Assembly: GCA_050732295.1 (NCBI GenBank)
Contig: JBOHQS010000001.1
Coordinates: 46,081 to 110,080 of the forward strand
Reading direction: 5' to 3'
Length of the DNA stretch: 64,000 bases
DNA from: Candidatus Methylomirabilales bacterium
GTDB lineage: Bacteria > Methylomirabilota > Methylomirabilia > Methylomirabilales > CSP1-5
Below the pieces are notes generated by a model, which ran no database searches, had not been told where the DNA came from, and saw only the letters and a list, made by a program, of their open reading frames with translations. Position 1 is the first letter of the stretch, and every line of letters starts with the position of its first letter. This document shows positions 1 to 64,000 of this stretch, piece after piece. A program made the translations under genes and the position numbers.

Positions 1-1233
1 TAATCCTCCATTCCGAGACTCGGGCATCCCGCGAACTACGGGGTCAATGATCCCTTGACGAAGCGCCCGTGGCACCCGGCGATAGTAGTCCGCGAGCAGC
101 GCACCTCTGTATCGCTCATAGCCGGCAAAAAGCTCATCCCCTCCGAGACCCGACAGGGCGACCGTGACCCACTGCCTTGCGGCCTGACAGATCAGGTAGT
201 TCGGAATCGCGGACGAGTCCGCAAAGGGCTCGTCAAACGCCCGAATTATTGCTGGGAGGATCTCTTCAACTTGGGCGCTCAACAAGCATTCGGAATGGTT
301 CGTCCCAAAAGCTTCTGCCACTGCCCGCGCAAACGGCCGCTCATCATATGCTGAGTGATTTCCGGTAAACCCCACAGTAAATGTCTTAGCCTTCTGCCCG
401 GACGTTTGACCCATAAGGGCCACGATAGTGCTTGAGTCGATCCCTCCACTTAAGAATGCGCCTAAAGGAACCTCGCTTATGAGGCGCAGCCTCACAGACT
501 CTCTAAGGTGGTGGAGGAGACCCTCGGTGAAGAACTCTATCGGCTTGTCAAAATCGGGTTTAGGCTCTACATCCCAGTACCGTTTCAACTGTAAGTTCCC
601 GTTCATCCAGACTCCAACATGGGCCGGCGGGATTTCATATATCCCTTCGTAGATCGTCATAGGCCCGGGCACGTACATAAAAGTGAAGAATGCCGACATC
701 GCCTCGAGATTCATCCGACACTCGAAACCTTTCAGAGTCAACAGCGATTTCATTTCAGAGGCAAAGGCCAACCTATCGGCATCACACCAATAATAGAGCG
801 GCTTGATCCCTAACCGATCCCTGGCCAGGAGCAACCGTTTCCGGCGATCATCCCAAATCGCAAAGGCGAACATCCCCCGCAGGTGGGAAACACACTCATC
901 ACCGAAATCCTCATAGAGATGAACTAGACACTCCGTATCCGACCGCGTAGAGAACCGATGCCCCCGTTTCTCAAGATCCTTATGGAGTTCCTGATAGTTG
1001 TAGATCTCGCCATTAAATACTACCCAGATCGATTGGTCCTCATTGTGGACGGGTTGATGCCCCCCTTCCACGTCGATAATCGCCAATCGACGCATACCCA
1101 ACGCCACGCGATCGCCCAAATAATATCCTTCGCCATCAGGACCTCGACGGGCTAGTAATGTACACATTTTCTGCACACACCCATCTTCAGTTCCACTGGT
1201 TTTCTGACAGACTATGCCGACAATCCCACACAT
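1..1233 (-). CDS. asnB: asparagine synthetase (glutamine-hydrolysing), AsnB family; the C-terminal end runs off the window
   Basis: This gene is absent from the ORF track because it is open at the window edge. My reverse-complement translation from the ATG at 1233-1231 gives MCGIVGIVCQ... (Cys2 Ntn-glutaminase start). It continues through RLAIIDVEGGHQP, DTECLVHLYE and LARDRLGIKPLYY to the PP-loop FLSGGIDSS, and stays open to position 1. Confidence 0.9.
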   Translation of the reverse strand, partial: MCGIVGIVCQKTSGTEDGCVQKMCTLLARRGPDGEGYYLGDRVALGMRRLAIIDVEGGHQPVHNEDQSIWVVFNGEIYNYQELHKDLEKRGHRFSTRSDTECLVHLYEDFGDECVSHLRGMFAFAIWDDRRKRLLLARDRLGIKPLYYWCDADRLAFASEMKSLLTLKGFECRMNLEAMSAFFTFMYVPGPMTIYEGIYEIPPAHVGVWMNGNLQLKRYWDVEPKPDFDKPIEFFTEGLLHHLRESVRLRLISEVPLGAFLSGGIDSSTIVALMGQTSGQKAKTFTVGFTGNHSAYDERPFARAVAEAFGTNHSECLLSAQVEEILPAIIRAFDEPFADSSAIPNYLICQAARQWVTVALSGLGGDELFAGYERYRGALLADYYRRVPRALRQGIIDPVVRGMPESRNGGL

Positions 1234-1234
1234 G

Positions 1235-2413
1235 CTATTCGCCTTGAGGCTTGACCCCAAACCCGCGCCAGGCGAAAGGCCCGGTCGGCGATATGTTGAT
1301 CTTGGTCAGGCCATTACGCTCATACCAGCCTCGAACCTCGTCTGCACTATAATAGTTCACGCAAGGGTACGAGAGCCTGTCAAACCAATCAGTGTAACTC
1401 ACAAGAAAATCATGCTTCGCGTAACCTTTTACTCTGGGCGGCGCGATCTTCTCCAACACTTTGCCGAGCCCGGGTGTTTTCCGGAGCATCTTGTATGGCC
1501 AGATCAAAGCGCCGTAGTCGATGGAGGCCGCTATAAACGATGTCCACTTAATCATCCGACTTGACATCTTGAGGGTAATCATCCTGGCCACCTTCAGGGC
1601 AAACAGGAGGAACTTACGCTTGTTGGAGTAGATCCAAACAATAATCCCACCGCCCGCTTTTAACAACGGCACCAAGCAATCGAACGACTTGGGCGGATTC
1701 GTTGTATGATGCAGCACTCCCAGCGAGTATATGAAATCAAACTGTTGCTGCTTAAGCGGTAGGTTGAACACATCACACTGCACGGTCATCGCCTCCGCGG
1801 TCGGCAGGTTCTTTTCGTATGCCGCGTCCACCGACCAGCTTATGTCCATGGCGACAATCTCCGCCCCATAAGAAACTGCCTGCTTCGTATGCCGCCCAGC
1901 TCCGCAGCCACAATCCAGGCCGAGTTTACCTCTGAAATACTCCGGCTGAACCGGATAGATCAGCTCGAGAAAATTGTGTGCATCGTAATCCGCGAACTGC
2001 GTCCATTCATAACCAAATGCGCTTATGGTCTGCGCTTTCAGTTTGCTCACCTTGTCTCGCTGAACATCGGGGAATTGCTGTTGAATCTTGTCACCATGCG
2101 AGCTGAAAAACTGCGGATACCTATCAATAAGCTCAGCTTGCAGATCTTCGGGCAGAAATCTCGGCACGCCACCGATGATTGGGTACACCTTGCCGCAACC
2201 GCACTGAATCGTACCCTCTTCCACTTCTATGTTACTACAAGTGAGACAGTCCGGTTCCACTCCAAGACCAGCCTCAACGTAGGCACAATGGTCACGGCAA
2301 CGTTTTCCTTCGATGCACGCCAGCGGCGCGCGTCGCCTTGTCTCAAAGACCTCGACCCCAACGTCGCCCTTACACGACGGGCAGCACACTAGATCGAGCA
2401 AACGGTATTGCAT
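1235..2413 (-). CDS. class I SAM-dependent methyltransferase with an N-terminal Trm112-like zinc-ribbon
   Basis: 392-aa ORF. The N-terminus has CCPSC...CGCGKVYPIIGGVPRF (Trm112-type Cys pairs). SAM motif I is LGLDCGCGAGRHT. Confidence 0.75.
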   Translation of the reverse strand: MQYRLLDLVCCPSCKGDVGVEVFETRRRAPLACIEGKRCRDHCAYVEAGLGVEPDCLTCSNIEVEEGTIQCGCGKVYPIIGGVPRFLPEDLQAELIDRYPQFFSSHGDKIQQQFPDVQRDKVSKLKAQTISAFGYEWTQFADYDAHNFLELIYPVQPEYFRGKLGLDCGCGAGRHTKQAVSYGAEIVAMDISWSVDAAYEKNLPTAEAMTVQCDVFNLPLKQQQFDFIYSLGVLHHTTNPPKSFDCLVPLLKAGGGIIVWIYSNKRKFLLFALKVARMITLKMSSRMIKWTSFIAASIDYGALIWPYKMLRKTPGLGKVLEKIAPPRVKGYAKHDFLVSYTDWFDRLSYPCVNYYSADEVRGWYERNGLTKINISPTGPFAWRGFGVKPQGE

Positions 2414-2477
2414 CAGCCCTTCTTCGCCTCTGGTTGAAGGCGGTTCAAACTCTGCCTTTCCTTGTCATTTCGGCGGT

Positions 2478-2857
2478 CAATGCTACCTTTGGTCTATCCC
2501 AGAGCTCTTATAGTCGCGCGCCTCTCGGTCTTCACCCATCTCCCTTCTTTGCTGACAAGCGACTGGACTCTTAAGCAGATCTTCCAAAGTACATAAACTG
2601 GCCCGAACAATATGGCCTTGTAGGTTTCGTATGAGAATCTGCCTCTCACGACAGCAAGACCCAAATAAATCGCCACAACTATCGTCATTCCTATCATCCA
2701 CACCAACAGTGCTTCCTCATTTACCCAATACTGCAAAGAGAATGCAAGAAACATAATCCCCAGTAGCATAGACTGAGAAGGGAGAAGAAAATCTATCGCT
2801 GCGCCTAATTGTCTAATATCTGCTTTTCGGAGGGCATTCACCATCAGAACAGGAATG
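2478..2857. repeat. copy A of a ~380-bp direct duplication of the 3' end of the GT2 gene (partner copy at 3856-4236)
   Basis: Hand alignment of 2478-2857 against 3856-4236 shows most positions identical (caatgctacc...ggtctatcccagagct...cttccaaagtacataaactgg...gactgagaagggagaagaaa...tgcttttcgga). I did not compute an exact percent identity. Confidence 0.85.
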
Positions 2858-2865
2858 CATATCAT
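2494..2865 (-). CDS. 123-aa, 3-TM protein that is a paralogous copy of the C-terminal membrane module of GT2 3861-5063 (a gene remnant or a retained small membrane subunit)
   Basis: The frame is intact. About 89 of ~116 aligned residues are identical to the last ~120 aa of the 400-aa GT2 (IPVL.VNALRKADIRQL...FLLPSQSMLLG...QYWVN...PVYVLWKI.LRVQS...RWVKTERRAT). Its start overlaps the stop of the upstream methyltransferase by 4 nt (ATGA). Confidence 0.5.
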   Translation of the reverse strand: MICIPVLMVNALRKADIRQLGAAIDFLLPSQSMLLGIMFLAFSLQYWVNEEALLVWMIGMTIVVAIYLGLAVVRGRFSYETYKAILFGPVYVLWKICLRVQSLVSKEGRWVKTERRATIRALG

Positions 2866-3650
2866 GCTTTGCGGGCGAGAACAGCAAGAGCAAATCCTTG
2901 CTTCCTAATTGACGCCAGGTCGAGATAGGCTAACATTCTGGTGATCGGAGAGATTAGACCTTGTGCGATGCGATTAGACATTTTGTTCTCGTGAAACAAG
3001 GCGAACAAGCTGCACGCCAACTCCCCCGCATAGTACGAAAAGGTGTACTGCCACTGGCTGATCTGCAAACCAGGATCTTCGACCATTTTAAGAAGTTCGT
3101 CTTTGGTCCGCATAGGGGCAATGTGTTCACGCTTGCTCCACTCATGCATACCGTGCAAATGCCTGCTGAACGGAACAGGACAGGGACGCGCTAAGGGGAT
3201 GTGCAGGTACAATGAGCCGTCCCTTGTCAAGGCACGATGGAAGTTGTGCAGCACCGTTTCTTGGTCATAAATATGCTCAAGAGCATCGATGCAGATGATC
3301 AGGTCGTAGATCTCATTTGCGTTCAGTGTAGTGATGTCTTGGCATGCAAAATCGACATTCTTGAGCATCATGCGTTTGAGTGTGTCACGATTCCGTGAAA
3401 TCTGAGCTTCGTCCACGTCTACCGCATGCACCAAGGCTTCTGGCCGCTGCTCGGCCATGAAAAATGTGTAATCTGCCGCCCCGCATCCAGCATCCAGAAT
3501 CTTGCTCGCCTTGAGATCTTTGGTGAATCTTCGGAAGTAATGACTCCTGATAAAATGGCTGGGGTCTGCTAGGCCGAAGAGCCTGAAGTATGTCCGTTCC
3601 ACTGCACCGGTATCAGCTCGATAAAGCCGTGCCCTGCCAAATTGCATCAT
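2862..3650 (-). CDS. class I SAM-dependent methyltransferase
   Basis: 262-aa ORF. Motif I is ILDAGCGAADYT, followed by the acidic motif-II-like stretch VHAVDVDE and then LIICIDALEH. Confidence 0.8.
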   Translation of the reverse strand: MMQFGRARLYRADTGAVERTYFRLFGLADPSHFIRSHYFRRFTKDLKASKILDAGCGAADYTFFMAEQRPEALVHAVDVDEAQISRNRDTLKRMMLKNVDFACQDITTLNANEIYDLIICIDALEHIYDQETVLHNFHRALTRDGSLYLHIPLARPCPVPFSRHLHGMHEWSKREHIAPMRTKDELLKMVEDPGLQISQWQYTFSYYAGELACSLFALFHENKMSNRIAQGLISPITRMLAYLDLASIRKQGFALAVLARKA

Positions 3651-3855
3651 GACTAGGCGCCCGAACAGAAAATGCTCATACTCTTGTCATTGACCACTTT
3701 TTGACATGAAATAGCGAAGCAAACCGACCACGTTGCCGAGGATCTGGAGACCCGGGAGACGGCAGATATAGCCTTTTTCATCGTCGAGCACCCGGAAATC
3801 ACGAAATGCCCAAAATCGGATCTGGTGCTACACCAACTGAAGGCAGAATGGCGCC

Positions 3856-4236
3856 CAATGCTACCTTCGGTCTATCCCAGAGCTGTTATAAGTCGCGCGC
3901 CTCTCGGTCTTCACCCATCTCCTTTCTTTACGGAAAATCGACTGGACTCTTAACCAGATCTTCCAAAGTACATAAACTGGCGCGAACAACATGGCTTTAT
4001 AGGTTTCGTAGGGGAATCCGCCTGTCACGACGGCCACACCTATGTAACTGGCTATAACTATCACAATACCTATAAGCCACACAAGCAGTGATTCCATATT
4101 AACCCAATACTGGAAAGAGAATGCAAGAAAGATCATCCCCAGTAACATAGACTGAGAAGGGAGAAGAAATTCTACCGCTGCGTCTAGTTGTCTAATATCT
4201 GCTTTTCGGAGAGCATTCACCACCAAGACAGGAATG
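3856..4236. repeat. copy B of the ~380-bp direct duplication (inside the intact GT2 gene, extending ~5 nt past its stop)
   Basis: See copy A at 2478-2857. Confidence 0.85.
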
Positions 4237-5063
4237 TATCTTCTCACCACCTCTGCTTTCCCCGTCATCCATCTTAATCTCTGCGGCTTTCCTTGTGTAA
4301 AGTCGACCGCCCGTTCGGAGAAGAATCTCGCCATTGGATTGTAGTGAACAATGTATTCCCCAAGAATTAACTTCATGTAGTACTCGCCGTCCTCCCCAAT
4401 GCTGAATGCATCCCAACCAAAATTGGCAATTATCTCTCTTGAAAAGCACATCCCATTTCCCAGAAGACGACAGGACAGCCCAAGCTTCGACCTTGCCCGA
4501 TAATAGTACTGGAACTGAAAAAAATCGGACACGTCGGAAAGCCGAGTCAGCCAAGTGTCTCCCGGGTTTTTCGTAACCTCATATCCTTGAATCGCTTTCT
4601 TTCCCCCCTGAATATCATGATCCAGGTGATAGAGAAACGAAGGCGCTACCGTGGAGTCTGCGTCGAGAAATACAAAGGCGTCATACCGATCCTTTGGTAT
4701 TCGTTCGAGCGTCCATTGCAGGGTGTAGCCTTTCCCTTTCTTCGGATCGGTCCGTTCCAGGCAAAGCGCGCCAGACTGGCGAGCCACCTCCGCAGTTCTG
4801 TCCGTGCAGTTATCCGCGATCACAAAAATGTCTCTTAGTTTGGCGGCATAATCGCTCTCCAGAAGGCTTGATACCGCTTGAGCGACAGTGCACTCTTCAT
4901 TGTGTGCGGGGATTATTATTGCAAAGCGGGTCCTTGCACAAAGCGACCGGGCGAGTCTCTCCTTGGTTAAAAAGCCCAGTACGATGATCGCCAACTGATA
5001 GAGCACGATCAAAGTGAGCAGTGACTGTAACGCGATCAAGAACAGGAGAGCGACAAGTGTCAT
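3861..5063 (-). CDS. membrane-bound family 2 glycosyltransferase (synthase-like, with a Q(R/Q)xRW motif)
   Basis: 400 aa. It has an N-terminal TM segment, IIIPAHNEE, a DNCTD DxD-like site, FLDADS, QRLRWMTG and three C-terminal TM helices. Confidence 0.85.
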   Translation of the reverse strand: MTLVALLFLIALQSLLTLIVLYQLAIIVLGFLTKERLARSLCARTRFAIIIPAHNEECTVAQAVSSLLESDYAAKLRDIFVIADNCTDRTAEVARQSGALCLERTDPKKGKGYTLQWTLERIPKDRYDAFVFLDADSTVAPSFLYHLDHDIQGGKKAIQGYEVTKNPGDTWLTRLSDVSDFFQFQYYYRARSKLGLSCRLLGNGMCFSREIIANFGWDAFSIGEDGEYYMKLILGEYIVHYNPMARFFSERAVDFTQGKPQRLRWMTGKAEVVRRYIPVLVVNALRKADIRQLDAAVEFLLPSQSMLLGMIFLAFSFQYWVNMESLLVWLIGIVIVIASYIGVAVVTGGFPYETYKAMLFAPVYVLWKIWLRVQSIFRKERRWVKTERRATYNSSGIDRR

Positions 5064-5116
5064 CTATGTTCCTCTGCCCTAATAGTGTCCGTTACTGCTC
5101 TCGTGGACTTCCACGA

Positions 5117-7189
5117 TCAATGACGCTTCTGTGCGTGCCTATATGAGTCAAATGTTCGTCTCAGTCCTTGCTCGATAGAAACATCCGGTTTCCATTGAAG
5201 TCGGTTCTTAGCCCGAGAAGTATCATAACGAAGATTTTTAGTGGCGCAGACCAGGCGGTAGCGCGAGAGGGCAGGGAGGTTCTTTGTCCTAAGCATGTTC
5301 GCCCGGAGCTCCAGGAGAGACGCGGCAACGTAGATGAAGCCAAAAGGTACGTGCAATGTGAATGCTTTCAGCCCTGTCCTTTGAATGAGCTCGTTTAGAT
5401 ATTCACGTCCCGTGATCTGTTCATCGTCCACGATATTGCAGATCTGGCCAACCGCCTCCTCCCGAACCCCGGCCAGACAGATCGCGTCGACAACGTTCTC
5501 CACGTAGGCCAGGGGCAAGAGATGGTCCCCACGTCCAATGATTAGGAAGATCTTATTTTTTAGGGAGTACCCGGCCTGGGGAAAAAACACCCTCCCTCGG
5601 GGACCGTATATGGTGCCGGGGCGGAGAATGGTGGTCTGCAAGCCCTGATTTTGGGCGTAGCGAAGGACGAGTTTTTCTGCTTCGACTTTTGAATGGGTGT
5701 AGTACCCTCTCTTTTCAGGATGAAGTTCGTACGGGGTGTCCTCCGTTACCCATTCATTATCTTTCAATGGATGAACCCCATAGACGGAAAGTGAGCTAAT
5801 GTGGACAAAGCGCCTCACGCCAACCGCCACGCTTGCCTCGAGTAACCGCTCTGTCCCTCGAATTGTCGATTCGAGGTAATCGCTCCACGTACCCTTGGTG
5901 GCAGCCGCACAATGATAGACGACTTCGCAGTGTTCCATGCCCTTCTTTAGCTTTTCGACATCCCCCAGGTCACCTTCTACCAACTCTACATCCAGAGAGC
6001 GAAGATGACCAATTCGGCTCGTCGGCCGGACAAGCGCCCGGATTACTGTTCCATCCTTGGAAAGGTTCTCCACTAGGTGACTTCCGAGAAATCCACTTGC
6101 TCCAGTTACAAAAACCCTTGATCGTTTTCCCCTGTCTCGATTGCTGTGTCGTTGTCGAATCATTGGTTTGGGGAGTTTTCTTTGGATGGCTTCAAAGACC
6201 TGTACAACACGCCGTCCTGTCTCCCCCGGGATAGGAGGGTCCTGGCCGTGTTCGATGCTCTCGTAGAATGCCTGGACCAGATTTTCCAGGCCTTGGTAGG
6301 GCTTTAAGCGACCCAGCACAAATTTGACTGCATTTCGAACTGCTCCTGTGGCCAGTTGTGCTCCTTGTTCGACGCTCATGAGCCCTCGCGCCATGGCTTT
6401 TGGAAGCGGCGTAAGTCGCTCCCGTGATAAAATCATATTGGCGAGGTCCACGTTGAGAATGGATTTAGACCCATAGATCTTCAGAAAGTTTAGATGCGGT
6501 CTGATGCCTAAAGAGATCGAAAGGGTGCCCACGGCATCTTTTCCCGTCATGAGGACGCGTAATTCGTCTGGTACATGCGGACCAAGCATCCCCGTCACCA
6601 ACGTTGAGGCATACAGGTCGAGGGGATCCTGGAGGAATTCTAGGATCAGCGATAGCGGATGGGGTGCGAGATCCTGAAAGAGCCCTGACGGTAGGTTCTC
6701 GACCCAGCGCCGCTCAGAGGTCTGCCCAAGGTTGAAACCGTAGTAACTTTCAACACCAATGACGGTTCCAACGGCCCCCTTTTCAATCAGACGCCGGGCC
6801 TCCAAGAAAACCGGGTCGAATAGCTGATTGTGGTTCACGCAAAGCTTAACACCATGAGCCTTGGCAGCATCTATCATGCGATCAGCTTCTTGGACCGAAA
6901 GGGCCATCGGTTTTTCGACCAAAACATGACAACCCGCTTCCATCGCCTGGAGGGCAAGAGCCGCGTGGGATTGCGGAGGTGTCAAAACATGGACCACATC
7001 GGGTCTTTGCTCTTCGAGTAGTTGAGCAAAGTTCCCATAGGTTTTACTGATTTTGAACCGCTGTGTAAGAACATCTGCCTTTGCTACGTCCTGGTCACAC
7101 ACCCCGACGATTGTGTGCCTTTTGTCCCGTAGAATGAAAGGAATGTGCACTCGGGCGATTTGTCCGCAACCGACTAACCCGATCCTCAT
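5117..7189 (-). CDS. fusion protein: N-terminal Gfo/Idh/MocA oxidoreductase plus C-terminal NAD-dependent epimerase/dehydratase (extended SDR)
   Basis: 690 aa. The N-terminus MRIGLVGCGQIARVHIP is a Rossmann fold of the Gfo/Idh/MocA type. After a basic linker come [15 protein letters not shown] and YTHSK (YxxxK). Confidence 0.85.
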   Translation of the reverse strand: MRIGLVGCGQIARVHIPFILRDKRHTIVGVCDQDVAKADVLTQRFKISKTYGNFAQLLEEQRPDVVHVLTPPQSHAALALQAMEAGCHVLVEKPMALSVQEADRMIDAAKAHGVKLCVNHNQLFDPVFLEARRLIEKGAVGTVIGVESYYGFNLGQTSERRWVENLPSGLFQDLAPHPLSLILEFLQDPLDLYASTLVTGMLGPHVPDELRVLMTGKDAVGTLSISLGIRPHLNFLKIYGSKSILNVDLANMILSRERLTPLPKAMARGLMSVEQGAQLATGAVRNAVKFVLGRLKPYQGLENLVQAFYESIEHGQDPPIPGETGRRVVQVFEAIQRKLPKPMIRQRHSNRDRGKRSRVFVTGASGFLGSHLVENLSKDGTVIRALVRPTSRIGHLRSLDVELVEGDLGDVEKLKKGMEHCEVVYHCAAATKGTWSDYLESTIRGTERLLEASVAVGVRRFVHISSLSVYGVHPLKDNEWVTEDTPYELHPEKRGYYTHSKVEAEKLVLRYAQNQGLQTTILRPGTIYGPRGRVFFPQAGYSLKNKIFLIIGRGDHLLPLAYVENVVDAICLAGVREEAVGQICNIVDDEQITGREYLNELIQRTGLKAFTLHVPFGFIYVAASLLELRANMLRTKNLPALSRYRLVCATKNLRYDTSRAKNRLQWKPDVSIEQGLRRTFDSYRHAQKRH

Positions 7190-9543
7190 CGAGGTTCCCC
7201 ATTACAAACGAGCGCACGGTAAACTTCCGCCACCTTCTCTGCCATAAACCTCGCAGAGAACTCTTCTTCCACACGTTTCCGACCTGCTGCACCCAACCGT
7301 TGAGCCCAACCAGAATCATCCATGAGGGCAATGCAATTTTGTGCTAGCTCTTCCTCCCTCCCGGGTGTCACCAATATCCCGCTGACGCGATGCTCGATGA
7401 CCTCGGGAATGCCCCCTACTCGACTTGCGACAACAGGTCGAGCCAGCGCTAGTGCCTCAAGTAACACCATGGGAATGCCTTCGCTCAACGACGGCAAGAC
7501 AAAGAGATCCATGAGTCCCAAGACCTCGCAGGCGTCGTGTCGATGACCCAGGAATAATACTTCCTTTTCAAGACCGTATTCACGGGCAAGTGCTTGAAGG
7601 GGAACCTTCAACGGCCCGTCACCCGCGATGAGGAACTTCACAGTGGGTCTTTTGGAGCGAATGATGCGCGCCGCCCTCAGGAATGGCTGCAACCCTTTCA
7701 CGTATGTTAGCCGCCCCATCGTGCCAATCAAGAACTCTCCTCCGTTAAGCTTTAGGTCTCTCCTGAGTTCCGTCCCATTCCCGCTGGTTCGAATCCGTTC
7801 AATGTCGATCCCGTTATGAATACAAATGACTCTTTCGGCCCCAAATCGTTTGATGATCTGGCTCCTCATGGCGAAAGAGACGGCCAGAATTCGATCAACA
7901 AACCACCGGTTGACGACATTATCAATCGCTCCATATATGCCGGCCTTCATCGCCTGAAAGCCACCATAGTATTCGGACAGGCCATGGATGGTCCTGACCC
8001 GGTGGCGGATATCCCGATAGACTGACGAAAGGGCTCCCAGTATGTTGTCTTTGTATTTGTGGGTGTGAAGGATGTCGACGGGGTGCTCTTTGAAGTAATC
8101 TCCCAACTGCTTGAGTATTGACAAGGGATGGTGTAGAGATTCCGGAATCACGTGTGTATTGATTCCAAGGTCCCTCAGTTCACAGGCCAGGCGTCCTTCG
8201 TTAAAGAGAATCGTTGAAATCTCCAAATCGGACACCTTTTGCAATGAAGTGAGCAGAGTGGCAAGTTGCACTTCCGCACCCGCCCACAGGTCGCCGGAGG
8301 CTAGATGGCATACCTTGATTTTGCCAGAGGGAGGGCTCAACGCTGTAAGTACTCGGCAGGTCGGAGATTGTGTTTGTTGAGGGGCGCATGGGCCGTGGCC
8401 GGCGATCGCGATTCGCGGCCGTTTCGACGGTTCCCATGCCACCTGCCGGTGCCCCCGCAGATACCTGCCCCAGGCAGCGATCAGGGCCATTTGAACCACG
8501 GTGAAATAGCAGGGAATCCGTACGAGCTTTGAGTGTTGGAGTGAAGGAAGGAGAAGGCCGAGCGTGCCGAGCCCATAGAACGACACCTGGCCCCAGAAGA
8601 GAAGGCGATACATCCCCTCGCCCATCAGCATCCCGCTCGCCGTGAGCAAGGCGACCAGGAACAACGGGCTGACAAACCTTAACAGTTTATGGCTGATCAA
8701 CTGGAAAGCGAATCGGCCGTGAGTCAGAGGATTCAAGAGATCCAGGTTCACCAGGAGCACGGTGATTCCTCGAAGAAACGTCCGGATCTTTCGGTGCACC
8801 TCGAGCCGAGGCGAGGTCACCGTCGTCAACGTGCCCCGAACCGATGGGTCCGTCACCGCGCGGTACCCGTTACGGGCCGCTTGTATCGCTCCCATGAAAT
8901 CACTGGCGAGGGTCGGGGACCAATGGCCGCACAGCTCTCTCCGTATGGCAAAGCATGAGCCGCTCAAGCCGACGAGGCTGTGGAATCGGCTCTCGAGGCG
9001 ACGCACCCACATTTCATAGTTGACGTAGAGCCCTTCGCCGGTCGGGACCCCTGCAGTATCGACGAGCAGATCCTCGGTGCTGACTGCCCCGACGCTGGGA
9101 TCAGCGAAGTTCTCGACGAGCCGATCTAGGGCATCCGGCTCCAACATCGTGGCCGCATCTGTAAAGACGAGAATGTCCGCGCTCGACACTGCCACCGCAA
9201 GTCCCTGTGCATGTTCCTTTCCTTGGCGATCAGCCGATCGTACCAGGCGAACTCCCCTTCCAGCGTACCCTCGGACCATCGCATCGGTCCCATCATCCGA
9301 AGCATCCGAGGCCACGATGACCTCCAGGAGGGATAGCGAATAGTTGAGGGCGAGAGTGTTCTCGATCTTGTCGCGGATCTTTTCCGCCTCGTTCCTCGCT
9401 GCGATGATCACCGAAACCGACGGAGAGATTGTTATCTTGCACACATCTCGCGGCCGTCTCTTTCCCGAGATCCAGAGGATAAATGGGTAGCCAAAATACG
9501 TATAAAGAGCCAGGCAGATCGAGATCCAGAAGAGAATTTTCAC
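7186..9543 (-). CDS. bifunctional glycosyltransferase: N-terminal membrane GT2 plus C-terminal GT4
   Basis: 785 aa. The GT2 part shows VSVIIAARNEAEKI, SDASDDGT and FTDAAT, followed by several TM helices. The GT4 part shows HLASGDLWAGAEVQ...SLSEGIPMVLLEALALARPVVASRVGGIPEVI. There are 4-nt overlaps with both neighbouring genes. Confidence 0.85.
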   Translation of the reverse strand: MKILFWISICLALYTYFGYPFILWISGKRRPRDVCKITISPSVSVIIAARNEAEKIRDKIENTLALNYSLSLLEVIVASDASDDGTDAMVRGYAGRGVRLVRSADRQGKEHAQGLAVAVSSADILVFTDAATMLEPDALDRLVENFADPSVGAVSTEDLLVDTAGVPTGEGLYVNYEMWVRRLESRFHSLVGLSGSCFAIRRELCGHWSPTLASDFMGAIQAARNGYRAVTDPSVRGTLTTVTSPRLEVHRKIRTFLRGITVLLVNLDLLNPLTHGRFAFQLISHKLLRFVSPLFLVALLTASGMLMGEGMYRLLFWGQVSFYGLGTLGLLLPSLQHSKLVRIPCYFTVVQMALIAAWGRYLRGHRQVAWEPSKRPRIAIAGHGPCAPQQTQSPTCRVLTALSPPSGKIKVCHLASGDLWAGAEVQLATLLTSLQKVSDLEISTILFNEGRLACELRDLGINTHVIPESLHHPLSILKQLGDYFKEHPVDILHTHKYKDNILGALSSVYRDIRHRVRTIHGLSEYYGGFQAMKAGIYGAIDNVVNRWFVDRILAVSFAMRSQIIKRFGAERVICIHNGIDIERIRTSGNGTELRRDLKLNGGEFLIGTMGRLTYVKGLQPFLRAARIIRSKRPTVKFLIAGDGPLKVPLQALAREYGLEKEVLFLGHRHDACEVLGLMDLFVLPSLSEGIPMVLLEALALARPVVASRVGGIPEVIEHRVSGILVTPGREEELAQNCIALMDDSGWAQRLGAAGRKRVEEEFSARFMAEKVAEVYRALVCNGEPR

Positions 9544-10688
9544 GCGCCCCCCCGAGCGGGATCAACTTTCGAGATCAGATCTGCATAAATATTTTCATAA
9601 GCCTCGACCATCCTGTTCAGAGAGAAACAACTTGCTACCGATTCCCGGGCGACCGCCCCCATTCGCACTCTAAGCACTCGATCATTTAGGAGTGTAATAA
9701 TGCTCTCGGCGAGCTGCTGACTATCCGCTGCCGGTACCAACAGCCCCGTCTTTCCGTCCTCTAACACCTCGTTGATCCCCCCGACCTGTGTGGCGACGGC
9801 AGGCACGCCCGCCGCCATGGCCTCAAGCAAAGCCAGAGGCATCCCTTCGGACAGGGATGGAAGCACAAAAACCTCACACAGCGCAAGAATATCGCGAACG
9901 TCATCACGGTGTCCGAGAAAGCGGAAATGCGCAGCCACCCCTTGGCGCTGGGCCTGCGCTTCGAGTTCTTCTCGGAGGTTTCCACGACCGACGATCAAAA
10001 ACACCACATGGGGAAATCGGTCAATCACCGAAGCTGCGGCGTCTATCAAATATCGATGTCCCTTCACCGGATAGAGACTCCCTACCGTGCCGACCACCCT
10101 CGTATGTCGGTCGAGGCTTAAATCTTGGCGGAGAGTTGAGAGCTTTTCGGGCGAAGGCTGTTCACCGATTGGAACCCCATTGCGGACCACTTGGATCCGA
10201 TCCGGGTGGATATTGATCTGGTCCGCCAGGAAACGCTTGAGATCTTCGGATACCGCAACCATCTGATGGGCAAACCTCCCGACGAGCCGATATGCGACGC
10301 GCCGCCGGAAACGATCGCCATAGTAATTCGTGCCATGGACTGTCGCCACCAGGGGAACACCGGCCAGCCGCGAGGCCACAAGTCCGATCGTATTCATGAG
10401 GAACTCGTGAGTGTGAAGAATGTTTACGTTCTTCTTTCGGATCAGCCCCAGCAGATCGCGGAGCGTGTCAAGTTCAAAGAGTCTCAGAAAAGAACTGCGT
10501 GTGTAGCGCAACATAGTCACTGGAACACCCCGATCCTTCAGGGCTCCACCCAGCCAGCTATCCCGGATCAGTGCCGCCTCCGAGCGGTATCCATCGCCAA
10601 GTCCACTGGCCAGGTGGACCATCATCCGTTCCGCCCCGCCGGGCCCGCCCGTTTCAATCAGATGGAGGACCGTTGTTTCCACTGCCAA
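9540..10688 (-). CDS. family 4 (GT-B) glycosyltransferase
   Basis: 382 aa, with PSLSEGMPLALLEAMAAGVPAVATQVGGINEVLEDGKTG (the E-x7-E region). Confidence 0.9.
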   Translation of the reverse strand: MAVETTVLHLIETGGPGGAERMMVHLASGLGDGYRSEAALIRDSWLGGALKDRGVPVTMLRYTRSSFLRLFELDTLRDLLGLIRKKNVNILHTHEFLMNTIGLVASRLAGVPLVATVHGTNYYGDRFRRRVAYRLVGRFAHQMVAVSEDLKRFLADQINIHPDRIQVVRNGVPIGEQPSPEKLSTLRQDLSLDRHTRVVGTVGSLYPVKGHRYLIDAAASVIDRFPHVVFLIVGRGNLREELEAQAQRQGVAAHFRFLGHRDDVRDILALCEVFVLPSLSEGMPLALLEAMAAGVPAVATQVGGINEVLEDGKTGLLVPAADSQQLAESIITLLNDRVLRVRMGAVARESVASCFSLNRMVEAYENIYADLISKVDPARGGA

Positions 10689-10696
10689 TACCTCTC

Positions 10697-11455
10697 TCAG
10701 TTTTCACCCAATGCAACGTCACGGACAGCCTTTGAAACCTCGTAGAGTTTTCGAAAGACCCACAGACGGACCCGGGCCAGCCGATGGGGCACAGTGTATG
10801 CGGAGAAGCGCACATACCTTCCGCGTATCGAAAATTTCCCCGTCCCGATGTGTTTGAGAATTGCCCGTGGATCGATCCTGGTGCTTCCGTTTATGAGCAG
10901 CTCGAGTATCACACCCGGAGGCCGGTGAAACCCGTGCAGATCGGCCCCACCGATACCGAAGAGAGAAGAGTTCACCCCCCGGGCCCGTCCGAGGAGCCGA
11001 AAATTTTCGAGGGAGGGCACAAAGAGACCGTCGTACCCGGCATTCCAGATTTCAATCCCGTCAAGCGCGGCACACAATTCCGGGGCGCATTGGTATCCGC
11101 TCCTTCCAGGGTGGGCGAGGACCGCAAGGCCTCCCCTTTGCCTGATTTGGGAGGCCACCAGGACGGGATCGTCGGTGGAAATGTCATGCGTAATGCCAAG
11201 CCCAAGAATATGGATCTCGCCGCGGCATCGGTACTCGAGGCCGGGAATCATGGCCAGCGAATCGTCCGAGTGCTTCTCGCACAGCAGACGGAGCTCCTTC
11301 ATATCCGCTGGCGTGAGGTCTTCGGCGTGATCGGTGAGGCCCACGAACCGATATCCGGAGTCTCGTGCAAAATCCGCCAGATCCGCTATCGAACACAGAC
11401 CATCCCGTGAGAAATTAGAGTGGACGTGAATGATTCCCCTGACGGGTTCACTCAT
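10697..11455 (-). CDS. PHP-domain (polymerase/histidinol-phosphatase-like) metal-dependent phosphoesterase
   Basis: Motifs are GIIHVHSNFSRDG, GLTDHAEDL, VLAHPGRSG and GGADLHG. The ORF track extends it to 11545. I prefer the ATG at 11455 (MSEPVRG...), which removes a 98-nt overlap with the upstream ATP-grasp gene (stop at 11448). Confidence 0.7.
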   Translation of the reverse strand: MSEPVRGIIHVHSNFSRDGLCSIADLADFARDSGYRFVGLTDHAEDLTPADMKELRLLCEKHSDDSLAMIPGLEYRCRGEIHILGLGITHDISTDDPVLVASQIRQRGGLAVLAHPGRSGYQCAPELCAALDGIEIWNAGYDGLFVPSLENFRLLGRARGVNSSLFGIGGADLHGFHRPPGVILELLINGSTRIDPRAILKHIGTGKFSIRGRYVRFSAYTVPHRLARVRLWVFRKLYEVSKAVRDVALGEN

Positions 11456-12647
11456 GGCGACCGGTCCGGCGGAGCTTCTCGCTTCCCCCCCGGAGGATTT
11501 GTCCAACGTATTGTGAAAGCTCCTCAAGGGCAGGTCTGGGGTCATCCCACCGAAAGACCTCGTTCCTCGCCCCCTTGCCGAAATGTCTCAGAAACTCCCG
11601 AATGACTTTGGACGGGCTGGCGTCGCGAAGACGCAACAAGAGCCAATCGAGATTTCCAAGTCCCCACCGCAGACGGATGCCTTCCTGATAAGAAAATGTT
11701 GGCTCAATGTCTCCGTCCAGGGCCAACCGATACAGCAAGTGAGGAAAGTCCATTCCCGCGTCCACAGCGAGCTGCAGAGACCCCCAAAACCGCCCGTTAA
11801 CCTCCAGCAACTTGGGATTTCCATCGCGCGCATCATGTTTGAATTCCACCATAGCCACGCCGTGCCATTTCAAGGCCCCGAGGAGGCACTGCGAGTACTG
11901 GAGCAACTGCGAATCGAGTCCGACGCTTTCCGAAAGGACCGAGACCCCTCCAGAGGGAGGTTTCTCGCGGATTCGCCGGTGCGCAAAAGCGGCACGGAGT
12001 TTGCCCTGATTCATCAGGAGAAAGACACCGCGACCTTCGCCGGGAATGTATTCCTGCACCAGGGGAAGAGGGACAGTCTCATGGATCCTCCGGCACGCCG
12101 CCTCAAGCTGTCTCACAGTAGACACATAATGGGGCCCACCGCCACGCACCCACTCACCATTGCGGCGAAAATGGGAGAGGCGGGGCTTGACCACCGCGGG
12201 AAAGCCGACCCGTCGGATCGCTTCCGTGACATCATCCGGGTCGTGGACGAGCACGGTCTTCGGAACCGGAATTCCATGCTCCTGCGCCAATAACATCACA
12301 ACGCTCTTGTCGTGGGCGAGCTGAATGGCCTCGCGATCAGGAAACGGAAACGCAGCCAGGCCTTCGAATCGCGGCCGGGCCTCGGCTAGAAGCGTGAGGG
12401 CAACGTCATCGGCGGGAATAACAACGCGAACCCCGTTACGGGAGAGTATCTGACGAATCTCGTGGACAAACGCCGACCCCGCTGTGGCGGGTGATGGCAC
12501 CCGAATTGCCTTCTGACAATAGCGAGACGCGCCGGCCAGGCTCCTCGGCTGCTCATCAGCAACCGCCACCGGAATCCCTTGCCTACCAAGGCTCCGTGTG
12601 ACCGCCAGGGCGCTCCTGAGATTTCCGGGCGTCACAAGAACACTCAT
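11448..12647 (-). CDS. ATP-grasp domain protein (carboxylate-amine ligase type)
   Basis: Motifs are VVKPR...LVQEYIPGEGRGVFLL...VAMVEFKHD...KLLEVNGRFWGS. The preferred start is the ATG at 12647 (MSVLVTPG), which forms an ATGA overlap with the deacetylase stop. The ORF track begins at 12680. Confidence 0.7.
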   Translation of the reverse strand: MSVLVTPGNLRSALAVTRSLGRQGIPVAVADEQPRSLAGASRYCQKAIRVPSPATAGSAFVHEIRQILSRNGVRVVIPADDVALTLLAEARPRFEGLAAFPFPDREAIQLAHDKSVVMLLAQEHGIPVPKTVLVHDPDDVTEAIRRVGFPAVVKPRLSHFRRNGEWVRGGGPHYVSTVRQLEAACRRIHETVPLPLVQEYIPGEGRGVFLLMNQGKLRAAFAHRRIREKPPSGGVSVLSESVGLDSQLLQYSQCLLGALKWHGVAMVEFKHDARDGNPKLLEVNGRFWGSLQLAVDAGMDFPHLLYRLALDGDIEPTFSYQEGIRLRWGLGNLDWLLLRLRDASPSKVIREFLRHFGKGARNEVFRWDDPRPALEELSQYVGQILRGGSEKLRRTGRHE

Positions 12648-13819
12648 CCTCGCCTCATGCTCGGGGCACGAAACAGCCAAAGCCCAAGGCCTGACTCCAT
12701 GAATGACCGATTGCCTCCTCCAGAAACCCCCTCGTGCATGCCTACCCGTTGCAGGGCCAACGTCCCGAAACGCTCATCAGTAGGGACGGTCCGACAGAGA
12801 CATGCGGTCCGGTATCTCGCCTTTTCCACGAACGCCATGAGGTCTCGATTCGCGGCCCCATCAGGAAAGGCAAAATGTTTGACTTCTTGGCCAGTATGAC
12901 GCTCAATTTCAGCCTTTGACCGCACCAATTCGTTTCCCGCATCCTGGAGCTTGATTCGGGTGAGGATCCGGTGGGTACACCCGTGAGACCCCATCTCGAT
13001 CCCGGCTCCGGCCATCTCAGTGACCTGGCCCCAGTCTAGGAAGAAGCTGCGATCGGGGAACAGCGGCCTGCGGACGCCGAGTGCGTTGCCTACGTCACCA
13101 ATGAGCTGGTCGGTCGTCGGTTCATCGCACGTGGCTTTCACTGCCTCGATAAGAGGGTCAACATCGTGAGCGTCTGGTGCCTGTTCCATGTGAGCAAGTC
13201 GCATCAGACCGAGGCGGACGGGCGTTGGATACGGATCGAGAACGTACTGGGTCAACTTGAATCGGGACAACTCACCGTGCATCAGCAGATACATCAGCTC
13301 GGTATGCCAGAAGGCACGGTTCGTGCCGATGAAATCGGTAGTCAGAAAGACAGTCGCGGGGACACCATGTTTCTGGAGGATCGGAAAGGCGATCTCGTAA
13401 TTGTCCCGCCAACCGTCGTCGAAGGTAATTGAGCAGAAAGGGCGAGAGAGGGTCGAGAGTGGAGAGTTGAGAGAAGATTGCGGATTTCGGATTGCGGATT
13501 GCGGATTTGCCGATTGCGCATCGCGGAAGTCAGAACATTTCGAAATCCGAAATTCGAAATCCGAAATCAGCGAAGAGAGGGGGACGATGTCGAAGTATCT
13601 TCTCAAAAACTGGAGTTGGCGGTGGAACGTGTCGGCCGTGACGACCAACCCCGGCTGGGAGTAGTCCAGGGTCCGGTCCCACTTCTCGATGACCCGGTGG
13701 TAGGTCAGGACGAGGGCCGCGCCGCGCCGCGCCATGCTTGTAAGATATCGCTCCCATATCCCCGTCCGGAGCAGCGTCTCCCCCATTGCGGTCTTAGCTA
13801 TGGCTTTTAGCTTGTTCAT
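12644..13819 (-). CDS. polysaccharide deacetylase (NodB homology domain) carrying an in-frame repeat-derived insertion
   Basis: 391 aa. Motifs are LVLTYHRV, ITFDDGWRDNYEIAFPILQKHGVPATVFLTTDFIG and MGSHGCTHRIL. Residues ISDFEFRISKCSDFRDAQSANPQSAIRNPQSSLNSPLSTLS are encoded by the heptamer-repeat element at 13443-13568. Confidence 0.85.
   Translation of the reverse strand: MNKLKAIAKTAMGETLLRTGIWERYLTSMARRGAALVLTYHRVIEKWDRTLDYSQPGLVVTADTFHRQLQFLRRYFDIVPLSSLISDFEFRISKCSDFRDAQSANPQSAIRNPQSSLNSPLSTLSRPFCSITFDDGWRDNYEIAFPILQKHGVPATVFLTTDFIGTNRAFWHTELMYLLMHGELSRFKLTQYVLDPYPTPVRLGLMRLAHMEQAPDAHDVDPLIEAVKATCDEPTTDQLIGDVGNALGVRRPLFPDRSFFLDWGQVTEMAGAGIEMGSHGCTHRILTRIKLQDAGNELVRSKAEIERHTGQEVKHFAFPDGAANRDLMAFVEKARYRTACLCRTVPTDERFGTLALQRVGMHEGVSGGGNRSFMESGLGLWLFRAPSMRRG
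13443..13568. repeat. composite heptanucleotide-repeat element (GTTGAGA-like block plus a hairpin of CGGATT(T/G)/CGAAAT(C/T) arrays) inside the deacetylase CDS
   Basis: The sequence reads cgagagagggtcgagagtggagagttgagagaag, then ttgcggatttcggattgcggattgcggatttgccgattgcg, a ~16-nt loop, then catttcgaaatccgaaattcgaaatccgaaatc. The two arrays are imperfectly complementary. The element is ~126 nt (42 codons). Confidence 0.8.
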
Positions 13820-13833
13820 GGTTCACGATTCCC

Positions 13834-13987
13834 TGACCGATGACCGGTGACCGGCTCAGGATTTCGAATTTGGGATTTCGGATTTCGAAAGTGAACCGCG
13901 GTTCTGTTAAATTCAACATTCGCAATTCGAAATTCAAAATTTCTCCGCTCTGGACTCTCAACCTCCACTATCAACTCTCCGCCCTCA
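13834..13987. repeat. intergenic composite repeat element with no ORF ('empty' version): TGACCGG x3, a CGAATTT-family hairpin, and an inverted GTTGAGA-family block
   Basis: The parts are tgaccgatgaccggtgaccgg; ggatttcgaatttgggatttcggatttcgaaa; a loop containing the palindrome gaaccgcggttc; attcaacattcgcaattcgaaattcaaaatttc; and gactctcaacctccactatcaactctccgccctca. The last block also supplies the final codons and stop of the aminotransferase. Confidence 0.8.
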
Positions 13988-15167
13988 CTATCTCGATCAT
14001 TCTGTCGACATCAGAAGCAGTGACATACGGATGCGTCGGCAGAGTGATGATGCGTTCCGCTATCGATCGAGCGCCTGGACAATCTTGCTGAGCAGCACCC
14101 AGGTACTGCTCGATTCCCGGGATGTCGCCGATTGCCGTAGGATACGAAGTGCTGGCTCCAATCCCAGCATCCTTCAGGCGGGATAAGAGCCGCGAACGAT
14201 GCATCCCATCTCTCGCCAGGATCGGAAACCGAAGGTAGACCGGCGTCGCGCCTTCGACTAATTGGGGAATCTCAATCCCCTCTACCCCGTCGAGTCCCGC
14301 ACATAACAGCCGGGCGTTCTCGCAACGAACGCGGTTGTAAGGATGGACGAGAGTCCAGAGTCGAGAGGCTAGGCGTTCCTGGTACGGTGAGAGTTGTGTC
14401 ATTCGGAAGTTTGGGTCGAAAACTGAGACCCCCAGCCCGAGAAACGGAATGGGATCCAGCAGCCAGTATCGTGAGGGGGATAACATACCAGCATATAGTA
14501 CAGAGTTGAGCGTAGCAGAGAGAACACTGAAGGATGAGGGACGAGGGAGTTTTTTCAGTTCCTTCTGAATGAGATCAGCAAGGTCATCCTTCTGGGTGAT
14601 GAGGATTCCGCCACCCATGGTCGTGATATTTTTGCCTCGTCCCAGGCTATAAAAACCCGCATCGCCAAAGGTCCCGCAGGCCTTTCCGGCCAAGGTCGCC
14701 CCAAGGCATTGGGCGGCGTCGTCAATCAGATAGACCCCAGCAGCTCGGGCAATCTCTTCCAGCCCAAACAGGTCTGATGGCATCCCGTAAAGACTCGAGG
14801 GAACAATACAAAGCACCTTATCTAGATCAAGTCGTGTAAGAACAGTGTAATCCAAGTCGAGTGCCTTCGGATCCACATCGCACAGGCGGATGCTCAGTCC
14901 CGCACGAACCACCGCAGAAGGCACCGAAAAGCACGTATAGGCTGGGATGACCACTTCTCGCCTGCTGCATAGTTTTTGCAGCACTCTGAGAATTATCGTC
15001 AGGGCGGCCCGACCCGAGGAGATTGGAAAGACATGCGGCGCTCTCAGCCGCTGCCTCAGCAGCTTCTCGAGGCTGCTTTGGCTGTTCGAGGCAGGGTACA
15101 GCGACGACAGGACTGCGCGCGCCGGCAAGGGAGCTCCAGCGGGCGGAACTAGTCTGAACTTAGTCAT
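13971..15167 (-). CDS. DegT/DnrJ/EryC1/StrS-family PLP-dependent sugar aminotransferase
   Basis: 398 aa, with SSGRAALTIILRVL, LIDDAAQCLGA and FYSLGRGKNITTMGGGILIT (the PLP lysine region). Confidence 0.85.
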   Translation of the reverse strand: MTKFRLVPPAGAPLPARAVLSSLYPASNSQSSLEKLLRQRLRAPHVFPISSGRAALTIILRVLQKLCSRREVVIPAYTCFSVPSAVVRAGLSIRLCDVDPKALDLDYTVLTRLDLDKVLCIVPSSLYGMPSDLFGLEEIARAAGVYLIDDAAQCLGATLAGKACGTFGDAGFYSLGRGKNITTMGGGILITQKDDLADLIQKELKKLPRPSSFSVLSATLNSVLYAGMLSPSRYWLLDPIPFLGLGVSVFDPNFRMTQLSPYQERLASRLWTLVHPYNRVRCENARLLCAGLDGVEGIEIPQLVEGATPVYLRFPILARDGMHRSRLLSRLKDAGIGASTSYPTAIGDIPGIEQYLGAAQQDCPGARSIAERIITLPTHPYVTASDVDRMIEIVRAES

Positions 15168-15240
15168 GTTGAGAGTTGAGAGATGAGAGTTGAGGGTTGC
15201 GCAATAGTTGAGTGTTGAGAGTCTAGTGTTGAGAGTTAAG
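15168..15240. repeat. GTTGAGA heptamer tandem array (left arm of the degraded four-helix-bundle cassette)
   Basis: The sequence is gttgaga gttgaga gatgaga gttgagg gttgcgc...gtgttgagagtctagtgttgagagtt. It begins immediately after the aminotransferase start codon (15165-15167). Confidence 0.85.
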
Positions 15241-15457
15241 GGCGCTTTTCCAGGGTGCGGCGTAAGCCGCTGAGCATCTTGGCAACGTCTTCTGCCTTTT
15301 TGTACACTGTCGCGAACATTTCGCCGGTTAAGAATCCTTGTCTTTTGGCAATTTCCAATTCCGATACAGACTCGAGCAACGAACCGTATGCAATTTCGAT
15401 AAAGCGCGCCAAATCAATTTTCGACGCCCTGGAGGAACCTTCACTCTCGACTCTCAA
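15236..15457 (-). pseudogene. 5'-truncated four-helix-bundle protein gene (23S rRNA IVS protein/Avd-like family); only the C-terminal ~60 aa are recognisable
   Basis: The 73-aa ORF contains KIDLARFIEIAYGSLLESVSELEIAKRQGFLTGEMFATVYKKAEDVAKMLSGLRRTL, which matches helices 3-4 of the intact paralogue type at 53253-53609. The annotated start is a TTG lying inside the flanking repeat. Confidence 0.6.
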
Positions 15458-15458
15458 C
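15442..15458. repeat. inverted GTTGAGA-family arm (right arm of the degraded cassette), abutting the FemAB-like stop codon
   Basis: cactctcgactctcaac is the reverse complement of gttgagagtcgagagtg. The 10-nt gactctcaac pairs perfectly with gttgagagtc at 15214-15223. Confidence 0.7.
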
Positions 15459-15461
15459 GAG

Positions 15462-16493
15462 CTAAGGCAGATGTCGAACGATTCGGGGCCCGAGCCAGTT
15501 TGCTACAGGGAGAGGAAGTCGCTTCCATACTTCAATAAGGAACTTGAACCGCGGGTTAGAGGGGTTAAGTTGGGGCATATGTTTCCCGTTCAATAGAACG
15601 TACTGCCAGTGCAGTGGTTTGACCGTTGCACCCCACTGCTTCTTGAAATGGTACGTACCGGATCCCACCGTTGACCGTCCAAAGTCGAAGGTGCGGTAAC
15701 CGCCATCACAGGCCCGTTTGATCACTTCCCAATAGAGGAGGTTATTGGGACAGAGATGAAAATAGTCTCGCAGAGAGGACGCCGAAGGCATATAGACGGT
15801 ATCCTTAAAGGAGAGGACCAGCCCTCCTCCTATGACTTGCTGGGCCTGCCGGACCAGGGCGACCTCCGAGGTCTTTGGGAACGCCTTCAAGATGTTTTGA
15901 AAGAGGGAAATCCCCCAAACGGGGGTGCCCAGATCTCTCATGTTACGAGCGAATACCCGGTAAAATTCCGGTAACAGCCTTTCTCCGCCAAACTCACAGG
16001 TCAACCCAGCCCGTTGAGCCTTTCGGACTTGGTTCCGAACCTTGGGATCAAGGCGACCCCAAACCGACTCAGAGGTACCAAGCTCGAGCAAGAGTGTCAC
16101 CTTGTCTTGCCGAACCGGCAGATCCGGATATACTTTTTCCATTGAGCGAAGTTCGATAAAGGATGCCCTATCTGCCTCGGCCTGGGCGACTGCTGCGTGC
16201 AGCAGATGACGACCTATCTCCGGATTGTCGGCAATAATCCCCCCGTAATCCAGCCACGGAAGAGAGATGTGAAACGTCCCAAAGAGCCAGTGCCTGAGGA
16301 GCATTATCGGCAGGATTCCACAAACCTCGCCGCCCCGCGCGGCGATCAGTGACCTGTCCTGGTGGCCGAGAGCCCGGGAAACCAAAGATGACCAGGGAGT
16401 CGCATGGGCGAGGGTGGCGCCAGGCGCCGCCTCAACAAAAACCTCGCACTCCGCAGCCCATCTCTCCGAAAACCGGTGGACCACTACCGTCAT
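15462..16493 (-). CDS. FemAB-family/GNAT-fold acyltransferase of the type associated with exosortase (PEP-CTERM) EPS loci
   Basis: Motifs are RNQVRKAQRAGL, FYRVFARNMRDLGTPVW, NNLLYWEVIKRACDGGYRTFDFGRSTVGSGTYHFKKQWGA. The preferred start is the ATG at 16493 (an ATGA overlap with the upstream stop); the ORF track begins at 16505. Confidence 0.75.
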   Translation of the reverse strand: MTVVVHRFSERWAAECEVFVEAAPGATLAHATPWSSLVSRALGHQDRSLIAARGGEVCGILPIMLLRHWLFGTFHISLPWLDYGGIIADNPEIGRHLLHAAVAQAEADRASFIELRSMEKVYPDLPVRQDKVTLLLELGTSESVWGRLDPKVRNQVRKAQRAGLTCEFGGERLLPEFYRVFARNMRDLGTPVWGISLFQNILKAFPKTSEVALVRQAQQVIGGGLVLSFKDTVYMPSASSLRDYFHLCPNNLLYWEVIKRACDGGYRTFDFGRSTVGSGTYHFKKQWGATVKPLHWQYVLLNGKHMPQLNPSNPRFKFLIEVWKRLPLPVANWLGPRIVRHLP

Positions 16494-17821
16494 GTATGCT
16501 CCCATTCTCCTGACTCAAGAGCACCGATCGGCTCAACAGCCATGATCTCCGATTCAGCAAGCGCCAACCTGTGCGCCACCACCGTCAAGGCTGTCAGGTA
16601 GTACAAATGGGGGTACCGGAGTACCGAGAGAAATACGGCGGGGACTAAAAACCCAACCCAGCTCAGTCGAAGGCAGTCGGCCAGTTGCTGTATCGAAGCC
16701 GAGCAGTTTCCCTTTTCGCTCAGCGATCTGACCTCCCTTAAATCGCGAAAGTTCCAAAGCAGGACCGAAGCGATCAGTAATACGCCGAGTAGCCCAAATT
16801 CCGCTAGCAGGTCGAAAAACATACTATGTGCAGCCTTTCCCCACTGTGTCCCTCTCTGCTCCGGCGAAACTTCGTAAGCGTAGTCTGGAAGTAATATGCG
16901 ATAGTTGTTCCCGCCCACTCCCCAAATCGGGGAATCATAAAACATGCGTCGTGCTGCAGCCCAGTAGTTCCGCCGCGTTTCTGCTGTCCCCGAATCTGTC
17001 TCCTTGATCGTCTCCATTTCCTCCCAGTATCCTTCGGGAGCCACGGCTATGACTATCATTATGCTCAAAACCAGAACTCCCACTGCCTTACTCTTATTTC
17101 GGCCTGTCACAACATAATACAGTCCTATCGCTGCGATTCCCACAAACCCTCCGCGCGAGCGTGACAAGATGATCGAGAGCAACATCGCTATACTACTTGC
17201 TCCCCAAAAGGTGCGCGCAGGAAGGGATTGAGTCTGCCGGGAAAGGTATACTCCCAGGGGCAGCATCAGCGTCATCGCCAGTGCTACGTCATTCTCGTCG
17301 CCAAGAAAATATGATCCCGCTGTGAATCCTTCATAACCAATAATCACCTTCACGGCAATGTACACATGAATTCCGACCAAGAGCGAAAGAAAACTTTTTA
17401 CATCTCTCTCATTCCTCAGGATATGGGTAATGGCAAAGTAGGCTATCAACATCAACGCAAGTTCAAAGGCAAATTCATACGCATAATAGTTATTAGTGGC
17501 CGTGAGAATCGTGAATGATGCAAGTCCCAAAAAACCCAATAGCAACCAACCCTGACGAGTTAGTCGCACCTCTCCCTTCCCCATTTCCGCAATTACGATA
17601 AGGACCAATGCTGCAAGTACCGCTGTTTGGACCTTCATCGTCTTGAGGATCGGCAGGACATCATGGAGGCGGAGATACTCGAACAGAAGAAAGCACAGAA
17701 GCACGCACAAAGCCCCCCGTGGGACAGCGCGCGCGTGCTGAATATACTGTTGGCTGTAGCTAGCTGACTCTGTATACGTCAATTTGACCTTCGGGCTCTG
17801 CGGCGCCCATAGTGGTTGCAC
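16490..17821 (-). CDS. O-antigen ligase/polymerase family (Wzy_C-type) polytopic membrane protein
   Basis: 443 aa with ~10 hydrophobic segments. The loop ILSRSRGGFVGIAAIGLYY is typical of the Wzy_C/O-antigen-ligase domain. Confidence 0.8.
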   Translation of the reverse strand: MQPLWAPQSPKVKLTYTESASYSQQYIQHARAVPRGALCVLLCFLLFEYLRLHDVLPILKTMKVQTAVLAALVLIVIAEMGKGEVRLTRQGWLLLGFLGLASFTILTATNNYYAYEFAFELALMLIAYFAITHILRNERDVKSFLSLLVGIHVYIAVKVIIGYEGFTAGSYFLGDENDVALAMTLMLPLGVYLSRQTQSLPARTFWGASSIAMLLSIILSRSRGGFVGIAAIGLYYVVTGRNKSKAVGVLVLSIMIVIAVAPEGYWEEMETIKETDSGTAETRRNYWAAARRMFYDSPIWGVGGNNYRILLPDYAYEVSPEQRGTQWGKAAHSMFFDLLAEFGLLGVLLIASVLLWNFRDLREVRSLSEKGNCSASIQQLADCLRLSWVGFLVPAVFLSVLRYPHLYYLTALTVVAHRLALAESEIMAVEPIGALESGEWEHT

Positions 17822-17836
17822 TACATACCTTGTCGC

Positions 17837-19102
17837 TCACCAACTTCCATCACTGAGTAAGCTTCTATAAATTCGCATGATCTCTTGGGCTTGTTGGGAA
17901 CTTGTGAATCGCTCTACCACCACCCGACGTCCTGCCTCACCCAGTTCCTTGGCATGAATAGCGTTCTCCAGTAAGATGCGAATTGCACTGGCTAACGACT
18001 CGCTATCGCCTCGCGGCACTAAGATCCCCGATTTCCCGTGCGTAATTATTTCTGAGGGACCACCACCCTCTGTGGCGACAACAGGTTTTCCCATCGCCAT
18101 CGCTTCAATGATGACCATTCCAAAGGGCTCAGGACGCACAGACGCGTGGACAACGACGTCCATCATTGACATTAGCCCCCGAACATCGTCTTTATATCCC
18201 GTCATGACAATCCGGCTCTCAAGATTGAGTTGTTGTGCCTGCCGCACCACCTCACGCATGTAAGAAGAATCTTCGTCAGACTCGTCCCCTACAATGAAAC
18301 CTCGCACATCTGGAGAGATCTTGCATACTTCCTGCATAGCGCGCACAAAGACATGTTGCCCTTTCCACCGAACCACTCGCCCAAACATCCCAATCAAACG
18401 TTCCCCATTTATTACTCCGAATGCCCTCCGGAGGTTCCCATGTTCTCGATCTGGTTTCCACGCCTCTACGTCTACGGCATCTCTGACAACCGATATTCTT
18501 GCCGGATCGATTCCAATCCCGATTAGGTTTTGCTTGACTGAATCAGATATCGCAATATGATGGTTCACGCATCGTCCTAACCATCTTGTGACCCACGAAC
18601 GCGATTCGTAATCACGTTGATGGCTGACGCATGGTATACTCAAAGTGCGCGCGAGCAGCATCCCCGAAAGCTGACTGTTCAGGTTATTATTCAGATGAAT
18701 AAGGGCGGGCTTAAACAACCTTCCGACTTTCCACAACCGAACGAAATACCTTGCTTCTGTCGTAGCCAGGAAGGCTAGAAAGCAGACGCCGTTTAGGAGC
18801 CTTCGAAACAAAGTAGGTATACCACTTCGCCCTATCCTGTCGCTCATCGAGCCCATGAACCGATAATACGGTTTGTACCGAACGCGATGACTTACTACCT
18901 TATCCCATTCACCTCCTAACTTCTGACTACTCACAACGACCGGCTCGAATCTCTCTCGATCCAACGCTACTACCGTGTTATACAGACTGTTAATCGCACC
19001 TCCAAATCCGCCCGAGATGTCGATATAAAGCACGACGGGAGGACCTCCCTCCAACAATTCCTTCCTACGAGCCATTACTTCTTTTCCTTCGGGAGACCAC
19101 AT
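17837..19102 (-). CDS. family 4 glycosyltransferase
   Basis: 421 aa, with ASVRPEPFGMVIIEAMAMGKPVVATEGGGPSEIITHGKSGILV. Confidence 0.9.
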   Translation of the reverse strand: MWSPEGKEVMARRKELLEGGPPVVLYIDISGGFGGAINSLYNTVVALDRERFEPVVVSSQKLGGEWDKVVSHRVRYKPYYRFMGSMSDRIGRSGIPTLFRRLLNGVCFLAFLATTEARYFVRLWKVGRLFKPALIHLNNNLNSQLSGMLLARTLSIPCVSHQRDYESRSWVTRWLGRCVNHHIAISDSVKQNLIGIGIDPARISVVRDAVDVEAWKPDREHGNLRRAFGVINGERLIGMFGRVVRWKGQHVFVRAMQEVCKISPDVRGFIVGDESDEDSSYMREVVRQAQQLNLESRIVMTGYKDDVRGLMSMMDVVVHASVRPEPFGMVIIEAMAMGKPVVATEGGGPSEIITHGKSGILVPRGDSESLASAIRILLENAIHAKELGEAGRRVVVERFTSSQQAQEIMRIYRSLLSDGSW

Positions 19103-19187
19103 TGCGGTGCCCTTCCCTCATAAGACCAGATATGTTTCACCTTTATGTCACTCCTTTTGACCCACATGCCGTTTCTCTCGTCCCTAA

Positions 19188-20201
19188 TCAACCTGCAGGT
19201 CTTGCTCGCACGTTCCGATGGATCCAACCGTACACCATATCAAATATCCGCATGCGTCTCATTCTGTCCTTCATCCTGCGTAACATCCATACCCTTCGCT
19301 TTCCCAGTAAGGAAATCACCAGGAACACCAATGCCCTCACCGACACTGAATGCCGCAAGCTCGACAGAAACGCTTCTTTTGAATTTATCAGGTCATCTTC
19401 ATTTAAATAGAGCCTCCCCAGGTAATAGTACCGCGACCCTAATATCCGCCCTGTTCTGACATTTTGGTCCTCAACCAGCTTTGGAAACATCGCCTCCATC
19501 TTCTTAACCACCTTGATAACCGATAAGTCAATCGCCTCAAGCGACGAGGGCGAGTAATCGTGTATCCGCCGCTTGACCAAAGCATCAGCCACACAGCCGA
19601 TGTTATACCGACTGGCTATCCGAAGCCACATATCCTTATCATCAGCCACCGCCCCGCGAAACGACTCATCAAAAAGTCCCACCTGAGTAAAGCATTCTCT
19701 CTTTACCAATGCTGTAGAAGGATAAATGAAGTTGTGATACATGAGCTTACGAAACGCATTCTTAATCTGCCTTTGCTCTCTTTTCAGTTCCTCGTAACAT
19801 CCACAGCTTTGCCAAAATGTTTCTTCATAGGTTCGATTGTCATCAAATAAGGTCAGGTCACAAGACGCCATGGCTAATCCACGATTTTCCATCAAGAAAT
19901 CTATCTGCCTCTCAAGTTTATTGGGGAGCCACACATCATCTGCGTCCAAGAAAGCAACATATGTGCTCTCTGATGCGCGGATTCCCGTGTTTCTTGCCTT
20001 CGCAACGCCAGAATTCTTCTGGTAAATATAAGATATTTTGTTCTGATAAGGTCTCAATATCACTCTTGTGTCGTCAGTAGAGCCGTCGTCAACAATAGTG
20101 ACCGTGAACGATCTGTATGATTGCATCAATACGCTCTCCACTGCCTCGGGGAGTTGCCTCGCGCAGTTGTACGTCGGGATAATGACGGCTACGTCGTACA
20201 T
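19188..20201 (-). CDS. family 2 glycosyltransferase
   Basis: 337 aa, with VAVIIPTYNCARQLPEAVESVLMQSY, VDDGSTDDT and AFLDADDVW. Confidence 0.85.
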   Translation of the reverse strand: MYDVAVIIPTYNCARQLPEAVESVLMQSYRSFTVTIVDDGSTDDTRVILRPYQNKISYIYQKNSGVAKARNTGIRASESTYVAFLDADDVWLPNKLERQIDFLMENRGLAMASCDLTLFDDNRTYEETFWQSCGCYEELKREQRQIKNAFRKLMYHNFIYPSTALVKRECFTQVGLFDESFRGAVADDKDMWLRIASRYNIGCVADALVKRRIHDYSPSSLEAIDLSVIKVVKKMEAMFPKLVEDQNVRTGRILGSRYYYLGRLYLNEDDLINSKEAFLSSLRHSVSVRALVFLVISLLGKRRVWMLRRMKDRMRRMRIFDMVYGWIHRNVRARPAG

Positions 20202-20271
20202 GCGATTTTCCGAGTTATGTCGAGAGGCGCGAAGGGATCTGACTACGGAGGAGGAGCGATTTCATAGATGA

Positions 20272-21303
20272 TTATGTTTGCGCTTTAGGGCCTTCTGTAA
20301 CCCACGGTCCCATCGATTTAGAACGATTTCGCCCCATCGTCAAGAGATAGGGGTGGTTTTGCACAAGATGCTGATATATTTGACCCCATATACGGCTGAG
20401 GCCAAAATGATAGAACAGCTTTGCTTTGCTGTTGCCACGCACAACGGCGGCTCCCCATGCCAAGAACGTTTCAAGGTAGTCTCGAAAGAGGTAGCGTGGT
20501 ACACCTAGATAGTTGTGTCTTCCGGCTCTATGGCGGTAAAGATATGTTTGCATCATTCCATAGCGAAAGTAGAAGCTTTTGCAAAAGGACTTTGTAACCC
20601 TGTCTTCGTGGACAATGTTATGGACAAGCGCTTCAGGGGAATAGATGAGTCTTTCACCTCCCAAAATAAGCCTCAGGCAAAATTCTACATCTTCACCTAT
20701 CGTATAATGGTGATTGGCGCCGATAGGGCCGATGTCGGTCCGGAAGTACCCATATTTTTCAAAACAGGTTCGTTTTAGGGCGAGGTTCCCTCCTATAGGC
20801 ATCAGCGTCTCAAGCGAATACTCTCGATAAGTCTCGCCCAGATCGTGTCCTGACGTAGCTCCCACTATGCGATACGGTCCCTCAGTACAGTACCAATCTG
20901 GAGGCACAGACTTCCACTTTGCAATAACTCTTCCCCCAATCCCACTACATTCAAAGCGCTTAAATCCTTCATCCAGGCCAACCATCCACTGCCTATCCAC
21001 AATCTCATCATCATCAACAAAAGCGATGACCTGTCCCTTTGCTTCCCTTATTCCTGCGTTTCTCGCATGGGATAGGCCCTGTTTGGATTCAAACACATAA
21101 GAAAGGGGTAGCATTCCCTTTCCTATAAATCCTTCCGTAACCGCGGCCGTCTCGTCGCTTGAATTATTATCAACAACCAATATTTCCCACTCTGTGTCGG
21201 GCGGAATTACAATTTCTCCAAGACTTTGCAGCAAGTCGGGCAACAGTTGAGCGCGATTGAAAGTCGGAATCACTATACTAATATGTAATCCGTCTTTCTG
21301 CAC
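20272..21303 (-). CDS. family 2 glycosyltransferase
   Basis: 343 aa, with ISIVIPTFNRAQLL, VVDNNSSDETA and AFVDDDE. Confidence 0.85.
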   Translation of the reverse strand: MQKDGLHISIVIPTFNRAQLLPDLLQSLGEIVIPPDTEWEILVVDNNSSDETAAVTEGFIGKGMLPLSYVFESKQGLSHARNAGIREAKGQVIAFVDDDEIVDRQWMVGLDEGFKRFECSGIGGRVIAKWKSVPPDWYCTEGPYRIVGATSGHDLGETYREYSLETLMPIGGNLALKRTCFEKYGYFRTDIGPIGANHHYTIGEDVEFCLRLILGGERLIYSPEALVHNIVHEDRVTKSFCKSFYFRYGMMQTYLYRHRAGRHNYLGVPRYLFRDYLETFLAWGAAVVRGNSKAKLFYHFGLSRIWGQIYQHLVQNHPYLLTMGRNRSKSMGPWVTEGPKAQT

Positions 21304-21306
21304 GGT

Positions 21307-22533
21307 TTATCTCCGTAGCGATTCAGACGTTCGAAGTACCTTCAACCCTCGTAGACACTCGAATACCCGCTGGCCCAAGTGCTGCTCGAAGCGCGCGGGG
21401 TGGAATTCCCTGCTCCGGTCCAAAGCCCTGCGGCCCATCCGAACACGCAGCTGGTCGTTGTTCGCGAGGCAGATGCTGTGTTCCACTAGCGCGTCGAGGT
21501 CATGGCAGAGAAACCCGCTTACCTGATGCTCCACAATCTCGGGCTGACCTCCACATGCGGCTACCAACGGGACGGAACCAGCCATCATCGCTTCCACGGT
21601 CGCCATACCGAAGTGCTCCATGCGGTGGGGCTCACTTGCCTCATTATCGAAACCTTTCGTATGCCAAAACAGCTTCGCTTCCGCAAGGTAACTCAAGACC
21701 GCCTTTCGCTCCGCATTTACGACGAAGGTAACAGGCAGATCCTTGGCGATCTGTTGGAGTTGCTCCACGTAAGCGCGGTCTTGACAACGGTCAGAGCAAA
21801 ACCCGATCATGCAGAAGCTCCAATCCCCGCCGACTCGGGAGAGGAATTCGGAGAATGCCTTCAATTGCTGCTCGTGCTTCTTTTCGGAATCGGTATGAAC
21901 GAACCGCCCAACTGAGATAATCATATTTCGCTTTTCTACAGCAGGGACCGTCACAGCTACAGGCGGATAGATTACCTCAGCTGACCTTCCCCAGAGGCGT
22001 TCAATCCATTGAGATGTGAAAGAAGAATTGCTAAGCACGGTCGCATATCCGCGCATTCGGCGGTTCCAAATCCACTCATACACCGCCAACCGGATCCAAC
22101 GATCCACAGGATGTCTCCCGCGCCAACGTGTATTGATGCGCATGCTGACGGTAGGGCGTTCTTCCATAGGAAAATGGCAGTAAACCATTCCTTGCCTCGC
22201 AAAGGAAAACGGCGGCACCCCATGACCCGAATAGATGAAGAGGTCATACGGCTCAGTCAAAACCCGCTCCCCATGCAACCCGTTCGACAGATAGCTCGTC
22301 GTTGATCGATTTCCAGGGATTGAAAAACTCGCCAGTGAGTCCTCCACGATTCGTTCTTTTGCCCTCCTGAGATTTATTTCGAACGCTGTGGACAGACTCT
22401 TCAGTGTGTAGCCTTGACCGCTGTGGATGACATCTACATCGTACATCTCAGATAAGAACGCCGCCATGCGGGCGACGACTAACTGTCCCCCTCCCAGGTA
22501 GCCCGAAATGTGATCAAAGATGCCGATCTTCAC
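21307..22533 (-). CDS. family 4 glycosyltransferase
   Basis: 408 aa, with MEHFGMATVEAMMAGSVPLVAACGGQPEIVEHQVSGFL. Confidence 0.85.
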   Translation of the reverse strand: MKIGIFDHISGYLGGGQLVVARMAAFLSEMYDVDVIHSGQGYTLKSLSTAFEINLRRAKERIVEDSLASFSIPGNRSTTSYLSNGLHGERVLTEPYDLFIYSGHGVPPFSFARQGMVYCHFPMEERPTVSMRINTRWRGRHPVDRWIRLAVYEWIWNRRMRGYATVLSNSSFTSQWIERLWGRSAEVIYPPVAVTVPAVEKRNMIISVGRFVHTDSEKKHEQQLKAFSEFLSRVGGDWSFCMIGFCSDRCQDRAYVEQLQQIAKDLPVTFVVNAERKAVLSYLAEAKLFWHTKGFDNEASEPHRMEHFGMATVEAMMAGSVPLVAACGGQPEIVEHQVSGFLCHDLDALVEHSICLANNDQLRVRMGRRALDRSREFHPARFEQHLGQRVFECLRGLKVLRTSESLRR

Positions 22534-22563
22534 GCGCGGCCCTTCAATCTCTTGGACATGCTC

Positions 22564-23790
22564 TCACGCGACAATCTTGAACGCCTCGATGGTGCGTTGC
22601 AAAGTCTTATCCCATGAGAACCACTCGTGCGAAAGTTGGAGTGATCCACTGTGAAGCCGCTCCCGCAGTTCGGCGTTACTAATCAGCGAGTCAATGGCGA
22701 CAGCGAGTAACTTCGGATCCTTTGGCGGACAAAGAAGAACATTCTTTTGGTCTATGAAGGGGAACTCTAGAATCTCGCCTTTCGTGGTGATGATGGGCAA
22801 TCCGTGCGCAGCAGCCGCTGCAACCGAACTTCTATGGAGCTTTACCCCGTCATCGAAGGGAAGTACGCAGGTATCAGCCCCTCTGAGGTAAAGTGACGCC
22901 TGCTCGCTATCACTAGGACAATCGCCTGTCCATACTACCTTGTGCGCGATTCCCAGCCGCTCCGACAATTGCTGTAACTCTTGCATATAGCGAGGACGGT
23001 TCATCCTTGTTAAAAGGACATCATTATCACCTCCCACAATTACGAGACGGACATTTGCTCGCTCCTGCGTCACTAAGTGGAGGCCTTCCAGCAACGTTTC
23101 AATGCCCTTATTGGGGTAAAGGTAGCCATAATAGGCAATAAGAAATTCGTCGGGGGTCACACGCAACGCATCTCGCCCACGGCGCCGTGAATCCCCATTC
23201 GCTTCCATCGACACATGCATAAGAGGCGGTGGGGGTATGAGCACACATTTTTCTTCGGCTCTAGCATAGCATTTTGACAGGATGTCGCGAAAGGTATCAC
23301 TCAGCACAATAATGCAGTCGCTGTCGCGCAAGATTGTGCCGTAGCCGTAGTCCACCCCTTGTGATCCAACCCAATGAGCGACAACCTTGCGCACAGCGCG
23401 TGTTGACAGGGGTAAGCGGCCCACTTCTACCCCGTTGGGATACTCGATCAGCGTAACGACCCGCACATCGGGAATCAGCTTTTTCAGGATGGTCGGCGTA
23501 AAGGTTATCATAGGGTGGTCATTGTAAATCGGACCACTAAAGTGTAAGTTGACGATGTCAGGACGGCAGTACCGCACAATCTTTAATAGACGAGGTACTT
23601 CTCGCCATGACCATTGACGCATTACCGGGTAGATTTGCATTCCTGGGTCAGTCGCCACATTTTCAATGCTGGTGGTGATTACATGCATATCGAATCTGGA
23701 TACGGCCAAATGTCGACATAGCCAAAAGGCATAATGAGCCCCTCCGGATCGCATCGGGGGGAATGTGGCAGAAATGACGAGAACCCTCAT
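22564..23790 (-). CDS. family 4-like (GT-B) glycosyltransferase
   Basis: 408 aa. The N-terminus is MRVLVISATFPPMRSGGAHYAF. The C-terminal part has LPFDDGVKLHRSSVAAAAAHGLPIITTKGE. Confidence 0.8.
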   Translation of the reverse strand: MRVLVISATFPPMRSGGAHYAFWLCRHLAVSRFDMHVITTSIENVATDPGMQIYPVMRQWSWREVPRLLKIVRYCRPDIVNLHFSGPIYNDHPMITFTPTILKKLIPDVRVVTLIEYPNGVEVGRLPLSTRAVRKVVAHWVGSQGVDYGYGTILRDSDCIIVLSDTFRDILSKCYARAEEKCVLIPPPPLMHVSMEANGDSRRRGRDALRVTPDEFLIAYYGYLYPNKGIETLLEGLHLVTQERANVRLVIVGGDNDVLLTRMNRPRYMQELQQLSERLGIAHKVVWTGDCPSDSEQASLYLRGADTCVLPFDDGVKLHRSSVAAAAAHGLPIITTKGEILEFPFIDQKNVLLCPPKDPKLLAVAIDSLISNAELRERLHSGSLQLSHEWFSWDKTLQRTIEAFKIVA

Positions 23791-23847
23791 AGATACCCCA
23801 AGGTCAAATATTGACGAGTAGTTCGAGGCAAGGAAAGCACCTAGGAA

Positions 23848-24897
23848 TCACACTCGATTTGTTGCCGCATCAACGAGCTCTTCGAAAGTATCATTCAAAC
23901 TCTTAGTGATGTTCCAATTCGGGTAGTGTTTCTTCATTTTAGTAAGATCACTGATATAGCAAATATGATCACCTACCCGAGGCTTATCCACGTACTCCCA
24001 GTTCGTGGGCTTGTCCGTGAGAGCTTCAACGCGATCGAAAGCTTCCAGAATCGAGCAGGAGTTTTCACGGCCGCCCCCACAATTGTACACTTCGGCGCGA
24101 CGCGGTGACTTAATAAACTCTTCAGCGAATCGTGCAACGTCGTACGAGTGAATGTTGTCCCGGACTTGCTTGCCCTTGTACCCATAGACGCGGTATGTTC
24201 CTCCCTTTACGTTGACATAAACGAGATAGCCCAAAAACCCATGCAACTCGACCGGCGAATGTGCTGGACCTGTCAGGCAACCGCCGCGCAGGCAGCACGT
24301 AGGCATGTCAAAGTATCGGCCGTATTCCTGGACCATGATGTCTGCAGCCAACTTGGAGGCACCAAAAAGGGAATGCTTCGATTGATCGATGGGGAACTCC
24401 TCTGAAATACCGGCTATATAATTAGGATCGTCATAGTCCCACCTCGTAGAGAGTTCTTTGCGCTTAATCCTATTTGGAGCATCCCCGTAGACCTTATTGG
24501 TGGAGAGGTGCACAAAAGGAGACTCAGGACAGGAACGGCGCACAGCCTCGAGCAAGTTCATCGTACCGACGGCATTGACATCGAAGTCATCGAAGGGTCG
24601 CTCGGCGGCAAGGTCGTGACTCGGCTGAGCCGCAGCGTGGATCACCGCGTCCGGCTTGAGCTGGTCCACAAGTGTCAAGATGCCAGAGCGGTTACGGATA
24701 TCAAGTTCGTGGTGGGTAAATCTGGGATACTGTTGTAACAACCGCTTCTGATTCCAACGCGTATCTCCTTGTGGGCCGAAGAAATCAGCGCGCATATTGT
24801 TATCAACACCATGTACTTCCCAGCCCAGTTCATGGAAATGCCTTACCATCTCTGACCCGATGAGCCCATTCGATCCTGTAACCAACAGCCTCTTCAC
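23848..24897 (-). CDS. NAD-dependent epimerase/dehydratase (extended SDR), CDP-paratose/tyvelose 2-epimerase-like
   Basis: 349 aa, with [31 protein letters not shown] and [15 protein letters not shown]. The resemblance to RfbE-type epimerases is from memory. Confidence 0.75.
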
Positions 24898-24952
24898 GTA
24901 TAAGGTACTCCGATCTTGTTATCAGGACACCTTCTTTGTAGCTGACATTTGT

Positions 24953-26212
24953 TCATATGCTGGAGCTATGTATGCGAGATTTCTTCCGCCGGTCGAGCAT
25001 GGACTGAATCTCATGAAATGTATCCTGGACGGCTCTGCGCCAGTTATAGAATTCACTAACAAGCCGGCGACCCGCATCGCCCTGGGAACGAACTCGCGCC
25101 CGGTTCGATGCGAGGTGAGACAGGACATCGGCAAGTACCTTTGGATCACTTGAAGGTACGAGGAGATCTGGTTGCCCAAGCTGATCGAACACTTCGCGGA
25201 GTTGCGGCTGAAACGTGCCGACAACCGTCAAGCCACTGGCCATATAATCGAACACTTTGAGCGGTGAACAGTAATCGGCTGGTCCGGGATGATAGAGACA
25301 CAATCCAACATCCATCGCCGCCAGCCAGTGCGGAAGCGCATCGTAATCGGCGGGACCGTAGTAGTAGATATTAGGCGGCATGTCGCCCATTAATCTGAAG
25401 CCTTGTCCTATGATGTGAAAAGCCCAGCGCCAGCGGTCCTCGCGGTCCCACAGCAAGCGAGCCGCCTCCGCTAGAAGATCAAAGTTATGCCAAGCAAGAT
25501 CGGCACTACCTATCCACACGATGTTGAGCTGATCAGGGTTGCGTTGGACCCGTCGCACAGGCGAAACATCGGGACGGAACAGATCCGGGTCTGAGCCATT
25601 GGGTACAACCAACACACGCTTTAACCCGAACTTGTCCCGGACGTAGTCGGCTAGGGAACGAGATACACAGATTGCCAGGTCACACCCACGCCCATAAAAC
25701 CTGAAATCCTGTATCGCTCGTTGGATATCCTGCTCAGAGTGACCGAGAACGTAACCATACTCTGGCACGGTGTTGAATTCCCAGACAATTACCGGAGACC
25801 CTATCAGTTGTCGGTATGGTGCGACGGCCCATCGGCCGTAGGCAGGTAGACTCCACTCGACTCGAATATAGGCGGCATCCATGCGCCGCAAGGTCATCAA
25901 CCGTCCAACTCGTGTGGCAGGGATCAGGCGCGAGGCAGGATGTTGATCCCCAGGCCACGTCCACACCTCATGCCCAAGGGCGACAGCATTGCTAATGAAC
26001 TGACCGATGTGCCTATTGCCTCCCGAAGTGCTATCCTCCTGATAAAGCCCGTTAGGATAGGCTAGACGCATCTTCTTATTACACCGGCATTGGGACTCGG
26101 TTTGCCCGCAGGGCGGATGACAGAAATTATAAGCATACCGGAGCTGAGGCTCCTTGGAGAGTTCGATGGGATTAGATGATCTTCTGATCGCGCAACCATA
26201 TCTCGGTTTCAC
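24953..26212 (-). CDS. GT-B fold glycosyltransferase (GT1/GT4-like)
   Basis: The C-terminal half has NIVWIGSADLAWHNFDLL...SPLKVFDYMASGLTVVGT. The first ~47 codons (Cys/Arg-rich, overlapping the upstream gene by 41 nt) look non-native, so the ATG at 26071 (MRLAYPNG) is a plausible true start. Confidence 0.6.
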   Translation of the reverse strand: MKPRYGCAIRRSSNPIELSKEPQLRYAYNFCHPPCGQTESQCRCNKKMRLAYPNGLYQEDSTSGGNRHIGQFISNAVALGHEVWTWPGDQHPASRLIPATRVGRLMTLRRMDAAYIRVEWSLPAYGRWAVAPYRQLIGSPVIVWEFNTVPEYGYVLGHSEQDIQRAIQDFRFYGRGCDLAICVSRSLADYVRDKFGLKRVLVVPNGSDPDLFRPDVSPVRRVQRNPDQLNIVWIGSADLAWHNFDLLAEAARLLWDREDRWRWAFHIIGQGFRLMGDMPPNIYYYGPADYDALPHWLAAMDVGLCLYHPGPADYCSPLKVFDYMASGLTVVGTFQPQLREVFDQLGQPDLLVPSSDPKVLADVLSHLASNRARVRSQGDAGRRLVSEFYNWRRAVQDTFHEIQSMLDRRKKSRIHSSSI

Positions 26213-27251
26213 GCATCCCTTCTCGCAAAGAGAAACGTGGAGTATATCCTAGAAGAGTGCGTGCCTTGGAAATGCTCAGTCCACCCCGACGTGCATACTT
26301 GATCAAATCCCATGAGTTCATGACGGCATATCGAGCCGGCAGACGGCGGATAAGGCGCAGGCCTCGGCGAAGAGCACGAACTAGTGTGCGGACAGGTTCG
26401 CGGGCAGGAGTAGAGTCTAGTTTGTATAGCAAAGCGTCTGTGTATTCAACAACCGGTACTGCCAAGCGGGCAGTAAACCGTACGGAAGGCAATTCCTCAA
26501 CTCCTATCATTCGTGCATAGTGACCATAGAACTCCGCCCAAGTGCAAGGCTGGCCATCTGTAATCAAAAATGCTTCTCCTGCTGCCTCCGGCTTCACCCC
26601 AGCCAAAAGGAGCCCATCTACCAAGTTATCGATATACACGGCGTTGCATGTGCCCCGTCCGCCGTCGACCAGAAACCACCGACCAAGCTTCATGCGATGC
26701 ATTGGCCACAAAGTGAACACAGCAGATCTAGGCCCCCATACGAAGGTTGGGCGAATAATGACCACGGGAAGCCCATGGTCTTGCCAGAATTGCCAGACTA
26801 CCTTCTCTGCCCAGACCTTCGAATCTCCGTAGGGAGATCCTGTGAGCCGAAACTCGTCCTGTTCGTTAGCATTGTCTGGCGGATTAGGCCCATGGACCGC
26901 GATACTGCTAAGGTAGACTACGCGTGCCACCTGAGCGTCCAGCGCGCACTTCAGGACGTTGCGAGTACCCTCGATGTTGGTGCTTCTGCAGTCATCGAGC
27001 GTTCCGCCCACACCGATACAATGAAAGACCGTCTCGCAACCTTGGATGGCTTGAGCAACCGAATCTCGATCCCTCACATCACCTTGTACCAACTCGACAG
27101 GCGTCCGACTCACCCACACCGCCTTGCGCCAGTCACGCACCAATACGCGGACCTTGGCATGTTCTTCGACCGCGAGTCGTTCAGCCAGACGGCCTCCAAT
27201 GAATCCAGTCCCGCCTGTTACCAAAACTTTGTGGCCTGCATAACTTACCAT
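26172..27251 (-). CDS. NAD-dependent epimerase/dehydratase (extended SDR)
   Basis: 359 aa, with VLVTGGTGFIGGRLAERL and YGDSKVWAEK. Confidence 0.85.
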   Translation of the reverse strand: MVSYAGHKVLVTGGTGFIGGRLAERLAVEEHAKVRVLVRDWRKAVWVSRTPVELVQGDVRDRDSVAQAIQGCETVFHCIGVGGTLDDCRSTNIEGTRNVLKCALDAQVARVVYLSSIAVHGPNPPDNANEQDEFRLTGSPYGDSKVWAEKVVWQFWQDHGLPVVIIRPTFVWGPRSAVFTLWPMHRMKLGRWFLVDGGRGTCNAVYIDNLVDGLLLAGVKPEAAGEAFLITDGQPCTWAEFYGHYARMIGVEELPSVRFTARLAVPVVEYTDALLYKLDSTPAREPVRTLVRALRRGLRLIRRLPARYAVMNSWDLIKYARRGGLSISKARTLLGYTPRFSLREGMRETEIWLRDQKII

Positions 27252-28273
27252 GTCAGTCCTGGGATCGGTGCTCGCTTTGGTAGTGGGCGTTGATGCTTAG
27301 CAGCGTAGCATTTCTCAATAAATTCGATGACTCGCAGTCCTTCTGCTCCCGTCACGCGAGGCATTCCCATCGTCTCTATGCTCAACACAAAGTCCTGAAG
27401 TTGTTCGGCCAGCACGCCCACAAAATCCCAATTGCACGACGCGACTTTGCGGGTGGCCGTTTCGCCATTACGGGTAACGGAAATTTGGGCTTGATCGAAT
27501 AGAGGGACCGATAATTTACCTGTCTCACCCTCTATGACTATCCGGTTTCCCAACGTACAAGTGCGGCTCAAACGAAACTTGCACGAGATACCACCCATAA
27601 AGTCCATCTTAATACGCACATTGCTCTCAAGTCCTCCCAACGCATCATCTTCATATTCAAAGTCCAATGGTGTACCGAACCACCAGAACAGCGTATCTAA
27701 TGAATGCAGGCCATTATTGATGAGTACTCCCCCTGGGACCAAGTCACGCCGCACCGAGTAGCCGGTGCGAGTCGGCCAATCCCAGGGATACCCTTCCTCG
27801 ACATCTACTGTAAAGAGCATACCCAGGAACTTTTGTTGAAGCAGTGAATCTACTTGGATTCGGTTTGGGAAAAAGCGATAGTTGTGAGCGACTGCCAAAA
27901 CCCGTTTTGCCTGCTTTGCTGCGGCAAGGATGATCCTACACTCGGCACTGTTGTTGGCAAGAGGCTTTTCGCACAGAACGTGCAACCCAGCGCCAAAGGC
28001 TTGCTCCGCCAGTACAGGCCGTACGTGAGGGGGTGTTGCAAGGATTACAGCATCTACACCCTTGGCCACTTCTGTTACGCTACTGGCAACCTGGGGCACC
28101 TCAAACCTTGCTGCTAACTCCTCCGCCCGCGCTTTATCAGCATCAACCAGAGCTACCAGGGAGACCTTTTCCAGTCGCCGCGCTGCAGGGATATGCCCTA
28201 TCTCGGCTACAGCCCCACAACCGACGATTGCCACTCTAACGCTCATCCGCACCCACCCTAGTCTTGTCCACAC
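27245..28273 (-). CDS. Gfo/Idh/MocA family oxidoreductase
   Basis: 342 aa, with VRVAIVGCGAVAEIGHIPA and VLCEKPLA. Confidence 0.85.
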   Translation of the reverse strand: MWTRLGWVRMSVRVAIVGCGAVAEIGHIPAARRLEKVSLVALVDADKARAEELAARFEVPQVASSVTEVAKGVDAVILATPPHVRPVLAEQAFGAGLHVLCEKPLANNSAECRIILAAAKQAKRVLAVAHNYRFFPNRIQVDSLLQQKFLGMLFTVDVEEGYPWDWPTRTGYSVRRDLVPGGVLINNGLHSLDTLFWWFGTPLDFEYEDDALGGLESNVRIKMDFMGGISCKFRLSRTCTLGNRIVIEGETGKLSVPLFDQAQISVTRNGETATRKVASCNWDFVGVLAEQLQDFVLSIETMGMPRVTGAEGLRVIEFIEKCYAAKHQRPLPKRAPIPGLTW

Positions 28274-28321
28274 CCTTTGATCGCGCTACCGACAACGTCA
28301 TACATCCCAACATCGTCCTCC

Positions 28322-29257
28322 TCAATATTCCGGCTCCTTATATTCCCCTAATGTATATGGGCGCCGCAGCTCCCGCTTCAATTGCCCATGCCAACGCGCG
28401 TAGTGAGCATATGCAATAAGCGGGAGCAAATAGAATTTCTTTCTCAGAGGTGCTAATCGCCACCCTCCTACAAGCTGTTGTATCCCTAGTTCCCAGGACG
28501 GCCGCACACTCTTGCGTTTCCTCACTTCAGGATTGACTCTTAGCAAAGCTGTGGCTATTCTTTTATCCTCACTCAATATCGGAAGAAAGTCACGACGGTA
28601 CAGTAATACTTCTGGGACTAGTGCAATAGACCCTAGAATGCTGATTTCCAACATCAATACCATATCATTCGCGATAAGCGTTACCAGCGGCCGACACCGG
28701 CGTAATGCGGATACTCTGAACAAACCATACAACTCAAGAGCGCAGTATTCCACCTTCGCCACTACAACAAGGACTCTGCCAAAAGTTGGTAGATTTCGAG
28801 TGTCAATGATCTCTGGCACAATCTCTCTTACTGTTTCACCCTTCTCATTAATGACTCGTGCCAAAGGATATGCCAATACCACAGCGGGGTCAGCATCCAA
28901 AATGCGTTTACAGGCACTGATGAATGTGGGCGCCACGTAATCATGGCTGCCAGCCCATTTGAAATACTCACCGGACGAGAGCTCGAAAACGCGATTCAGG
29001 TTCCATGCGATCCCCATATTCCGTTCATTTCGATGGTACCGAATCCGCCCATCGCGTGCCGCGTACTCTAGACAAATTTGCTGCGTGCCGTCCGTAGACG
29101 CATTGTCAGAAATGATCAATTCAAAATGCTGGTAATCCTGGACCAGCAGCGAATCCAGCGCTTGCCGAATGTGCTGCTCACTGTTATACACTGGCAAGCC
29201 AATACTAACCAAGCACTTGTTCATTATCATCTCTGTGCGTTTACTCAATTCCGACAC
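28322..29257 (-). CDS. family 2 glycosyltransferase
   Basis: 311 aa, with VSIGLPVYNSEQHIRQALDSLLVQDY and IISDNASTDGT. Confidence 0.85.
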   Translation of the reverse strand: MSELSKRTEMIMNKCLVSIGLPVYNSEQHIRQALDSLLVQDYQHFELIISDNASTDGTQQICLEYAARDGRIRYHRNERNMGIAWNLNRVFELSSGEYFKWAGSHDYVAPTFISACKRILDADPAVVLAYPLARVINEKGETVREIVPEIIDTRNLPTFGRVLVVVAKVEYCALELYGLFRVSALRRCRPLVTLIANDMVLMLEISILGSIALVPEVLLYRRDFLPILSEDKRIATALLRVNPEVRKRKSVRPSWELGIQQLVGGWRLAPLRKKFYLLPLIAYAHYARWHGQLKRELRRPYTLGEYKEPEY

Positions 29258-29533
29258 CCTGCTTGACGCCCCAATCTCCAGAACCGCCCGTACTTTCCAA
29301 GTCTACCTTCCTTATAGTCAATAAATTCCGTTGGACAATCACACAACGCTTCGGAGGCCTGGTTCTTTGCCACACCCTACAGAAAGTGAATTGGCTCCCC
29401 GCCACCTAACCCGCGTCCGCCCCTCCAACACTACCCCCGTACCATAATCCTTATCTCCATCCTCTGCGCAGCCTGAACTCCCTAGAAATCGCCCATCGAC
29501 TTTACAAGAGACCGCAATCAACGTTGGATTCGA

Positions 29534-31084
29534 CTACTGCCGCACAACTCTATCTCTCAGGCTACGTGCCAATCGAACAAATCCGATTGGCATTGCCTCT
29601 ACTATTCCTTGTCTAACTCGTCGTCTAACTTCTCGCGCGACAGTGCGCTTGTCACGCGGGTTCACCGGTTCGTCCAGAACCTCCGGCCATAACTTGCAAA
29701 TTAGTTCCTTATATAGTATAGGTTCATCATGATCCCTATACTTTTCATCTACACCCAGCATATTCATTAGGAGCTGTCTACAATTATATGGCGTGAAGAC
29801 TTCTTGGACAATATCCCACTCGCTTTGAGTCATCGCTGCGAAATTGCCAGCCCAATGCTCCCAATAGAAGAGGTCGAGGAGATGAACATTGTATATTTCT
29901 CCGAGTTGTGAAAGCCAATTGTCCCACGATTTCACGACAAATGGATTGTTTGCCATGTCATCACTGAATTGGAATGTAGTGAACCTGGCTAAAGTCCTCG
30001 CAGTTATCTCCTCACCGTTGCGTATCCTAAAACGAACCCGAGTAATTTCCGCAGCATTACCTTTCACACAAACTCTATCTTGAGGATACACATCATATAA
30101 AGCCTGCGCCATATCCCCCCACAAGTCGTGCGCTGTTGTTACATTTCTCTTATATATTCGCCTAAATTCATCATCCATACAGACCCCATATTCTATCGTA
30201 GTATGCCTCAGCCCGAACTTTGAAAGGAGCTTCCGTGCTATTCTGGGGTCGGCTGGATACTTCCATGAAATCGTGAAATAGTACATCCTATCACTTATTT
30301 CTTTAGAGGAGGCTAGAATCAGCCGCGTGTCCCATCCCGCCGTAATTGCCAGTCCTAATTCGAATCTGTTGGAAGCACTCCTCATCAGTCCTTTAAGCAT
30401 TTGCGAATTCTTATCGACGGCTTCTTCAAGTGATAGGGTCTCTAACATCCTATCAGGCCAATATCTATAGCATATTCCCGTAGCTAACCTCAGGTAATGA
30501 TTGGGTAGGAGATGGCTTATCTCTTTATATGGAGTACTAGCGCCCGGCCACAGGTATTCATCCCAGTTCTTGTATACGTCCGAATTCATATACTGGGTTA
30601 CCGCATCAGCGTCCATGTCCAACTTCAAGACCTCTGCAATAATTCCCGGTTGGGATGCACACCACACGTCTTTAGTAAGGTAGACCTTCGTAAAGAACAC
30701 TTGTCGCAGACCCATGGGATCGTTAAACAATATGATTTCACTCCCATCGTCCACGATCAGGATCCATCTTCCGCCGAGGTCGTAAGTGCATTTGAAAAAG
30801 CTGTCTAACCTATCACACGTGGAAAGTTGACCGATTAAACGCTGCATGATCTCCGAATCGTGAGCTTCTGGCTTCCTTGGGTCTAAGATGTACCCCAACA
30901 AGGTTATCGATTTGTTGTCGTATGTCACGATGGACGCATCTAAATCTGGATGAACAGTCAAGCACATAGATGTCCGAACGGTGAGCTTTTTCCACGACGG
31001 TAGGGTGTCAACGAAGTGTGGTCCGATAATGAACTGGCGGCGAAATAACAATCTTTCTGCATCATATTTCGCTTGGTTATGCAT
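29534..31084 (-). CDS. protein of unknown function with a remote asparagine-synthetase-like layout (Ntn-like N-domain without Cys2; degenerate PP-loop)
   Basis: 516-aa uninterrupted ORF. GGRWILIVDDGSEIILFNDPMGLRQVFF resembles the AsnB glutaminase-domain core. LGLAITAGWDTRLILASS sits where AsnB has SGGxDS. Coding status is confident; the functional call is weak. Confidence 0.4.
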   Translation of the reverse strand: MHNQAKYDAERLLFRRQFIIGPHFVDTLPSWKKLTVRTSMCLTVHPDLDASIVTYDNKSITLLGYILDPRKPEAHDSEIMQRLIGQLSTCDRLDSFFKCTYDLGGRWILIVDDGSEIILFNDPMGLRQVFFTKVYLTKDVWCASQPGIIAEVLKLDMDADAVTQYMNSDVYKNWDEYLWPGASTPYKEISHLLPNHYLRLATGICYRYWPDRMLETLSLEEAVDKNSQMLKGLMRSASNRFELGLAITAGWDTRLILASSKEISDRMYYFTISWKYPADPRIARKLLSKFGLRHTTIEYGVCMDDEFRRIYKRNVTTAHDLWGDMAQALYDVYPQDRVCVKGNAAEITRVRFRIRNGEEITARTLARFTTFQFSDDMANNPFVVKSWDNWLSQLGEIYNVHLLDLFYWEHWAGNFAAMTQSEWDIVQEVFTPYNCRQLLMNMLGVDEKYRDHDEPILYKELICKLWPEVLDEPVNPRDKRTVAREVRRRVRQGIVEAMPIGFVRLARSLRDRVVRQ

Positions 31085-31253
31085 AGGCCATTCTTCCCTT
31101 TCTAATCATGGCCATCCAAATTACTATCTAGCGTGGAGCGCATGTATTGTTACGAAGTCATCGCGCGTAGCGATTGAGAAGTGCGGGAGTGTGAAGATAC
31201 CGAAAACATGAAGGTATCTTGCAAAAACATGACAAGGGACATGTGCGGAAGTG

Positions 31254-32741
31254 TCACTGCGCTGATTGCGTCTGCTCGGGTGTGGTCCGGTGAATGTTCG
31301 GTAAGAGTGTCCGGCCATGGAGGAACTGGGCTATACGGGCCGCCGCTAGTTCGTTTCCAGCGTGGTTATAGTGGGTGTCCCGCACTAAATACAGGTCACC
31401 GTCCTTAGCTTTCGCGCGGAATGACGGAAGGAGATCCAAACAAGGTATCCCCCTATCTATGCAGTACAAGCGTAACATTTTTTGGGGAAGATCAAAGTCA
31501 TACTCGTCTTCACTCACTTGGAAGGTGGTGATGATGTCTTGTCGGAGTTTGTCATCAATCTGGGTTTCATCGGGATGGATCACCATCACATAGCGCGCTC
31601 CACCCGCTTCTGCTGCGGCGCGGATGGCGTCTAGAACAGGAAAGACCTTCTTCATCCGCTCCACATCTTGGTCAGTTCGCTTGGCCCATCGATTCATTCT
31701 CCCGAACTGTAGTTTGAGGAACGAGCTCTTGGCGTAAGACCCGACACTGTCCCCGATACCCCGTTTTAGTTCGTTTTGTCTGCGCCATTCCTCCTGCAAA
31801 ACCCCCAGCGCACTCTCGATCCAATTTCGCACTAAGAAATTGCGTGGTCTATACCGCAAAGTATCTAGATTCCTATTTACCACGATGGAGAGGTAGCTGT
31901 ACACCTCCGTGGCGTGCCCGAACAGGGCGAAGTCGTTCCCAGCAAAGAATCCATGGAGGACGAGATCTGGAGAGTACGGCATACCGAAACGACGAAGGAT
32001 ATCCAACTCAAGTATCGTATCGTAGCCAGGCACAGAGATATTGACCATCTGAATAGTTGGCGCCACATTACGGCGCAAAAGGTCTTCTAGGAGATAATGG
32101 TAATTAGATGTTCTACCCCCGGCGGTGCCAAAAGAGTCGGACAATCCTAATATCCTAAATGTCCCAGCCGGTTTCGCCACGGAAATGGGTTGCGGCCATG
32201 CAGAATTATGCTTTCGAACAACATCAGAAGTCATTAATCGAAGAAATTCACCCTCGGTCTTTGGGGTCCGGCTATCCACCACGAAGTGAACAAACATCAA
32301 TTCGACCAGGATCACTGTAAGCATAAGTGAGCAGGCGCACAGAGCTAGATGGCCTGAGAACTGACCCGATTCCCTCCGTAGGCCTTCTGCCTGTATGAGA
32401 ATCCCCATCCCCAGGGCAAGATTAACCCAGTCACTTGGCGCACCTGGAAACCCCGCGATGAAGTCGATGAGTAAAACGACAGATAGAATAAGGATGGCAA
32501 TAGATATGAGAGGGCGACCGGAAAATCGCCTTGTCAGCTGTCGATAGGAAACGCGGAGAACGGATAAGCGCCAAAAAAGACCTAGATTGATCCCGGCCAG
32601 GATTAACATTATAGTGTAATTGAGGCTGTACCTGTTGAAGACAGCCGGGAATTCGCTCTTGTGCGTTAAGAGAAACAGACATCCCACTATTCCTAGGACG
32701 AGCAAGATCCGCTCTCTTCGGTAATGCTCAAAATATTGCAT
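31254..32741 (-). CDS. membrane-anchored SGNH/GDSL-type hydrolase or acyl-esterase (AlgX/AlgJ-like features)
   Basis: 495 aa with ~5 N-terminal TM helices. SGNH blocks are ILGLSDSFG (block I), FFAGNDF (block III) and VRDTHYNHAGN (block V, DxxH). Confidence 0.65.
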   Translation of the reverse strand: MQYFEHYRRERILLVLGIVGCLFLLTHKSEFPAVFNRYSLNYTIMLILAGINLGLFWRLSVLRVSYRQLTRRFSGRPLISIAILILSVVLLIDFIAGFPGAPSDWVNLALGMGILIQAEGLRRESGQFSGHLALCACSLMLTVILVELMFVHFVVDSRTPKTEGEFLRLMTSDVVRKHNSAWPQPISVAKPAGTFRILGLSDSFGTAGGRTSNYHYLLEDLLRRNVAPTIQMVNISVPGYDTILELDILRRFGMPYSPDLVLHGFFAGNDFALFGHATEVYSYLSIVVNRNLDTLRYRPRNFLVRNWIESALGVLQEEWRRQNELKRGIGDSVGSYAKSSFLKLQFGRMNRWAKRTDQDVERMKKVFPVLDAIRAAAEAGGARYVMVIHPDETQIDDKLRQDIITTFQVSEDEYDFDLPQKMLRLYCIDRGIPCLDLLPSFRAKAKDGDLYLVRDTHYNHAGNELAAARIAQFLHGRTLLPNIHRTTPEQTQSAQ

Positions 32742-32988
32742 ATTTAGGCACGTGTCGGCGAGTTGTCACCTGGCACCGACGGCTTCGAGTGGCGGGGAAA
32801 CGATGGAATGAGCAGATAGAGAAAACATTGCGTTCTGCCGGGGTTTGGTTGCAAGGATTTCTCGGGACCCCGACCAGCGCTAGTTGTCGACCGCTTTGAG
32901 CTGAGTAGCGATGATATTGGCGATCCAGTCCGCATCGTGATCGAGGTGGTCACGGCGACCACGTTCCTGACTCACGCCTCGAATCCAA

Positions 32989-33723
32989 TCAAGTGTGAAT
33001 GGGTTTGATCAAAGGCCTGATTGAGATGTCAGTCACTTCGGCGGTCCGGGGCAAACTCAGCGCGTTGATCACGACCGCAGCTACGTCTTCTGGCTGCAAG
33101 AGTCGCTCAGGCGAATAGGTCCTTCCCTCCATTTCGTGAACGGCGGCCTGCATAGGGGTGGCCGTGCGCCCGACGAATACACTGAGCACCCGAATTCCAT
33201 CGGCGTTCACTTCGCCTCTCAGGCTGTCCGCAAGCGCCTTGAGGGCATGCTTCGTTACAGCGTACTGGCTGACTCCTGGCGCAGCATTTCGACCTGCCGT
33301 CGAGTTAATGAATACAATCTGGCCCTGACAAGACCGAATCATCGGGAGCAGAGTCTGCGTCAGGATATAGGGAGCACGAACGTTCACGCTGTATTGCCAG
33401 TCAAAGTCTTTCACTGACGTTGTCTCGACGTGGCCCAGCGAGATGACGCCTGCACTATGGACCAAGACGTCAACATGTTCAACATCGGCCTGTAAGCGCA
33501 TCACCAAGTCCTGGACATCTTGGTCCAACGTCAGATCGCCTTGATGTGGCAGAACCAGCGGGGAAGTCTTTCGCGCGATCGCGGCGACCTCCTCCAATGC
33601 GTCCAATCGACGTCCAACAAGATAAATGGTCGCACCCTGCTCAGCGAGCGCCAACGCAATGGCTTTGCCGATGCCGCTACTGGCTCCCGTGACCACCGCA
33701 ATCTGGTCAGTAAAGCCTCTCAC
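32989..33723 (-). CDS. classical short-chain dehydrogenase/reductase
   Basis: 244 aa, with VAVVTGASSGIGKAIALAL, VHSAG and YAVTKHAL. Confidence 0.85.
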   Translation of the reverse strand: MRGFTDQIAVVTGASSGIGKAIALALAEQGATIYLVGRRLDALEEVAAIARKTSPLVLPHQGDLTLDQDVQDLVMRLQADVEHVDVLVHSAGVISLGHVETTSVKDFDWQYSVNVRAPYILTQTLLPMIRSCQGQIVFINSTAGRNAAPGVSQYAVTKHALKALADSLRGEVNADGIRVLSVFVGRTATPMQAAVHEMEGRTYSPERLLQPEDVAAVVINALSLPRTAEVTDISIRPLIKPIHT

Positions 33724-35126
33724 GATACGGGTTTCCTCCGGACTCTCTTTCTGTTTCTCCGTGGAGCTTTCTTCGGTTCTTTGGAATGTGTTTCCCGGCG
33801 AACTTCTTCCAACAACCCGTGTTCCCCCAAGGCACCTGCTGCGGTCTTGAGTACACCAAATTCCAATCCTGCCCGCTCGGCTATATCCAAGAGGCTATGG
33901 TTACCGTCCGAGAAATTCAGGACCCATAACATCGCCATCTGGGCGGTGGCTCCATCGCCCGATCCCCCAATCGAACGGTAGAGGCCTCTCTTTCCCAACT
34001 GCGGTTCGCACTTCGGTTGTTGGTTCGCATACGTCCGATTATTCTCAAGGACATTTATTACTGACAGACACTTCTGAAACGAGTCCGCGAGATACTCCGG
34101 CTTGACAAAACTGAGATCGTCGGCAGACGTGTGATATTCAGGGTAACGGCCATAGGGCGTTCGACTGAGGCAACCCACCGGTAAGTTAAAACCAGGGGAG
34201 CAGTATTGTCGCTCGTCATAGCCGTACGGCGTAAAGTCCACAATCTCGAAGTCTTGACCCGAGTGCTTCAAAACATGGATAACCGCCCTATCGAGCTCGG
34301 CATTCCCTTGACGGCTCCTCTTGTAGGTGGACTTGCCTGAGTCCCCAACACCGGTGATGACGAGCCCGTGCTTGATGTTGGCAATGCGGGATTCATTGAG
34401 GCTCAGCCAAGCGATGGACCCGATCGTCCCCGGGACGAACAGAAATCGGTAGGAGTATCTCAATGATAACTGACTTAGGTATTTGGCGAGGAGTGTGCTG
34501 AGGGCCACGCCCGAAAGATTGTCATTACACAATGACGGATGGCACACGTGGGTGGAGATCAACACCTCGTCCTCGACCCGCCCCTTGAGGTAGTACTCAC
34601 CGTAGCTGAGATAGCCCTCCTTTAAAGAAGCATCGATACATACCTCGTACTCCTCTTCTTCCAGTTTCACGTATTGGCTGTGCCTGAGACAAAAGCCCCA
34701 CGATTCATTATAGTAGGAGGTACGATAGGGGATCCAGTCAGGACGGTCTGGGAGAGTAAACAGATGTTCCTTGAGTTTATGCAGAGGCATCCTCGCTGCG
34801 ATGGGGATGCTGTACCCCACCACATGTAGGTTCGAATTCCTGAAATCGATTATTTTCTCGCCCTTCGAATTCTTTATGTATGCATCACGTATGTTCCACT
34901 CCTTGGGGACCGTCCAGTCAAACACGCGAGTGCCGGTTGGGACCTCATGGATTTGGAGGGGGATCTGCCCTTGGAGGATCCTGAGGGTTTGGCGCAGGCC
35001 ATCTCCGGTAATGCTCCGGCAGATAGGGTACAGGTCCGAGATAAGGTCGTGGATCTCCCGGCCAACCTTATGCGGGACCACGCGGGTTCTAAGATCCGTG
35101 AGATTCATGGGCCTAGGCGACGGCAC
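33720..35126 (-). CDS. aminopeptidase-like domain protein (DUF2172/DUF4910 type) typical of polysaccharide loci
   Basis: 468 aa, with LYPICRSITGDGLRQTL, VPTGTRVFDWTVPKEWNI and YRFLFVPGTIGSIAWL. The family assignment is from memory of COG4310-like proteins. Confidence 0.65.
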   Translation of the reverse strand: MPSPRPMNLTDLRTRVVPHKVGREIHDLISDLYPICRSITGDGLRQTLRILQGQIPLQIHEVPTGTRVFDWTVPKEWNIRDAYIKNSKGEKIIDFRNSNLHVVGYSIPIAARMPLHKLKEHLFTLPDRPDWIPYRTSYYNESWGFCLRHSQYVKLEEEEYEVCIDASLKEGYLSYGEYYLKGRVEDEVLISTHVCHPSLCNDNLSGVALSTLLAKYLSQLSLRYSYRFLFVPGTIGSIAWLSLNESRIANIKHGLVITGVGDSGKSTYKRSRQGNAELDRAVIHVLKHSGQDFEIVDFTPYGYDERQYCSPGFNLPVGCLSRTPYGRYPEYHTSADDLSFVKPEYLADSFQKCLSVINVLENNRTYANQQPKCEPQLGKRGLYRSIGGSGDGATAQMAMLWVLNFSDGNHSLLDIAERAGLEFGVLKTAAGALGEHGLLEEVRRETHSKEPKKAPRRNRKRVRRKPVS

Positions 35127-35658
35127 TCACACAGAAACCGGGATAACTGCGGTCCCGGTCAGAGATGATCCGCTCGCCGGAGGGCCATGTGATGCCGAAC
35201 GCCGGGTCATCCCATCGGATCCCTCTGGCCGCTTCAGGCACGTAAAACTCCGACATCTGGTAGAACACCTCCGTGTTATCCTCGAGGGTCTGAAAGCCGT
35301 GGCCGAGACCCTCGGGAATATAGAGCGCCTTACGGTTTTCAGCCGAAAGGACCACGGCACTATGCTGCATGAAAGTCGGGGATTCCGGTCGGAGATCTAT
35401 TATGACATCATAGATTGACCCCATGGTACAGCGGGCGAGCTTTGCTTCTTGATGGGGTTTGATTTGGTAGTGCATTCCTCTTAAGGTACCCTTCTTTTTG
35501 TTGTAAGAAATACTACACTGCACCAGGTTTGGATTGAGTCCATATTCCTCAAATTCTCGCTGGCACCAGACGCGAGCGAAGAATCCCCGTTCATCCTCGC
35601 GTCTTTCGGGCTCGATGATGAAGGCGTTTTTGAGTCTTGTTTCAGAGAACATCATCAA
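35113..35658 (-). CDS. rfbC: NDP-4-keto-6-deoxyhexose 3,5-epimerase (RmlC cupin family)
   Basis: 181 aa, with GTLRGMHYQ, GSIYDVIIDLRPESPTF, LYIPEGLGHGFQTL and IRWDDPAFGITWP. Confidence 0.85.
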   Translation of the reverse strand: MMMFSETRLKNAFIIEPERREDERGFFARVWCQREFEEYGLNPNLVQCSISYNKKKGTLRGMHYQIKPHQEAKLARCTMGSIYDVIIDLRPESPTFMQHSAVVLSAENRKALYIPEGLGHGFQTLEDNTEVFYQMSEFYVPEAARGIRWDDPAFGITWPSGERIISDRDRSYPGFCVSAVA

Positions 35659-36884
35659 TAGACCCGCACCTCAGGGATGGGGACAACGAACTTTCCACCC
35701 CAGTCACGGATATAGGCCGCCTGTTCCATGATTTCATCCTTGATGTTCCACGGCAGAATCAATACGTAGTCCGGCATCGTCTCCTGGATTTTTTTTGGAT
35801 GATAGATCGGAATACGTGTACCTGGGAGGAAATGGCCCTGTTTGTGGGGACTCCGGTCAACGGTATAATCAATGAAATCCGACCGGATGCCGCAATAGTT
35901 TAACAGGGTATTCCCTTTTGCCGCTGCGCCATACGCGACGATCGACTTCCCCCCTTCCTTTGCCCCAATCAGGAACGCCAGAAGCCTGCGTTTTGTCTCT
36001 TTTACCTTGTTGGCAAACGAAAGATAGCATTCCACACGGGAATATCCCGCAGCTTCCTCTTCGCCAAGCAGATCTGTGACGCGCTCGCTTAGTGGATTTG
36101 ACCTGTCCTGCATATGACATGCATAAATCCTTAAGGAGCCACCGTGCGTGGGAAGTTCTTCGACATCGAAGAGGGTCAGACCTTGCTTGGTGAAGACCTT
36201 TTTGACTGTGATAAGGGAAAAATATGAGAAGTGTTCATGGTAGATGGTGTCGAACTGGTTCTCTGCGATCAAGCGCATCAGATGGGGAAATTCCATCGTG
36301 ATGACGCCCTGGGGGTTCAGGAGCATCTTCATGCCCATGACAAAATCATTGAGATCGGGCACGTGGGCTAGCACGTTGTTTCCCACCAAAAGATCGGCCT
36401 TTATTCCTTGGCCGGCCAGTTCACGGGCCGTTTCCTTCCCGAAGAACTTCACAATCGTTGGGATACCCTTCTTGAGGGCTGCTTCAGCTACATTCTCTGC
36501 CGGCTCTATACCCAGAACAGGTACGCCTCTGGCAACAAAGTATTGAAGCAGGTAACCATCGTTGCTAGCGATTTCTACTACTTGGCTTTGTTCATCCAAC
36601 CCACAACGCTTCACCATCATATCGGTATATGTCCTGGCGTGTTCAAGCCAGGTATCGGAGTACGACGAAAAGTAGCTATAATCACTAAAGATATCCTTAG
36701 GACTTACAACCTCTTCCAGTTGAACCAAGAAACAGCAGTCACACACATACACATGCAGTGGATAGAACGGTTCCATCTGGTTCAGTTGGCTTGGTTTTAG
36801 ATAGGAGTTGGCAAGCGGTGATATACCTAAATCAACAAAGGTATGTTCTAAAATCGACCCACAAAACCGACAACCAGACATCAT
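35655..36884 (-). CDS. NDP-hexose C-methyltransferase (TylC3-like: zinc-ribbon, class I MT and C-methyltransferase C-domain)
   Basis: 409 aa, with CRFCGS...CDCCFLVQL, VVEIASNDGYLLQ, NNVLAHVPDLNDF and DTIYHEHFSYFS. Confidence 0.8.
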   Translation of the reverse strand: MMSGCRFCGSILEHTFVDLGISPLANSYLKPSQLNQMEPFYPLHVYVCDCCFLVQLEEVVSPKDIFSDYSYFSSYSDTWLEHARTYTDMMVKRCGLDEQSQVVEIASNDGYLLQYFVARGVPVLGIEPAENVAEAALKKGIPTIVKFFGKETARELAGQGIKADLLVGNNVLAHVPDLNDFVMGMKMLLNPQGVITMEFPHLMRLIAENQFDTIYHEHFSYFSLITVKKVFTKQGLTLFDVEELPTHGGSLRIYACHMQDRSNPLSERVTDLLGEEEAAGYSRVECYLSFANKVKETKRRLLAFLIGAKEGGKSIVAYGAAAKGNTLLNYCGIRSDFIDYTVDRSPHKQGHFLPGTRIPIYHPKKIQETMPDYVLILPWNIKDEIMEQAAYIRDWGGKFVVPIPEVRVY

Positions 36885-36997
36885 GACGTCACCATTAATA
36901 AGGTGCCAACGCTAGCTTGAATCCGCTGGCTGCATGGCATTCGCGGATGAAGGTCGAAACTTGGAAAGGCCGTTCTTGAGCCTTTGCAGTCACTCAC

Positions 36998-38020
36998 CTA
37001 CTTCCAAAAGAAACGGTCGTCAATCTGCCGTGTCTTGATAAGATGTTCAAGCTGTTTAATGCGCGTAAACGTTCTAAATTCAAAGGTTTCACGCGACAGG
37101 TTTATCCTTTCAAACAGTTCGAGAAGCTCCATTACGCCACTCATGGAATCTCTGCGGCATCGAAATCCGGGGAGCTGGGTGTTAATTTTGTCAAAGCAAA
37201 CCCGATAGGTACGGTTATCTCTATTGTTCACACCAAGTGTCAACTTGCATCCCGGAAAGACGCGAGCAACGATTTCAGCGATCTCTTTAACCTGGTAGTT
37301 CTCCTTGGTATCCCCAACATTGAAGATTTGGTCGTGCACAACCTCCCTAGGTGCATCTAAGGCGCAAGCGATGGCCTCGCAAATGTCAAGCACATGCACT
37401 AAGGGGCGCCACGGTGTTCCATCGCTTGTCATCCGAATTTCCTTCGTTGTCCAGGCCCAACCAGCCAAGTTATTCAGGACGAGGTCAAATCGCATTCTCC
37501 GAGAAGGGCCGTAAGCGGTCGCATTCCGGAGAAATGTGGGCGAAAAGTCATCATCAGCCAGCTCCGACACATCCCGCTCCACCAGGACCTTACATCTTGC
37601 GTATGCAGTTTGTGGGCTCGTCGGAGACTGCTCTGTTTGGTATGTCTCTGAGCCCATGCCATACACACTGCAAGAGGACGTGTACACAAATCTCTGAATG
37701 CCCGCTACCTTGCACTTTCTTGCCAAATTCACGGCGCCCCTGTGATTAATGTCGTACGTAATCCTAGGGTTCAATTGCCCCAGGGGATCATTTGACAGCT
37801 CGGCGAGGTGGACGACCGCATCAAACCCGCCTAGATCCTCTTTCGTGATCCGGCGGACGTCCTTTCTGATGCAGGGCGCAGCTGAGTGAATACCGTCGTA
37901 CAGCGCACCGTCCAAGTAGAAGCCCGTGTCGAGCCCCCCCACGTGATGGCCTCGTTCGACAAGATACGGAGTCAGCACTGATCCAATATATCCCTCTGCA
38001 CCTGTGACAAGGATGTTCAT
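36998..38020 (-). CDS. NAD-dependent epimerase/dehydratase (extended SDR)
   Basis: 340 aa, with MNILVTGAEGYIGSVL, TSSCSVYG and YARCKVLVE. Confidence 0.8.
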   Translation of the reverse strand: MNILVTGAEGYIGSVLTPYLVERGHHVGGLDTGFYLDGALYDGIHSAAPCIRKDVRRITKEDLGGFDAVVHLAELSNDPLGQLNPRITYDINHRGAVNLARKCKVAGIQRFVYTSSCSVYGMGSETYQTEQSPTSPQTAYARCKVLVERDVSELADDDFSPTFLRNATAYGPSRRMRFDLVLNNLAGWAWTTKEIRMTSDGTPWRPLVHVLDICEAIACALDAPREVVHDQIFNVGDTKENYQVKEIAEIVARVFPGCKLTLGVNNRDNRTYRVCFDKINTQLPGFRCRRDSMSGVMELLELFERINLSRETFEFRTFTRIKQLEHLIKTRQIDDRFFWK

Positions 38021-38066
38021 GATCTTTTTTTCTTGTAAGGAGGTACAGTTACCGCTCGCCGAGGCT

Positions 38067-38915
38067 TTATGCGCTTGATTCTACGGTATGCCCGTGCTGG
38101 AGGAAATTGACAGCTCGCACGAGGTCTTCCGGCGTCCCAATGTCCAGCGGAGGACTGTCGGACACAGGTATTCCCTCCACACACAAGCCATTCTCAATTG
38201 CTGCTTGGATAACATCGCCAAGAAACAATTCCGTCCTCAGTGGTTCCGATTTTTCCACAACGCCCAAATACTCGTGCATGAAGTTCGTAAAGGCTGGCGT
38301 CCACACTGCGATCATCCAACTATGGGTCAATTCGGTGTCGCGCGTCTTTATAACTATTTGTCGTACCCGACCGGCATGGTCCAGTTCTACCATATCTCCC
38401 TTCTCGGGCTGATCATCGGGAAAAAGTCCCAACACAACATCGGCGCCGCTTGCCTGTTGCTGCGCTAGTATCCGAACGTAGACATCCTCTGGCTCAAGAA
38501 GAACGTCGGGAAAGCCCACAGCGACGAGTTTGTCCTTCACAAAGGCGTGCGCTTGATCTAGGGTGTAAGGGACACCATACGGTAGGTTCATCATTAGATA
38601 CGCCAGATGCATATCTGCCAGAGCGCCATCACCTAAATAGGCCGGAATGTCCCACTTCCCCTCCCGCAGGATTATGTAGGCCTCTGTAATCCCGGCGAGT
38701 CGCATTTTTTCTAGCAAATAGTGACAGATAACCTTCGGACGTACAATGTGATCTCCATCAACATCCCGAAAGCCGATAGGATACAATTCTTTGCTGCAGG
38801 GTAATGGACTAATTCGCGTCGCATGCCCCGCTGCTGGGATCAGCCCAATAACTTCACGGCTTACCTTTGGGGGGCCATGATCCCTCATAGCTCGGTTCAT
38901 TTCCATATCTTCCAC
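38067..38915 (-). CDS. sugar-phosphate nucleotidyltransferase (RmlA/GalU-like fold)
   Basis: 282 aa, with VIGLIPAAGHATRISPLPCSKELYPIG. The start is uncertain: the ATG at 38900 would give an ATGA overlap with the rfbF stop. Confidence 0.7.
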   Translation of the reverse strand: MEDMEMNRAMRDHGPPKVSREVIGLIPAAGHATRISPLPCSKELYPIGFRDVDGDHIVRPKVICHYLLEKMRLAGITEAYIILREGKWDIPAYLGDGALADMHLAYLMMNLPYGVPYTLDQAHAFVKDKLVAVGFPDVLLEPEDVYVRILAQQQASGADVVLGLFPDDQPEKGDMVELDHAGRVRQIVIKTRDTELTHSWMIAVWTPAFTNFMHEYLGVVEKSEPLRTELFLGDVIQAAIENGLCVEGIPVSDSPPLDIGTPEDLVRAVNFLQHGHTVESSA

Positions 38916-39670
38916 GGAGGATTACCAGACACCCACAGCTCCTCAAGAAAATTCTTTTCCTTTAGCGTATCCATGCATGACCAAAATCCATAATGCCGAT
39001 AGCCCATAAGTTGCCCATCGTGTGCAAGTCGTTCTACTGACTCACGCTCCCAAATCGTCTCATCGCTGTCGATGTAATCAATAACCTTTCGATTCAGCAC
39101 GAAAAACCCCCCATTGATCCAGCCCTCACTGCTTTCAGATTTCTCATAAAACTCGGTCACCAGGTCATCCTTAAATGTGAGTCGTCCAAACCGGGCAGGC
39201 GGGCGTACTGTGGTAACTGTTGCCAGTTTTCCATGTTCGTTGTGGAATTTCAGCAAAGCGGTAATATTGAGGTCCGCCACCCCGTCTCCGTAGGTAAACA
39301 TGAAGGTGTCGTCACTCTCCAGCCACTGTTGCAATCGCTTGAGGCGCCCACCAGTCTGGGTGTATAAGCCGGTATCGACTAGGTGGATTCTCCAACTCGG
39401 TTGATTGCCATCGTGAATCGTGGTTTCCCCACTCGAGAGGTCAACCGAGATGTCGTTATTGAGGGCATAAAAGTTAAGGAAATATTCTTTGATAATCTCT
39501 CCTTTGTATCCAAGGGCGATTATAAACTCTGTTATGCCGTTAGCTGCATAGATATTCATAATGTGCCATAGTATGGGCTTCCCGCCAATTTCCACCATTG
39601 GCTTTGGCTTCAGGATTGTCTCTTCGGATAACCGAGATCCAAAACCACCGGCCAGGATAATTGCTTTCAT
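38897..39670 (-). CDS. rfbF: glucose-1-phosphate cytidylyltransferase
   Basis: The sequence MKAIILAGGFGSRLSEETILKPKPMVEIGGKPILWHIMNIYAANGITEFIIALGYKGEIIKEYFLNF is classic RfbF. The preferred start is the ATG at 39670, preceded by GAGAGGAAAATTC, which gives 257 aa. The ORF track extends it to 39757, across the upstream stop. Confidence 0.9.
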   Translation of the reverse strand: MKAIILAGGFGSRLSEETILKPKPMVEIGGKPILWHIMNIYAANGITEFIIALGYKGEIIKEYFLNFYALNNDISVDLSSGETTIHDGNQPSWRIHLVDTGLYTQTGGRLKRLQQWLESDDTFMFTYGDGVADLNITALLKFHNEHGKLATVTTVRPPARFGRLTFKDDLVTEFYEKSESSEGWINGGFFVLNRKVIDYIDSDETIWERESVERLAHDGQLMGYRHYGFWSCMDTLKEKNFLEELWVSGNPPWKIWK

Positions 39671-39686
39671 GAATTTTCCTCTCAGG

Positions 39687-41423
39687 TCACGCGTCCTTGA
39701 GAATTTCTGGATGTAGCTCAGCGGGGTAAATGAACTCGTCACCATTGAGTATGCCATTGCAAATCACGTCGAGACCCACGCTCCGGCCCGGCAACAGGTC
39801 ATCAATACCAGACAACTCAAGCTTGAAAGGCGGCCAACCAGAAGTTGGCACCATAAAAGGCAAAGGAATCCCCATGCGGCGGAAGAAGAAATGGTAGGCA
39901 TACTTCCGCGCCCGTTGGGTAACCGCCTCACTCAGCCTCTCTTTCAGAGGCAGCCGATCCAACAGTTTGAAGTATTCTTCATGAGAGCTGGCATCCAAGG
40001 TCACGCCCTTGTTGCGGATCCACGCCTCTCCGGCAACGATCACAGGAATACCCATGCTTGCTAACTCAACGCCGGTCTGGGTACCGTAGATGATCACGGT
40101 GTCGCATTTCAACATGGTGGCATAGGTACTGATCGTGCTATCGGGCGGAATGATAAAGACATTCTTTGGCAATGTGGGAAAAGCCTGCTTGATCTCATCT
40201 ATAATTGGCTGGCGCGAAAGGTGGGTCCCGCGTACTTCGGCGGGATGCACGCGAACAATGAGTTGCAAGTCCGCGCGATCGGAGAAGTAACGAATTGTTT
40301 CCAGCGCCCACTCCAACATGTTACGGAATGCAGTTCCCCGATACAAGACTTGACCTTCCCACACGATGTTGGTCAGCATCCCGATACACGGCTTAGAGAA
40401 ATCTATGCCAAACTTCGCAGCGATAGCAGAGACGTCATCCTGTGGGGTTTCCACATACGAGAGCCAGTCATGAGTTCCATACCAGCGGCTTTTAACATAG
40501 TTCAGTATCTCCGCCTCCATCTCTGGCGTCCAGGTCATGTTCTCCCAGTACGTTGTTGGCTCAAACAATAGAGTGTGGTGGAAAGATTTATGATGACTGA
40601 AAACGAACGACTGCTTGCGGTAGGCCGCATTCCAGTTCACAACCCGCACCTTTTGTTCGCGAGCTACCTCACCGATCGAGCCTATAGGGACATACAATCC
40701 GTCGATGGCACATACACATGTAAAGGAGATGGTGTTCATCAGGCGGTGAGACGCGAACGCTGTCAGCAATGATGCATTGAAGTAGCGGCGCAATACAGCT
40801 TCCCCAAGCGGCACACCCTCCAGGTTGCCCCGCACGTAGAAACGCAACGCACCAGCAAGTGCGTGTTTACCTACTGCCACACCGTCCAAACGGTATTCTT
40901 CAATCTCAGTAATCGGAAGATGTGACGACACATCACGAGCCTTTTCAAATTCCTCAGTCGAGATAAACTCGCTGTAGCGATGAGTCGGCAGGCCAAAGGA
41001 CTCAAACGTCTTATGCGATGGAGAGAAACATGTCCCACACAGACGCCGCGATGGACCGAACTTGACAAGCTCCTCTGGCTGTAGATTATCGATGTTAGAG
41101 GCCGAGCAAGCGGGTAGGGCCTGGTCACAAAGTAGTATATGGACCCACGCTCCACGTAACGTCAAAGCCACCGCGAGCATACTGTTAACAAGAGTCGACT
41201 GAGTCTCGATGCCCGTCTGGTTTGCAAGCAGAACTCTTGGGCCATTCTTTGCAACAGCACTGGCAGATTCCCACCGAGCCGCATCCCGGGCTAAGAGACG
41301 TGCCCAATCCGGGTGCACAGACCTCCTCAATGCGGATTCCGCATGCGGATACAGCCCCAGGGATATTAATATTCTTTTCACCCTGGCTTTCACTGGCCGA
41401 GGCACCAGGGCCTTTATCATCAT
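39687..41423 (-). CDS. capsule-polysaccharide-biosynthesis-like protein (KpsS/KpsC, PF05159-like C-terminal region); putative glycosyltransferase
   Basis: 578 aa. The C-terminal part has VRVHPAE...IIPPDSTISTYATMLKCDTVIIYGTQTGVELASMGIPVIVAGEAW. The family call is from motif resemblance only. Confidence 0.5.
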   Translation of the reverse strand: MMIKALVPRPVKARVKRILISLGLYPHAESALRRSVHPDWARLLARDAARWESASAVAKNGPRVLLANQTGIETQSTLVNSMLAVALTLRGAWVHILLCDQALPACSASNIDNLQPEELVKFGPSRRLCGTCFSPSHKTFESFGLPTHRYSEFISTEEFEKARDVSSHLPITEIEEYRLDGVAVGKHALAGALRFYVRGNLEGVPLGEAVLRRYFNASLLTAFASHRLMNTISFTCVCAIDGLYVPIGSIGEVAREQKVRVVNWNAAYRKQSFVFSHHKSFHHTLLFEPTTYWENMTWTPEMEAEILNYVKSRWYGTHDWLSYVETPQDDVSAIAAKFGIDFSKPCIGMLTNIVWEGQVLYRGTAFRNMLEWALETIRYFSDRADLQLIVRVHPAEVRGTHLSRQPIIDEIKQAFPTLPKNVFIIPPDSTISTYATMLKCDTVIIYGTQTGVELASMGIPVIVAGEAWIRNKGVTLDASSHEEYFKLLDRLPLKERLSEAVTQRARKYAYHFFFRRMGIPLPFMVPTSGWPPFKLELSGIDDLLPGRSVGLDVICNGILNGDEFIYPAELHPEILKDA

Positions 41424-41472
41424 TTGAGAATCACCCCTCTATCTAGACACAAATGTAGCCTTTGATACTCAC

Positions 41473-42660
41473 CTAGCCCTCAGTCTCGACTTCATCATAA
41501 AATCTCCCGCCTAACACTCCCGCCACCACTAAATCCTGAAACTGCTTTTGCCGAGGTGTATCCCACAGTTTCCCATTTCGAAGCTGCTGCACAAAAAGCC
41601 TAGCACTATCGCCATTCCCAAAATACCTCGACACCATACCTCTCTTCGGCAAGTCGTTCAACGCGTGCAAAATTCCCTCCCGGCTTTCTTGCACGTTCAT
41701 TATCGACGCGTGACTAAATCGGTTCATCTGCCGGCTGCCAATATTCACCACCGGCACCCCATATACGGGAGCCTCCCGAATCCCTGCACTCGAATTCCCC
41801 ACAATCGCAACGGCGTTTTTCAAAAGCGTGAGAAAGTACTCAAATCGCATCGATGGAAGTGCCCGAAATCGTCCATTATTTTCAAAGCGTTTAAGAGCTT
41901 CCATAATAATGTCCGCGCCCGTATCGTTGTTTGGATAGATCAAAACAAAATTCAACCCGGACGCCTCCACGGCGTCTAAAATGACTTCAATACGTTTGGG
42001 AAGCAGATGCACCTCGGTCGTTACCGGATGATAAGAGAAGATGCCATATTCTCGGAAATCGATCTCATATCTCTCCTTCACCTCTGACAGACTGGGAAGC
42101 GTATCGGAAAGCATTATATCAATGTCCGGCGACCCAATAACGAAAATCGATCCGGGCACTTCACCCATTTGAATAAGGCGTTTGCGGGCCGCCTCATTCG
42201 AAACAAAGTGTAGGTGTGACAGTTTCGTGACAGCGTGACGAATCAACTCATCAACCGTACCAGACACCTCGCCCCCCTCAATATGACCCACAAGGATGTT
42301 ACTCAATGCGCCCACAATGGCCCCGGCAAGCGCCTCAATACGATCACCATGGACCACGATGAGATCGGCTGGAAATTCCCGAAGATAGTGTCCCAAACCC
42401 TGAATCGTATTTGCGAGCGCAATATCCATCTGCGAATTGATTGAACCGTCTTGATTAATATGTGCATAAATACGTGTGAAGCCCGCCTTGCGGATCTCAT
42501 TAACTGTTGAACCATAGCGGGCCAGCATATGCATACCTGTGACAAAAATATGAGATTCGAACTCATCTGACCTCTCGAGCTCTTCAATCAAGGCCTTCAT
42601 CTTCCCAAAGTCAGCCCGGGTTCCAGTGAGGAAGAGAATTCTCTTTCGAGACATCGTCAC
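41473..42660 (-). CDS. neuC: UDP-N-acetylglucosamine 2-epimerase (hydrolysing), NeuC type
   Basis: 395 aa, with ILFLTGTRADFGKMKALI, VTGMHML, VHGDRIEALAGA and HIEGGEVSGTVDELIRHAVTKLSHLHF. Confidence 0.85.
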   Translation of the reverse strand: MTMSRKRILFLTGTRADFGKMKALIEELERSDEFESHIFVTGMHMLARYGSTVNEIRKAGFTRIYAHINQDGSINSQMDIALANTIQGLGHYLREFPADLIVVHGDRIEALAGAIVGALSNILVGHIEGGEVSGTVDELIRHAVTKLSHLHFVSNEAARKRLIQMGEVPGSIFVIGSPDIDIMLSDTLPSLSEVKERYEIDFREYGIFSYHPVTTEVHLLPKRIEVILDAVEASGLNFVLIYPNNDTGADIIMEALKRFENNGRFRALPSMRFEYFLTLLKNAVAIVGNSSAGIREAPVYGVPVVNIGSRQMNRFSHASIMNVQESREGILHALNDLPKRGMVSRYFGNGDSARLFVQQLRNGKLWDTPRQKQFQDLVVAGVLGGRFYDEVETEG

Positions 42661-42695
42661 GGTAGAAACCCTCTATCGGCCGAGGACTCAGAAAA

Positions 42696-43730
42696 TCATT
42701 CCAGGTCGGACCATTTTATCTGACTATCCCTCGGGATATATCTTCGTACCCTTTTTCCTAACAAGCTCTCGAAATGAGCAGCCTTAATCTCGCCAGTCCC
42801 CGGTCTTTTGACCCAGATGTTATCTCTGGTAAGCTCCTCTCCAGGTTGAATGACTCGTGTGGACACAGCGCACGCATACGCAAAGTGAATGGTCGGCTGT
42901 TCCTCGGGTAGAATGTCTTTGGTTCCCGCAAGAGCCATGTAAATGGCCCGCGACCCTTCAATTAGATCTCTCAATTCAGACGGGCCAATCGAAATCGGAA
43001 CGTCTGGCCCGGGCCAGCTCTTATCCGCGGTGAAATGCTTCTCCAAAACGCTCGCCCCCAACGCTACGGCGGCAAAGCAGCTGTAATTTCCTAACGAATG
43101 ATCACTCAGGCCAATTACCGCGTCCGGGAAGTGCCTTGCCAATTCCTGCAATGCTCCCAGCCTGACTTTGTCGTACGGAGTGGGATAGATCGAGGTGCAA
43201 TGCATCAGAACAAATCGAACGTTGGCCTCCCGCAGGATTTCAACTGAGGGGGTAATGGTTGACAAGTCGTTCATCCCCGTGCTCAGAATTACGGGTTTCC
43301 CATACGATGCAATATGCCGGATCAGCGGATAATTGTTGCACTCTCCAGACCCAATCTTGTACCCACAAACCTCTATACGGTGTAATCGTTCAGCAGCAGC
43401 TCGGGAAAAAGGGGTACAGAGATAGATCATACCCTTCGCTTCGACGGATTCCTTCAGCCGAACTTCTTCTTCCTCGGACAACGCGCACCGCGACATAATA
43501 TTCCAGATGCTCTCGTTTGCATTGCCTGGAACTACGTCGTTCGGAATCATTTCGTCTTCGATGATATGGCACTGGAATTTCACACACTCACATCCGGCAG
43601 CATACGCATCGTCCACCATGCGCATAGCCTTCTCAATGTTGCCTTCGTGATTGATACCGATTTCGGCAATAACCAAAGGCGGGTGGTTCGGACCAATTGC
43701 ACGATGACCAAGGTGAACTTCAGGTGGCAT
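42696..43730 (-). CDS. neuB: N-acetylneuraminate (nonulosonate) synthase with a C-terminal SAF domain
   Basis: 344 aa, with PPLVIAEIGINHEGNIEKAMRMVDDAYAAGCECVKFQ, YKIGSGE, ILSTGM, LMHCTSIYPTP and GLSDHS. Confidence 0.9.
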   Translation of the reverse strand: MPPEVHLGHRAIGPNHPPLVIAEIGINHEGNIEKAMRMVDDAYAAGCECVKFQCHIIEDEMIPNDVVPGNANESIWNIMSRCALSEEEEVRLKESVEAKGMIYLCTPFSRAAAERLHRIEVCGYKIGSGECNNYPLIRHIASYGKPVILSTGMNDLSTITPSVEILREANVRFVLMHCTSIYPTPYDKVRLGALQELARHFPDAVIGLSDHSLGNYSCFAAVALGASVLEKHFTADKSWPGPDVPISIGPSELRDLIEGSRAIYMALAGTKDILPEEQPTIHFAYACAVSTRVIQPGEELTRDNIWVKRPGTGEIKAAHFESLLGKRVRRYIPRDSQIKWSDLE

Positions 43731-43936
43731 CCTCTACATGCCCCTGGATTTCGAACGTTTAATCAGGGAAGCGGTCGAGGGTCCTGAGTGCGGCACGGCA
43801 ACCCACCGGATACCATGTCCTTGTAGAGATCGCCTACAGGGACTACGACTGCAACGTCAAATGCTTCAAAAAGTCGAAAACGAAGATCGTACTCACGTTG
43901 TCATCCCACGCTTTGTAGCAGCACCGAACGGTCGGT

Positions 43937-44194
43937 CTATGTTCTTGGGAATATCTGGTTTAGCTCTCGAACGAGGTAATTTACCTGTTCTTCGTTGATG
44001 CCGTGCTGTCTCGCACCCAGTGCAATAGAGTCGTAGGTAGAATGGTGGCACCCGAGACAGTATAGTCCATAACGCCGCAGAATCCGTTCCGCTTGATCCC
44101 CATAAGTCTCAATCAAGTCTGCGATAACAGTCTCTTTTCCGATGGGCTTGTGGCTCAGTGGTGGCAGGTCTGCTGGTTTCTTGTAAAGCGACAC
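43937..44194 (-). CDS. DUF1858/'hybrid-cluster-protein-associated redox disulfide' domain protein
   Basis: 85 aa, with VIADLIETYGDQAERILRRYGLYCLGCHHSTYDSIALGARQHGINEEQVNYLVRELN (a CxxC pair). It has a GTG start and a 40-nt overlap with the end of the upstream Rieske/MBL gene. Confidence 0.6.
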   Translation of the reverse strand: MSLYKKPADLPPLSHKPIGKETVIADLIETYGDQAERILRRYGLYCLGCHHSTYDSIALGARQHGINEEQVNYLVRELNQIFPRT

Positions 44195-45768
44195 CAGTAG
44201 CCGATATGTGCCTCATCCCAAGATATGTTTTCACTCACGATACTTGCGAGGATACCGTAGGGGATCTCAATCATTAGATTGGGTAGGCAAGGAGAATCTT
44301 TCAAAATTCGAAGCTCTCCCGCTTCGATTGTGAACGAAACGTCAATTACCCTCGTTTCACAATTTCCCCCAATGGCTCGCAGTCTCACAGTCACATCCTC
44401 ACAAAACGCGATCTCTGGCGTCTCATTCAAACGTAGAAAATATGCTTCCACCCCGGCAGGGCTTAGGTCTGCCGAGACGGGGTAGTGTTTCTCAAATACA
44501 CGGATATCGAAGCACCGTTCCAGGTATTGCAGCTTGTAAGCAAGGTCATAAAAATGCTCTCGACAGATGCCAAGACGCGCAATGCGCTCGACCGCGATGT
44601 CCCAGCTTTCTCCGGGCAAAAGATCGATCACGTGAATGCCGGTTCCCTCAAAGCCCCGTACGACGTCGTCCAGGGTGTTCGTCCTCATCATCGACACGTA
44701 CTCGCGGTGTGAGGGATGCCAGAGTGCGAAGTGTGAGGCAAGAGGGAGCAAATACTTCGCCTTGTACAGGTCCATTGCCTCCCGCAGCATCTGAAGCATT
44801 CCTTGGCAGGCCCGTTTCATAATGTGAACCTTCTCGGCCTCCGTCAGGTGCGTCCAAGTTAATGGATAGCCCGATGCTCCTATGGAGAACTGGGATGCTA
44901 CGACATCGACAGGGGCGACAAGTGACGCGATGCGCCGGTTGAGGCCGGCGTCATTGATATTGAGAAGACGAAGGCCATCGATCTCCACCAAAACAATGGC
45001 ATCGTTCCACAAACTTCCAGGCTCGAAGCACGTAAGCTTAAAATTGTCAGATACCTCGTACATCTTGCCGAAAGTCATGGGGTACACGTTTAGGAACCCA
45101 AGCACCGCCAGACGCTCGACAAGCCGACGATTTGGAAAGTCAGGCACGTAAATGGGCGTCCTGCGTTGAAACTTTCTCAAGGTGGGTTCATGAAAATGGT
45201 CTGAGTGCTCGTGCGTAATCACAATGGCATCCGGACGCAATGTGGAGACATCTACGACAGGAGGGGGATATTGCGTCCAAGAGCCAAGGAAAGCCGGACC
45301 ACATAGCCAGGGATCCGTAAGAAGCGAAAACCCTTTATACACGATCTCGAGGCAAGCATGTGCGCGCAAGTGAATTGTCAGTTGATCTAGCCGCTTGATC
45401 CTTTGTGCCATTGGAGCGGCCGGTACCGAAGGCAAGGACACCTCGGCAAAGAGATGCCCCTCCCGAACGGTCACGGGGACAGATGACAACTTTCCGGTGT
45501 TGTTTATGCCCTTTCCTGTGGCATGTTCAAAGCGCCAGCCGTGTTGTGAGCACTCAAAATACGAACCTACATTAGCAACCTCACCTCCTTGGTGAGGGCA
45601 GACGGTGGAAAGGAGCTGATAACCTGTCTCCCCGCACACAAGATAATGCGGCCTGTTTCCCAAGAAAATCCGAGTCGGTAGCTCTGTGAAAGATGTTTCA
45701 GCACCTAGGTCGACCGGCTTGTTTTTCGGTGTCTTAGCTTCGTCTTGCCTGCTGCTCAATCTATCCAT
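44155..45768 (-). CDS. Rieske [2Fe-2S] plus metallo-beta-lactamase-fold oxygenase resembling CMP-N-acetylneuraminate hydroxylase (CMAH)
   Basis: 537 aa. The Rieske motif is CPHQGGEV...x17...CSQHGWRF and the MBL-like motif is ITHEHSDHF. Blocks recalled from animal CMAH are AHACLE (THACMD), TDPWLCGPAF (FDPWLIGPAF), PTLRKF...PIYVPD (PTLKQL...PIYVGD), GASGYP (GASGFP) and WDEAHIGYW (WDDLYIGFQ). Confidence 0.75.
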   Translation of the reverse strand: MDRLSSRQDEAKTPKNKPVDLGAETSFTELPTRIFLGNRPHYLVCGETGYQLLSTVCPHQGGEVANVGSYFECSQHGWRFEHATGKGINNTGKLSSVPVTVREGHLFAEVSLPSVPAAPMAQRIKRLDQLTIHLRAHACLEIVYKGFSLLTDPWLCGPAFLGSWTQYPPPVVDVSTLRPDAIVITHEHSDHFHEPTLRKFQRRTPIYVPDFPNRRLVERLAVLGFLNVYPMTFGKMYEVSDNFKLTCFEPGSLWNDAIVLVEIDGLRLLNINDAGLNRRIASLVAPVDVVASQFSIGASGYPLTWTHLTEAEKVHIMKRACQGMLQMLREAMDLYKAKYLLPLASHFALWHPSHREYVSMMRTNTLDDVVRGFEGTGIHVIDLLPGESWDIAVERIARLGICREHFYDLAYKLQYLERCFDIRVFEKHYPVSADLSPAGVEAYFLRLNETPEIAFCEDVTVRLRAIGGNCETRVIDVSFTIEAGELRILKDSPCLPNLMIEIPYGILASIVSENISWDEAHIGYWCRFTRNQQTCHH

Positions 45769-45864
45769 ACCTGCTCAGAAAGTGGTATCATTTCATCACA
45801 ATCGCAAAAGATCGTGCGGAATGATAGTACACACTCAAGTTTTCTGGTGACCATCACAGGGGCT

Positions 45865-46686
45865 CTACCATGCCGTCCATCCTCCGTCGACCACCAAGTT
45901 GTGTCCTGTGCAATAGGCGGAAGCAGATGAGGCAAGGTATACCACAGCGCCTCGCATCTCCTCTTCGTGTGCCATCCGACCGATTGGACTCAGCCTGGCA
46001 TAGCGGCTGACAAACGGATCACGGTGCCCATTGTACACCCCCCCGGGGGTAATCGAGTTTACACGAACTCCTTGGTCTGCCCATAATGTTGCCAGGTAGC
46101 GCGTCAGGGCGACCACACCCGCCTTACTGACAGAGTAGGCTACCGGCTGATGAATTCCGGTATCAGGGTACAAGCGATGATTCGGGCTGACGACACCATA
46201 AAGTGACGCGATGTTAATGATGCTGCCAGAGTGCTGTTCGAGCATCTGCCGGCCTACAACCTGGCAACCTAGGAAGGTTCCGCTGAGATTGACTTCAAGA
46301 ATTTGATGCCAGTCTTCCAGCGGAAAATCCACAAAAGGCGCGTTGAAGTTCGGTGAACGCGACTGGGTGGTAAAGGCTGCATTGTTGACAAGAATATCCA
46401 CGCGACCAAACTGAGACAACACGCGCTCTAGCAACGCCTGCCACGAAGCCTTTTGTGTGACATCACAGGGCAGTCCTACGGCTTGAACTGGATTCTTCGC
46501 CGCAATCTGACTGGCACGTTGGTCGCATATCTCACCCTTCAGGTCTGTCAACACGACAGTTGCTCCAAGGTCGCTGAGCGCAATGGCATGTTGCTCACCC
46601 AGTAGCCCGGCCGCACCCGTGATAATTGCTACTTGTCCATCGAGCCGGAACAGATCGGCAGTCCCCATCGCACCGTGTGGTTTCAT
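45865..46686 (-). CDS. short-chain dehydrogenase/reductase (PtmA-like, nonulosonic-acid-cluster type)
   Basis: 273 aa, with AIITGAAGLLGEQHAIAL, VNNAA and YSVSKAGVVAL. Confidence 0.8.
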   Translation of the reverse strand: MKPHGAMGTADLFRLDGQVAIITGAAGLLGEQHAIALSDLGATVVLTDLKGEICDQRASQIAAKNPVQAVGLPCDVTQKASWQALLERVLSQFGRVDILVNNAAFTTQSRSPNFNAPFVDFPLEDWHQILEVNLSGTFLGCQVVGRQMLEQHSGSIINIASLYGVVSPNHRLYPDTGIHQPVAYSVSKAGVVALTRYLATLWADQGVRVNSITPGGVYNGHRDPFVSRYARLSPIGRMAHEEEMRGAVVYLASSASAYCTGHNLVVDGGWTAW

Positions 46687-47399
46687 TACCTAAGCTCCTG
46701 CAGTCGCATCAAATGCTCCACTAGAAAAAAATCGAATTCACTATCTATGTCGATGGCGCGTTCGCGAGGGATCACCTGGATCTGCACTCTTGCCTCCGAC
46801 CAGTGCTCATGCTTCCACAGGGCATCACGAAGAATGGCATACACAGCAGGCGACAGATTGTACACCGGAGGCGCGTCCTGCCGACGGGTAATTGGCTTGG
46901 CTGACTCTTTAACGATCTTTGCAAAGCCGTCAGCATTTAACTCAATCATGTTGAAGTAGGGGTTTCGCTCGGCCTTGTATGCAGTTACAACTACCTCAGC
47001 CTGGCCTGAGAGAAGTTGGTCCACACAACGCACGATGTCGGACGGCTGCCGGAGTGGCACGCCCGCGTCCAGATCAACGAGGACGTCGACCGCCCGCCCG
47101 GTCATCTGTTCCATCGTCTGCACAAGGTGCTGAAAGACCTGCCATTTCGGCGAGTCATCTTGGGCTAAATGAGCGGGCCGAATGAAGGGGACTTCGGCCC
47201 CATGTTTTTTTGCTACCTCAGCAATCTCCTCATCATCAGTAGATACGACAATTCGATGCAAAACTGGGCAAGCTTGTGCGCATCGGATCGTATGCACAAT
47301 CAGGGGTATGCCTCCAAGAGGGATCAAGTTCTTTCGCCGTACCCCTTTCGAGCCTCCACGGGCACAAATGGCGCCAACAATCACCGCGCCTTCCTTCAT
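46686..47399 (-). CDS. neuA: acylneuraminate cytidylyltransferase (CMP-nonulosonic acid synthetase)
   Basis: Motifs are AICARGGSKGVRRKNLIPLGGIPLIVHTI and RRQDAPPVYNLSPAVY. The preferred start is the ATG at 47399 (MKEGAVIV), which forms an ATGA overlap with the upstream stop. The ORF-track start at 47513 would overlap the upstream gene by 118 nt. Confidence 0.85.
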   Translation of the reverse strand: MKEGAVIVGAICARGGSKGVRRKNLIPLGGIPLIVHTIRCAQACPVLHRIVVSTDDEEIAEVAKKHGAEVPFIRPAHLAQDDSPKWQVFQHLVQTMEQMTGRAVDVLVDLDAGVPLRQPSDIVRCVDQLLSGQAEVVVTAYKAERNPYFNMIELNADGFAKIVKESAKPITRRQDAPPVYNLSPAVYAILRDALWKHEHWSEARVQIQVIPRERAIDIDSEFDFFLVEHLMRLQELR

Positions 47400-48385
47400 G
47401 ACATTACCGATACCTTTCCCGTCAACGCAGATTCTTTGGCTGCCAGTGCTAGCTTCAGAACCTGGCTTCCTGCGAACGCGTCCACTTTCGGCAGTTCTTG
47501 CCCTCGCACGCACGCAATTACATGTTTCATTTCTGCTATAAAGCGATCGTTCCTTTCATAGCCAGGGTACTCGAACTCTTCCCAACGACGCTTTCCTGCC
47601 GTGGTTGCGTCGTACCACGAAACCTTCTTGCCGTAATAGTCCCAGAAAATCGTCCCTCCTTCGCCGATGACGCGACAGGTACGACTGGGGATATGCTGAA
47701 TATAATCCAGGTGTACTGTACCGATGGCTCCATTTTCAAACCTTAACAATATTGCGGCCGTGTCTTCTGTCTCAATTTCCAATCCACTGACTTTATCGGC
47801 AAAACAAGCAACGGCATGGACCGGTCCAATCAGCCAACTCACGTAGTCCAACTCATGGATCAAGTCGAAAATTACCCCTCCCCCTGTTTTAATATGCGCA
47901 CTTATCCCTTTCCGGTAATCCTCCGATGGTTTCCAATCGGGTAAGTATTGTCCTACTTGGGCTTGGATCGCTACCACACGTCCAATAGAACCCACGTCAA
48001 GGATCGATTTTACCTTGCATAGTCCGGGGTCGAACCGTAAGTCAAAACCCACTAGAGTCAATAGATTGTTCTTCCGGACCATCGACAGCATCTCTTCCAC
48101 TCCATCCCAAGAATGGGACAGCGGCTTTTCGATAAAGAGGTTGCATCCAGCCTGCGCAGCAGGTAGGGCTACTTCCAGATGCTGAGCCGTTGGGTTACTC
48201 ACGATGACGATGTCCGGCTTCACCCCTAGCGCATCTCTAAGGTCTGTAAAGACGGCCAAGTCTGGTGCCTCCTTGAGCCGATCAGGACGAGTCCGGTAGA
48301 GCACGATATCGCTCATCCCTAATTGCCGTAGGTTGAGCAAATGCCGACGCCCAATTGAGCCTACGCCTGCTATTAGAATACGCAA
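47396..48385 (-). CDS. Gfo/Idh/MocA family oxidoreductase
   Basis: 329 aa, with MRILIAGVGSIGRRHLLNL and LFIEKPLS. Confidence 0.85.
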   Translation of the reverse strand: MRILIAGVGSIGRRHLLNLRQLGMSDIVLYRTRPDRLKEAPDLAVFTDLRDALGVKPDIVIVSNPTAQHLEVALPAAQAGCNLFIEKPLSHSWDGVEEMLSMVRKNNLLTLVGFDLRFDPGLCKVKSILDVGSIGRVVAIQAQVGQYLPDWKPSEDYRKGISAHIKTGGGVIFDLIHELDYVSWLIGPVHAVACFADKVSGLEIETEDTAAILLRFENGAIGTVHLDYIQHIPSRTCRVIGEGGTIFWDYYGKKVSWYDATTAGKRRWEEFEYPGYERNDRFIAEMKHVIACVRGQELPKVDAFAGSQVLKLALAAKESALTGKVSVMS

Positions 48386-48435
48386 ATGTGCATCCGTATA
48401 TGGGTGAAGAAGGCTATCTGCTCAGTCGTTGACTA

Positions 48436-48672
48436 CTAAGCAGGTAGTCTAGAGGGTTCACCTAGCGGAATTGTCGGCCCCAGCGATGTGAGTCTAAATT
48501 TGACCACGTCAGCTCCAGCGTCCCCAATGACGTCGATGAATGCATGGGCCATGCCCAGGCTGCCATTATGCGCCTGGGTGACTTCGGCCATAATAAGGCA
48601 CGGTCTACTAGAGCTCAACTGACGCCCGCCGATGCACAGCACGGCTGTATTCATTTCCTGGATTCTCCCCAC
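48436..48672 (-). pseudogene. N-terminal remnant (~58 aa) of a second NeuB/PseI/LegI-type nonulosonate synthase
   Basis: LCIGGRQLSSSRPCLIMAEVTQAHNGSLGMAHAFIDVIGDAGADVVKF parallels IGPNHPPLVIAEIGINHEGNIEKAMRMVDDAYAAGCECVKFQ of the intact NeuB. Similarity then ends and a stop follows. Only ~50 nt separate it from the next gene, so ~290 codons are missing. Confidence 0.6.
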
Positions 48673-49676
48673 TTACCTTCGGCAATTGTCATCCACTTAA
48701 ATGTCTTGCCATAAACGCGCCGAAGGAGGTTACGGACCTTTGTCCGCCTGAGTAGCCAGGCAACAGCAGGAGATAGAATGGTAGGTTTTCGAACCTCTGG
48801 CAAGACGCTATTAAGTCCATACTGCGCAACAAGCAGTCTAACGCGCATCGACACAGTATTACCCATGTGTTGTACATACGGCCGTACAGTTGAAAGTCTC
48901 ATAAATTCGGCACTGTCCAATTTCTTGTCGAACTCCGCTACATTGGCAATGGTCTTCCCACCTGGATCGATAGGAAGTATTGAGGAAACTGCAGACTTTG
49001 TCGTGACGAATTGGCAGTGTGTGGATGTGCCGAAAGCCGAGACACCATCACGATTTAGCTTCACAATATCCCTGTCTTTGCACATACTGATGAATCCTTC
49101 GACATCCCATCCAATGCTCTCGCAGTAATCCTCGACCCAATCGCGTGGCCAGCCCTTTGACCGCTCCACAGTAATTGAGGGATCAACACCGGCAACTTCT
49201 AAGGTGCTTCTCGTATACTTGGAAAAATTCTGCCACGTTGGCAGACCGCTTACCATTCCGACGCGTGGAAACGTATCGAGGATATGCAGCTCCTCTCGAA
49301 GCCAACCGGGATAGAAGAGAATATCATCATCTGAATAAGCGATATACCGCCCAGGAGCTGCTGAGAAAATGACATTGTAAGCCCCCAAAACGCCCAGATT
49401 TGTCTTTGATAGAATCAGATACTGAACGACACCGCTCTCGCGCAGATCGAGCAGATACTGAATGACCTCGGAACAGCTACCATTGTCGAAAACAAGAAGG
49501 TCATACGGAACATCTGTGTGCTTCAGTATGCTTGCGATGCTTATCTTGAGGATATCGAACTTGTGCTCAAAATAGCCTGTTAAGTGAGGGATGTACACTA
49601 GGACCGCCAGCGTAACATCTTTGGGGGTGTAAGGAGGTACTGCTTCTAACGTGTGAGGATTGCTTCCGAACCTCAT
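48651..49676 (-). CDS. family 2-like glycosyltransferase
   Basis: 341 aa, with VLVYIPHL...LVFDNGSCSE and AYSDDDILF (DxD). Confidence 0.7.
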   Translation of the reverse strand: MRFGSNPHTLEAVPPYTPKDVTLAVLVYIPHLTGYFEHKFDILKISIASILKHTDVPYDLLVFDNGSCSEVIQYLLDLRESGVVQYLILSKTNLGVLGAYNVIFSAAPGRYIAYSDDDILFYPGWLREELHILDTFPRVGMVSGLPTWQNFSKYTRSTLEVAGVDPSITVERSKGWPRDWVEDYCESIGWDVEGFISMCKDRDIVKLNRDGVSAFGTSTHCQFVTTKSAVSSILPIDPGGKTIANVAEFDKKLDSAEFMRLSTVRPYVQHMGNTVSMRVRLLVAQYGLNSVLPEVRKPTILSPAVAWLLRRTKVRNLLRRVYGKTFKWMTIAEGKWGESRK

Positions 49677-50665
49677 TAGTCCCTCCAGTTTCCTATCTGG
49701 CGATTTCGAGTCTTTTCATACTCGGCTACATCCCTGATGATATCTGCCAGGCTTAAGGCTGGCCGATACCCAATGAGTCCCTCAAGTTTGCTGATGTCCG
49801 GGACGCGTCTGTGCATATCCTCGAACCCTTCCTCATAAGCGTCCGCATAAGGAATATAAACAATGGGGGATGGGCTGTTAAGAAGCTCCTTCACAAGGCG
49901 GGCTAGGTCTTCGATTGGGATTTCTTGCTTCCCTCCGATATTGAAAATTTGTCCTATAGCGCCAGGTTGTTCCACCAGGTTCAAGATCGCGCCAACCGCA
50001 TCCTTGACGTGGGTAAATGTCCGCGTCTGTTTCCCATCTCCGAATACGGTAATAGGCTCGCCGTTCAATGCCTGTTGCACGAAGCGCGGGATAACCATGC
50101 CGTACCGACCGGTCTGTCTTGGGCCTACCGTATTGAAAAGGCGGATTACAATTACCGGGAGGTGCTTCTCTTTGTAATAGGCAAGGCCGAGGAACTCGTC
50201 GACGATCTTGGATGCTGCGTAGCTCCACCTTGCTCTGGACGTCGGCCCTAGGATGAGATCGTCGGTCTCGGAGAAACGTGCGCAATTTGACTTTCCATAG
50301 ACCTCGGAGGTTGAGAATATTACTACCGGTTTCTTCTTTTTCGCGGCGAGTTCAACAACAATCTCGGTCCCCTTAATGTTGGTCTCTATCGTACGCACTG
50401 GGCTTTCAACAATAAGTCGGACCCCAACCGCCGCGGCAAGGTGAAGAACAACATCGGCTTCATCCACCAATTCTGCAGTAAGTGGCCGGTTAAAGATCGT
50501 GTCGATGACATATCCAAGGCCGCTTCGTCCTTTCAAATGTCGGATGTTCTCTATTCGCCCGGTCGATAAGTCATCAATAATACGAACTTCATCGCCCCTG
50601 TCTAAAAGGCTATCCGCAAGGTGCGATCCGATAAATCCTGCACCACCTGTCAAGAGATATTTCAT
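49676..50665 (-). CDS. NAD-dependent epimerase/dehydratase (extended SDR)
   Basis: 329 aa, with MKYLLTGGAGFIGSHLADSLL, STSEVYG and YAASKIVDE. Confidence 0.85.
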   Translation of the reverse strand: MKYLLTGGAGFIGSHLADSLLDRGDEVRIIDDLSTGRIENIRHLKGRSGLGYVIDTIFNRPLTAELVDEADVVLHLAAAVGVRLIVESPVRTIETNIKGTEIVVELAAKKKKPVVIFSTSEVYGKSNCARFSETDDLILGPTSRARWSYAASKIVDEFLGLAYYKEKHLPVIVIRLFNTVGPRQTGRYGMVIPRFVQQALNGEPITVFGDGKQTRTFTHVKDAVGAILNLVEQPGAIGQIFNIGGKQEIPIEDLARLVKELLNSPSPIVYIPYADAYEEGFEDMHRRVPDISKLEGLIGYRPALSLADIIRDVAEYEKTRNRQIGNWRD

Positions 50666-50773
50666 TTGCGTGGCCTCCGCCTACAGGACCATCACTGCCA
50701 TATTCCTGCTTCTGTCGAACTCGCGCAGCGAGCCTTACCTCCACGATCGAGTTCACACTGGTACACGATGCGT

Positions 50774-51769
50774 TCACCCCGCTGGAAACCAGAGATTGCG
50801 CCAGCGTTGCTTATGAACATCAAGTGGCAAACAGAACAAATTGACTGAGCGAGTGTCGTGTAAGATATCTACCGGCAGATCAGTTGGCGTGCGAATACTT
50901 ACCACATTATCCTCAGTATGCACAGCCGCAAACAAACTATAGTCCTGCTCGGTCAAGAAGCTAAACATATCATCAAAAGAAACACCATGGTCCAGATTGA
51001 ACATGGAAGCTTCGACGATAAGTGCTGGACGGTAGCGAGCAAGGCTGTTTGCGGCGCCATTTAGGATGGCGAGTTCAGGGCCATCCACATCTATCTTTAT
51101 CAAGTTGCACCGATTCATCGCTTTGGCGTGGATATATTCATCAATCGTTATGGCTGGGCGAGTATAACTTTCTTTTTCCCTGCAACCAAAGATCTTAGAA
51201 AGAGCAGATTGATTTTGGGATCGAGAAAACGTGTCATTGTGGCTCAGCATAAATGAGCCCCACGAATCTTTAGGTCTCACAAACTCGAAGACTCCTGACC
51301 GATCACTTAGTCCAATATTCTCAGCTTTGACGTTGCGTAAGTGATTGCGTCGGATAGTGCGAATCAATTCATCGAAGTTTATTGCGTCTACTTCAAAGGC
51401 ATAGACCTTGCCAGATGTCCCCACCAATTTGCTAGCAACGGCGGTAAGCATGCCTATATGGGCGCCAACGTCTATAACCACATCGCCGGGCTGAAGGTAG
51501 TCAACCAGGAAGCGCTCAGTTCCCAGCTCGTGATAGCCTCGGCCAGCGACTTTAGCCCATTCCGGGTGCCGCAGGTCTGCTCGGACAGTAACACCACAGC
51601 GTAAGAAAACCGGGACATTCCTCAGCAAAAGGGATTTGACCCAGTGTGCAGCTGTAACTACGCCTGGCAAGATTGCGAGTTTACTATATATAAGAGAGAT
51701 ATATGGGAGGTCGTAGAATTGTCTTCTCATAACCCTAGGAATTTTTGCTTGATTACCTAGACTAGCCAA
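50774..51769 (-). CDS. FkbM-family methyltransferase
   Basis: Motifs are VVIDVGAHIGMLT, FEVDAINF and LIKIDVDGPELAILNGA. The start is uncertain: TTG at 51769 or ATG at 51730. Confidence 0.75.
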   Translation of the reverse strand: MASLGNQAKIPRVMRRQFYDLPYISLIYSKLAILPGVVTAAHWVKSLLLRNVPVFLRCGVTVRADLRHPEWAKVAGRGYHELGTERFLVDYLQPGDVVIDVGAHIGMLTAVASKLVGTSGKVYAFEVDAINFDELIRTIRRNHLRNVKAENIGLSDRSGVFEFVRPKDSWGSFMLSHNDTFSRSQNQSALSKIFGCREKESYTRPAITIDEYIHAKAMNRCNLIKIDVDGPELAILNGAANSLARYRPALIVEASMFNLDHGVSFDDMFSFLTEQDYSLFAAVHTEDNVVSIRTPTDLPVDILHDTRSVNLFCLPLDVHKQRWRNLWFPAG

Positions 51770-51798
51770 TCTCTTTGCTGTCTGCTTATCGCAGACTC

Positions 51799-53157
51799 TC
51801 AGCTATCTTCATCCTCATCAGCTCTGTTGAATCCGGACGCAGAGAAATCCTCAGCAGGATTCTTGTGGGGAATTAGTTCCCACGCGTGCGGAGCGATCAC
51901 GCTACCCCACTTGGACTTGGGCAAATCTGTAAAGCCGCTATCACCGCCGTCAATGACGGTAATCCTTGCCGCGCGGCTTACATAGTCAGCTTGTCCTTGA
52001 GCATCCTTAATAGAGACATCGGCCCAATACACGCCGGGAATCAAGGGTAAATTCTTAATTCTGCAAATGACTTGCCCTCTTGGGGCGGAGTGCCGGAAAT
52101 TGGAATTTGTCATGCCTGTGCTGAAGGAGATCAAATTAACACCCTGAGTGTCTGTCACTGTGATTCCGACATACAAATGTAACAGCGGTTGTTCTTCTCT
52201 GGCGCTATAGCCGACGATGAATTCAGTATCACCGCCAGTACGCGGAGGGCTGAAGCGATCTGCGCAAGCCCTGGCCTCAAATGTCACCACACGCACATTC
52301 CCACTTCCAAACCTATCTTGTCGTTCAGTCAAGTCTGCATAGGGCGCTCCGTTATCAGAATAAGTGGTGATCAGGTATTCCTGAATAGCATCATCCGTTG
52401 TTCCTGACAATTGAATGTGGCCTTCCCGAAGAAGGAGGGCACGCGAGCAAAGATTACGCACTGCCCCCATATTATGACTCACAAACAACACGGTCCGTCC
52501 TTGTTTGGCCACATCCCCCATCTTGCCCAGACACTTCTTCTGAAACTGCGCATCCCCGACCGCCAGCACCTCATCTACGATCAAGATCTCCGGCTCCAGG
52601 TGCGCAGCCACGGCGAAGGCGAGACGCACATACATGCCGCTGGAGTAGTGTTTCACCGGCGTGTCAATAAACTTCTCTACCCCGGAGAAATCCACGATTT
52701 CATCGAATTTCCGATCGATCTCGGCGTTCCTCATCCCCAGGATGGCGCCATTCAGGTACACGTTCTCGCGGCCGGTCAGCTCTCGATCGAAACCCGTACC
52801 TACCTCCAGCAAGCTCCCCACCCTGCCGTATATCTCGGCCCGTCCAGCGGTTGGCTCGGTGATGCGTGAGAGGATCTTGAGCAGCGTACTCTTGCCGGCC
52901 CCGTTAGGTCCGATGATACCCAGCGTTTCGCCCTGTTTGACGGTGAAGGAGACGTCCTTGAGGGCCCAAATATACTCGGAAGACGGGAGACCGGAGACGG
53001 GGGACCGGGACGAGCTAGGACCGGAGACCGGAGACCGGGAGTGGCAGAAGAGGCCAGTGAGGCCAGAAGTGAGCAGGTCCTTGAGGCGGTCGTGGCGCCT
53101 GATCCCGATCTTGTATTGTTTCGAAAGATTTTCGACGCGAATGGCAATCTGGCTCAC
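51799..53157 (-). CDS. wzt: polysaccharide ABC exporter ATP-binding protein with a C-terminal glycan-binding (Wzt_C-like) domain
   Basis: 452 aa with a GTG start preceded by GGAG. Walker A is GPNGAGKST, the signature is [12 protein letters not shown] and Walker B is [12 protein letters not shown]. An extra ~190-aa beta-rich C-domain follows. The N-terminal low-complexity insert [21 protein letters not shown] is encoded by repeats. Confidence 0.9.
52977..53041. repeat. CGGAGAC/GGAGACC heptamer tandem arrays inside the wzt 5' coding region
   Basis: The sequence is gggagac cggagac gggggac cgggacg agcta ggaccggagaccggagaccgggag. It translates (minus strand) to [21 protein letters not shown]. Confidence 0.75.
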
Positions 53158-53167
53158 GGGAGCTCCG

Positions 53168-53654
53168 ATTTCGAATTGCGAATTTCGAATTTCGAATTTA
53201 GGTGCGAATTGTTAATTTCCACTTTTGGATTTCGGGTTAAATAGTGCAAGATTCAGCTCCGGCGAAACTTGGATGTTTTCCCGATGCTTGTAAATATCGC
53301 AAGCAACTCGGGCGACTCCTCGAGCAGCCGCCGCCGGTCTTCAGGCCTGCCAATGTTGGACTCGCTGAGGAGCTCTAACCAATACTGTGTTTCTGCTGCC
53401 TCCTTTTCGACGATGGCGATCTTGTGGATAAAGTCACTCTTGGACTGGGCCCTATTGGCCTCACGATAATTAGCCCCAACCGACGTTCCCGACTTCAACA
53501 ATTGTGTTCCCAATGTGTGAGTCACTTTATCCGGGGATAGCCCAGCCACAAATGCGACCACCTTCAATGCAAATGCTTTTGTCCGTCTCTCTAGCTCAGC
53601 CTTATCCACGGCCGCTTCTTGACAATTCCAAATTCGAAATTCGCAATTCGAAAT
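53168..53654 (-). mobile_element. inverted-repeat-bounded four-helix-bundle gene cassette inserted exactly between wzm and wzt
   Basis: The 25-nt atttcgaattgcgaatttcgaattt (53168-53192) is the perfect reverse complement of aaattcgaaattcgcaattcgaaat (53630-53654). Pairing extends to ~31 bp with one mismatch (53168-53198 with 53624-53654). The right arm ends at the wzm stop codon and the left arm ends ~6 nt before the wzt RBS. The mobile nature is inferred; no transposase is present. Confidence 0.6.
53253..53609 (-). CDS. four-helix-bundle protein (23S rRNA intervening-sequence protein / Avd-like family)
   Basis: 118 aa, with ERRTKAFALKVVAFV, QLLKSGTSVGANYREANRAQSKSDFIHKIAIVEKEAAETQYWLELL. These are hallmark motifs of the family as I recall it. 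Confidence 0.85.
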   Translation of the reverse strand: MDKAELERRTKAFALKVVAFVAGLSPDKVTHTLGTQLLKSGTSVGANYREANRAQSKSDFIHKIAIVEKEAAETQYWLELLSESNIGRPEDRRRLLEESPELLAIFTSIGKTSKFRRS

Positions 53655-54488
53655 TCAAATGATGTCGGCAAAGGTACGTTCCATCTGCTTGAAGTAAACG
53701 ATCCCCGCGAACAGTAATGCCAGTACGACGACGGCGCCAACCGCCATCACCCCGAAATCCGGGCTCTGGGTTCCTAGCATCGCCCAGCGAAAGCCCTCGA
53801 TGACGCCGACCATGGGGTTCAGGCTGTACAACAGTCGCCATTTTTCCGGGACCAGGCTGACCGGGTAGATAACCGGCGAGGCGTACATCCAGAATTGGGT
53901 CACGAAGGGGATGATATAGCCCACATCCCGGTACTTGACGTTCAGGGCCGAGAGAAACAGACCCACCGCCAAGGCCGTCATGAAGGCCACGAGCAGGAAG
54001 AGGGGCAGAGCCAATACGGCCCAGGTGGGAGTGATACCGTACCAGACCGTCAAGCCCACCAGGATCACGAAGGACAACCCGAAATCGACGAGAGGGGTCA
54101 CGATGGAAGCCAAAGGAATGATCAGCCGCGGAAAGTAGACCTTGCTGATCAAGTTCGCGCTACCCACCAGGCCTCCCCCTCCACGGCTGAGGGCCTGGCT
54201 GAAATAGGTCCACGGCAGCAGGGCCGTGTAGGCAAAGATGGGATACGGCACCCCGTCCGAGGGGATCTTGGCTAGATAGCTGAAGATGACGGTGAAGATC
54301 ATCATGGTGAGCAACGGTTGGAGGATGACCCAGCCGGCACCGATCACCGTCTGCTTGTAGCGAACCTTCACGTCCCGCCACACCAAGAAATAAAGCAGCT
54401 CGCGGTATTGCCATACGGCCCCGAGATCCATGTGGAAGAGGCGCCTTCGGGGCTCGATCACAACAGTGGGAATGCTTATGTCTCGCAC
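53655..54488 (-). CDS. wzm: polysaccharide ABC exporter permease (ABC-2 type)
   Basis: 277 aa with six hydrophobic segments. Motifs are RELLYFLVWRDVKVRYKQTVIGAGW and NPMVGVIEGFRW. It has a GTG start preceded by AGGAG. Confidence 0.9.
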   Translation of the reverse strand: MRDISIPTVVIEPRRRLFHMDLGAVWQYRELLYFLVWRDVKVRYKQTVIGAGWVILQPLLTMMIFTVIFSYLAKIPSDGVPYPIFAYTALLPWTYFSQALSRGGGGLVGSANLISKVYFPRLIIPLASIVTPLVDFGLSFVILVGLTVWYGITPTWAVLALPLFLLVAFMTALAVGLFLSALNVKYRDVGYIIPFVTQFWMYASPVIYPVSLVPEKWRLLYSLNPMVGVIEGFRWAMLGTQSPDFGVMAVGAVVVLALLFAGIVYFKQMERTFADII

Positions 54489-54500
54489 TACTGTAAACTC

Positions 54501-54534
54501 CTCAGGATTTCGAATTTGGGATTGCGGGTTTCGG
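54501..54534. repeat. solo CGAATTT/CGGGTTT-family repeat arm abutting the wzm RBS
   Basis: The sequence is ctcaggatttcgaatttgggattgcgggtttcgg. The first 23 nt (ctcaggatttcgaatttgggatt) are identical to 13855-13877. Confidence 0.75.
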
Positions 54535-54823
54535 CTTTAAGAGTGAGGCGTTTGCTACCCATCAGGCTGCCGGGTCCCAGGCAGTTTCTTCCCTGGCCCT
54601 GTGCCAAACGAGACTCACCAGGTTTCCGTCCACGTGCATTGTGCTAAGTACAGCCGGCAGAGCAAGGTCGGAAGAAGTGATATGACTTTCGATCGCTGGA
54701 GGGTTTCACTGCCAGCGACTTAAGGGAGATCAACTGTCTTAGGTGCCAGAACCATCCGTAACGTCCATCTTCTTCTGCGCACAGCTATCACACGCCTGTG
54801 CGGTAGCTCGGGCTATGCCGTCT

Positions 54824-55540
54824 CTACAGCACATAGCCAACCTTCACGGCGTCCTCGTAAAACATCTTGACAGTGTCCAGCGAGTATTCCTGCAGATCCC
54901 TGCCCACCAGATCCAGCTTCTTCAGAATGTCATTGGTCGCAGTGATAATATGACAGCCGATGGCGTCTGCCTGAAAGATATTGAAGAGTTCGCGCGGGCT
55001 GGCCCAGATCAGTTGAATGTTGGGGTACATCCGCACCAGTTCGACCGCCGCCGCCATCAGAGACACTGGATCGCGACCCGTGTCGGCCACCCGTCCGGCA
55101 AAAACCGACACATAGGCGGCAGGTCCCTCGGCCAGCGCAGCGCTCACATCACGCACCTGATCTAATGTCAGCAATGCGGTCACATTCAGCTTCACCCCTG
55201 CCTGAGCAAGATCGTGGACCAACCCTGCCGACGACCCGCCCCAGGTGTTCGTCACCGGAATCTTGACATAGACGTTCTCCCCCCAGGTGGCGATCTTACG
55301 CGCCTGGCGCTCCATCTCGGCAAAGTCGTCTGAGAAGACCTCGAAAGAGATGGGGCGGTCGTGGATCGCGCGCAGGATATCAAGCGCAAACGCCTGATAG
55401 TCCGTTACTCCCGCCTTCCGCATCAACGTCGGATTGGTGGTAAACCCTTTGATCAGCGGGTTGCGGTACATCTCCAGCATCCCGGCTTTATCCGCGCCAT
55501 CGGCGAAGATTTTCACCTTCAGTGTCGATAACGTCTTCAT
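54824..55540 (-). CDS. tal: transaldolase family protein (TalC/Fsa-like short form)
   Basis: Motifs are KIFADGAD, GFTTNPTLMRKAG, VYVKIPVT, NVTALLT and YVSVFAGRVADTGRDP. The preferred start is the ATG at 55540 (an ATGA overlap with the gmhB stop); the ORF track starts at 55582. Confidence 0.85.
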   Translation of the reverse strand: MKTLSTLKVKIFADGADKAGMLEMYRNPLIKGFTTNPTLMRKAGVTDYQAFALDILRAIHDRPISFEVFSDDFAEMERQARKIATWGENVYVKIPVTNTWGGSSAGLVHDLAQAGVKLNVTALLTLDQVRDVSAALAEGPAAYVSVFAGRVADTGRDPVSLMAAAVELVRMYPNIQLIWASPRELFNIFQADAIGCHIITATNDILKKLDLVGRDLQEYSLDTVKMFYEDAVKVGYVL

Positions 55541-56118
55541 CCCCGTCTTCCTTTGGCCGTGCTGGGTTGATTCAAAATCCACGCGGCTGCCTCGGACAGC
55601 GAGTGCACCGTGCAGTCCGGTGGGCGCTTCACTCTTCTTCCCCTATAGTCACAATCGAGTAAGACGGTCCTGCACCCGGCGCGGTAGCCAGCCTCCACAT
55701 CACTCCAGCGGTCTCCAATCATGAAGCTGGCGGACAATGCGATGGTGTATCCGGTCGCCGCCTGGAGCAAGAGGCCAGGTTGTGGCTTGCGACAGGAACA
55801 ACCATCCCGATCGTCATGGTAACACACTAAAATCTCTGACAATGGCAGGGCTGCCAGCAGCGCCGCATTGATCGCTTCCACGACCTCTCGTCGTTGGGTC
55901 CCGCGTGCAACGTCTGGTTGATTAGTGACGCCGATCAGGAGAAAACCGGCGGCCTTGAGGGAAGCCAGCGCGTCTGGCGCGTCCGGCGGGATTTCGAACT
56001 CCGCGAGCGTAGCAGGTGGGTACGGTTTGCCATTGTGTACGATGGCACGATTCAGAACACCGTCGCGGTCGAGGAAAACAGCTCGACGCCGTTGATCTGT
56101 CACCGCACAGATTCCCAC
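55537..56118 (-). CDS. gmhB: D-glycero-D-manno-heptose 1,7-bisphosphate phosphatase (HAD-IIIA)
   Basis: 193 aa, with AVFLDRDGVLN, GVTNQPDVARG, CYHDDRDGCSCRKPQPGLL and IGDRWSDVEAG. Confidence 0.8.
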   Translation of the reverse strand: MGICAVTDQRRRAVFLDRDGVLNRAIVHNGKPYPPATLAEFEIPPDAPDALASLKAAGFLLIGVTNQPDVARGTQRREVVEAINAALLAALPLSEILVCYHDDRDGCSCRKPQPGLLLQAATGYTIALSASFMIGDRWSDVEAGYRAGCRTVLLDCDYRGRRVKRPPDCTVHSLSEAAAWILNQPSTAKGRRG

Positions 56119-57425
56119 TTCGTCTGCGCCGCTTTGAGCTCGGGATGTGACACAAGCAGGTGCCAGATTACGGCCTGAAAGGCTTCCATGTGAGGGGTCA
56201 CATAGGCAGGGTTGACCGTTGGTATAATGACACAGGCATCCGCAACCTGCGCCGTATAACCGCCGTCTCGTCCGACCACCCCGATAACACGCGCTCCGAC
56301 ACTCTTCGCGTACTTCAACGCCGCCACCAGGTTAGGACTGACGTTTTTCTCGACGCTGCCACCTCCCACCGAGAACACCAACACCAGATCGTCCACCCGC
56401 AGCCGACTCACACGCAGCCATGCTTCGAATACGCTCGCCCAACCCTCATCATTCGTCCGCGCGGTCAACTCAGAGACGTTATCGAGTGGAGTATAGGCTT
56501 CCAGGCCCACGATCTTGCGAAAATCGTTTACCGCGTGCGAGGCATTGGCTGCACTTCCACCGACCCCCAGAATAAACAACCGTCCTCCGCGTGCACGCGT
56601 TTCGGCCAGTAGGGCAACGATCTGGTCTATGGCATCCGTATCCAATTGGTGAATGATCTCGGCAGCCTCAGCGAGATACTGCTGTGTGAAACTCATGGGG
56701 TGCTTCTTTCTCAGGGAAGTTTGCGGGGCTAGGTAACGTCGGATTTCCTCAAGGCCGGCAAACGACCCGATCTCGTAAAAACGCTGACTCACCTCATAGG
56801 CGGCGAGTTCACCCTTCTTAAGCAGCTCTTGATACAACACTGCCAAATCATAGGGTTGGTGATCTGGCGCAATGGCAAGAGCAGAGTGTTTAAAGACGCC
56901 CAGCCCATAGTCGATATGTCGCATGCCGGGCGTCGGATTACACTTATCGTACGCCACAATACGCCCATCGACATATTCGACGTTGCTCTTATCCCAGCGC
57001 CCCTGGTTGTGAAAGAGCGTCATCAATGCTTGCCTGCCGCTCTGCTCGAACGCAGTCTGCACCGCGCGATAATCACAAGGCAAGTAGGAGTCTCCATACA
57101 ACACGAAAAACGCATGCCCGAGTGCAGGCAACGCTTGCTTGATTGCCCCGGCGGTGCCCTGCAATCGCAGGCCATCAAAGGCAAACCCGATATGCAGACC
57201 AAAGCGGGCGCCATCCCCTACCCACTCCTGGATCATCTCCCCCAGGTATCCGGCGCAGACGATCACCCGCTCAATGCCATTGATACGCAACAGGCGCAGT
57301 TGGTGGGCGATAAACGGTTCCCCATTCACATCGACCAGGGCCTTGGGAATGGTCTCCGTCAGAGGCCGCAGCCGCATCGCTGGGCCTCCCGCCAAAATCG
57401 CAACCGGCAACATCCCTGTGCTCAT
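56100..57425 (-). CDS. fusion: heptose-1-phosphate nucleotidyltransferase (HddC-like) plus SIS-domain sedoheptulose-7-phosphate isomerase (GmhA-like)
   Basis: 441 aa. The N-terminal part has VAILAGGPAMRLRPLTETIPKALVDVNGEPFIAHQL. The C-terminal part has GGRLFILGVGGSAANASHAVNDF...VFSVGGGS...VIGVVGRDGG. Confidence 0.8.
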   Translation of the reverse strand: MSTGMLPVAILAGGPAMRLRPLTETIPKALVDVNGEPFIAHQLRLLRINGIERVIVCAGYLGEMIQEWVGDGARFGLHIGFAFDGLRLQGTAGAIKQALPALGHAFFVLYGDSYLPCDYRAVQTAFEQSGRQALMTLFHNQGRWDKSNVEYVDGRIVAYDKCNPTPGMRHIDYGLGVFKHSALAIAPDHQPYDLAVLYQELLKKGELAAYEVSQRFYEIGSFAGLEEIRRYLAPQTSLRKKHPMSFTQQYLAEAAEIIHQLDTDAIDQIVALLAETRARGGRLFILGVGGSAANASHAVNDFRKIVGLEAYTPLDNVSELTARTNDEGWASVFEAWLRVSRLRVDDLVLVFSVGGGSVEKNVSPNLVAALKYAKSVGARVIGVVGRDGGYTAQVADACVIIPTVNPAYVTPHMEAFQAVIWHLLVSHPELKAAQTKWESVR

Positions 57426-57427
57426 GA

Positions 57428-58405
57428 CTAAACCACGATCTTTGTGCCTTCAAAATCGAAACGAAAACGCACCTCCTGCAAGCCTGCCTCCCGCATAGCC
57501 CGTCGTAGGCGCACTTTATCTTCAGCATAGAACATCAAGAAGCCGCCTCCACCTGCCCCGATCAACTTCCCGCCCAAGGCACCATTCTGACGGGCCAACT
57601 CGTACCACTGGTTGATCTGGTCATTGCTCATAATCGCGGAACGCTCCTTCTTATGCTCCCAATGCACATTCATCAGTTCGGCAAACCGTTCCAAGCCACC
57701 AGCTTCCAGTGCCTCTTTGCTCTCCCGACCAAGTTCTTTGATAAAATGGAGATTGGCAATCATCTCCCGATCGTTCTGCTTGCTCCTGACATGCTGTTCT
57801 CTAAGAATTTCCGAGGCGGACCGCGAGTAGCCGGTAAAGAACAATAGGAGGTTGTCCTCCAGATTGTAGAGTGTGTCTGTATCAATCTTGAGCGGCCACG
57901 CCCCTACCTCATGGTTGGGCAGGAAGCGGAAACAGGTGATCCCGCCATAGGCGGCAATATATTGATCTTGCTTGCCGACCGGCTCTTTGAGCAGATCAAT
58001 TTCAATGTGGCAGGCCTGCTCGGCCAGCTCTTGCGGATGGATGAGGTTCTTGTTCAGGGCGTGCAGGGCCTTTAGCAGCGCAGTCGTAAAGCTCCCCGAG
58101 GAGCCCAGGCCTGTGCCGGCCGGGATGTCGGCCATGCTGGTAATTTCCAGATGGGGTGCTCCGATCCCTGTCAATCTCAGCGCTTCGCGAATAAGGGGAT
58201 GCTGCACTTCGTCCACGTACCGAACCCGCTCCATCTTGGAGTACTTGAGGATCAACTCTTGCACGAAGGTTTGATGCAGCGTGATATAGACATACTTATC
58301 TATGGCCGCTGCAATGACGAAACCACTGTGCTCGCAATAGTACGAGCGCAGATCAGTTCCCCCTCCGCCCAGGGAGATACGCAATGGACTGCGGGTGATG
58401 ATCAT
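57428..58405 (-). CDS. hddA: GHMP-family sugar kinase (D-glycero-alpha-D-manno-heptose-7-phosphate kinase-like)
   Basis: 325 aa, with MIITRSPLRISLGGGGTDL, DIPAGTGLGSSGSFT and GGKLIGAGGGGFLMF. Confidence 0.8.
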   Translation of the reverse strand: MIITRSPLRISLGGGGTDLRSYYCEHSGFVIAAAIDKYVYITLHQTFVQELILKYSKMERVRYVDEVQHPLIREALRLTGIGAPHLEITSMADIPAGTGLGSSGSFTTALLKALHALNKNLIHPQELAEQACHIEIDLLKEPVGKQDQYIAAYGGITCFRFLPNHEVGAWPLKIDTDTLYNLEDNLLLFFTGYSRSASEILREQHVRSKQNDREMIANLHFIKELGRESKEALEAGGLERFAELMNVHWEHKKERSAIMSNDQINQWYELARQNGALGGKLIGAGGGGFLMFYAEDKVRLRRAMREAGLQEVRFRFDFEGTKIVV

Positions 58406-58698
58406 ATGCTTGACACCTTGTAGATGCGCTCGACGACCTGCAACGCCGCCCGGGCGTCGCGCAGGCTGGCTGCCGGCTGGCGTCCCAGGCGGATATCCTC
58501 GACAAACTCGGCGAATTCAACCTCCCAGGAGGTGTCAGCCATCGGATACTCCCACATCGTCATCTCCGGCGGCCCCATCTGCGGCAGCATGCGATAATAG
58601 GTTAGTCTCTCCGTGCCATAGCTTCCCACCCAAGCCGGTCGTATCCAGCGTCCCCTGGCGCCCAAGGATCTCAAAGAAAAGAGATTTTTCCACATCAA
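58402..58698 (-). pseudogene. C-terminal remnant of a Gfo/Idh/MocA-type oxidoreductase
   Basis: The 98-aa ORF contains SWEVEFAEFVEDIRLGRQPAASLRDARAALQVVERIY, typical of the C-terminal end of these oxidoreductases. There is no Rossmann N-domain. Its stop overlaps the hddA start (ATGA). Confidence 0.5.
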
Positions 58699-58719
58699 TC
58701 AAATGTACCCCTTAATGGA

Positions 58720-59040
58720 TTAGCTCGCCTCCTGAGATCGCTGGATTAGCGCGCACTTTTCGTTCTTACGCGGGTGGTGCGTGCTAGAGCGCATGTCGGC
58801 ATTCGTAGCCAGATGGAAGATACAGTCGGTACCACGCATAGCCTGCGTCAAACGATTCAGGTCAAGGGTATGGCCGCGTACCAGGTGGAAGCGGGGTGAC
58901 AGCTGTGCCTCTACCAGAAACCCAGGCTGCCCAGTGGGGAAGTTATCGTACCCGACCACCTCGTGGTGGCCATCTTGCAACAGGCGATCCACCAGAGTGC
59001 TGCCTATAAAGCCCACTCCCCCTGTTACAAAGTAACGCAA
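58720..59040 (-). pseudogene. N-terminal remnant (~90 aa) of an NAD-dependent epimerase/dehydratase
   Basis: MRYFVTGGVGFIGSTLVDRLL...CIFHLATNADMRSSTHHPRK, after which similarity ends and a stop follows at 106 aa. The catalytic S/YxxxK region is absent. Confidence 0.6.
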
Positions 59041-59057
59041 ACCAGAACCTCCAGTAT

Positions 59058-60089
59058 TTACGGCACAACCTCACCCAACGGTGCTTTCCGGGCTGGTTGC
59101 CTCACCGCGATCACTCGCCCAAGATTCATAAGTGATTCCCCCAAGCGCCACAAGCCTACGATGCCCAGGGTTGTGGTGAGGACGTAGTACGTCAGGTGGG
59201 CTGTCAGGGTAATGGCCAGGGCGGTGGCAGCATCGTATTTGGCCCCAAATGGAAGGACCAGCGCCTGCTGCCCGATTAACTGGAAGACGCCTACGAAGCC
59301 TGGGCTCGACGGTACGGCCACGGCAAATGCCAACGCCACCATCATAAAGGCGGCCTCCACAAGACGACCATCTGGCTGAAAGGCGCAGAGCACGCTCCAG
59401 AACATGGCGACCGAGAAACCCCAGGTTACCAGCGACCAGCCGACCGCTCGCAGGGTGGTCCGCCAGCGCGTCAAAGGCAGGAAACCGCTGACGAGTTCTT
59501 TCCAGCGCACAACGACTTTTTCTGCCGGCAGCAATGGCAAACGTGTGCAGACAGATTGTAAGAGCCTCTCGCTGTAGTCGCTGAAACGTACCACCAGCAG
59601 TAAAATCCCCAGCCCCATCAAGACCAGAACCCCGAATGACACACCAATCCGGTTCATCAGGGTGGGTACCTGCATCCACGGCAACACCAGGATCAGCACG
59701 AGCACGTTGGTCGCGACATCCAGCAACCGCTCTACGATTGCTGAGGCCGTCACCTGCATGACTGGAAGTCCACAACGGTCGGCCATGACGAGCACACGTG
59801 CAGGTTCGCCGGCGCGCAGGGGAAAAACGTTGGTGAACAGAAATCCCACGCTCTGAGCCCAGAAGGAGTCCGCAAACTTTCCTTCCTTGTCCAGCAGGAC
59901 TAGCCAGCGCCGAGCGCGAGTAACAACCGCCAGCAACTGTGAAACGATGGCCGCCAGCAGCAAAAGAAAGTTGGCGCCTGCCAACACGCGGACCAGCTCA
60001 CCCAGAGGCACGTTGCGAAACGCGAACCACAGGCATAGCAGGCTAATTGTGCAGCCCAATAAGAAACGCCAGGTCTTGAACAGGGTCAC
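59058..60089 (-). CDS. UPF0104/LPG-synthase-TM family ('flippase-like') membrane protein
   Basis: 343 aa with ~8 TM segments. The N-terminus is FLLGCTISLLCLWFAFRNVPLGEL and the protein contains FPLRAGEPAR. There is a 4-nt overlap with the upstream GT2. Confidence 0.7.
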   Translation of the reverse strand: MTLFKTWRFLLGCTISLLCLWFAFRNVPLGELVRVLAGANFLLLLAAIVSQLLAVVTRARRWLVLLDKEGKFADSFWAQSVGFLFTNVFPLRAGEPARVLVMADRCGLPVMQVTASAIVERLLDVATNVLVLILVLPWMQVPTLMNRIGVSFGVLVLMGLGILLLVVRFSDYSERLLQSVCTRLPLLPAEKVVVRWKELVSGFLPLTRWRTTLRAVGWSLVTWGFSVAMFWSVLCAFQPDGRLVEAAFMMVALAFAVAVPSSPGFVGVFQLIGQQALVLPFGAKYDAATALAITLTAHLTYYVLTTTLGIVGLWRLGESLMNLGRVIAVRQPARKAPLGEVVP

Positions 60090-60904
60090 GGCTTGGTCTC
60101 GACATCGTCCACAGTCGGCAGCAGCGCCAAATGCTGTGAATCCCCAAAGCGGATACGAAAGATATCTATCACGTTCTGCACGTTGGCGCTCAGCAACGCC
60201 AGACGGCTATCGCCATCATAACGCCAGCGGATCGGCACTTGCGCGATCCGATAGCCCGCATGCTGGGCCAGATAGAGAACCTCAACGTCAAACATGCCGC
60301 CATCGATTCTCTGCCGTCCGAAGAGATCCAGGGCGGCACGGCGTTGAAAGAATTTAAAGCCACACTGGGTATCAACAATGTCATGCAGGCCTACGACTGC
60401 ATGTATAAAAAGGCGAAAAACCTTCGAACCCAGGCGCCGGTACAGCGGCTGGGCCTGCTCGATACGCGATTCGCGCAGGGCGCGCGAGCCGATGACGACC
60501 TCGTAGCCACCGCGTAGCCACGGCTCGAACTTGTCAAACTCGTCAATCGGCGTCTTGTTATCGGCGTCGGCAAAGCCGATGACCTCGCCCTTCGCCAGCG
60601 CCACCCCTTGGCGGATGCCATGACCCTTGCCACGTCGTGCGACGCTGCCGATCACTTTCAGCGTCGGATCGGCCCTGGCCATCTCCGCCACCAACTCACG
60701 CGTGCCATCGTCACCGTCAGCGGAGACAATGATTTCGAAGCGATACCGGCGCTGCTCAAAATACGCTCTTGCTTCTCCAATCGTTTGGGCAATACGTTTG
60801 ACTTCGTTGTACGCAGGGAGAATCAGACTAACAGAACATTGAGACTTCGCATCGCGCCCCACAACCGCCTCCCTTGCAACAGGTATCGAGAGGCCCTGTA
60901 CCAC
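60086..60904 (-). CDS. family 2 glycosyltransferase of the polyprenyl-phosphate sugar synthase type (DPM1/GtrB/ArnC-like)
   Basis: 272 aa, with VSLILPAYNEVKRIAQTI, VSADGDDGT, FADADNKTP and DTQCGFKFF. Confidence 0.8.
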   Translation of the reverse strand: MVQGLSIPVAREAVVGRDAKSQCSVSLILPAYNEVKRIAQTIGEARAYFEQRRYRFEIIVSADGDDGTRELVAEMARADPTLKVIGSVARRGKGHGIRQGVALAKGEVIGFADADNKTPIDEFDKFEPWLRGGYEVVIGSRALRESRIEQAQPLYRRLGSKVFRLFIHAVVGLHDIVDTQCGFKFFQRRAALDLFGRQRIDGGMFDVEVLYLAQHAGYRIAQVPIRWRYDGDSRLALLSANVQNVIDIFRIRFGDSQHLALLPTVDDVETKP

Positions 60905-61075
60905 CTTACGATGTTCTCAAGTACCTCCGTAGACAACGCAAACCAAAGCGGGAAAAGCTCTAATCCACAATTCCCTGGTGTTCTGCAAGAACTTGGAACC
61001 CTCCGCATCACGTCTTTCATTCATTTCGAAATTCGAGCCCTTTCTTCAAGTATCTTCCGGGCAAGAGTGTTTCAC

Positions 61076-62899
61076 CTATCTCGGCAAGATATGGGCGTAA
61101 TACTCTGTATGCTCGATCCGTTGCCAGCCGCTGGTCGATGCAGAACTCGGCACTTGTGCCACGATGACTTTTGCACCAGTTCTCGCTAGTGTATTGATCA
61201 CTTCGGACTTAACCGAATGGTCCGCGGTCCAAAATTTGTCTCCTTCTTGAAATCTTCCGGCGTGGGGAATCTCTGCAACGATCTGGACCCGGGCCAGTCG
61301 AGCCCAAGGAGACATCCAACTCCCCCATCCAATTACTGCCACCCTGTCTCCCGGTTGAACTCCCAGGCGGTTCAAGCCGTCAGCAACCTGCCAGTGCACA
61401 TGAGCCGAAGCATCTTCCCCCTCCATCAGGTCGCGATACGCAGAGTAAGCTTTTCGCACGGTGATACCGCCAATGGCAATCATCATCGTCGTCACCATGG
61501 CAATGGTCACCCAGGCTACCAGTCTACTCGAGTCCGGGGACTCAGGCAGGGCCACGCCGGAGAAGAGTCCCGCCCAAAAAAGCACAACAAACGCGGCCAC
61601 ATATCTCGGCTCTACGTGTACTAGCGAATACATACCCAGCGCTGCGATTGCCGGAATCAGTAAGCTCCAGTGTGCTGCGATATCCTGCACGCACCCCCAC
61701 CGTCGGCGACCCATAAACAAGAGTATGAGGAGGCCCACAATTAGCACTCCCTGCGATTCGAAGAAGAGATCGTAGTACACTTGGCCACTCAATGCTAAGA
61801 CCCTCATCTGCCCCTGCAGATCAAAGCGGGGAACCACCCCTTCATACCAGTAAGATGAATCGTAGTGCGGCGGATATGTCCCGCCAATCGGGGTTCCGAA
61901 CTCATACATGGCCGGCTCATCGAAAACCTTTCTCACAGGATGCCTAGGTGTACCGCTGCCAGTGGGCCCGCCTTGCCAGTGTCTGTGTGTAACTCCACTG
62001 ACAAACCATGCGTAATTTAATCTTCCGCTATCACCAATCGTCAGGCGCCCTTTGGCCACGGAAATTGCGACGATGAATGGGCCTGCTAGCGATAGGAAGA
62101 CGAGCAATGCGACCAGCACACGGGGCACTGCTTTGCGGAGATTGCCGACCGCGAACAGGCTGACTCCCAGAAACACGAAGGCCAGGGGGAACAGAGGTGT
62201 CTTCGCCAGATAGCCCAATCCCAGGACCAACCCCAAAAGGACAAACATCGGCCAACTCGCAGACCCCGTGTGGATGCGCAGTACCATCCCGGCAGCCAAA
62301 TACACAAACGCCGCAAGACCCATGTCGGGACCCACCACCGAGATAGTAATCAACTTCAGGGAGGACCAAACGAACAGGGTATAACCCAGTACCAGCCACG
62401 CCCATTCGGGCAAAGTCACACATCCTTTTCCAGAAGACCCGACGCTCTGATTGTAACGAATCACTTCGTGCAAAAAGAAGTGGAAAGAGCCCAGCGCGAT
62501 CAGGTAGATAAGAAAATTTACAAGATGTACTACAGAGAATTGCCAATACGAGGACGGTCGTAGCACAAACATGGCCAGACCTAAGAGCCAGGAATACAAC
62601 GGGCTCCAACTGGCATTGATAGCCATCTTCCAGTCGCCCCGTAAGTACGCATCACCCATGTCGAGATAAACGACTCCGTCCGAGTTCATGGCATGACGGG
62701 CAGCCCACATATGAAGAAGACCCAGGACTACAGCTACAAACCAGAAGATGGCTATAATCCGCCGCCGCAGGTAGTTTCTATCAGGTACTGACGAAACAAT
62801 GATTTCTGGTAGATGGACAGACCTTAGATCGTCTTTCACGTCGTTTTTCGTCATTCTCATGGAATCGCCGTCATTTTCTCCAGAAGAAACGATCATCAA
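61076..62899 (-). CDS. GT-C fold glycosyltransferase (ArnT/PMT, GT39/GT83-like)
   Basis: 607 aa with >=10 TM segments. The first periplasmic loop, DGVVYLDMGDAYLRGDWKMAINASWSPLYSWLLGL, fits the D-x-x-Y...GDW...PLY.W pattern of this family. Confidence 0.7.
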   Translation of the reverse strand: MMIVSSGENDGDSMRMTKNDVKDDLRSVHLPEIIVSSVPDRNYLRRRIIAIFWFVAVVLGLLHMWAARHAMNSDGVVYLDMGDAYLRGDWKMAINASWSPLYSWLLGLAMFVLRPSSYWQFSVVHLVNFLIYLIALGSFHFFLHEVIRYNQSVGSSGKGCVTLPEWAWLVLGYTLFVWSSLKLITISVVGPDMGLAAFVYLAAGMVLRIHTGSASWPMFVLLGLVLGLGYLAKTPLFPLAFVFLGVSLFAVGNLRKAVPRVLVALLVFLSLAGPFIVAISVAKGRLTIGDSGRLNYAWFVSGVTHRHWQGGPTGSGTPRHPVRKVFDEPAMYEFGTPIGGTYPPHYDSSYWYEGVVPRFDLQGQMRVLALSGQVYYDLFFESQGVLIVGLLILLFMGRRRWGCVQDIAAHWSLLIPAIAALGMYSLVHVEPRYVAAFVVLFWAGLFSGVALPESPDSSRLVAWVTIAMVTTMMIAIGGITVRKAYSAYRDLMEGEDASAHVHWQVADGLNRLGVQPGDRVAVIGWGSWMSPWARLARVQIVAEIPHAGRFQEGDKFWTADHSVKSEVINTLARTGAKVIVAQVPSSASTSGWQRIEHTEYYAHILPR

Positions 62900-62936
62900 T
62901 TTGCCCTGACGAGCTTCGCGCGGTAACTGATGTTGC

Positions 62937-63929
62937 TCATGTACCCGCCAGCCCCGCGGAAATCGCCGGGATCACGAGTCTGCTCTGCCCCCCCATACGT
63001 CTGCGGAAATCAGCAATCGTCGCCTCAAGCCCCGTCCGGAGGGTAATCCGGGGCTCCCAGCCGAGGTGCACCTTGGCCCGCGTGATATCCGGCCTCCGGA
63101 CCTTCGGATCGTCCTGCGGCAGAGGCCGAAACTCAATAGGGCTGTCGCTGCCGACGAGCTCCTTGACGAGGTGGGCAAGCTCTAGGATGGTCATCTCGTT
63201 CGGATTCCCGAGGTTCACCGGCTCGGTGACGGAGGAATCGAGGAGGCGGAGGAGCCCCTCGATGAGGTCCGACACATAGCAGAAACTCCGGGTCTGGGAG
63301 CCGTCGCCATAGACCGTGAGAGGATGGTTGTGGAGGGCCTGGACGATGAAGTTCGCCACCGCCCGACCGTCGTCGAGCCGCTGGCGCGGGCCATAGGTAT
63401 TGAAGATCCGGGCGATGCGGGTCTCGAGGCCGTGAGAGAGGTGGTACGCCATCGTCATGGCCTCGGCGAAGCGCTTGGCCTCGTCGTAGACCCCCCTGGG
63501 GCCAATGGGATTAACGTGCCCCCAGTACGTCTCCGGCTGGGGGTTGACCTGTGGGTCGCCGTAGATCTCGGAGGTCGAGGCGAGCAGGAGACGCGCCCCT
63601 TTGGCCTTGGCCAGGCCCAGGGCCTTGTGAGTACCGAGGGCTCCGACCTTGAGAGTCTGGATCGGGTACTTGAGGTAGTCCACGGGACTCGCCGGCGAGG
63701 CCAAGTGGAGCACGTTATGCACTGGCCCATCCGCATAAAGGTACTCAGTGACGTCCATCTTCACGAACCGAAACCGCGGGTGACCAAACAGATGGGCAAT
63801 GTGATCGAGCTCGGCGGTGATCAGATTATCCAGGCAGATCACCTCATGACCCTCGTGGAGCAGGCGGTCCACCAGATGGGAACCGAGGAATCCAGCTCCT
63901 CCGGTCACGACAGTCCGCGGCATCCTCAC
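62937..63929 (-). CDS. uxs: UDP-glucuronate decarboxylase (UDP-xylose synthase)
   Basis: 330 aa, with [18 protein letters not shown] and [42 protein letters not shown]. Confidence 0.85.
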
Positions 63930-64000
63930 CGTCCTATCCCGAGGTATTCGAAGCCCAGTTCGCGCATCGGCTCTTTGTCGAAGAAATTCCGGCCATCGAG
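63926..64000 (-). CDS. ugd: C-terminal end of UDP-glucose (nucleotide-sugar) 6-dehydrogenase; the gene start lies beyond the window
   Basis: My reverse-complement translation of 64000-63929 gives [24 protein letters not shown], followed by the TGA stop at 63928-63926. This is the typical UDPGDH C-terminal tail. Only 24 codons are visible. Confidence 0.55.

Follow-up and report, generated by a model that had tools for sequence, protein, structure and literature searches.

Neu5Gc, a xeno-antigen to humans, is a sialic acid whose synthesis is regarded as a trait of deuterostomes. Animal CMAH converts CMP-Neu5Ac to CMP-Neu5Gc with O2 and two electrons, receives its electrons from cytochrome b5 and is built of a Rieske domain, then a metallo-beta-lactamase (MBL)-fold domain, then a C-terminal domain. 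The human gene, CMAHP, was inactivated by the out-of-frame loss of a 92-bp exon (PMC5767959). NamH, the UDP-N-acetylmuramic acid hydroxylase of Mycobacterium, is a characterized enzyme with Rieske and MBL-superfamily (UlaG-like) parts, and it turns the N-acetyl group of a nucleotide sugar into N-glycolyl (PMC10050696). CMAH and NamH are the sole characterized enzymes that combine Rieske and MBL domains, and both carry out this N-acetyl to N-glycolyl conversion (PMC4819959; PMC10050696). Activation of O2 on an MBL fold, as proposed below for the family studied here, is also a property of the diiron beta-hydroxylases CmlA and FrsH, which have no Rieske domain and act on carrier-protein-bound amino acids.

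Prokaryotic homologues of CMAH were reported already in papers of 2015 and 2018 (PMC5767959), and the IMG name for such homologues is CMP-N-acetylneuraminate monooxygenase. The same name was the only one borne among 10 distant representatives, the others being unnamed metagenome proteins. A first-pass annotation of the locus described here had regarded prokaryotic homologues as uncharacterized. These reports, the IMG name and the characterized NamH qualify that statement. Our search of the full-text literature, with most subscription journals outside coverage, found no paper characterizing a bacterial CMP-nonulosonate hydroxylase.

A CMAH-like reading frame in a sialic acid module

The window, meaning the whole 64-kb stretch of DNA that was analyzed, carries glycan genes throughout and is a glycan cluster whose product is exported by an ABC transporter. 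No taxonomic marker gene was found within the 64 kb. A transaldolase search matched uncultured relatives only, about 80-88% identical, and those among them with a name were Deltaproteobacteria and Tectomicrobia MAGs. The 537-aa reading frame that had drawn attention was present at 44155-45768 on the minus strand, as are all other features given here, and it lies between neuC-neuB and SDR-neuA-oxidoreductase, as the first-pass annotation had described. NeuC, a hydrolysing UDP-GlcNAc 2-epimerase (41473-42660), matched TIGR03568 at 405.1 bits (cut-off 235.9). NeuB, of the Neu5Ac synthase type (42696-43730; PF03102 plus SAF; TIGR03569, 347.7 bits), scored 423.6 bits to the N. meningitidis Neu5Ac synthase (SiaC) compared to 130.7 bits to PseI. 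The best PDB matches of the NeuA-like CMP-nonulosonate (CMP-NulO) synthetase (46686-47399; PF02348; 237 aa as called, with the gene call in assembly L001) were CMP-Neu5Ac synthetases. A GTG at 47513, upstream of the called start of NeuA, is a possible alternative start. The SDR oxidoreductase (45865-46686) and the GFO/IDH/MocA oxidoreductase (47396-48385) adjoin neuA in related clusters too. Judged by these matches, the NeuC/NeuB/NeuA module is intact and of the CMP-Neu5Ac type, in agreement with the sialic acid module first proposed, and the substrate pathway of animal CMAH is encoded beside the CMAH-like gene. Just downstream of neuC, a 578-aa protein (39687-41423) with a weak Capsule_synth (KpsC/KpsS-like) match (PF05159, 24.7 bits) may be a candidate transferase for the CMP-sugar.

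The Rieske [2Fe-2S] domain of the 537-aa protein (aa 31-90; 45499-45678; Pfam PF00355, 25.5 bits, cut-off 20.3) contains the motifs C57-P-H59 and C73-S-Q-H76. The ligands C57, H59, C73 and H76 were invariant in a 62-sequence alignment, and this part of the protein matched the T4moC Rieske ferredoxin in a sequence search. The MBL-fold domain follows (aa 135-319; 44812-45366; Pfam Lactamase_B_2/B_3, PF12706/PF13483), with the metal motif H186-E-H188-S-D190-H191 plus D256 and D273. The order of the two motifs was as first described, but the gap of 17 residues given between CPHQGG and CSQHGW was not correct: 10 residues separate them, for a spacing of CxH-x13-CxxH. Of the 118 bacterial sequences with an identified motif (the window counted), 115 had the x13 spacing, whereas the spacing in animal CMAH is 18, a loop 5 residues longer. 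Across 53 bacterial proteins, including that of the window, and 8 animal sequences, the Rieske ligands, HxHxDH, D256 and D273 were invariant columns and H351 was near-invariant. H351 is part of the CMAH-specific C-terminal domain (aa 320-530; 44179-44811), most of which is encoded by the frame; it also holds W517-D-E-A-H-I-G523 and ends early at R530.

Assignment as a generic MBL hydrolase was rejected because of the full-length CMAH homology and the retained Rieske domain. Assignment as a classical Rieske dioxygenase (alpha subunit) was likewise rejected, as there was no Pfam match to a ring-hydroxylating catalytic domain and the catalytic part is MBL-fold. The MBL-domain residues presumably form a non-haem (di)iron site, which we infer to be diiron and not mononuclear. 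The best PDB sequence match of the protein was CmlA (E 5e-4), with the HxHxDH motifs of the two aligned, and Foldseek matched UlaG, FrsH, CmlA and NAPE-PLD, with E values of about 1e-9 to 1e-10 for CmlA and FrsH. The likeness to CmlA and FrsH lies in the MBL core alone (query-normalized TM-score about 0.29). The retained Rieske domain, together with nearest solved MBL-fold relatives that include CmlA and FrsH, favors a predicted oxygenase over a hydrolase.

Relation to animal CMAH and to other bacterial homologues

BLASTP against a vertebrate CMAH (P0137, Sarcophilus harrisii, 577 aa), a check that the first-pass annotation had proposed, aligned aa 54-537 of the frame with residues 51-552 at 26% identity (E 2e-34), a match well beyond chance. 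The blocks that the first-pass annotation had listed all aligned: HAC, DPWLxGPAF, HxHSDH..PTL, PIYV, GASG[YF]P and WD[DE]xxIG[YF]. Animal CMAH and the window protein also share the CxH/CxxH ligands, HxHxDH and the two Asp residues. In contrast, the segment PDxYHxxFW..Q is present in animal CMAH and missing from the window copy. Sequence comparison therefore identifies the 537-aa protein as a colinear full-length CMAH homologue, neither a generic Rieske oxygenase nor an MBL hydrolase.

Intact members of the group to which the window protein belongs, group A (about 600-660 aa), have Rieske, MBL-fold (HxHxDH, D, D, H), CMAH-type C-terminal and DUF1858/TIGR03980 domains. The last of these, a CxxC domain that animal CMAH does not have, is tethered flexibly. 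In a neighbor-joining (NJ) tree, the window frame was nested within group A, and it was 68-69% identical to P0002 and P0003. All 119 closest homologues had lengths of 600-664 aa except two, which were N-terminally short, and 117 of the 119 had a C-terminal CxGC motif. A GTDB scan contained no genome of the same species, and its best CMAH-like match was 54% identical. Of at least 424 GTDB matches, the best 80 were inspected.

A second bacterial group, group B (about 560-575 aa), includes Pannonibacter, Chitinophaga, Flavicella and others, and shares the Rieske, MBL and C-terminal architecture but has no DUF1858. Group B was 28-41% identical to vertebrate CMAH and 23-28% identical to group A, and its scores to vertebrate CMAH were 167-343 bits, compared to 67-147 bits for full-length group A. 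In the NJ tree, which is a rough one for the CMAH family, group B grouped with the animals and group A branched apart. These comparisons indicate that, among the bacterial proteins, group B is closer to animal CMAH than group A is. The phylogenetic check therefore placed the window protein in the CMAH family and not among unrelated Rieske or MBL proteins, but outside of the clade closest to the animal enzyme. Since group A is not the sister group of the animal enzyme, function can be carried over from animal CMAH with less confidence.

The 58-nt deletion and the out-of-frame C-terminal domain

The truncation of the gene had gone unnoticed in the first-pass annotation. The frame does exist, but at 44155 it ends in a premature stop that follows a 58-nt deletion. 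DNA alignment with two relatives, L010 and L014, gave one clean 58-nt gap directly after CGCTTTACAAG (44190-44180), with the junction at 44179-44180, and the two halves of homologues matched the window in two different frames by tblastn. The deletion falls after codon 530, behind CRFTR. Because 58 nt is 3n+1, the frame shifts, and the last 7 residues of the 537-aa frame, NQQTCHH, are out of frame. Overlapping tblastn matches had given the idea of a deletion between 'cggctactg'-like repeats, which was rejected on account of the single clean gap.

The missing codons encode SPDVYHAGFWRLLQAPYY in the homologue P0003. What was deleted is a near-invariant strand-helix element, PDxYHxGFWRLLQ, with F527 and W528, two residues invariant in all other sequences examined, both bacterial and animal. 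All 119 closest homologues have at least 109 aa after the WDE motif compared to 20 aa in the window, and none of the 119 is truncated to a length as short. In the AlphaFold2 (AF2) model of intact P0003 (overall pLDDT 89.9), the deleted element was confidently predicted, with averages of 95 and 91 for blocks 511-520 and 521-530, and the linker at 538-544 was disordered.

An out-of-frame gene remainder at 43937-44194 still encodes the DUF1858/TIGR03980 redox-disulfide domain, at about 43958-44143 and including YCLGCHHS. It matched TIGR03980 with 50.3 bits (cut-off 44.95) and PF08984 with 30.7 bits. The sequence of the domain is intact, in a reading frame different from that of the 537-aa protein; the window copy has neither the in-frame C-terminal DUF1858 nor the total length of about 600-660 aa seen in group A. 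Since the out-of-frame domain is undecayed, the deletion looks recent. Two ways of expressing the domain were considered and rejected. For a programmed frameshift, the frame overlap (44157-44215) lacks an X XXY YYZ slippery heptamer. A DUF1858 frame rescued by either route would remain without the 19 conserved residues. For re-initiation, the sole in-frame start is a GTG at 44194, with the nearest GAGG about 16 nt upstream, and no convincing start signal for the tail was found at 43937-44194.

We consider it probable that the window carries a bacterial CMAH-family monooxygenase gene in the form of a frameshift-truncated allele, within an otherwise intact CMP-Neu5Ac module. Sequence and structural model suggest that the 537-aa product is most likely inactive or crippled, and the strain probably displays an unhydroxylated N-acetyl sugar. 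The cluster-embedded copy had been put forward as a strong lead to an N-glycolyl sugar. Because the copy is frameshifted and has lost residues invariant from bacteria to vertebrates, the locus is more likely one that has lost a tailoring step. In this respect the window resembles human CMAHP and other animal CMAH pseudogenes, in which an out-of-frame internal deletion is likewise found with the remaining sialic acid pathway intact, although the human deletion is in the Rieske region and that of the window is at the C-terminal end. The analogy is one of outcome only, with inactivity of the window copy being predicted.

Alternative readings and the function of the family

A different scenario is that the 537-aa protein has kept its activity as a CMP-Neu5Ac hydroxylase, for which the deleted helix and DUF1858 are dispensable and another electron donor serves, so that an N-glycolyl sugar is made. 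Some residual activity is conceivable, as all predicted metal ligands of the Rieske and MBL domains are kept and the AF2 model of the truncated protein folds confidently to about aa 530 (pLDDT 91.4), although AF2 confidence for a truncated protein is no measure of its stability or activity. Loss of DUF1858 alone need not be fatal, since this domain is also absent from animal CMAH and group B; however, the deletion also took the invariant F-W pair and an element that is confidently structured in P0003. The allele has persisted, being present in two sampled populations, yet truncation of this kind was found in 0 of the 119 closest homologues. Taken together, these data make an active truncated enzyme unlikely.

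For an intact group A enzyme, the following mechanism is proposed. Electrons would enter via the Rieske cluster, perhaps through the CxxC domain, and would then reduce the non-haem (di)iron center of the MBL domain. This center would activate O2 and hydroxylate the N-acetyl methyl group of CMP-Neu5Ac, or of a related CMP-nonulosonate, to N-glycolyl.

Gene neighborhoods bear on the identity of the substrate. Besides the window itself, 10 of 25 group A loci had both neuB and neuC within 10 kb, with neuA also detected at nine; neuC and neuA were found at 2 more, and the other 13 had no neu genes within 10 kb. The neu-linked loci were dispersed across group A and across several phyla, and homologues by neuB/neuC/neuA were found in Thermoleophilaceae, Bacteroidetes, Alkalicoccobacillus, Lysinibacillus, Haliangium, Vicinamibacterales and metagenomes. 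In group B, one member, Pannonibacter indicus, adjoins neuB/neuC/neuA. The neu linkage of group A is real, though not universal. The first-pass annotation had named two computational results that would speak against its proposal, namely placement of the protein with unrelated Rieske oxygenases or MBL hydrolases and a lack of neu linkage in other genomes. Given the CMAH homology and the recurrent linkage, neither was obtained.

With about half of the group A genes away from neu genes, members of the family may have different substrates. Group A could consist of CMAH-fold oxygenases that act on another N-acyl sugar nucleotide or at another C-H of a nonulosonate, in which case Neu5Gc would not be the product. 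Some loci (Brevibacillus, P0024) are without any glycan context, and one cluster, which encodes two aminotransferases and a formyltransferase, is of the Leg/Pse type. Group A also branches away from the animals and group B, and the MBL-fold diiron hydroxylases CmlA and FrsH act on very different substrates. Nevertheless, we find such a shift of substrate or position for the group quite improbable, as CTP_transf_3, NeuC and NeuB accompany the gene repeatedly, in different phyla and at scattered places in the clade, and each of the only two characterized enzymes of this architecture, CMAH and NamH, turns an N-acetyl group into N-glycolyl (PMC4819959; PMC10050696). The comparison of NamH with group A is by its published description and not by sequence, and NamH acts on UDP-MurNAc in peptidoglycan synthesis, whereas the context in the window is a neu/glycan cluster. 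An assembly or sequencing artefact in a gene that is truly full length would leave the out-of-frame domain perfectly intact, as observed, and one matching Logan assembly (L001) is 100% identical to the window and so may come from the same material, but this explanation is very improbable, since the identical junction is present in Logan assemblies from different runs (L001 and L002; SRR27067737 and SRR27067738), one with 3 differences from the window in 17.9 kb, and a 58-nt loss with no long flanking repeat in the DNA alignment is atypical of homopolymer or indel errors.

A hypothesis of N-glycolyl synthesis at the level of the family is plausible from sequence. Tentatively, and somewhat short of an expectation, we propose that bacteria of many phyla make N-glycolyl NulO (Neu5Gc or analogues) de novo by a CMAH-like Rieske/MBL hydroxylase with its own redox-disulfide domain, for use in O-antigen-like polymers and on flagellin, and that the genes are recurrently lost. 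Besides the 58-nt frameshift, a Dehalococcoidia MAG with a 46-aa remnant and a close relative whose copy is split are candidate cases of loss. Recurrent losses in bacteria would parallel the repeated losses of CMAH in animals.

Returning to the frameshift-truncated allele as the preferred reading, the window gene is probably an inactive allele of an uncharacterized bacterial CMAH-like hydroxylase. Being frameshifted, it is a poor candidate itself for N-glycolyl synthesis; its intact relatives offer the better test. The window copy points to such genes, embedded in clusters, in two cultured bacilli, Alkalicoccobacillus murimartini DSM 19154 (L017, 9986-11839) and the isolate Lysinibacillus sp. 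NPDC094403. Moreover, it indicates that the tailoring step is gained and lost between close relatives, as is typical for surface-antigen variation. Should bacterial CMAH-like enzymes make CMP-Neu5Gc or N-glycolyl analogues, microbes would supply such epitopes independently of diet, Neu5Gc glycans could be produced with a soluble bacterial enzyme, and the account of where the animal gene came from would have to be revised.

The window protein and its place in the CMAH family

The first-pass annotation had described a 537-aa ORF with Rieske and HxHxDH-like motifs and a colinear series of sequence blocks shared with CMAH, the animal Neu5Ac to Neu5Gc hydroxylase. The ORF was confirmed at 44155-45768 (minus strand). 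In the Pfam search, aa 31-90 matched a Rieske domain and aa 135-319 matched MBL-superfamily domains, each with a score exceeding its gathering threshold. The Rieske motif is C57-P-H59...C73-S-Q-H76, and the HxHxDH-like motif was present as H186-E-H-S-D-H191. The description was correct overall; however, the truncation described below was overlooked, and the proposed Rieske spacing of x17 was wrong. The actual loop is CxH-x13-CxxH, as in 115 of the 118 bacterial sequences with a detectable motif (the window protein counted), in contrast to x18 in animals.

A mouse CMAH sequence was used only as bait to retrieve authentic, source-named vertebrate CMAH proteins. The window protein was 26% identical to Tasmanian-devil CMAH (P0137) over nearly its whole length (E 2e-34), with all of the blocks listed in the first-pass annotation in register. 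An alignment of the window protein with 53 bacterial homologues and 8 animal sequences (62 in all) showed H137, D256, D273, the DPWxxGxA and HxHxDH motifs, and all four Rieske ligands to be invariant, and H351 to be nearly so. The top database matches were bacterial proteins, many labeled "CMP-N-acetylneuraminate monooxygenase" in IMG, and the family was small, with 119 sequences at E <= 1e-30 among 1.84 billion cluster representatives. CMAH is a recognized MBL-fold oxygenase of unsolved structure that is stimulated by cytochrome b5 (PMC4819959), and no CMAH structure was found in the PDB. The best PDB sequence match was CmlA, a diiron MBL-fold hydroxylase, with HxHxDH aligned; Foldseek with an AlphaFold2 model matched UlaG, FrsH, CmlA, and NAPE-PLD, a likeness confined to the MBL core. 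NamH, a characterized mycobacterial hydroxylase that makes N-glycolyl muramic acid, has Rieske and MBL domains, as does the window protein (PMC10050696).

The window's clade, group A, carries a DUF1858 domain and is 22-27% identical to vertebrate CMAH. In contrast, bacterial group B (approximately 560-575 aa, without DUF1858) is 27-41% identical to vertebrate CMAH and only 23-28% identical to group A. Animal sequences were placed with group B in a rough neighbor-joining tree, and neither clustered with the window's clade. By sequence, the window protein is classified in the CMAH family broadly, but in a sister subfamily whose clade is not the nearest to animal CMAH; the animal function could therefore be assigned to it only by extrapolation. 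Group-B loci from GTDB (L027-L035 and L046) are nearer to vertebrate CMAH than is the window's clade. One of these, L030:4660-6429, lies on an "Enterobacterales" MAG contig; the copy it encodes shares approximately 40% identity with vertebrate CMAH, a finding relevant to the proposal that the animal gene arose by horizontal transfer.

The neu module and the surrounding glycan cluster

The gene lies, as first annotated, between neuC-neuB and SDR-neuA-oxidoreductase, and shares the minus strand with all of them. NeuC (41473-42660; TIGR03568, 405 bits, above cut-off) and NeuB (42696-43730) are on one side; the SDR (45865-46686), the CMP-nonulosonate synthetase NeuA (46686-47399), and a GFO/IDH/MocA oxidoreductase (47396-48385) are on the other. 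NeuB scored 423.6 bits to N. meningitidis Neu5Ac synthase compared to 130.7 bits to a pseudaminic acid synthase, the best matches of NeuA were CMP-Neu5Ac synthetases, and no aminotransferase or acetyltransferase set was found adjacent to the module. Taken together, these data indicate that the module most likely makes CMP-Neu5Ac, the substrate of CMAH. The oxidoreductase, synthetase, and SDR trio (45865-48385, minus strand) was also kept beside neu genes at L010:3835-6355, L019, and L016, which suggests further redox tailoring of the sugar, possibly epimerization.

The entire window (1-64000) is one co-directional minus-strand glycan cluster with Wzm/Wzt ABC export, heptose and CDP-sugar pathways, and many glycosyltransferases. 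It includes a GFO-epimerase fusion (5117-7189), a GT2-GT4 fusion (7186-9543), a CDP-sugar route that includes a C-methyltransferase (35113-39757), Wzt carrying a Wzt_C domain (51799-53157), Wzm (53655-54488), and a GDP-heptose-type pathway that includes a transaldolase (54824-58405). A 23S_rRNA_IVP (four-helix-bundle) gene (53253-53609, minus strand) sits between wzm and wzt.

Truncation of the window gene

Among the 119 closest homologues, lengths were 599-664 aa in all but two, which are N-terminally short and lack the Rieske motif; 117 of the 119 end in a C-terminal DUF1858/TIGR03980 CxxC domain. Full-length homologues matched the window in two frames, the annotated frame to residue ~524 and a second frame (43949-44212) for residues ~526-614. 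When aligned at the DNA level with its two best relatives, L010 and L014, the window gene showed a single clean 58-nt gap directly after CGCTTTACAAG (CRFTR), with both flanks well conserved. The deletion (3n+1) removes the codons for SPDVYHAGFWRLLQAPYY, after which seven foreign residues (NQQTCHH) precede a stop. Downstream, the DUF1858 domain lies out of frame yet is intact (TIGR03980, 50.3 bits; cut-off 44.95); neither a slippery site nor a credible restart was found that could rescue it.

Only 20 residues follow the WDE motif in the window protein, compared to at least 109 in every homologue with the motif. F527 and W528 (numbering of P0003, an intact relative) are missing, whereas they are invariant in all other bacterial and animal sequences compared. 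In the AF2 model of P0003 (pLDDT 89.9, pTM 0.90), the part deleted in the window is a confident strand and helix, the linker at residues 538-544 is disordered, and DUF1858 folds separately as a helical domain.

The junction was identical in Logan assemblies from two separate runs, one of which (L002) had 3 differences from the window over 17.9 kb; an assembly accident is therefore very unlikely. The window gene is, from its sequence, most likely an allele that was inactivated recently. The three L002 differences (35778, 35792, and 35795) fall within 18 nt inside the C-methyltransferase gene and could reflect a short recombined tract or a local error. The gene calls of the Logan assemblies include an 86-aa ORF without a Pfam match on the plus strand (43738-43998), which overlaps the DUF1858 remnant left out of frame; this call is probably spurious, a consequence of the true frame having been orphaned.

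Other possibly damaged copies were observed. L009:9998-10138 (Dehalococcoidia MAG H63_664, DAOUAM010000025.1) holds a 46-aa CMAH-like C-terminal remnant, LQRIVRENLSWDEAHIGYWCRFSRDPDVYHAGFWRLLQAP, 83% identical to P0003 residues 493-538, with stop codons before it, neuB/neuC after it, and neuA upstream. The gene may have been lost independently from this neu cluster as well. At L097:9559-11410 (ENA ERZ25039531 contig_19326), the gene of a 69%-identical relative is split into overlapping ORFs of 162 aa (Rieske) and 469 aa (MBL and DUF1858), the cause being a frameshift or else an indel error of long-read sequencing; the GHMP kinase, NTP-transferase/SIS, HAD, and transaldolase order in that cluster is the same as at 54.8-58.4 kb of the window.

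Linkage to neu genes and significance of the family

Co-occurrence with neuABC was surveyed in GTDB genome loci and metagenome contigs, which gave 25 evaluable group-A loci, window included. Both neuB and neuC were within 10 kb at 10 of the 25, with neuA detected at 9 of those 10: Thermoleophilaceae, a Bacteroidetes MAG, Alkalicoccobacillus murimartini, Lysinibacillus sp., Haliangium, Vicinamibacterales, L022, the loci of P0003 and P0011, and the window. Two further loci (P0002 and P0049) had adjacent neuC and neuA. The remaining 13 had no neu genes within 10 kb, some being in glycan clusters and some without glycan context (e.g., Brevibacillus parabrevis). The neu-linked loci were scattered through group A in the rough neighbor-joining tree. 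By our estimate, neuB would be expected in a random 20-kb window well under 1% of the time; neu linkage at group-A loci is therefore strongly enriched, but not universal.

Simakov et al. 2015 and Peri et al. 2018 had already described CMAH homologues in prokaryotes, the latter in approximately 60 of them (PMC5767959). That such homologues exist is thus not new; our literature search found no paper characterizing a bacterial CMP-nonulosonate hydroxylase or analyzing its neu linkage. Tannerella forsythia UB4 possibly has an N-glycolyl legionaminic acid, inferred by mass (PMC5378307). The reading of the window gene as a strong lead to a bacterial N-glycolyl sugar was partly supported: the CMAH family and neu linkage were right; however, the gene is most likely inactivated, and animal CMAH has closer bacterial relatives than the window's clade.

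The interest is at the level of the family, in which an uncharacterized subfamily, its members fused to a redox-disulfide domain, is found repeatedly in nonulosonate clusters. Intact group-A copies are present in cultured bacteria. A. murimartini DSM 19154 has an intact 617-aa copy in a flagellin glycosylation island (L017:4447-14734) in the order flagellin, Maf-like nonulosonate transferase, methyltransferase, ATP-grasp, CMAH-like, NeuA, NeuC, and NeuB, so that a cultured type strain is available for testing.

Follow-up and report, generated by a model that had tools for sequence, protein, structure and literature searches.

The gap between wzm and wzt in this DNA is filled by the protein-operon counterpart of the ORF-containing intervening sequences (IVSs) of 23S rRNA, a cassette of 487 nt (53168-53654) in which a gene for a four-helix-bundle (4HB) protein lies between long inverted-repeat arms. 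The best reading of the evidence, and one we hold to be probable, is that of a selfish, evolutionarily mobile IVS-type cassette that rides on the transcription of its host operon. With similar confidence we regard it as belonging, in intact form, to a large class of promoterless units of ~0.4-0.7 kb, each consisting of a PF05635 ORF in a heptamer-armed stem loop. The coordinates of the cassette parts, the flanking genes, and the related elements found elsewhere in the window (the whole stretch of 64,000 nucleotides analyzed here) are collected in Table 1. The preliminary description of this DNA had singled out the cassette, though it missed the heptamer nature of the arms, the generality of the family, and a decayed second cassette.

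Table 1. Positions of the wzm-wzt cassette, its neighboring genes, and related cassettes, hairpins, and arrays in the window.
Feature	Position	Strand	Details
wzm, ABC-2 permease, 277 aa	53655..54488	-	ABC2_membrane match
5' arm (transcript sense)	53624..53654	-	ATTTCGAATTGCGAATTTCGAATTTGGAATT, ~4.4 heptamers, directly 3' of wzm stop
Spacer, 5' arm to 4HB start	53610..53623	-	GUCAAGAAGCGGCC; SD-like AAGAAG, 5 nt ahead of GTG
118-aa four-helix-bundle ORF, type A	53253..53609	-	PF05635 / TIGR02436
3' arm (transcript sense)	53168..53198	-	AATTCGAAATTCGAAATTCGCAATTCGAAAT
Post-arm spacer	53158..53167	-	CGGAGCUCCC; GGAG ribosome-binding site for wzt
wzt, ABC ATPase, 452 aa	51799..53157	-	ABC_tran + Wzt_C
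Solo array (CCGGTCT)n in wzt	52981..53038	-	in frame, encodes 21 residues
Type C second cassette, 5'-truncated	15168..15458	-	fills gap from GNAT/FemAB gene to DegT aminotransferase gene
Type-C 5' arm	15438-15458	-	GTTGAGAGTCGAGAGTGAAGG
Type-C remnant 4HB ORF	15236-15457	-	profile positions 48-106 only
Type-C 3' arm	15168-15235	-	(CTCTCAAC)n
Solo array, type-C 5'-arm polarity, (GAGAGTN)n	13947..13994	-	overlaps 3' end of aminotransferase ORF
ORF-less type-A hairpin	13859..13941	-	arms 13909-13941 and 13859-13890, 18-nt loop; intergenic, upstream of deacetylase gene
Solo array, type-B 3'-arm polarity, (CCGGTCA)3	13831..13858	-	just upstream of deacetylase start
ORF-less type-A hairpin	13476..13568	-	in frame within polysaccharide deacetylase ORF (12644-13819)
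Solo array, type-C 3'-arm polarity (CTCTCAAC/CTCTCGAC)	13441..13475	-	in frame within deacetylase ORF

The cassette occupies the entire wzm-wzt gap, as first described, with the wzm stop codon (53655-53657) abutting the 5' arm and with only 10 nt (CGGAGCTCCC, GGAG included) between the other arm and the wzt start, which is GTG here and ATG in relatives. This short post-arm spacer is conserved in the orthologous cassettes of loci L083 (CGGAGCTTCC) and L084 (CGGAGCTCGC), and the identical cassette sequence is present in two separate assemblies (L001 and L002). The reported 25-bp perfect inverted repeat, extending to ~31 bp with one mismatch, was confirmed: the arms are 31 nt each, 97% complementary, and 425 nt apart, the exact 25-mer occurs once per strand in the 64-kb window, and dinucleotide shuffles of the window yielded no match even with three mismatches allowed. 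Both arms are tandem heptamers, (ATTTCGA)n, with a period of 7 and with 4.6 and 5.4 copies according to TRF, so that the pairing is able to slip by 7 nt and the 25 positions are not independent of one another, yet despite this redundancy the odd unit ATTGCGA is mirrored in both arms. In a folded segment of 521 nt, pairing of the arms is seen in the MFE structure and in the centroid structure alike (-173 kcal/mol, z -3.4, with none of 100 shuffles equally stable). Inside the cassette, the gene strand has no predicted promoter or terminator, and a scan of 50-57 kb with Rfam at E up to 1 returned no match, hence no rRNA in that region. The genes within 3 kb are NTP_transferase/SIS, hydrolase, TAL_FSA, wzm, wzt, Methyltransf_21, and epimerase.

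The preliminary call of a 118-aa four-helix-bundle ORF is upheld by matches well above the model cut-offs, both to PF05635 (E 7e-17, 62 bits, cut-off 33.8) and to TIGR02436 (E 2e-23, 82.9 bits, cut-off 24). The monomer predicted by AF2 consists of four helices with a pLDDT of 94, and a Foldseek search with this model returned PDB entries 2rld (TM 0.82-0.89) and 2gsc (0.80), as well as Avd of diversity-generating retroelements (DGRs), namely 4dwl (0.76) and 8ub7. Profile matches agree, with E 3e-25 for 2rld (BT_0352) and E 1e-19 for 2gsc (Xcc0516); the fold and a sequence motif are shared with these two PF05635/TIGR02436 proteins, whose family has been annotated as a protein only. Both crystal structures contain five chains, and the cassette protein was modeled as a monomer only. 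Residues K39-x3-S43-x3-N47-x2-E50 reproduce the motif R/K-x3-S-x3-N-x2-E, with S43, N47, and E50 invariant across cassette types, and the motif is reportedly also credited to Lin 2006. It is the motif of the PF05635 family (Zhang 2013, PMC3936711). The dN/dS values of 0.06-0.12 against the orthologs in L083 and L084 show that the protein is under strong purifying selection. Searching from the cassette protein alone retrieved a family of 10,709 clusters at 50% identity; type-A proteins from Chloroflexota, Binatia, Acidobacteriota, and Methylacidiphilales are 58-71% identical to it and have arms of the ATTTCGR/ATTGCGR type, and the best match among GTDB representative genomes is 71% identical.

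The resemblance in fold to Avd, together with reports that PF05635 proteins are Avd-like and that the two families are regarded as homologous (PMC10053308) and that PF05635 genes occur within cas operons (PMC3936711), might suggest that the ORF is a DGR Avd accessory or a defense-system component, with the repeats as part of that system. We consider this very unlikely, since the four-helix fold is held in common at a sequence identity of only 11-14%, no Avd model of NCBIfam matches the protein (besides TIGR02436 there is only a far sub-threshold PRK12275), and the PADLOC anti-phage defense models gave no match at E up to 0.01. Unlike DGRs, the locus has no reverse transcriptase or template/variable repeats nearby, the genes within 3 kb being those of sugar metabolism and export, and a location between cas genes is in keeping with the general tendency of these cassettes to insert between co-oriented genes of whatever kind.

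ORF-containing IVSs are located in helix 45 or helix 25 of 23S rRNA, and Leptospira provides another example beside the Coxiella burnetii IVS, which is the comparator used here; the present cassette lies in the wzm-wzt operon and not at either position of a 23S rRNA gene. IVSs of this type measure ~0.4-0.76 kb and are closed by a terminal inverted-repeat stem of ~20-30 bp. The Coxiella IVS is 428 nt long, with a 28-bp terminal stem that is cut by RNase III and with tandem heptamers beside its S23p ORF, which is preceded by AGAAGA, similar to the AAGAAG of the cassette, and which is decaying and probably untranslated (PMC4990558). The two elements are thus alike in size, in having a stem of 28-31 bp with a PF05635/S23p ORF in the loop and a weak AG-rich SD-like stretch, in having no promoter of their own, and in carrying heptamers within or beside the arm whose number varies between strains, and the preliminary comparison with the IVS architecture of 23S rRNA stands. 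They are unlike in that the host of the cassette is a protein-coding operon and its ORF is intact and under purifying selection, and in that RNase III excision was demonstrated in Coxiella, whereas for the cassette it would follow by analogy.

The same architecture extends across the family. Flanking inverted-repeat arms, called when the inverted-repeat score of the flanks was 13 or more, were detected for 52 of 74 homologous 4HB genes from many phyla, compared with three of 740 same-spacing controls. The median cassette is 476 nt long. Of 64 cassettes, 39 have arms that repeat with a period of 7 nt, and 57 have a purine-rich 5' arm, giving a fixed polarity. Co-orientation with both neighbors was found in 58 of 82 cassettes, and where the neighbors are co-oriented the arm starts a median of 8 nt past the upstream stop and ends a median of 21 nt before the downstream start. 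Cassettes of different types have wholly different arm sequences, yet within each pair the arms are mutually complementary. The probability that low-complexity sequence gave rise to such a repeat by chance is negligible: arms made of tandem heptamers do need fewer independent coincidences for a long match, but complementarity is always present although the sequences differ completely between types, and the explanation was rejected on the combined results of the shuffles and the same-spacing controls. The 4HB type correlates with the arm sequence (Mantel r = 0.44, none of 999 permutations as high), a correlation confounded by host relatedness, and 11-mers of the cognate arms show a 6.5-fold enrichment at other positions of the same loci.

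Cassettes of the same type occur in unrelated operons, namely between wza and wzc, downstream of a GHMP kinase gene or of an AAA/Mg-chelatase-like gene, and between accB and accC. The last of these arrangements is seen in Xanthomonas campestris (L169), where a gene of the Xcc0516 type is flanked by the GGGAATC arrays already published for Xanthomonas (PMC4692102), which pair at 26 of 30 positions. The cassette encodes the 4HB protein only, with no recombinase, transposase, or reverse transcriptase, and no target-site duplication was apparent in 64 cassettes, whose outer flanks share direct repeats with a mean maximum length of 4.34 nt, against 4.21 nt in mismatched-pair controls. Matches in viral contigs numbered only six, two of them with heptamer arms, so that phages are no obvious vehicle. 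Mismatches within 82 arm pairs are G:U in 79 cases and A:C in 92 on the sense strand (p = 0.36), with no RNA-strand bias, a balance that does not separate selection on an RNA stem from selection on a DNA stem. A search of the literature, with most subscription journals outside its scope, found no earlier description of non-rRNA IVS-type cassettes, of their heptamer stems, or of the operon-junction habit, and the cassette belongs to a very widespread class inside ordinary operons that is apparently undescribed.

Comparison of the wzm-wzt junction across relatives agrees with the earlier suggestion of a self-contained mobile module. In at least 30 relatives identified by Wzm (47-77% identity) the site is empty, with wzm and wzt overlapping as TGATG, and the cassette sits at the exact site of this former stop-start overlap, co-oriented with its hosts and bringing a new GGAG for wzt. 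At the same junction in 11 distinct loci (Wzm 67-100% identical), four or more mutually unrelated cassette types (A-D) are found that differ in their heptamer arms, types B-D having been missed by tblastn with the cassette protein and recovered with a broader HMM. Among hosts whose Wzm proteins share 80-88% identity, 4HB proteins of one type share 75-96% identity and those of different types 20-35%. Because the same junction may be empty or filled by unrelated cassettes, the cassette appears to have been gained or exchanged independently of the host genes, and this independence, read from phylogenetic discordance only, marks it as a putatively selfish, horizontally mobile unit. Type-A cassettes recur at the wzm-wzt junction in distant hosts, so that part of the spread may be by co-transfer with the export genes. 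The number of heptamer units differs between the near-identical cassettes of L085 and L087. At another locus (L101), the junction contains a 516-nt inverted-repeat-flanked filler with no recognizable 4HB ORF. Replacement through homologous recombination with neighboring DNA could mimic insertion of a cassette.

The retention of cassettes at this junction, where 11 of the 13 different arrangements seen at Wzm identities of 79% or more have one, of varying type, directly after wzm, could also be taken to mean that the stem loop is a host-selected intercistronic RNA element akin to intercistronic REP stem loops, stabilizing the 3' end of the wzm message or controlling the wzm:wzt ratio through processing, with the 4HB gene as a passenger. 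Retention is, however, explicable by a ratchet, in which the insertion broke the TGATG coupling and left wzt with a ribosome-binding site located in the cassette flank, and many relatives function with overlapping wzm and wzt and no such element. The start of the arms a few nucleotides past the upstream stop in most cassettes is in keeping with host selection, as is the situation in Xanthomonas, where heptamer repeats lie near stop codons and transcripts end in them (PMC4692102), but the low dN/dS values and the conservation of the protein across phyla are not expected of a passenger, and the same cassette type is also found in the unrelated operons listed above. We therefore judge host selection of the stem loop to be unlikely as the explanation, and favor the selfish, mobile cassette, in support of which it may be added that transcripts in Xanthomonas both begin and end within the heptamer repeats at a higher frequency than in controls (PMC4692102).

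A type-A and a type-C cassette are both present in the window, with arms particular to each type, and the type-C cassette was missed by an HMM built from close type-A homologs only, and was found by a broader iterated HMM and by Pfam. The heptamer of the in-frame array in wzt is the same as that of the type-B cassette arms in relatives. These elements show that cassettes leave behind decayed copies, ORF-less hairpins, and solo arrays. Of the further copies and the target-site pattern that the preliminary description proposed to look for, arm copies and their derivatives are present in the window, and target-site duplications are not seen. The distribution of the arrays also raises the possibility that they are DNA-level cruciform or slippage recombination sites that shuffle the genes of polysaccharide loci, with the inverted arms a consequence. 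Whole genes are bracketed in the window, for example the aminotransferase gene between type-C arrays; in L087 and L088 a duplicated 5' fragment of wzt ends at the array site and is followed by an inserted gene, and L140 too has a duplicated wzt 5' fragment. The variation in unit number between L085 and L087 and the G:U comparison, with its lack of RNA-strand bias, are in line with such a role. What it leaves unexplained is why the arms are always inverted around a conserved ORF of one family with a fixed polarity, the 5' arm being the purine-rich one in most cases, and why the same build occurs in 23S rRNA with demonstrated RNase III excision (PMC4990558). As cassettes also occur in non-variable operons such as accBC, recombination sites of this kind are quite unlikely to account for the cassette, which we continue to read as a selfish IVS-type element.

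Cyanobacterial STRR sequences are one kind of heptameric simple-sequence repeat (SSR), and others have been described in several bacteria. Published units include GGGAATC in Xanthomonas and GGGGAYT in Nostoc (Rehm et al. 2015, PMC4692102) and TAACTGA in Beggiatoaceae (PMC4679880). As with the cassette arms, these repeats occur as at least two tandem units that separate co-oriented ORFs and lie close behind the upstream stop, and convergent pairs capable of forming a stem loop are frequent; they are transcribed, and their position is not conserved between sister species. In the SSR papers they were read as G-quadruplex or regulatory elements and the 4HB gene is unmentioned, whereas the ATTTCGA heptamers of the cassette cannot form G-quadruplexes, and the feature they have in common with the published repeats is complementarity and not G-richness. 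A second comparator is provided by REPIN/RAYT systems and MITEs, which similarly combine a protein gene flanked by repeats with many ORF-less inverted pairs of those repeats. The cassette is unlike them in that the 4HB protein is no known transposase, the arms are tandem arrays and not a single REP, and there is no target-site duplication, while any action of the 4HB protein in trans would be speculative.

In the mechanism that we propose, the cassette would be transcribed only through read-through of the host operon, and in the RNA the arms would form a 31-bp helix that, by analogy with rRNA IVSs, could be cut by RNase III. Such a cut would part the wzm and wzt cistrons and free the 4HB message. 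The protein itself is predicted to be a pentameric, Avd-like nucleic-acid binder, and may recognize its own heptamer arrays in the service of the maintenance or spread of the element.

A wider reading, which we put forward tentatively and consider somewhat less likely to hold than to fail, is that the 4HB "IVS proteins", together with the inverted heptamer arrays cognate to them, constitute one widespread and unrecognized class of element. Under it, the 4HB cassettes may be the autonomous members and the ORF-less hairpins and solo arrays the non-autonomous ones, as REPIN is to RAYT, and each 4HB pentamer may recognize its own repeat type. The IVSs of 23S rRNA may be a special case that landed in rRNA, and the excess of heptameric SSRs in bacteria (STRR, Xanthomonas GGGAATC) may be the footprint of these elements, a footprint that may include in-frame arrays making hypervariable loops in proteins such as Wzt. 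This would join the function of the S23/IVS proteins, for which two crystal structures have been solved, with the origin of rRNA IVSs and the over-representation of heptameric repeats in bacteria. The cassettes would also confound annotation by "guilt by association", PF05635 having been scored as CRISPR-associated from its position between cas genes. A model that can be grown in culture exists in X. campestris, whose 4HB protein has a solved structure. If RNase III does process cassettes in mRNAs, they would form an unrecognized layer of operon architecture, in which polycistronic messages are cut, translational coupling is broken, and new ribosome-binding sites are introduced, in essential operons too, such as accBC of Xanthomonas.

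The element between the ABC-exporter genes wzm and wzt is an IVS-type cassette (IVS, 23S rRNA intervening sequence) that resides in an mRNA operon and not in rRNA, and the preliminary description, which had read it as a four-helix-bundle (4HB) gene cassette bounded by an inverted repeat, identified a real feature and was largely right about it. Every gene in this part of the window lies on the minus strand, and the element does fill the whole gap between the two exporter genes, with no nucleotide after the wzm stop and 10 nt before the wzt GTG. The inverted repeat is equally real, its arms being 97% complementary over 31 nt, and the exact 25-mer of the arms has no occurrence in 100 shuffles even with up to three mismatches allowed, though its 25 positions are not independent, because both arms are tandem heptamers (ATTTCGA)n whose pairing can slip by one unit. 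When the 521-nt cassette region is folded, the MFE and centroid structures alike pair the two arms (z = -3.4), and the identical cassette sequence is present in two independent assemblies.

Features of the cassette and of its derivatives within the window
Feature	Position	Strand	Description
wzm	53655-54488	-	ABC-2 permease; ends in TGA stop
5' arm	53654-53624	-	ATTTCGAATTGCGAATTTCGAATTTGGAATT, 31 nt; directly after wzm TGA stop
Spacer, 5' arm to 4HB ORF		-	14 nt; contains AAGAAG stretch
4HB ORF	53609-53253	-	118 aa; GTG start
Spacer, 4HB ORF to 3' arm		-	54 nt
3' arm	53198-53168	-	Complementary to 5' arm
Post-arm decanucleotide		-	CGGAGCUCCC, 10 nt; between 3' arm and wzt GTG
wzt	53157-51799	-	ABC ATPase with Wzt_C domain; GTG start
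Solo type-B array	52981-53038	-	(CCGGTCT)n, in frame; wzt N-terminal loop
Decayed type-C cassette	15168-15458	-	291 nt, 5' half deleted; GAGAGTY arms
Remnant ORF of decayed cassette	15236-15457		73 codons
Type-C 5'-type array	13947-13994		Aminotransferase-deacetylase intergenic stack
ORF-less type-A hairpin	13859-13941	-	Same stack; found by 25-mer search, 2-3 mismatches allowed
Type-B 3'-type array	13831-13858		Same stack
Polysaccharide deacetylase ORF	12644-13819	-	
ORF-less type-A hairpin, second	13476-13568	-	Found by 25-mer search, 2-3 mismatches allowed
Type-C solo array	13441-13475		Adjoins second hairpin

The cassette ORF encodes a clear member of the PF05635/TIGR02436 family (S23p, IVS protein) by profile match, and PDB profile searches with the protein match BT_0352 (2rld) and Xcc0516 (2gsc). 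Its AlphaFold model (24 homologues, pLDDT 94) has four helices and superposes on these structures with TM 0.82-0.89 and 0.80, respectively; its superposition on Avd, an accessory protein of DGRs, is looser (4dwl; TM 0.76). Assignment as a DGR Avd is rejected, because the genes within 3 kb of the cassette include no reverse transcriptase, and the protein matches no defence-system model. Against the orthologues in L083 and L084, two related loci, dN/dS is 0.06-0.12, which indicates that the ORF is under purifying selection and the protein is kept.

The architecture had also been compared to that of 23S rRNA intervening sequences, and this holds for anatomy and fails for location. The IVS of Coxiella burnetii is 428 nt long, is closed by a stem of 28 bp that contains a single mismatch and a single bulge, and, shortly before an S23p ORF belonging to this family, carries tandem GACAGAT heptamers, two or three depending on the strain (PMC4990558). 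The window element is alike in size, stem, heptamers and ORF, but it lies between two protein-coding genes, and neither rRNA nor any other Rfam family was detected near it, so it is rejected as a 23S IVS on location, the one defining feature that it lacks. As far as anatomy can tell, it would nonetheless work like an IVS.

Evidence for mobility comes from 86 wzm loci related to the window wzm. In at least 30 relatives (Wzm 47-77% identical) the junction is empty, and wzm and wzt overlap or almost touch, with the wzm stop and wzt start typically sharing a base (...GTG TGA TG GGT...). In eleven distinct loci (Wzm 67-100%) a 4HB cassette directly follows the wzm stop, and four types are distinguished by their 4HB protein and arm heptamer: type A (window, L083 and L084; arms ATTTCGA), type B (L085 group, L087 group and L091; GACCGRA), type C (L094, L144 and L090; GAGAGTY) and type D (L093 and L119; GCGCAAAG-like). 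The hosts of types A-C have Wzm proteins that are 80-88% identical, while identity among their 4HB proteins is 75-96% inside a type and drops to 20-35% from one type to another; L083 and L091, for example, share 88% identity in Wzm versus 27% in 4HB. The window 4HB resembles its counterparts in Anaerolineae and Binatia (65-71%) more than it does the same-site cassette of its near relatives. One ancestral insertion with later divergence cannot yield this discordance between Wzm and 4HB identity and is ruled out. The sequence comparison instead indicates that the junction received or exchanged cassettes on several occasions, with gain or replacement at a fixed site, and the earlier suggestion of a self-contained, possibly mobile module is borne out by the empty sites and the unrelated cassette types at filled ones.

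The post-arm CGGAGCT and start codon are conserved in the window, L083 and L084, and these three type-A cassettes are therefore orthologous. Type-A cassettes are also present at wzm-wzt junctions of Binatia and Anaerolineae despite a Wzm identity of only 55-57%, so part of their spread may represent co-transfer with the export genes, or site preference. In two relatives at 80-81% identity (L092 and L095), another gene follows wzm, without a cassette. In type B, the 4HB ORF continues across the 3' arm, and its stop codon coincides in part with the wzt ATG; these ORFs (L085 3994-4419, L091 1026-1415) have an arm-encoded tail ...RRAGPRSPVSGRSER and a stop/start overlap of ATGA, and such an overlap would permit wzt translation to be coupled to that of the cassette ORF. 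Two near-identical type-B cassettes (4HB 96%; L085 3837-3856 versus L087 2934-2974) differ by three additional 5'-arm heptamer units in one, so that the arms behave like unstable simple-sequence repeats, a behaviour also reported among Coxiella strains. The related locus L101 has at this junction a 516-nt filler (3817-4332) with an inverted repeat, CCTCAAAAATGCGCGAAGG / CCTTCGCGCTTTTTTGAGG, at its bounds and no recognisable 4HB ORF, which may be a decayed cassette or carry a different cargo.

The inverted-arm architecture is a property of the family and is not peculiar to this locus. We surveyed 80 loci from GTDB representative genomes with 4HB relatives at 46-71% identity (Chloroflexota, Binatia, Acidobacteriota, Verrucomicrobiota, Lentisphaerota, Bacteroidota, Desulfobacterota, Planctomycetota and others), the data being metagenome contigs, with heuristic ORF calling in the related loci and ungapped arm detection. 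An inverted repeat scoring at least 13 was present in the 180-nt flanks of 52 of the 74 testable 4HB genes and in 3/740 random window pairs of equal spacing from the same loci (median scores 16 versus 8; Mann-Whitney p = 1e-40). The arms are nearly always short tandem repeats; of 64 cassettes, 39 have a 7-nt period and 17 a period of 8-9 nt. Arm sequences are wholly unlike between lineages (ATTTCGR, GAAAGCG, GAAAGTA, CTAAAGTG and others), yet the two arms of any one cassette are always mutually complementary, and in 57/64 purines predominate in the 5' arm and pyrimidines in the 3' arm. Cassettes have a median length of 476 nt (range 413-720) and share the orientation of both neighbouring genes in 58 of 82 cases; between co-oriented neighbours the median distance is 8 nt from the upstream stop to the 5' arm and 21 nt from the 3' arm to the downstream start, and the window cassette (487 nt, gaps 0 and 10 nt) is typical. 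Host sites include the wzm-wzt and wza-wzc junctions as well as positions following a GHMP kinase gene and an AAA/Mg-chelatase-like gene. Arm 5-mer similarity follows 4HB identity (Mantel r = 0.44, 0/999 permutations as high, 64 cassettes), a correlation confounded by host relatedness, and arm 11-mers recur elsewhere in their own loci 6.5 times as often as in other loci. No target-site duplication was detectable at the cassettes. Several type-A homologues have arm-encoded protein tails (NPKSQIRNPKS). Among 2.9 million viral contigs (IMG/VR), the search pattern used returned only six 4HB relatives, two of which (L172 and L174) have heptamer inverted arms, of the CAATTGA and GTTAGGA types.

Alongside the anatomy and the family-wide architecture, decayed and ORF-less derivatives are directly observed: inexact copies of the 25-mer and a second, decayed cassette of an unrelated type lie within the window itself, where types A and C occur together in one genome, each with its own arms. 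The decayed type-C cassette fills the gap between a GNAT/FemAB-type gene (stop 15462-15464) and a DegT aminotransferase gene (ATG 15167); PF05635 matches its remnant ORF only over the C-terminal half of the profile (positions 48-106, E 8e-12), and the cassette has a short 5' arm and a 68-nt 3' arm, (CTCTCAAC)n, that reaches the aminotransferase ATG. Through the intergenic stack, the aminotransferase gene comes to be bracketed by type-C arrays of opposite polarity. The second hairpin and its adjoining array lie in frame within the deacetylase ORF, after its N-terminal 84 residues and before the TFDDG motif, and are predicted to encode ~43 extra residues (ISDFEFRISKCSDFRDAQSANPQSAIRNPQSSLNSPLSTLS). 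The Wzt loop that holds the solo type-B array contains, in relatives, in-frame arrays of other heptamer types, always of 3'-arm polarity. These arrays (window, L083, L084, L085, L091, L093, L144 and L099) occupy wzt codons ~36-62, vary in heptamer by relative (CCGGTCT, AAATCCG/AAATTCG, CTCTCGAC, CGCTCAG) and produce a hypervariable S/P/Q/R/N-rich linker ~110 nt downstream of the cassette. In L087 (3527-3622 and 4982 onward) and L088 the first ~32 wzt codons are duplicated, in the order wzt fragment ending at the usual in-frame-array site, GDSL-lipase gene insert and complete wzt, and in L140 (about 2088 onward) a duplicated wzt 5' fragment precedes a second wzt start. Heptamer arrays look like recombination breakpoints in these three loci.

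In Xanthomonas campestris, Rehm et al. described 186 GGGAATC heptamer arrays, mostly between co-oriented ORFs near the upstream stop codon, with 70 cases being convergent pairs and with positions that Xcc and Xac do not share; transcripts begin or end inside them more often than in controls, and they were read as G-quadruplex elements (PMC4692102). The Xcc0516-type gene, the crystallised family member, lies between accB and accC (L169 2424-2875, X. campestris, GCA_035012225.1) with arms GGGAATC GGGAGTG GAGAATC GGGAATC and a complementary array across the gene, 26/30 positions being paired, with mismatches at every seventh position and the 3' arm extending to the accC ATG. The arms of this cassette are thus among the repeats already published. 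No report tying heptamer repeats to a 4HB gene outside rRNA was found in the literature searched, of which coverage was incomplete. Where PF05635 genes lie between cas genes, a CRISPR association has been proposed (PMC3936711); the general tendency of the cassettes to insert between co-oriented genes accounts for this placement more simply.

A sequence scan found no promoter or terminator signals on the gene strand of the cassette, which, with the rRNA IVS precedent, suggests that it would be transcribed by operon read-through. The arms would fold into a 31-bp RNA helix, and cleavage of this helix by RNase III would sever wzm from wzt and release the 4HB message, with wzt translated from the GGAG of the cassette flank, replacing the lost TGATG coupling. 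Precise loss of the cassette would leave wzt without a start context, which could account for the persistence of a cassette, though of changing type, in close relatives. The arm mismatch spectrum has no RNA-strand signal (G:U 79 versus A:C 92), so selection may act on the stem in either its RNA or its DNA form. More speculatively, the pentameric, Avd-like 4HB protein may bind its own heptamer arrays, and such binding may promote maintenance or spread of the cassette and its ORF-less derivatives. The comparative context points to a general, apparently undescribed class of elements that connects IVS proteins with the intervening sequences of rRNA and with heptameric repeats.
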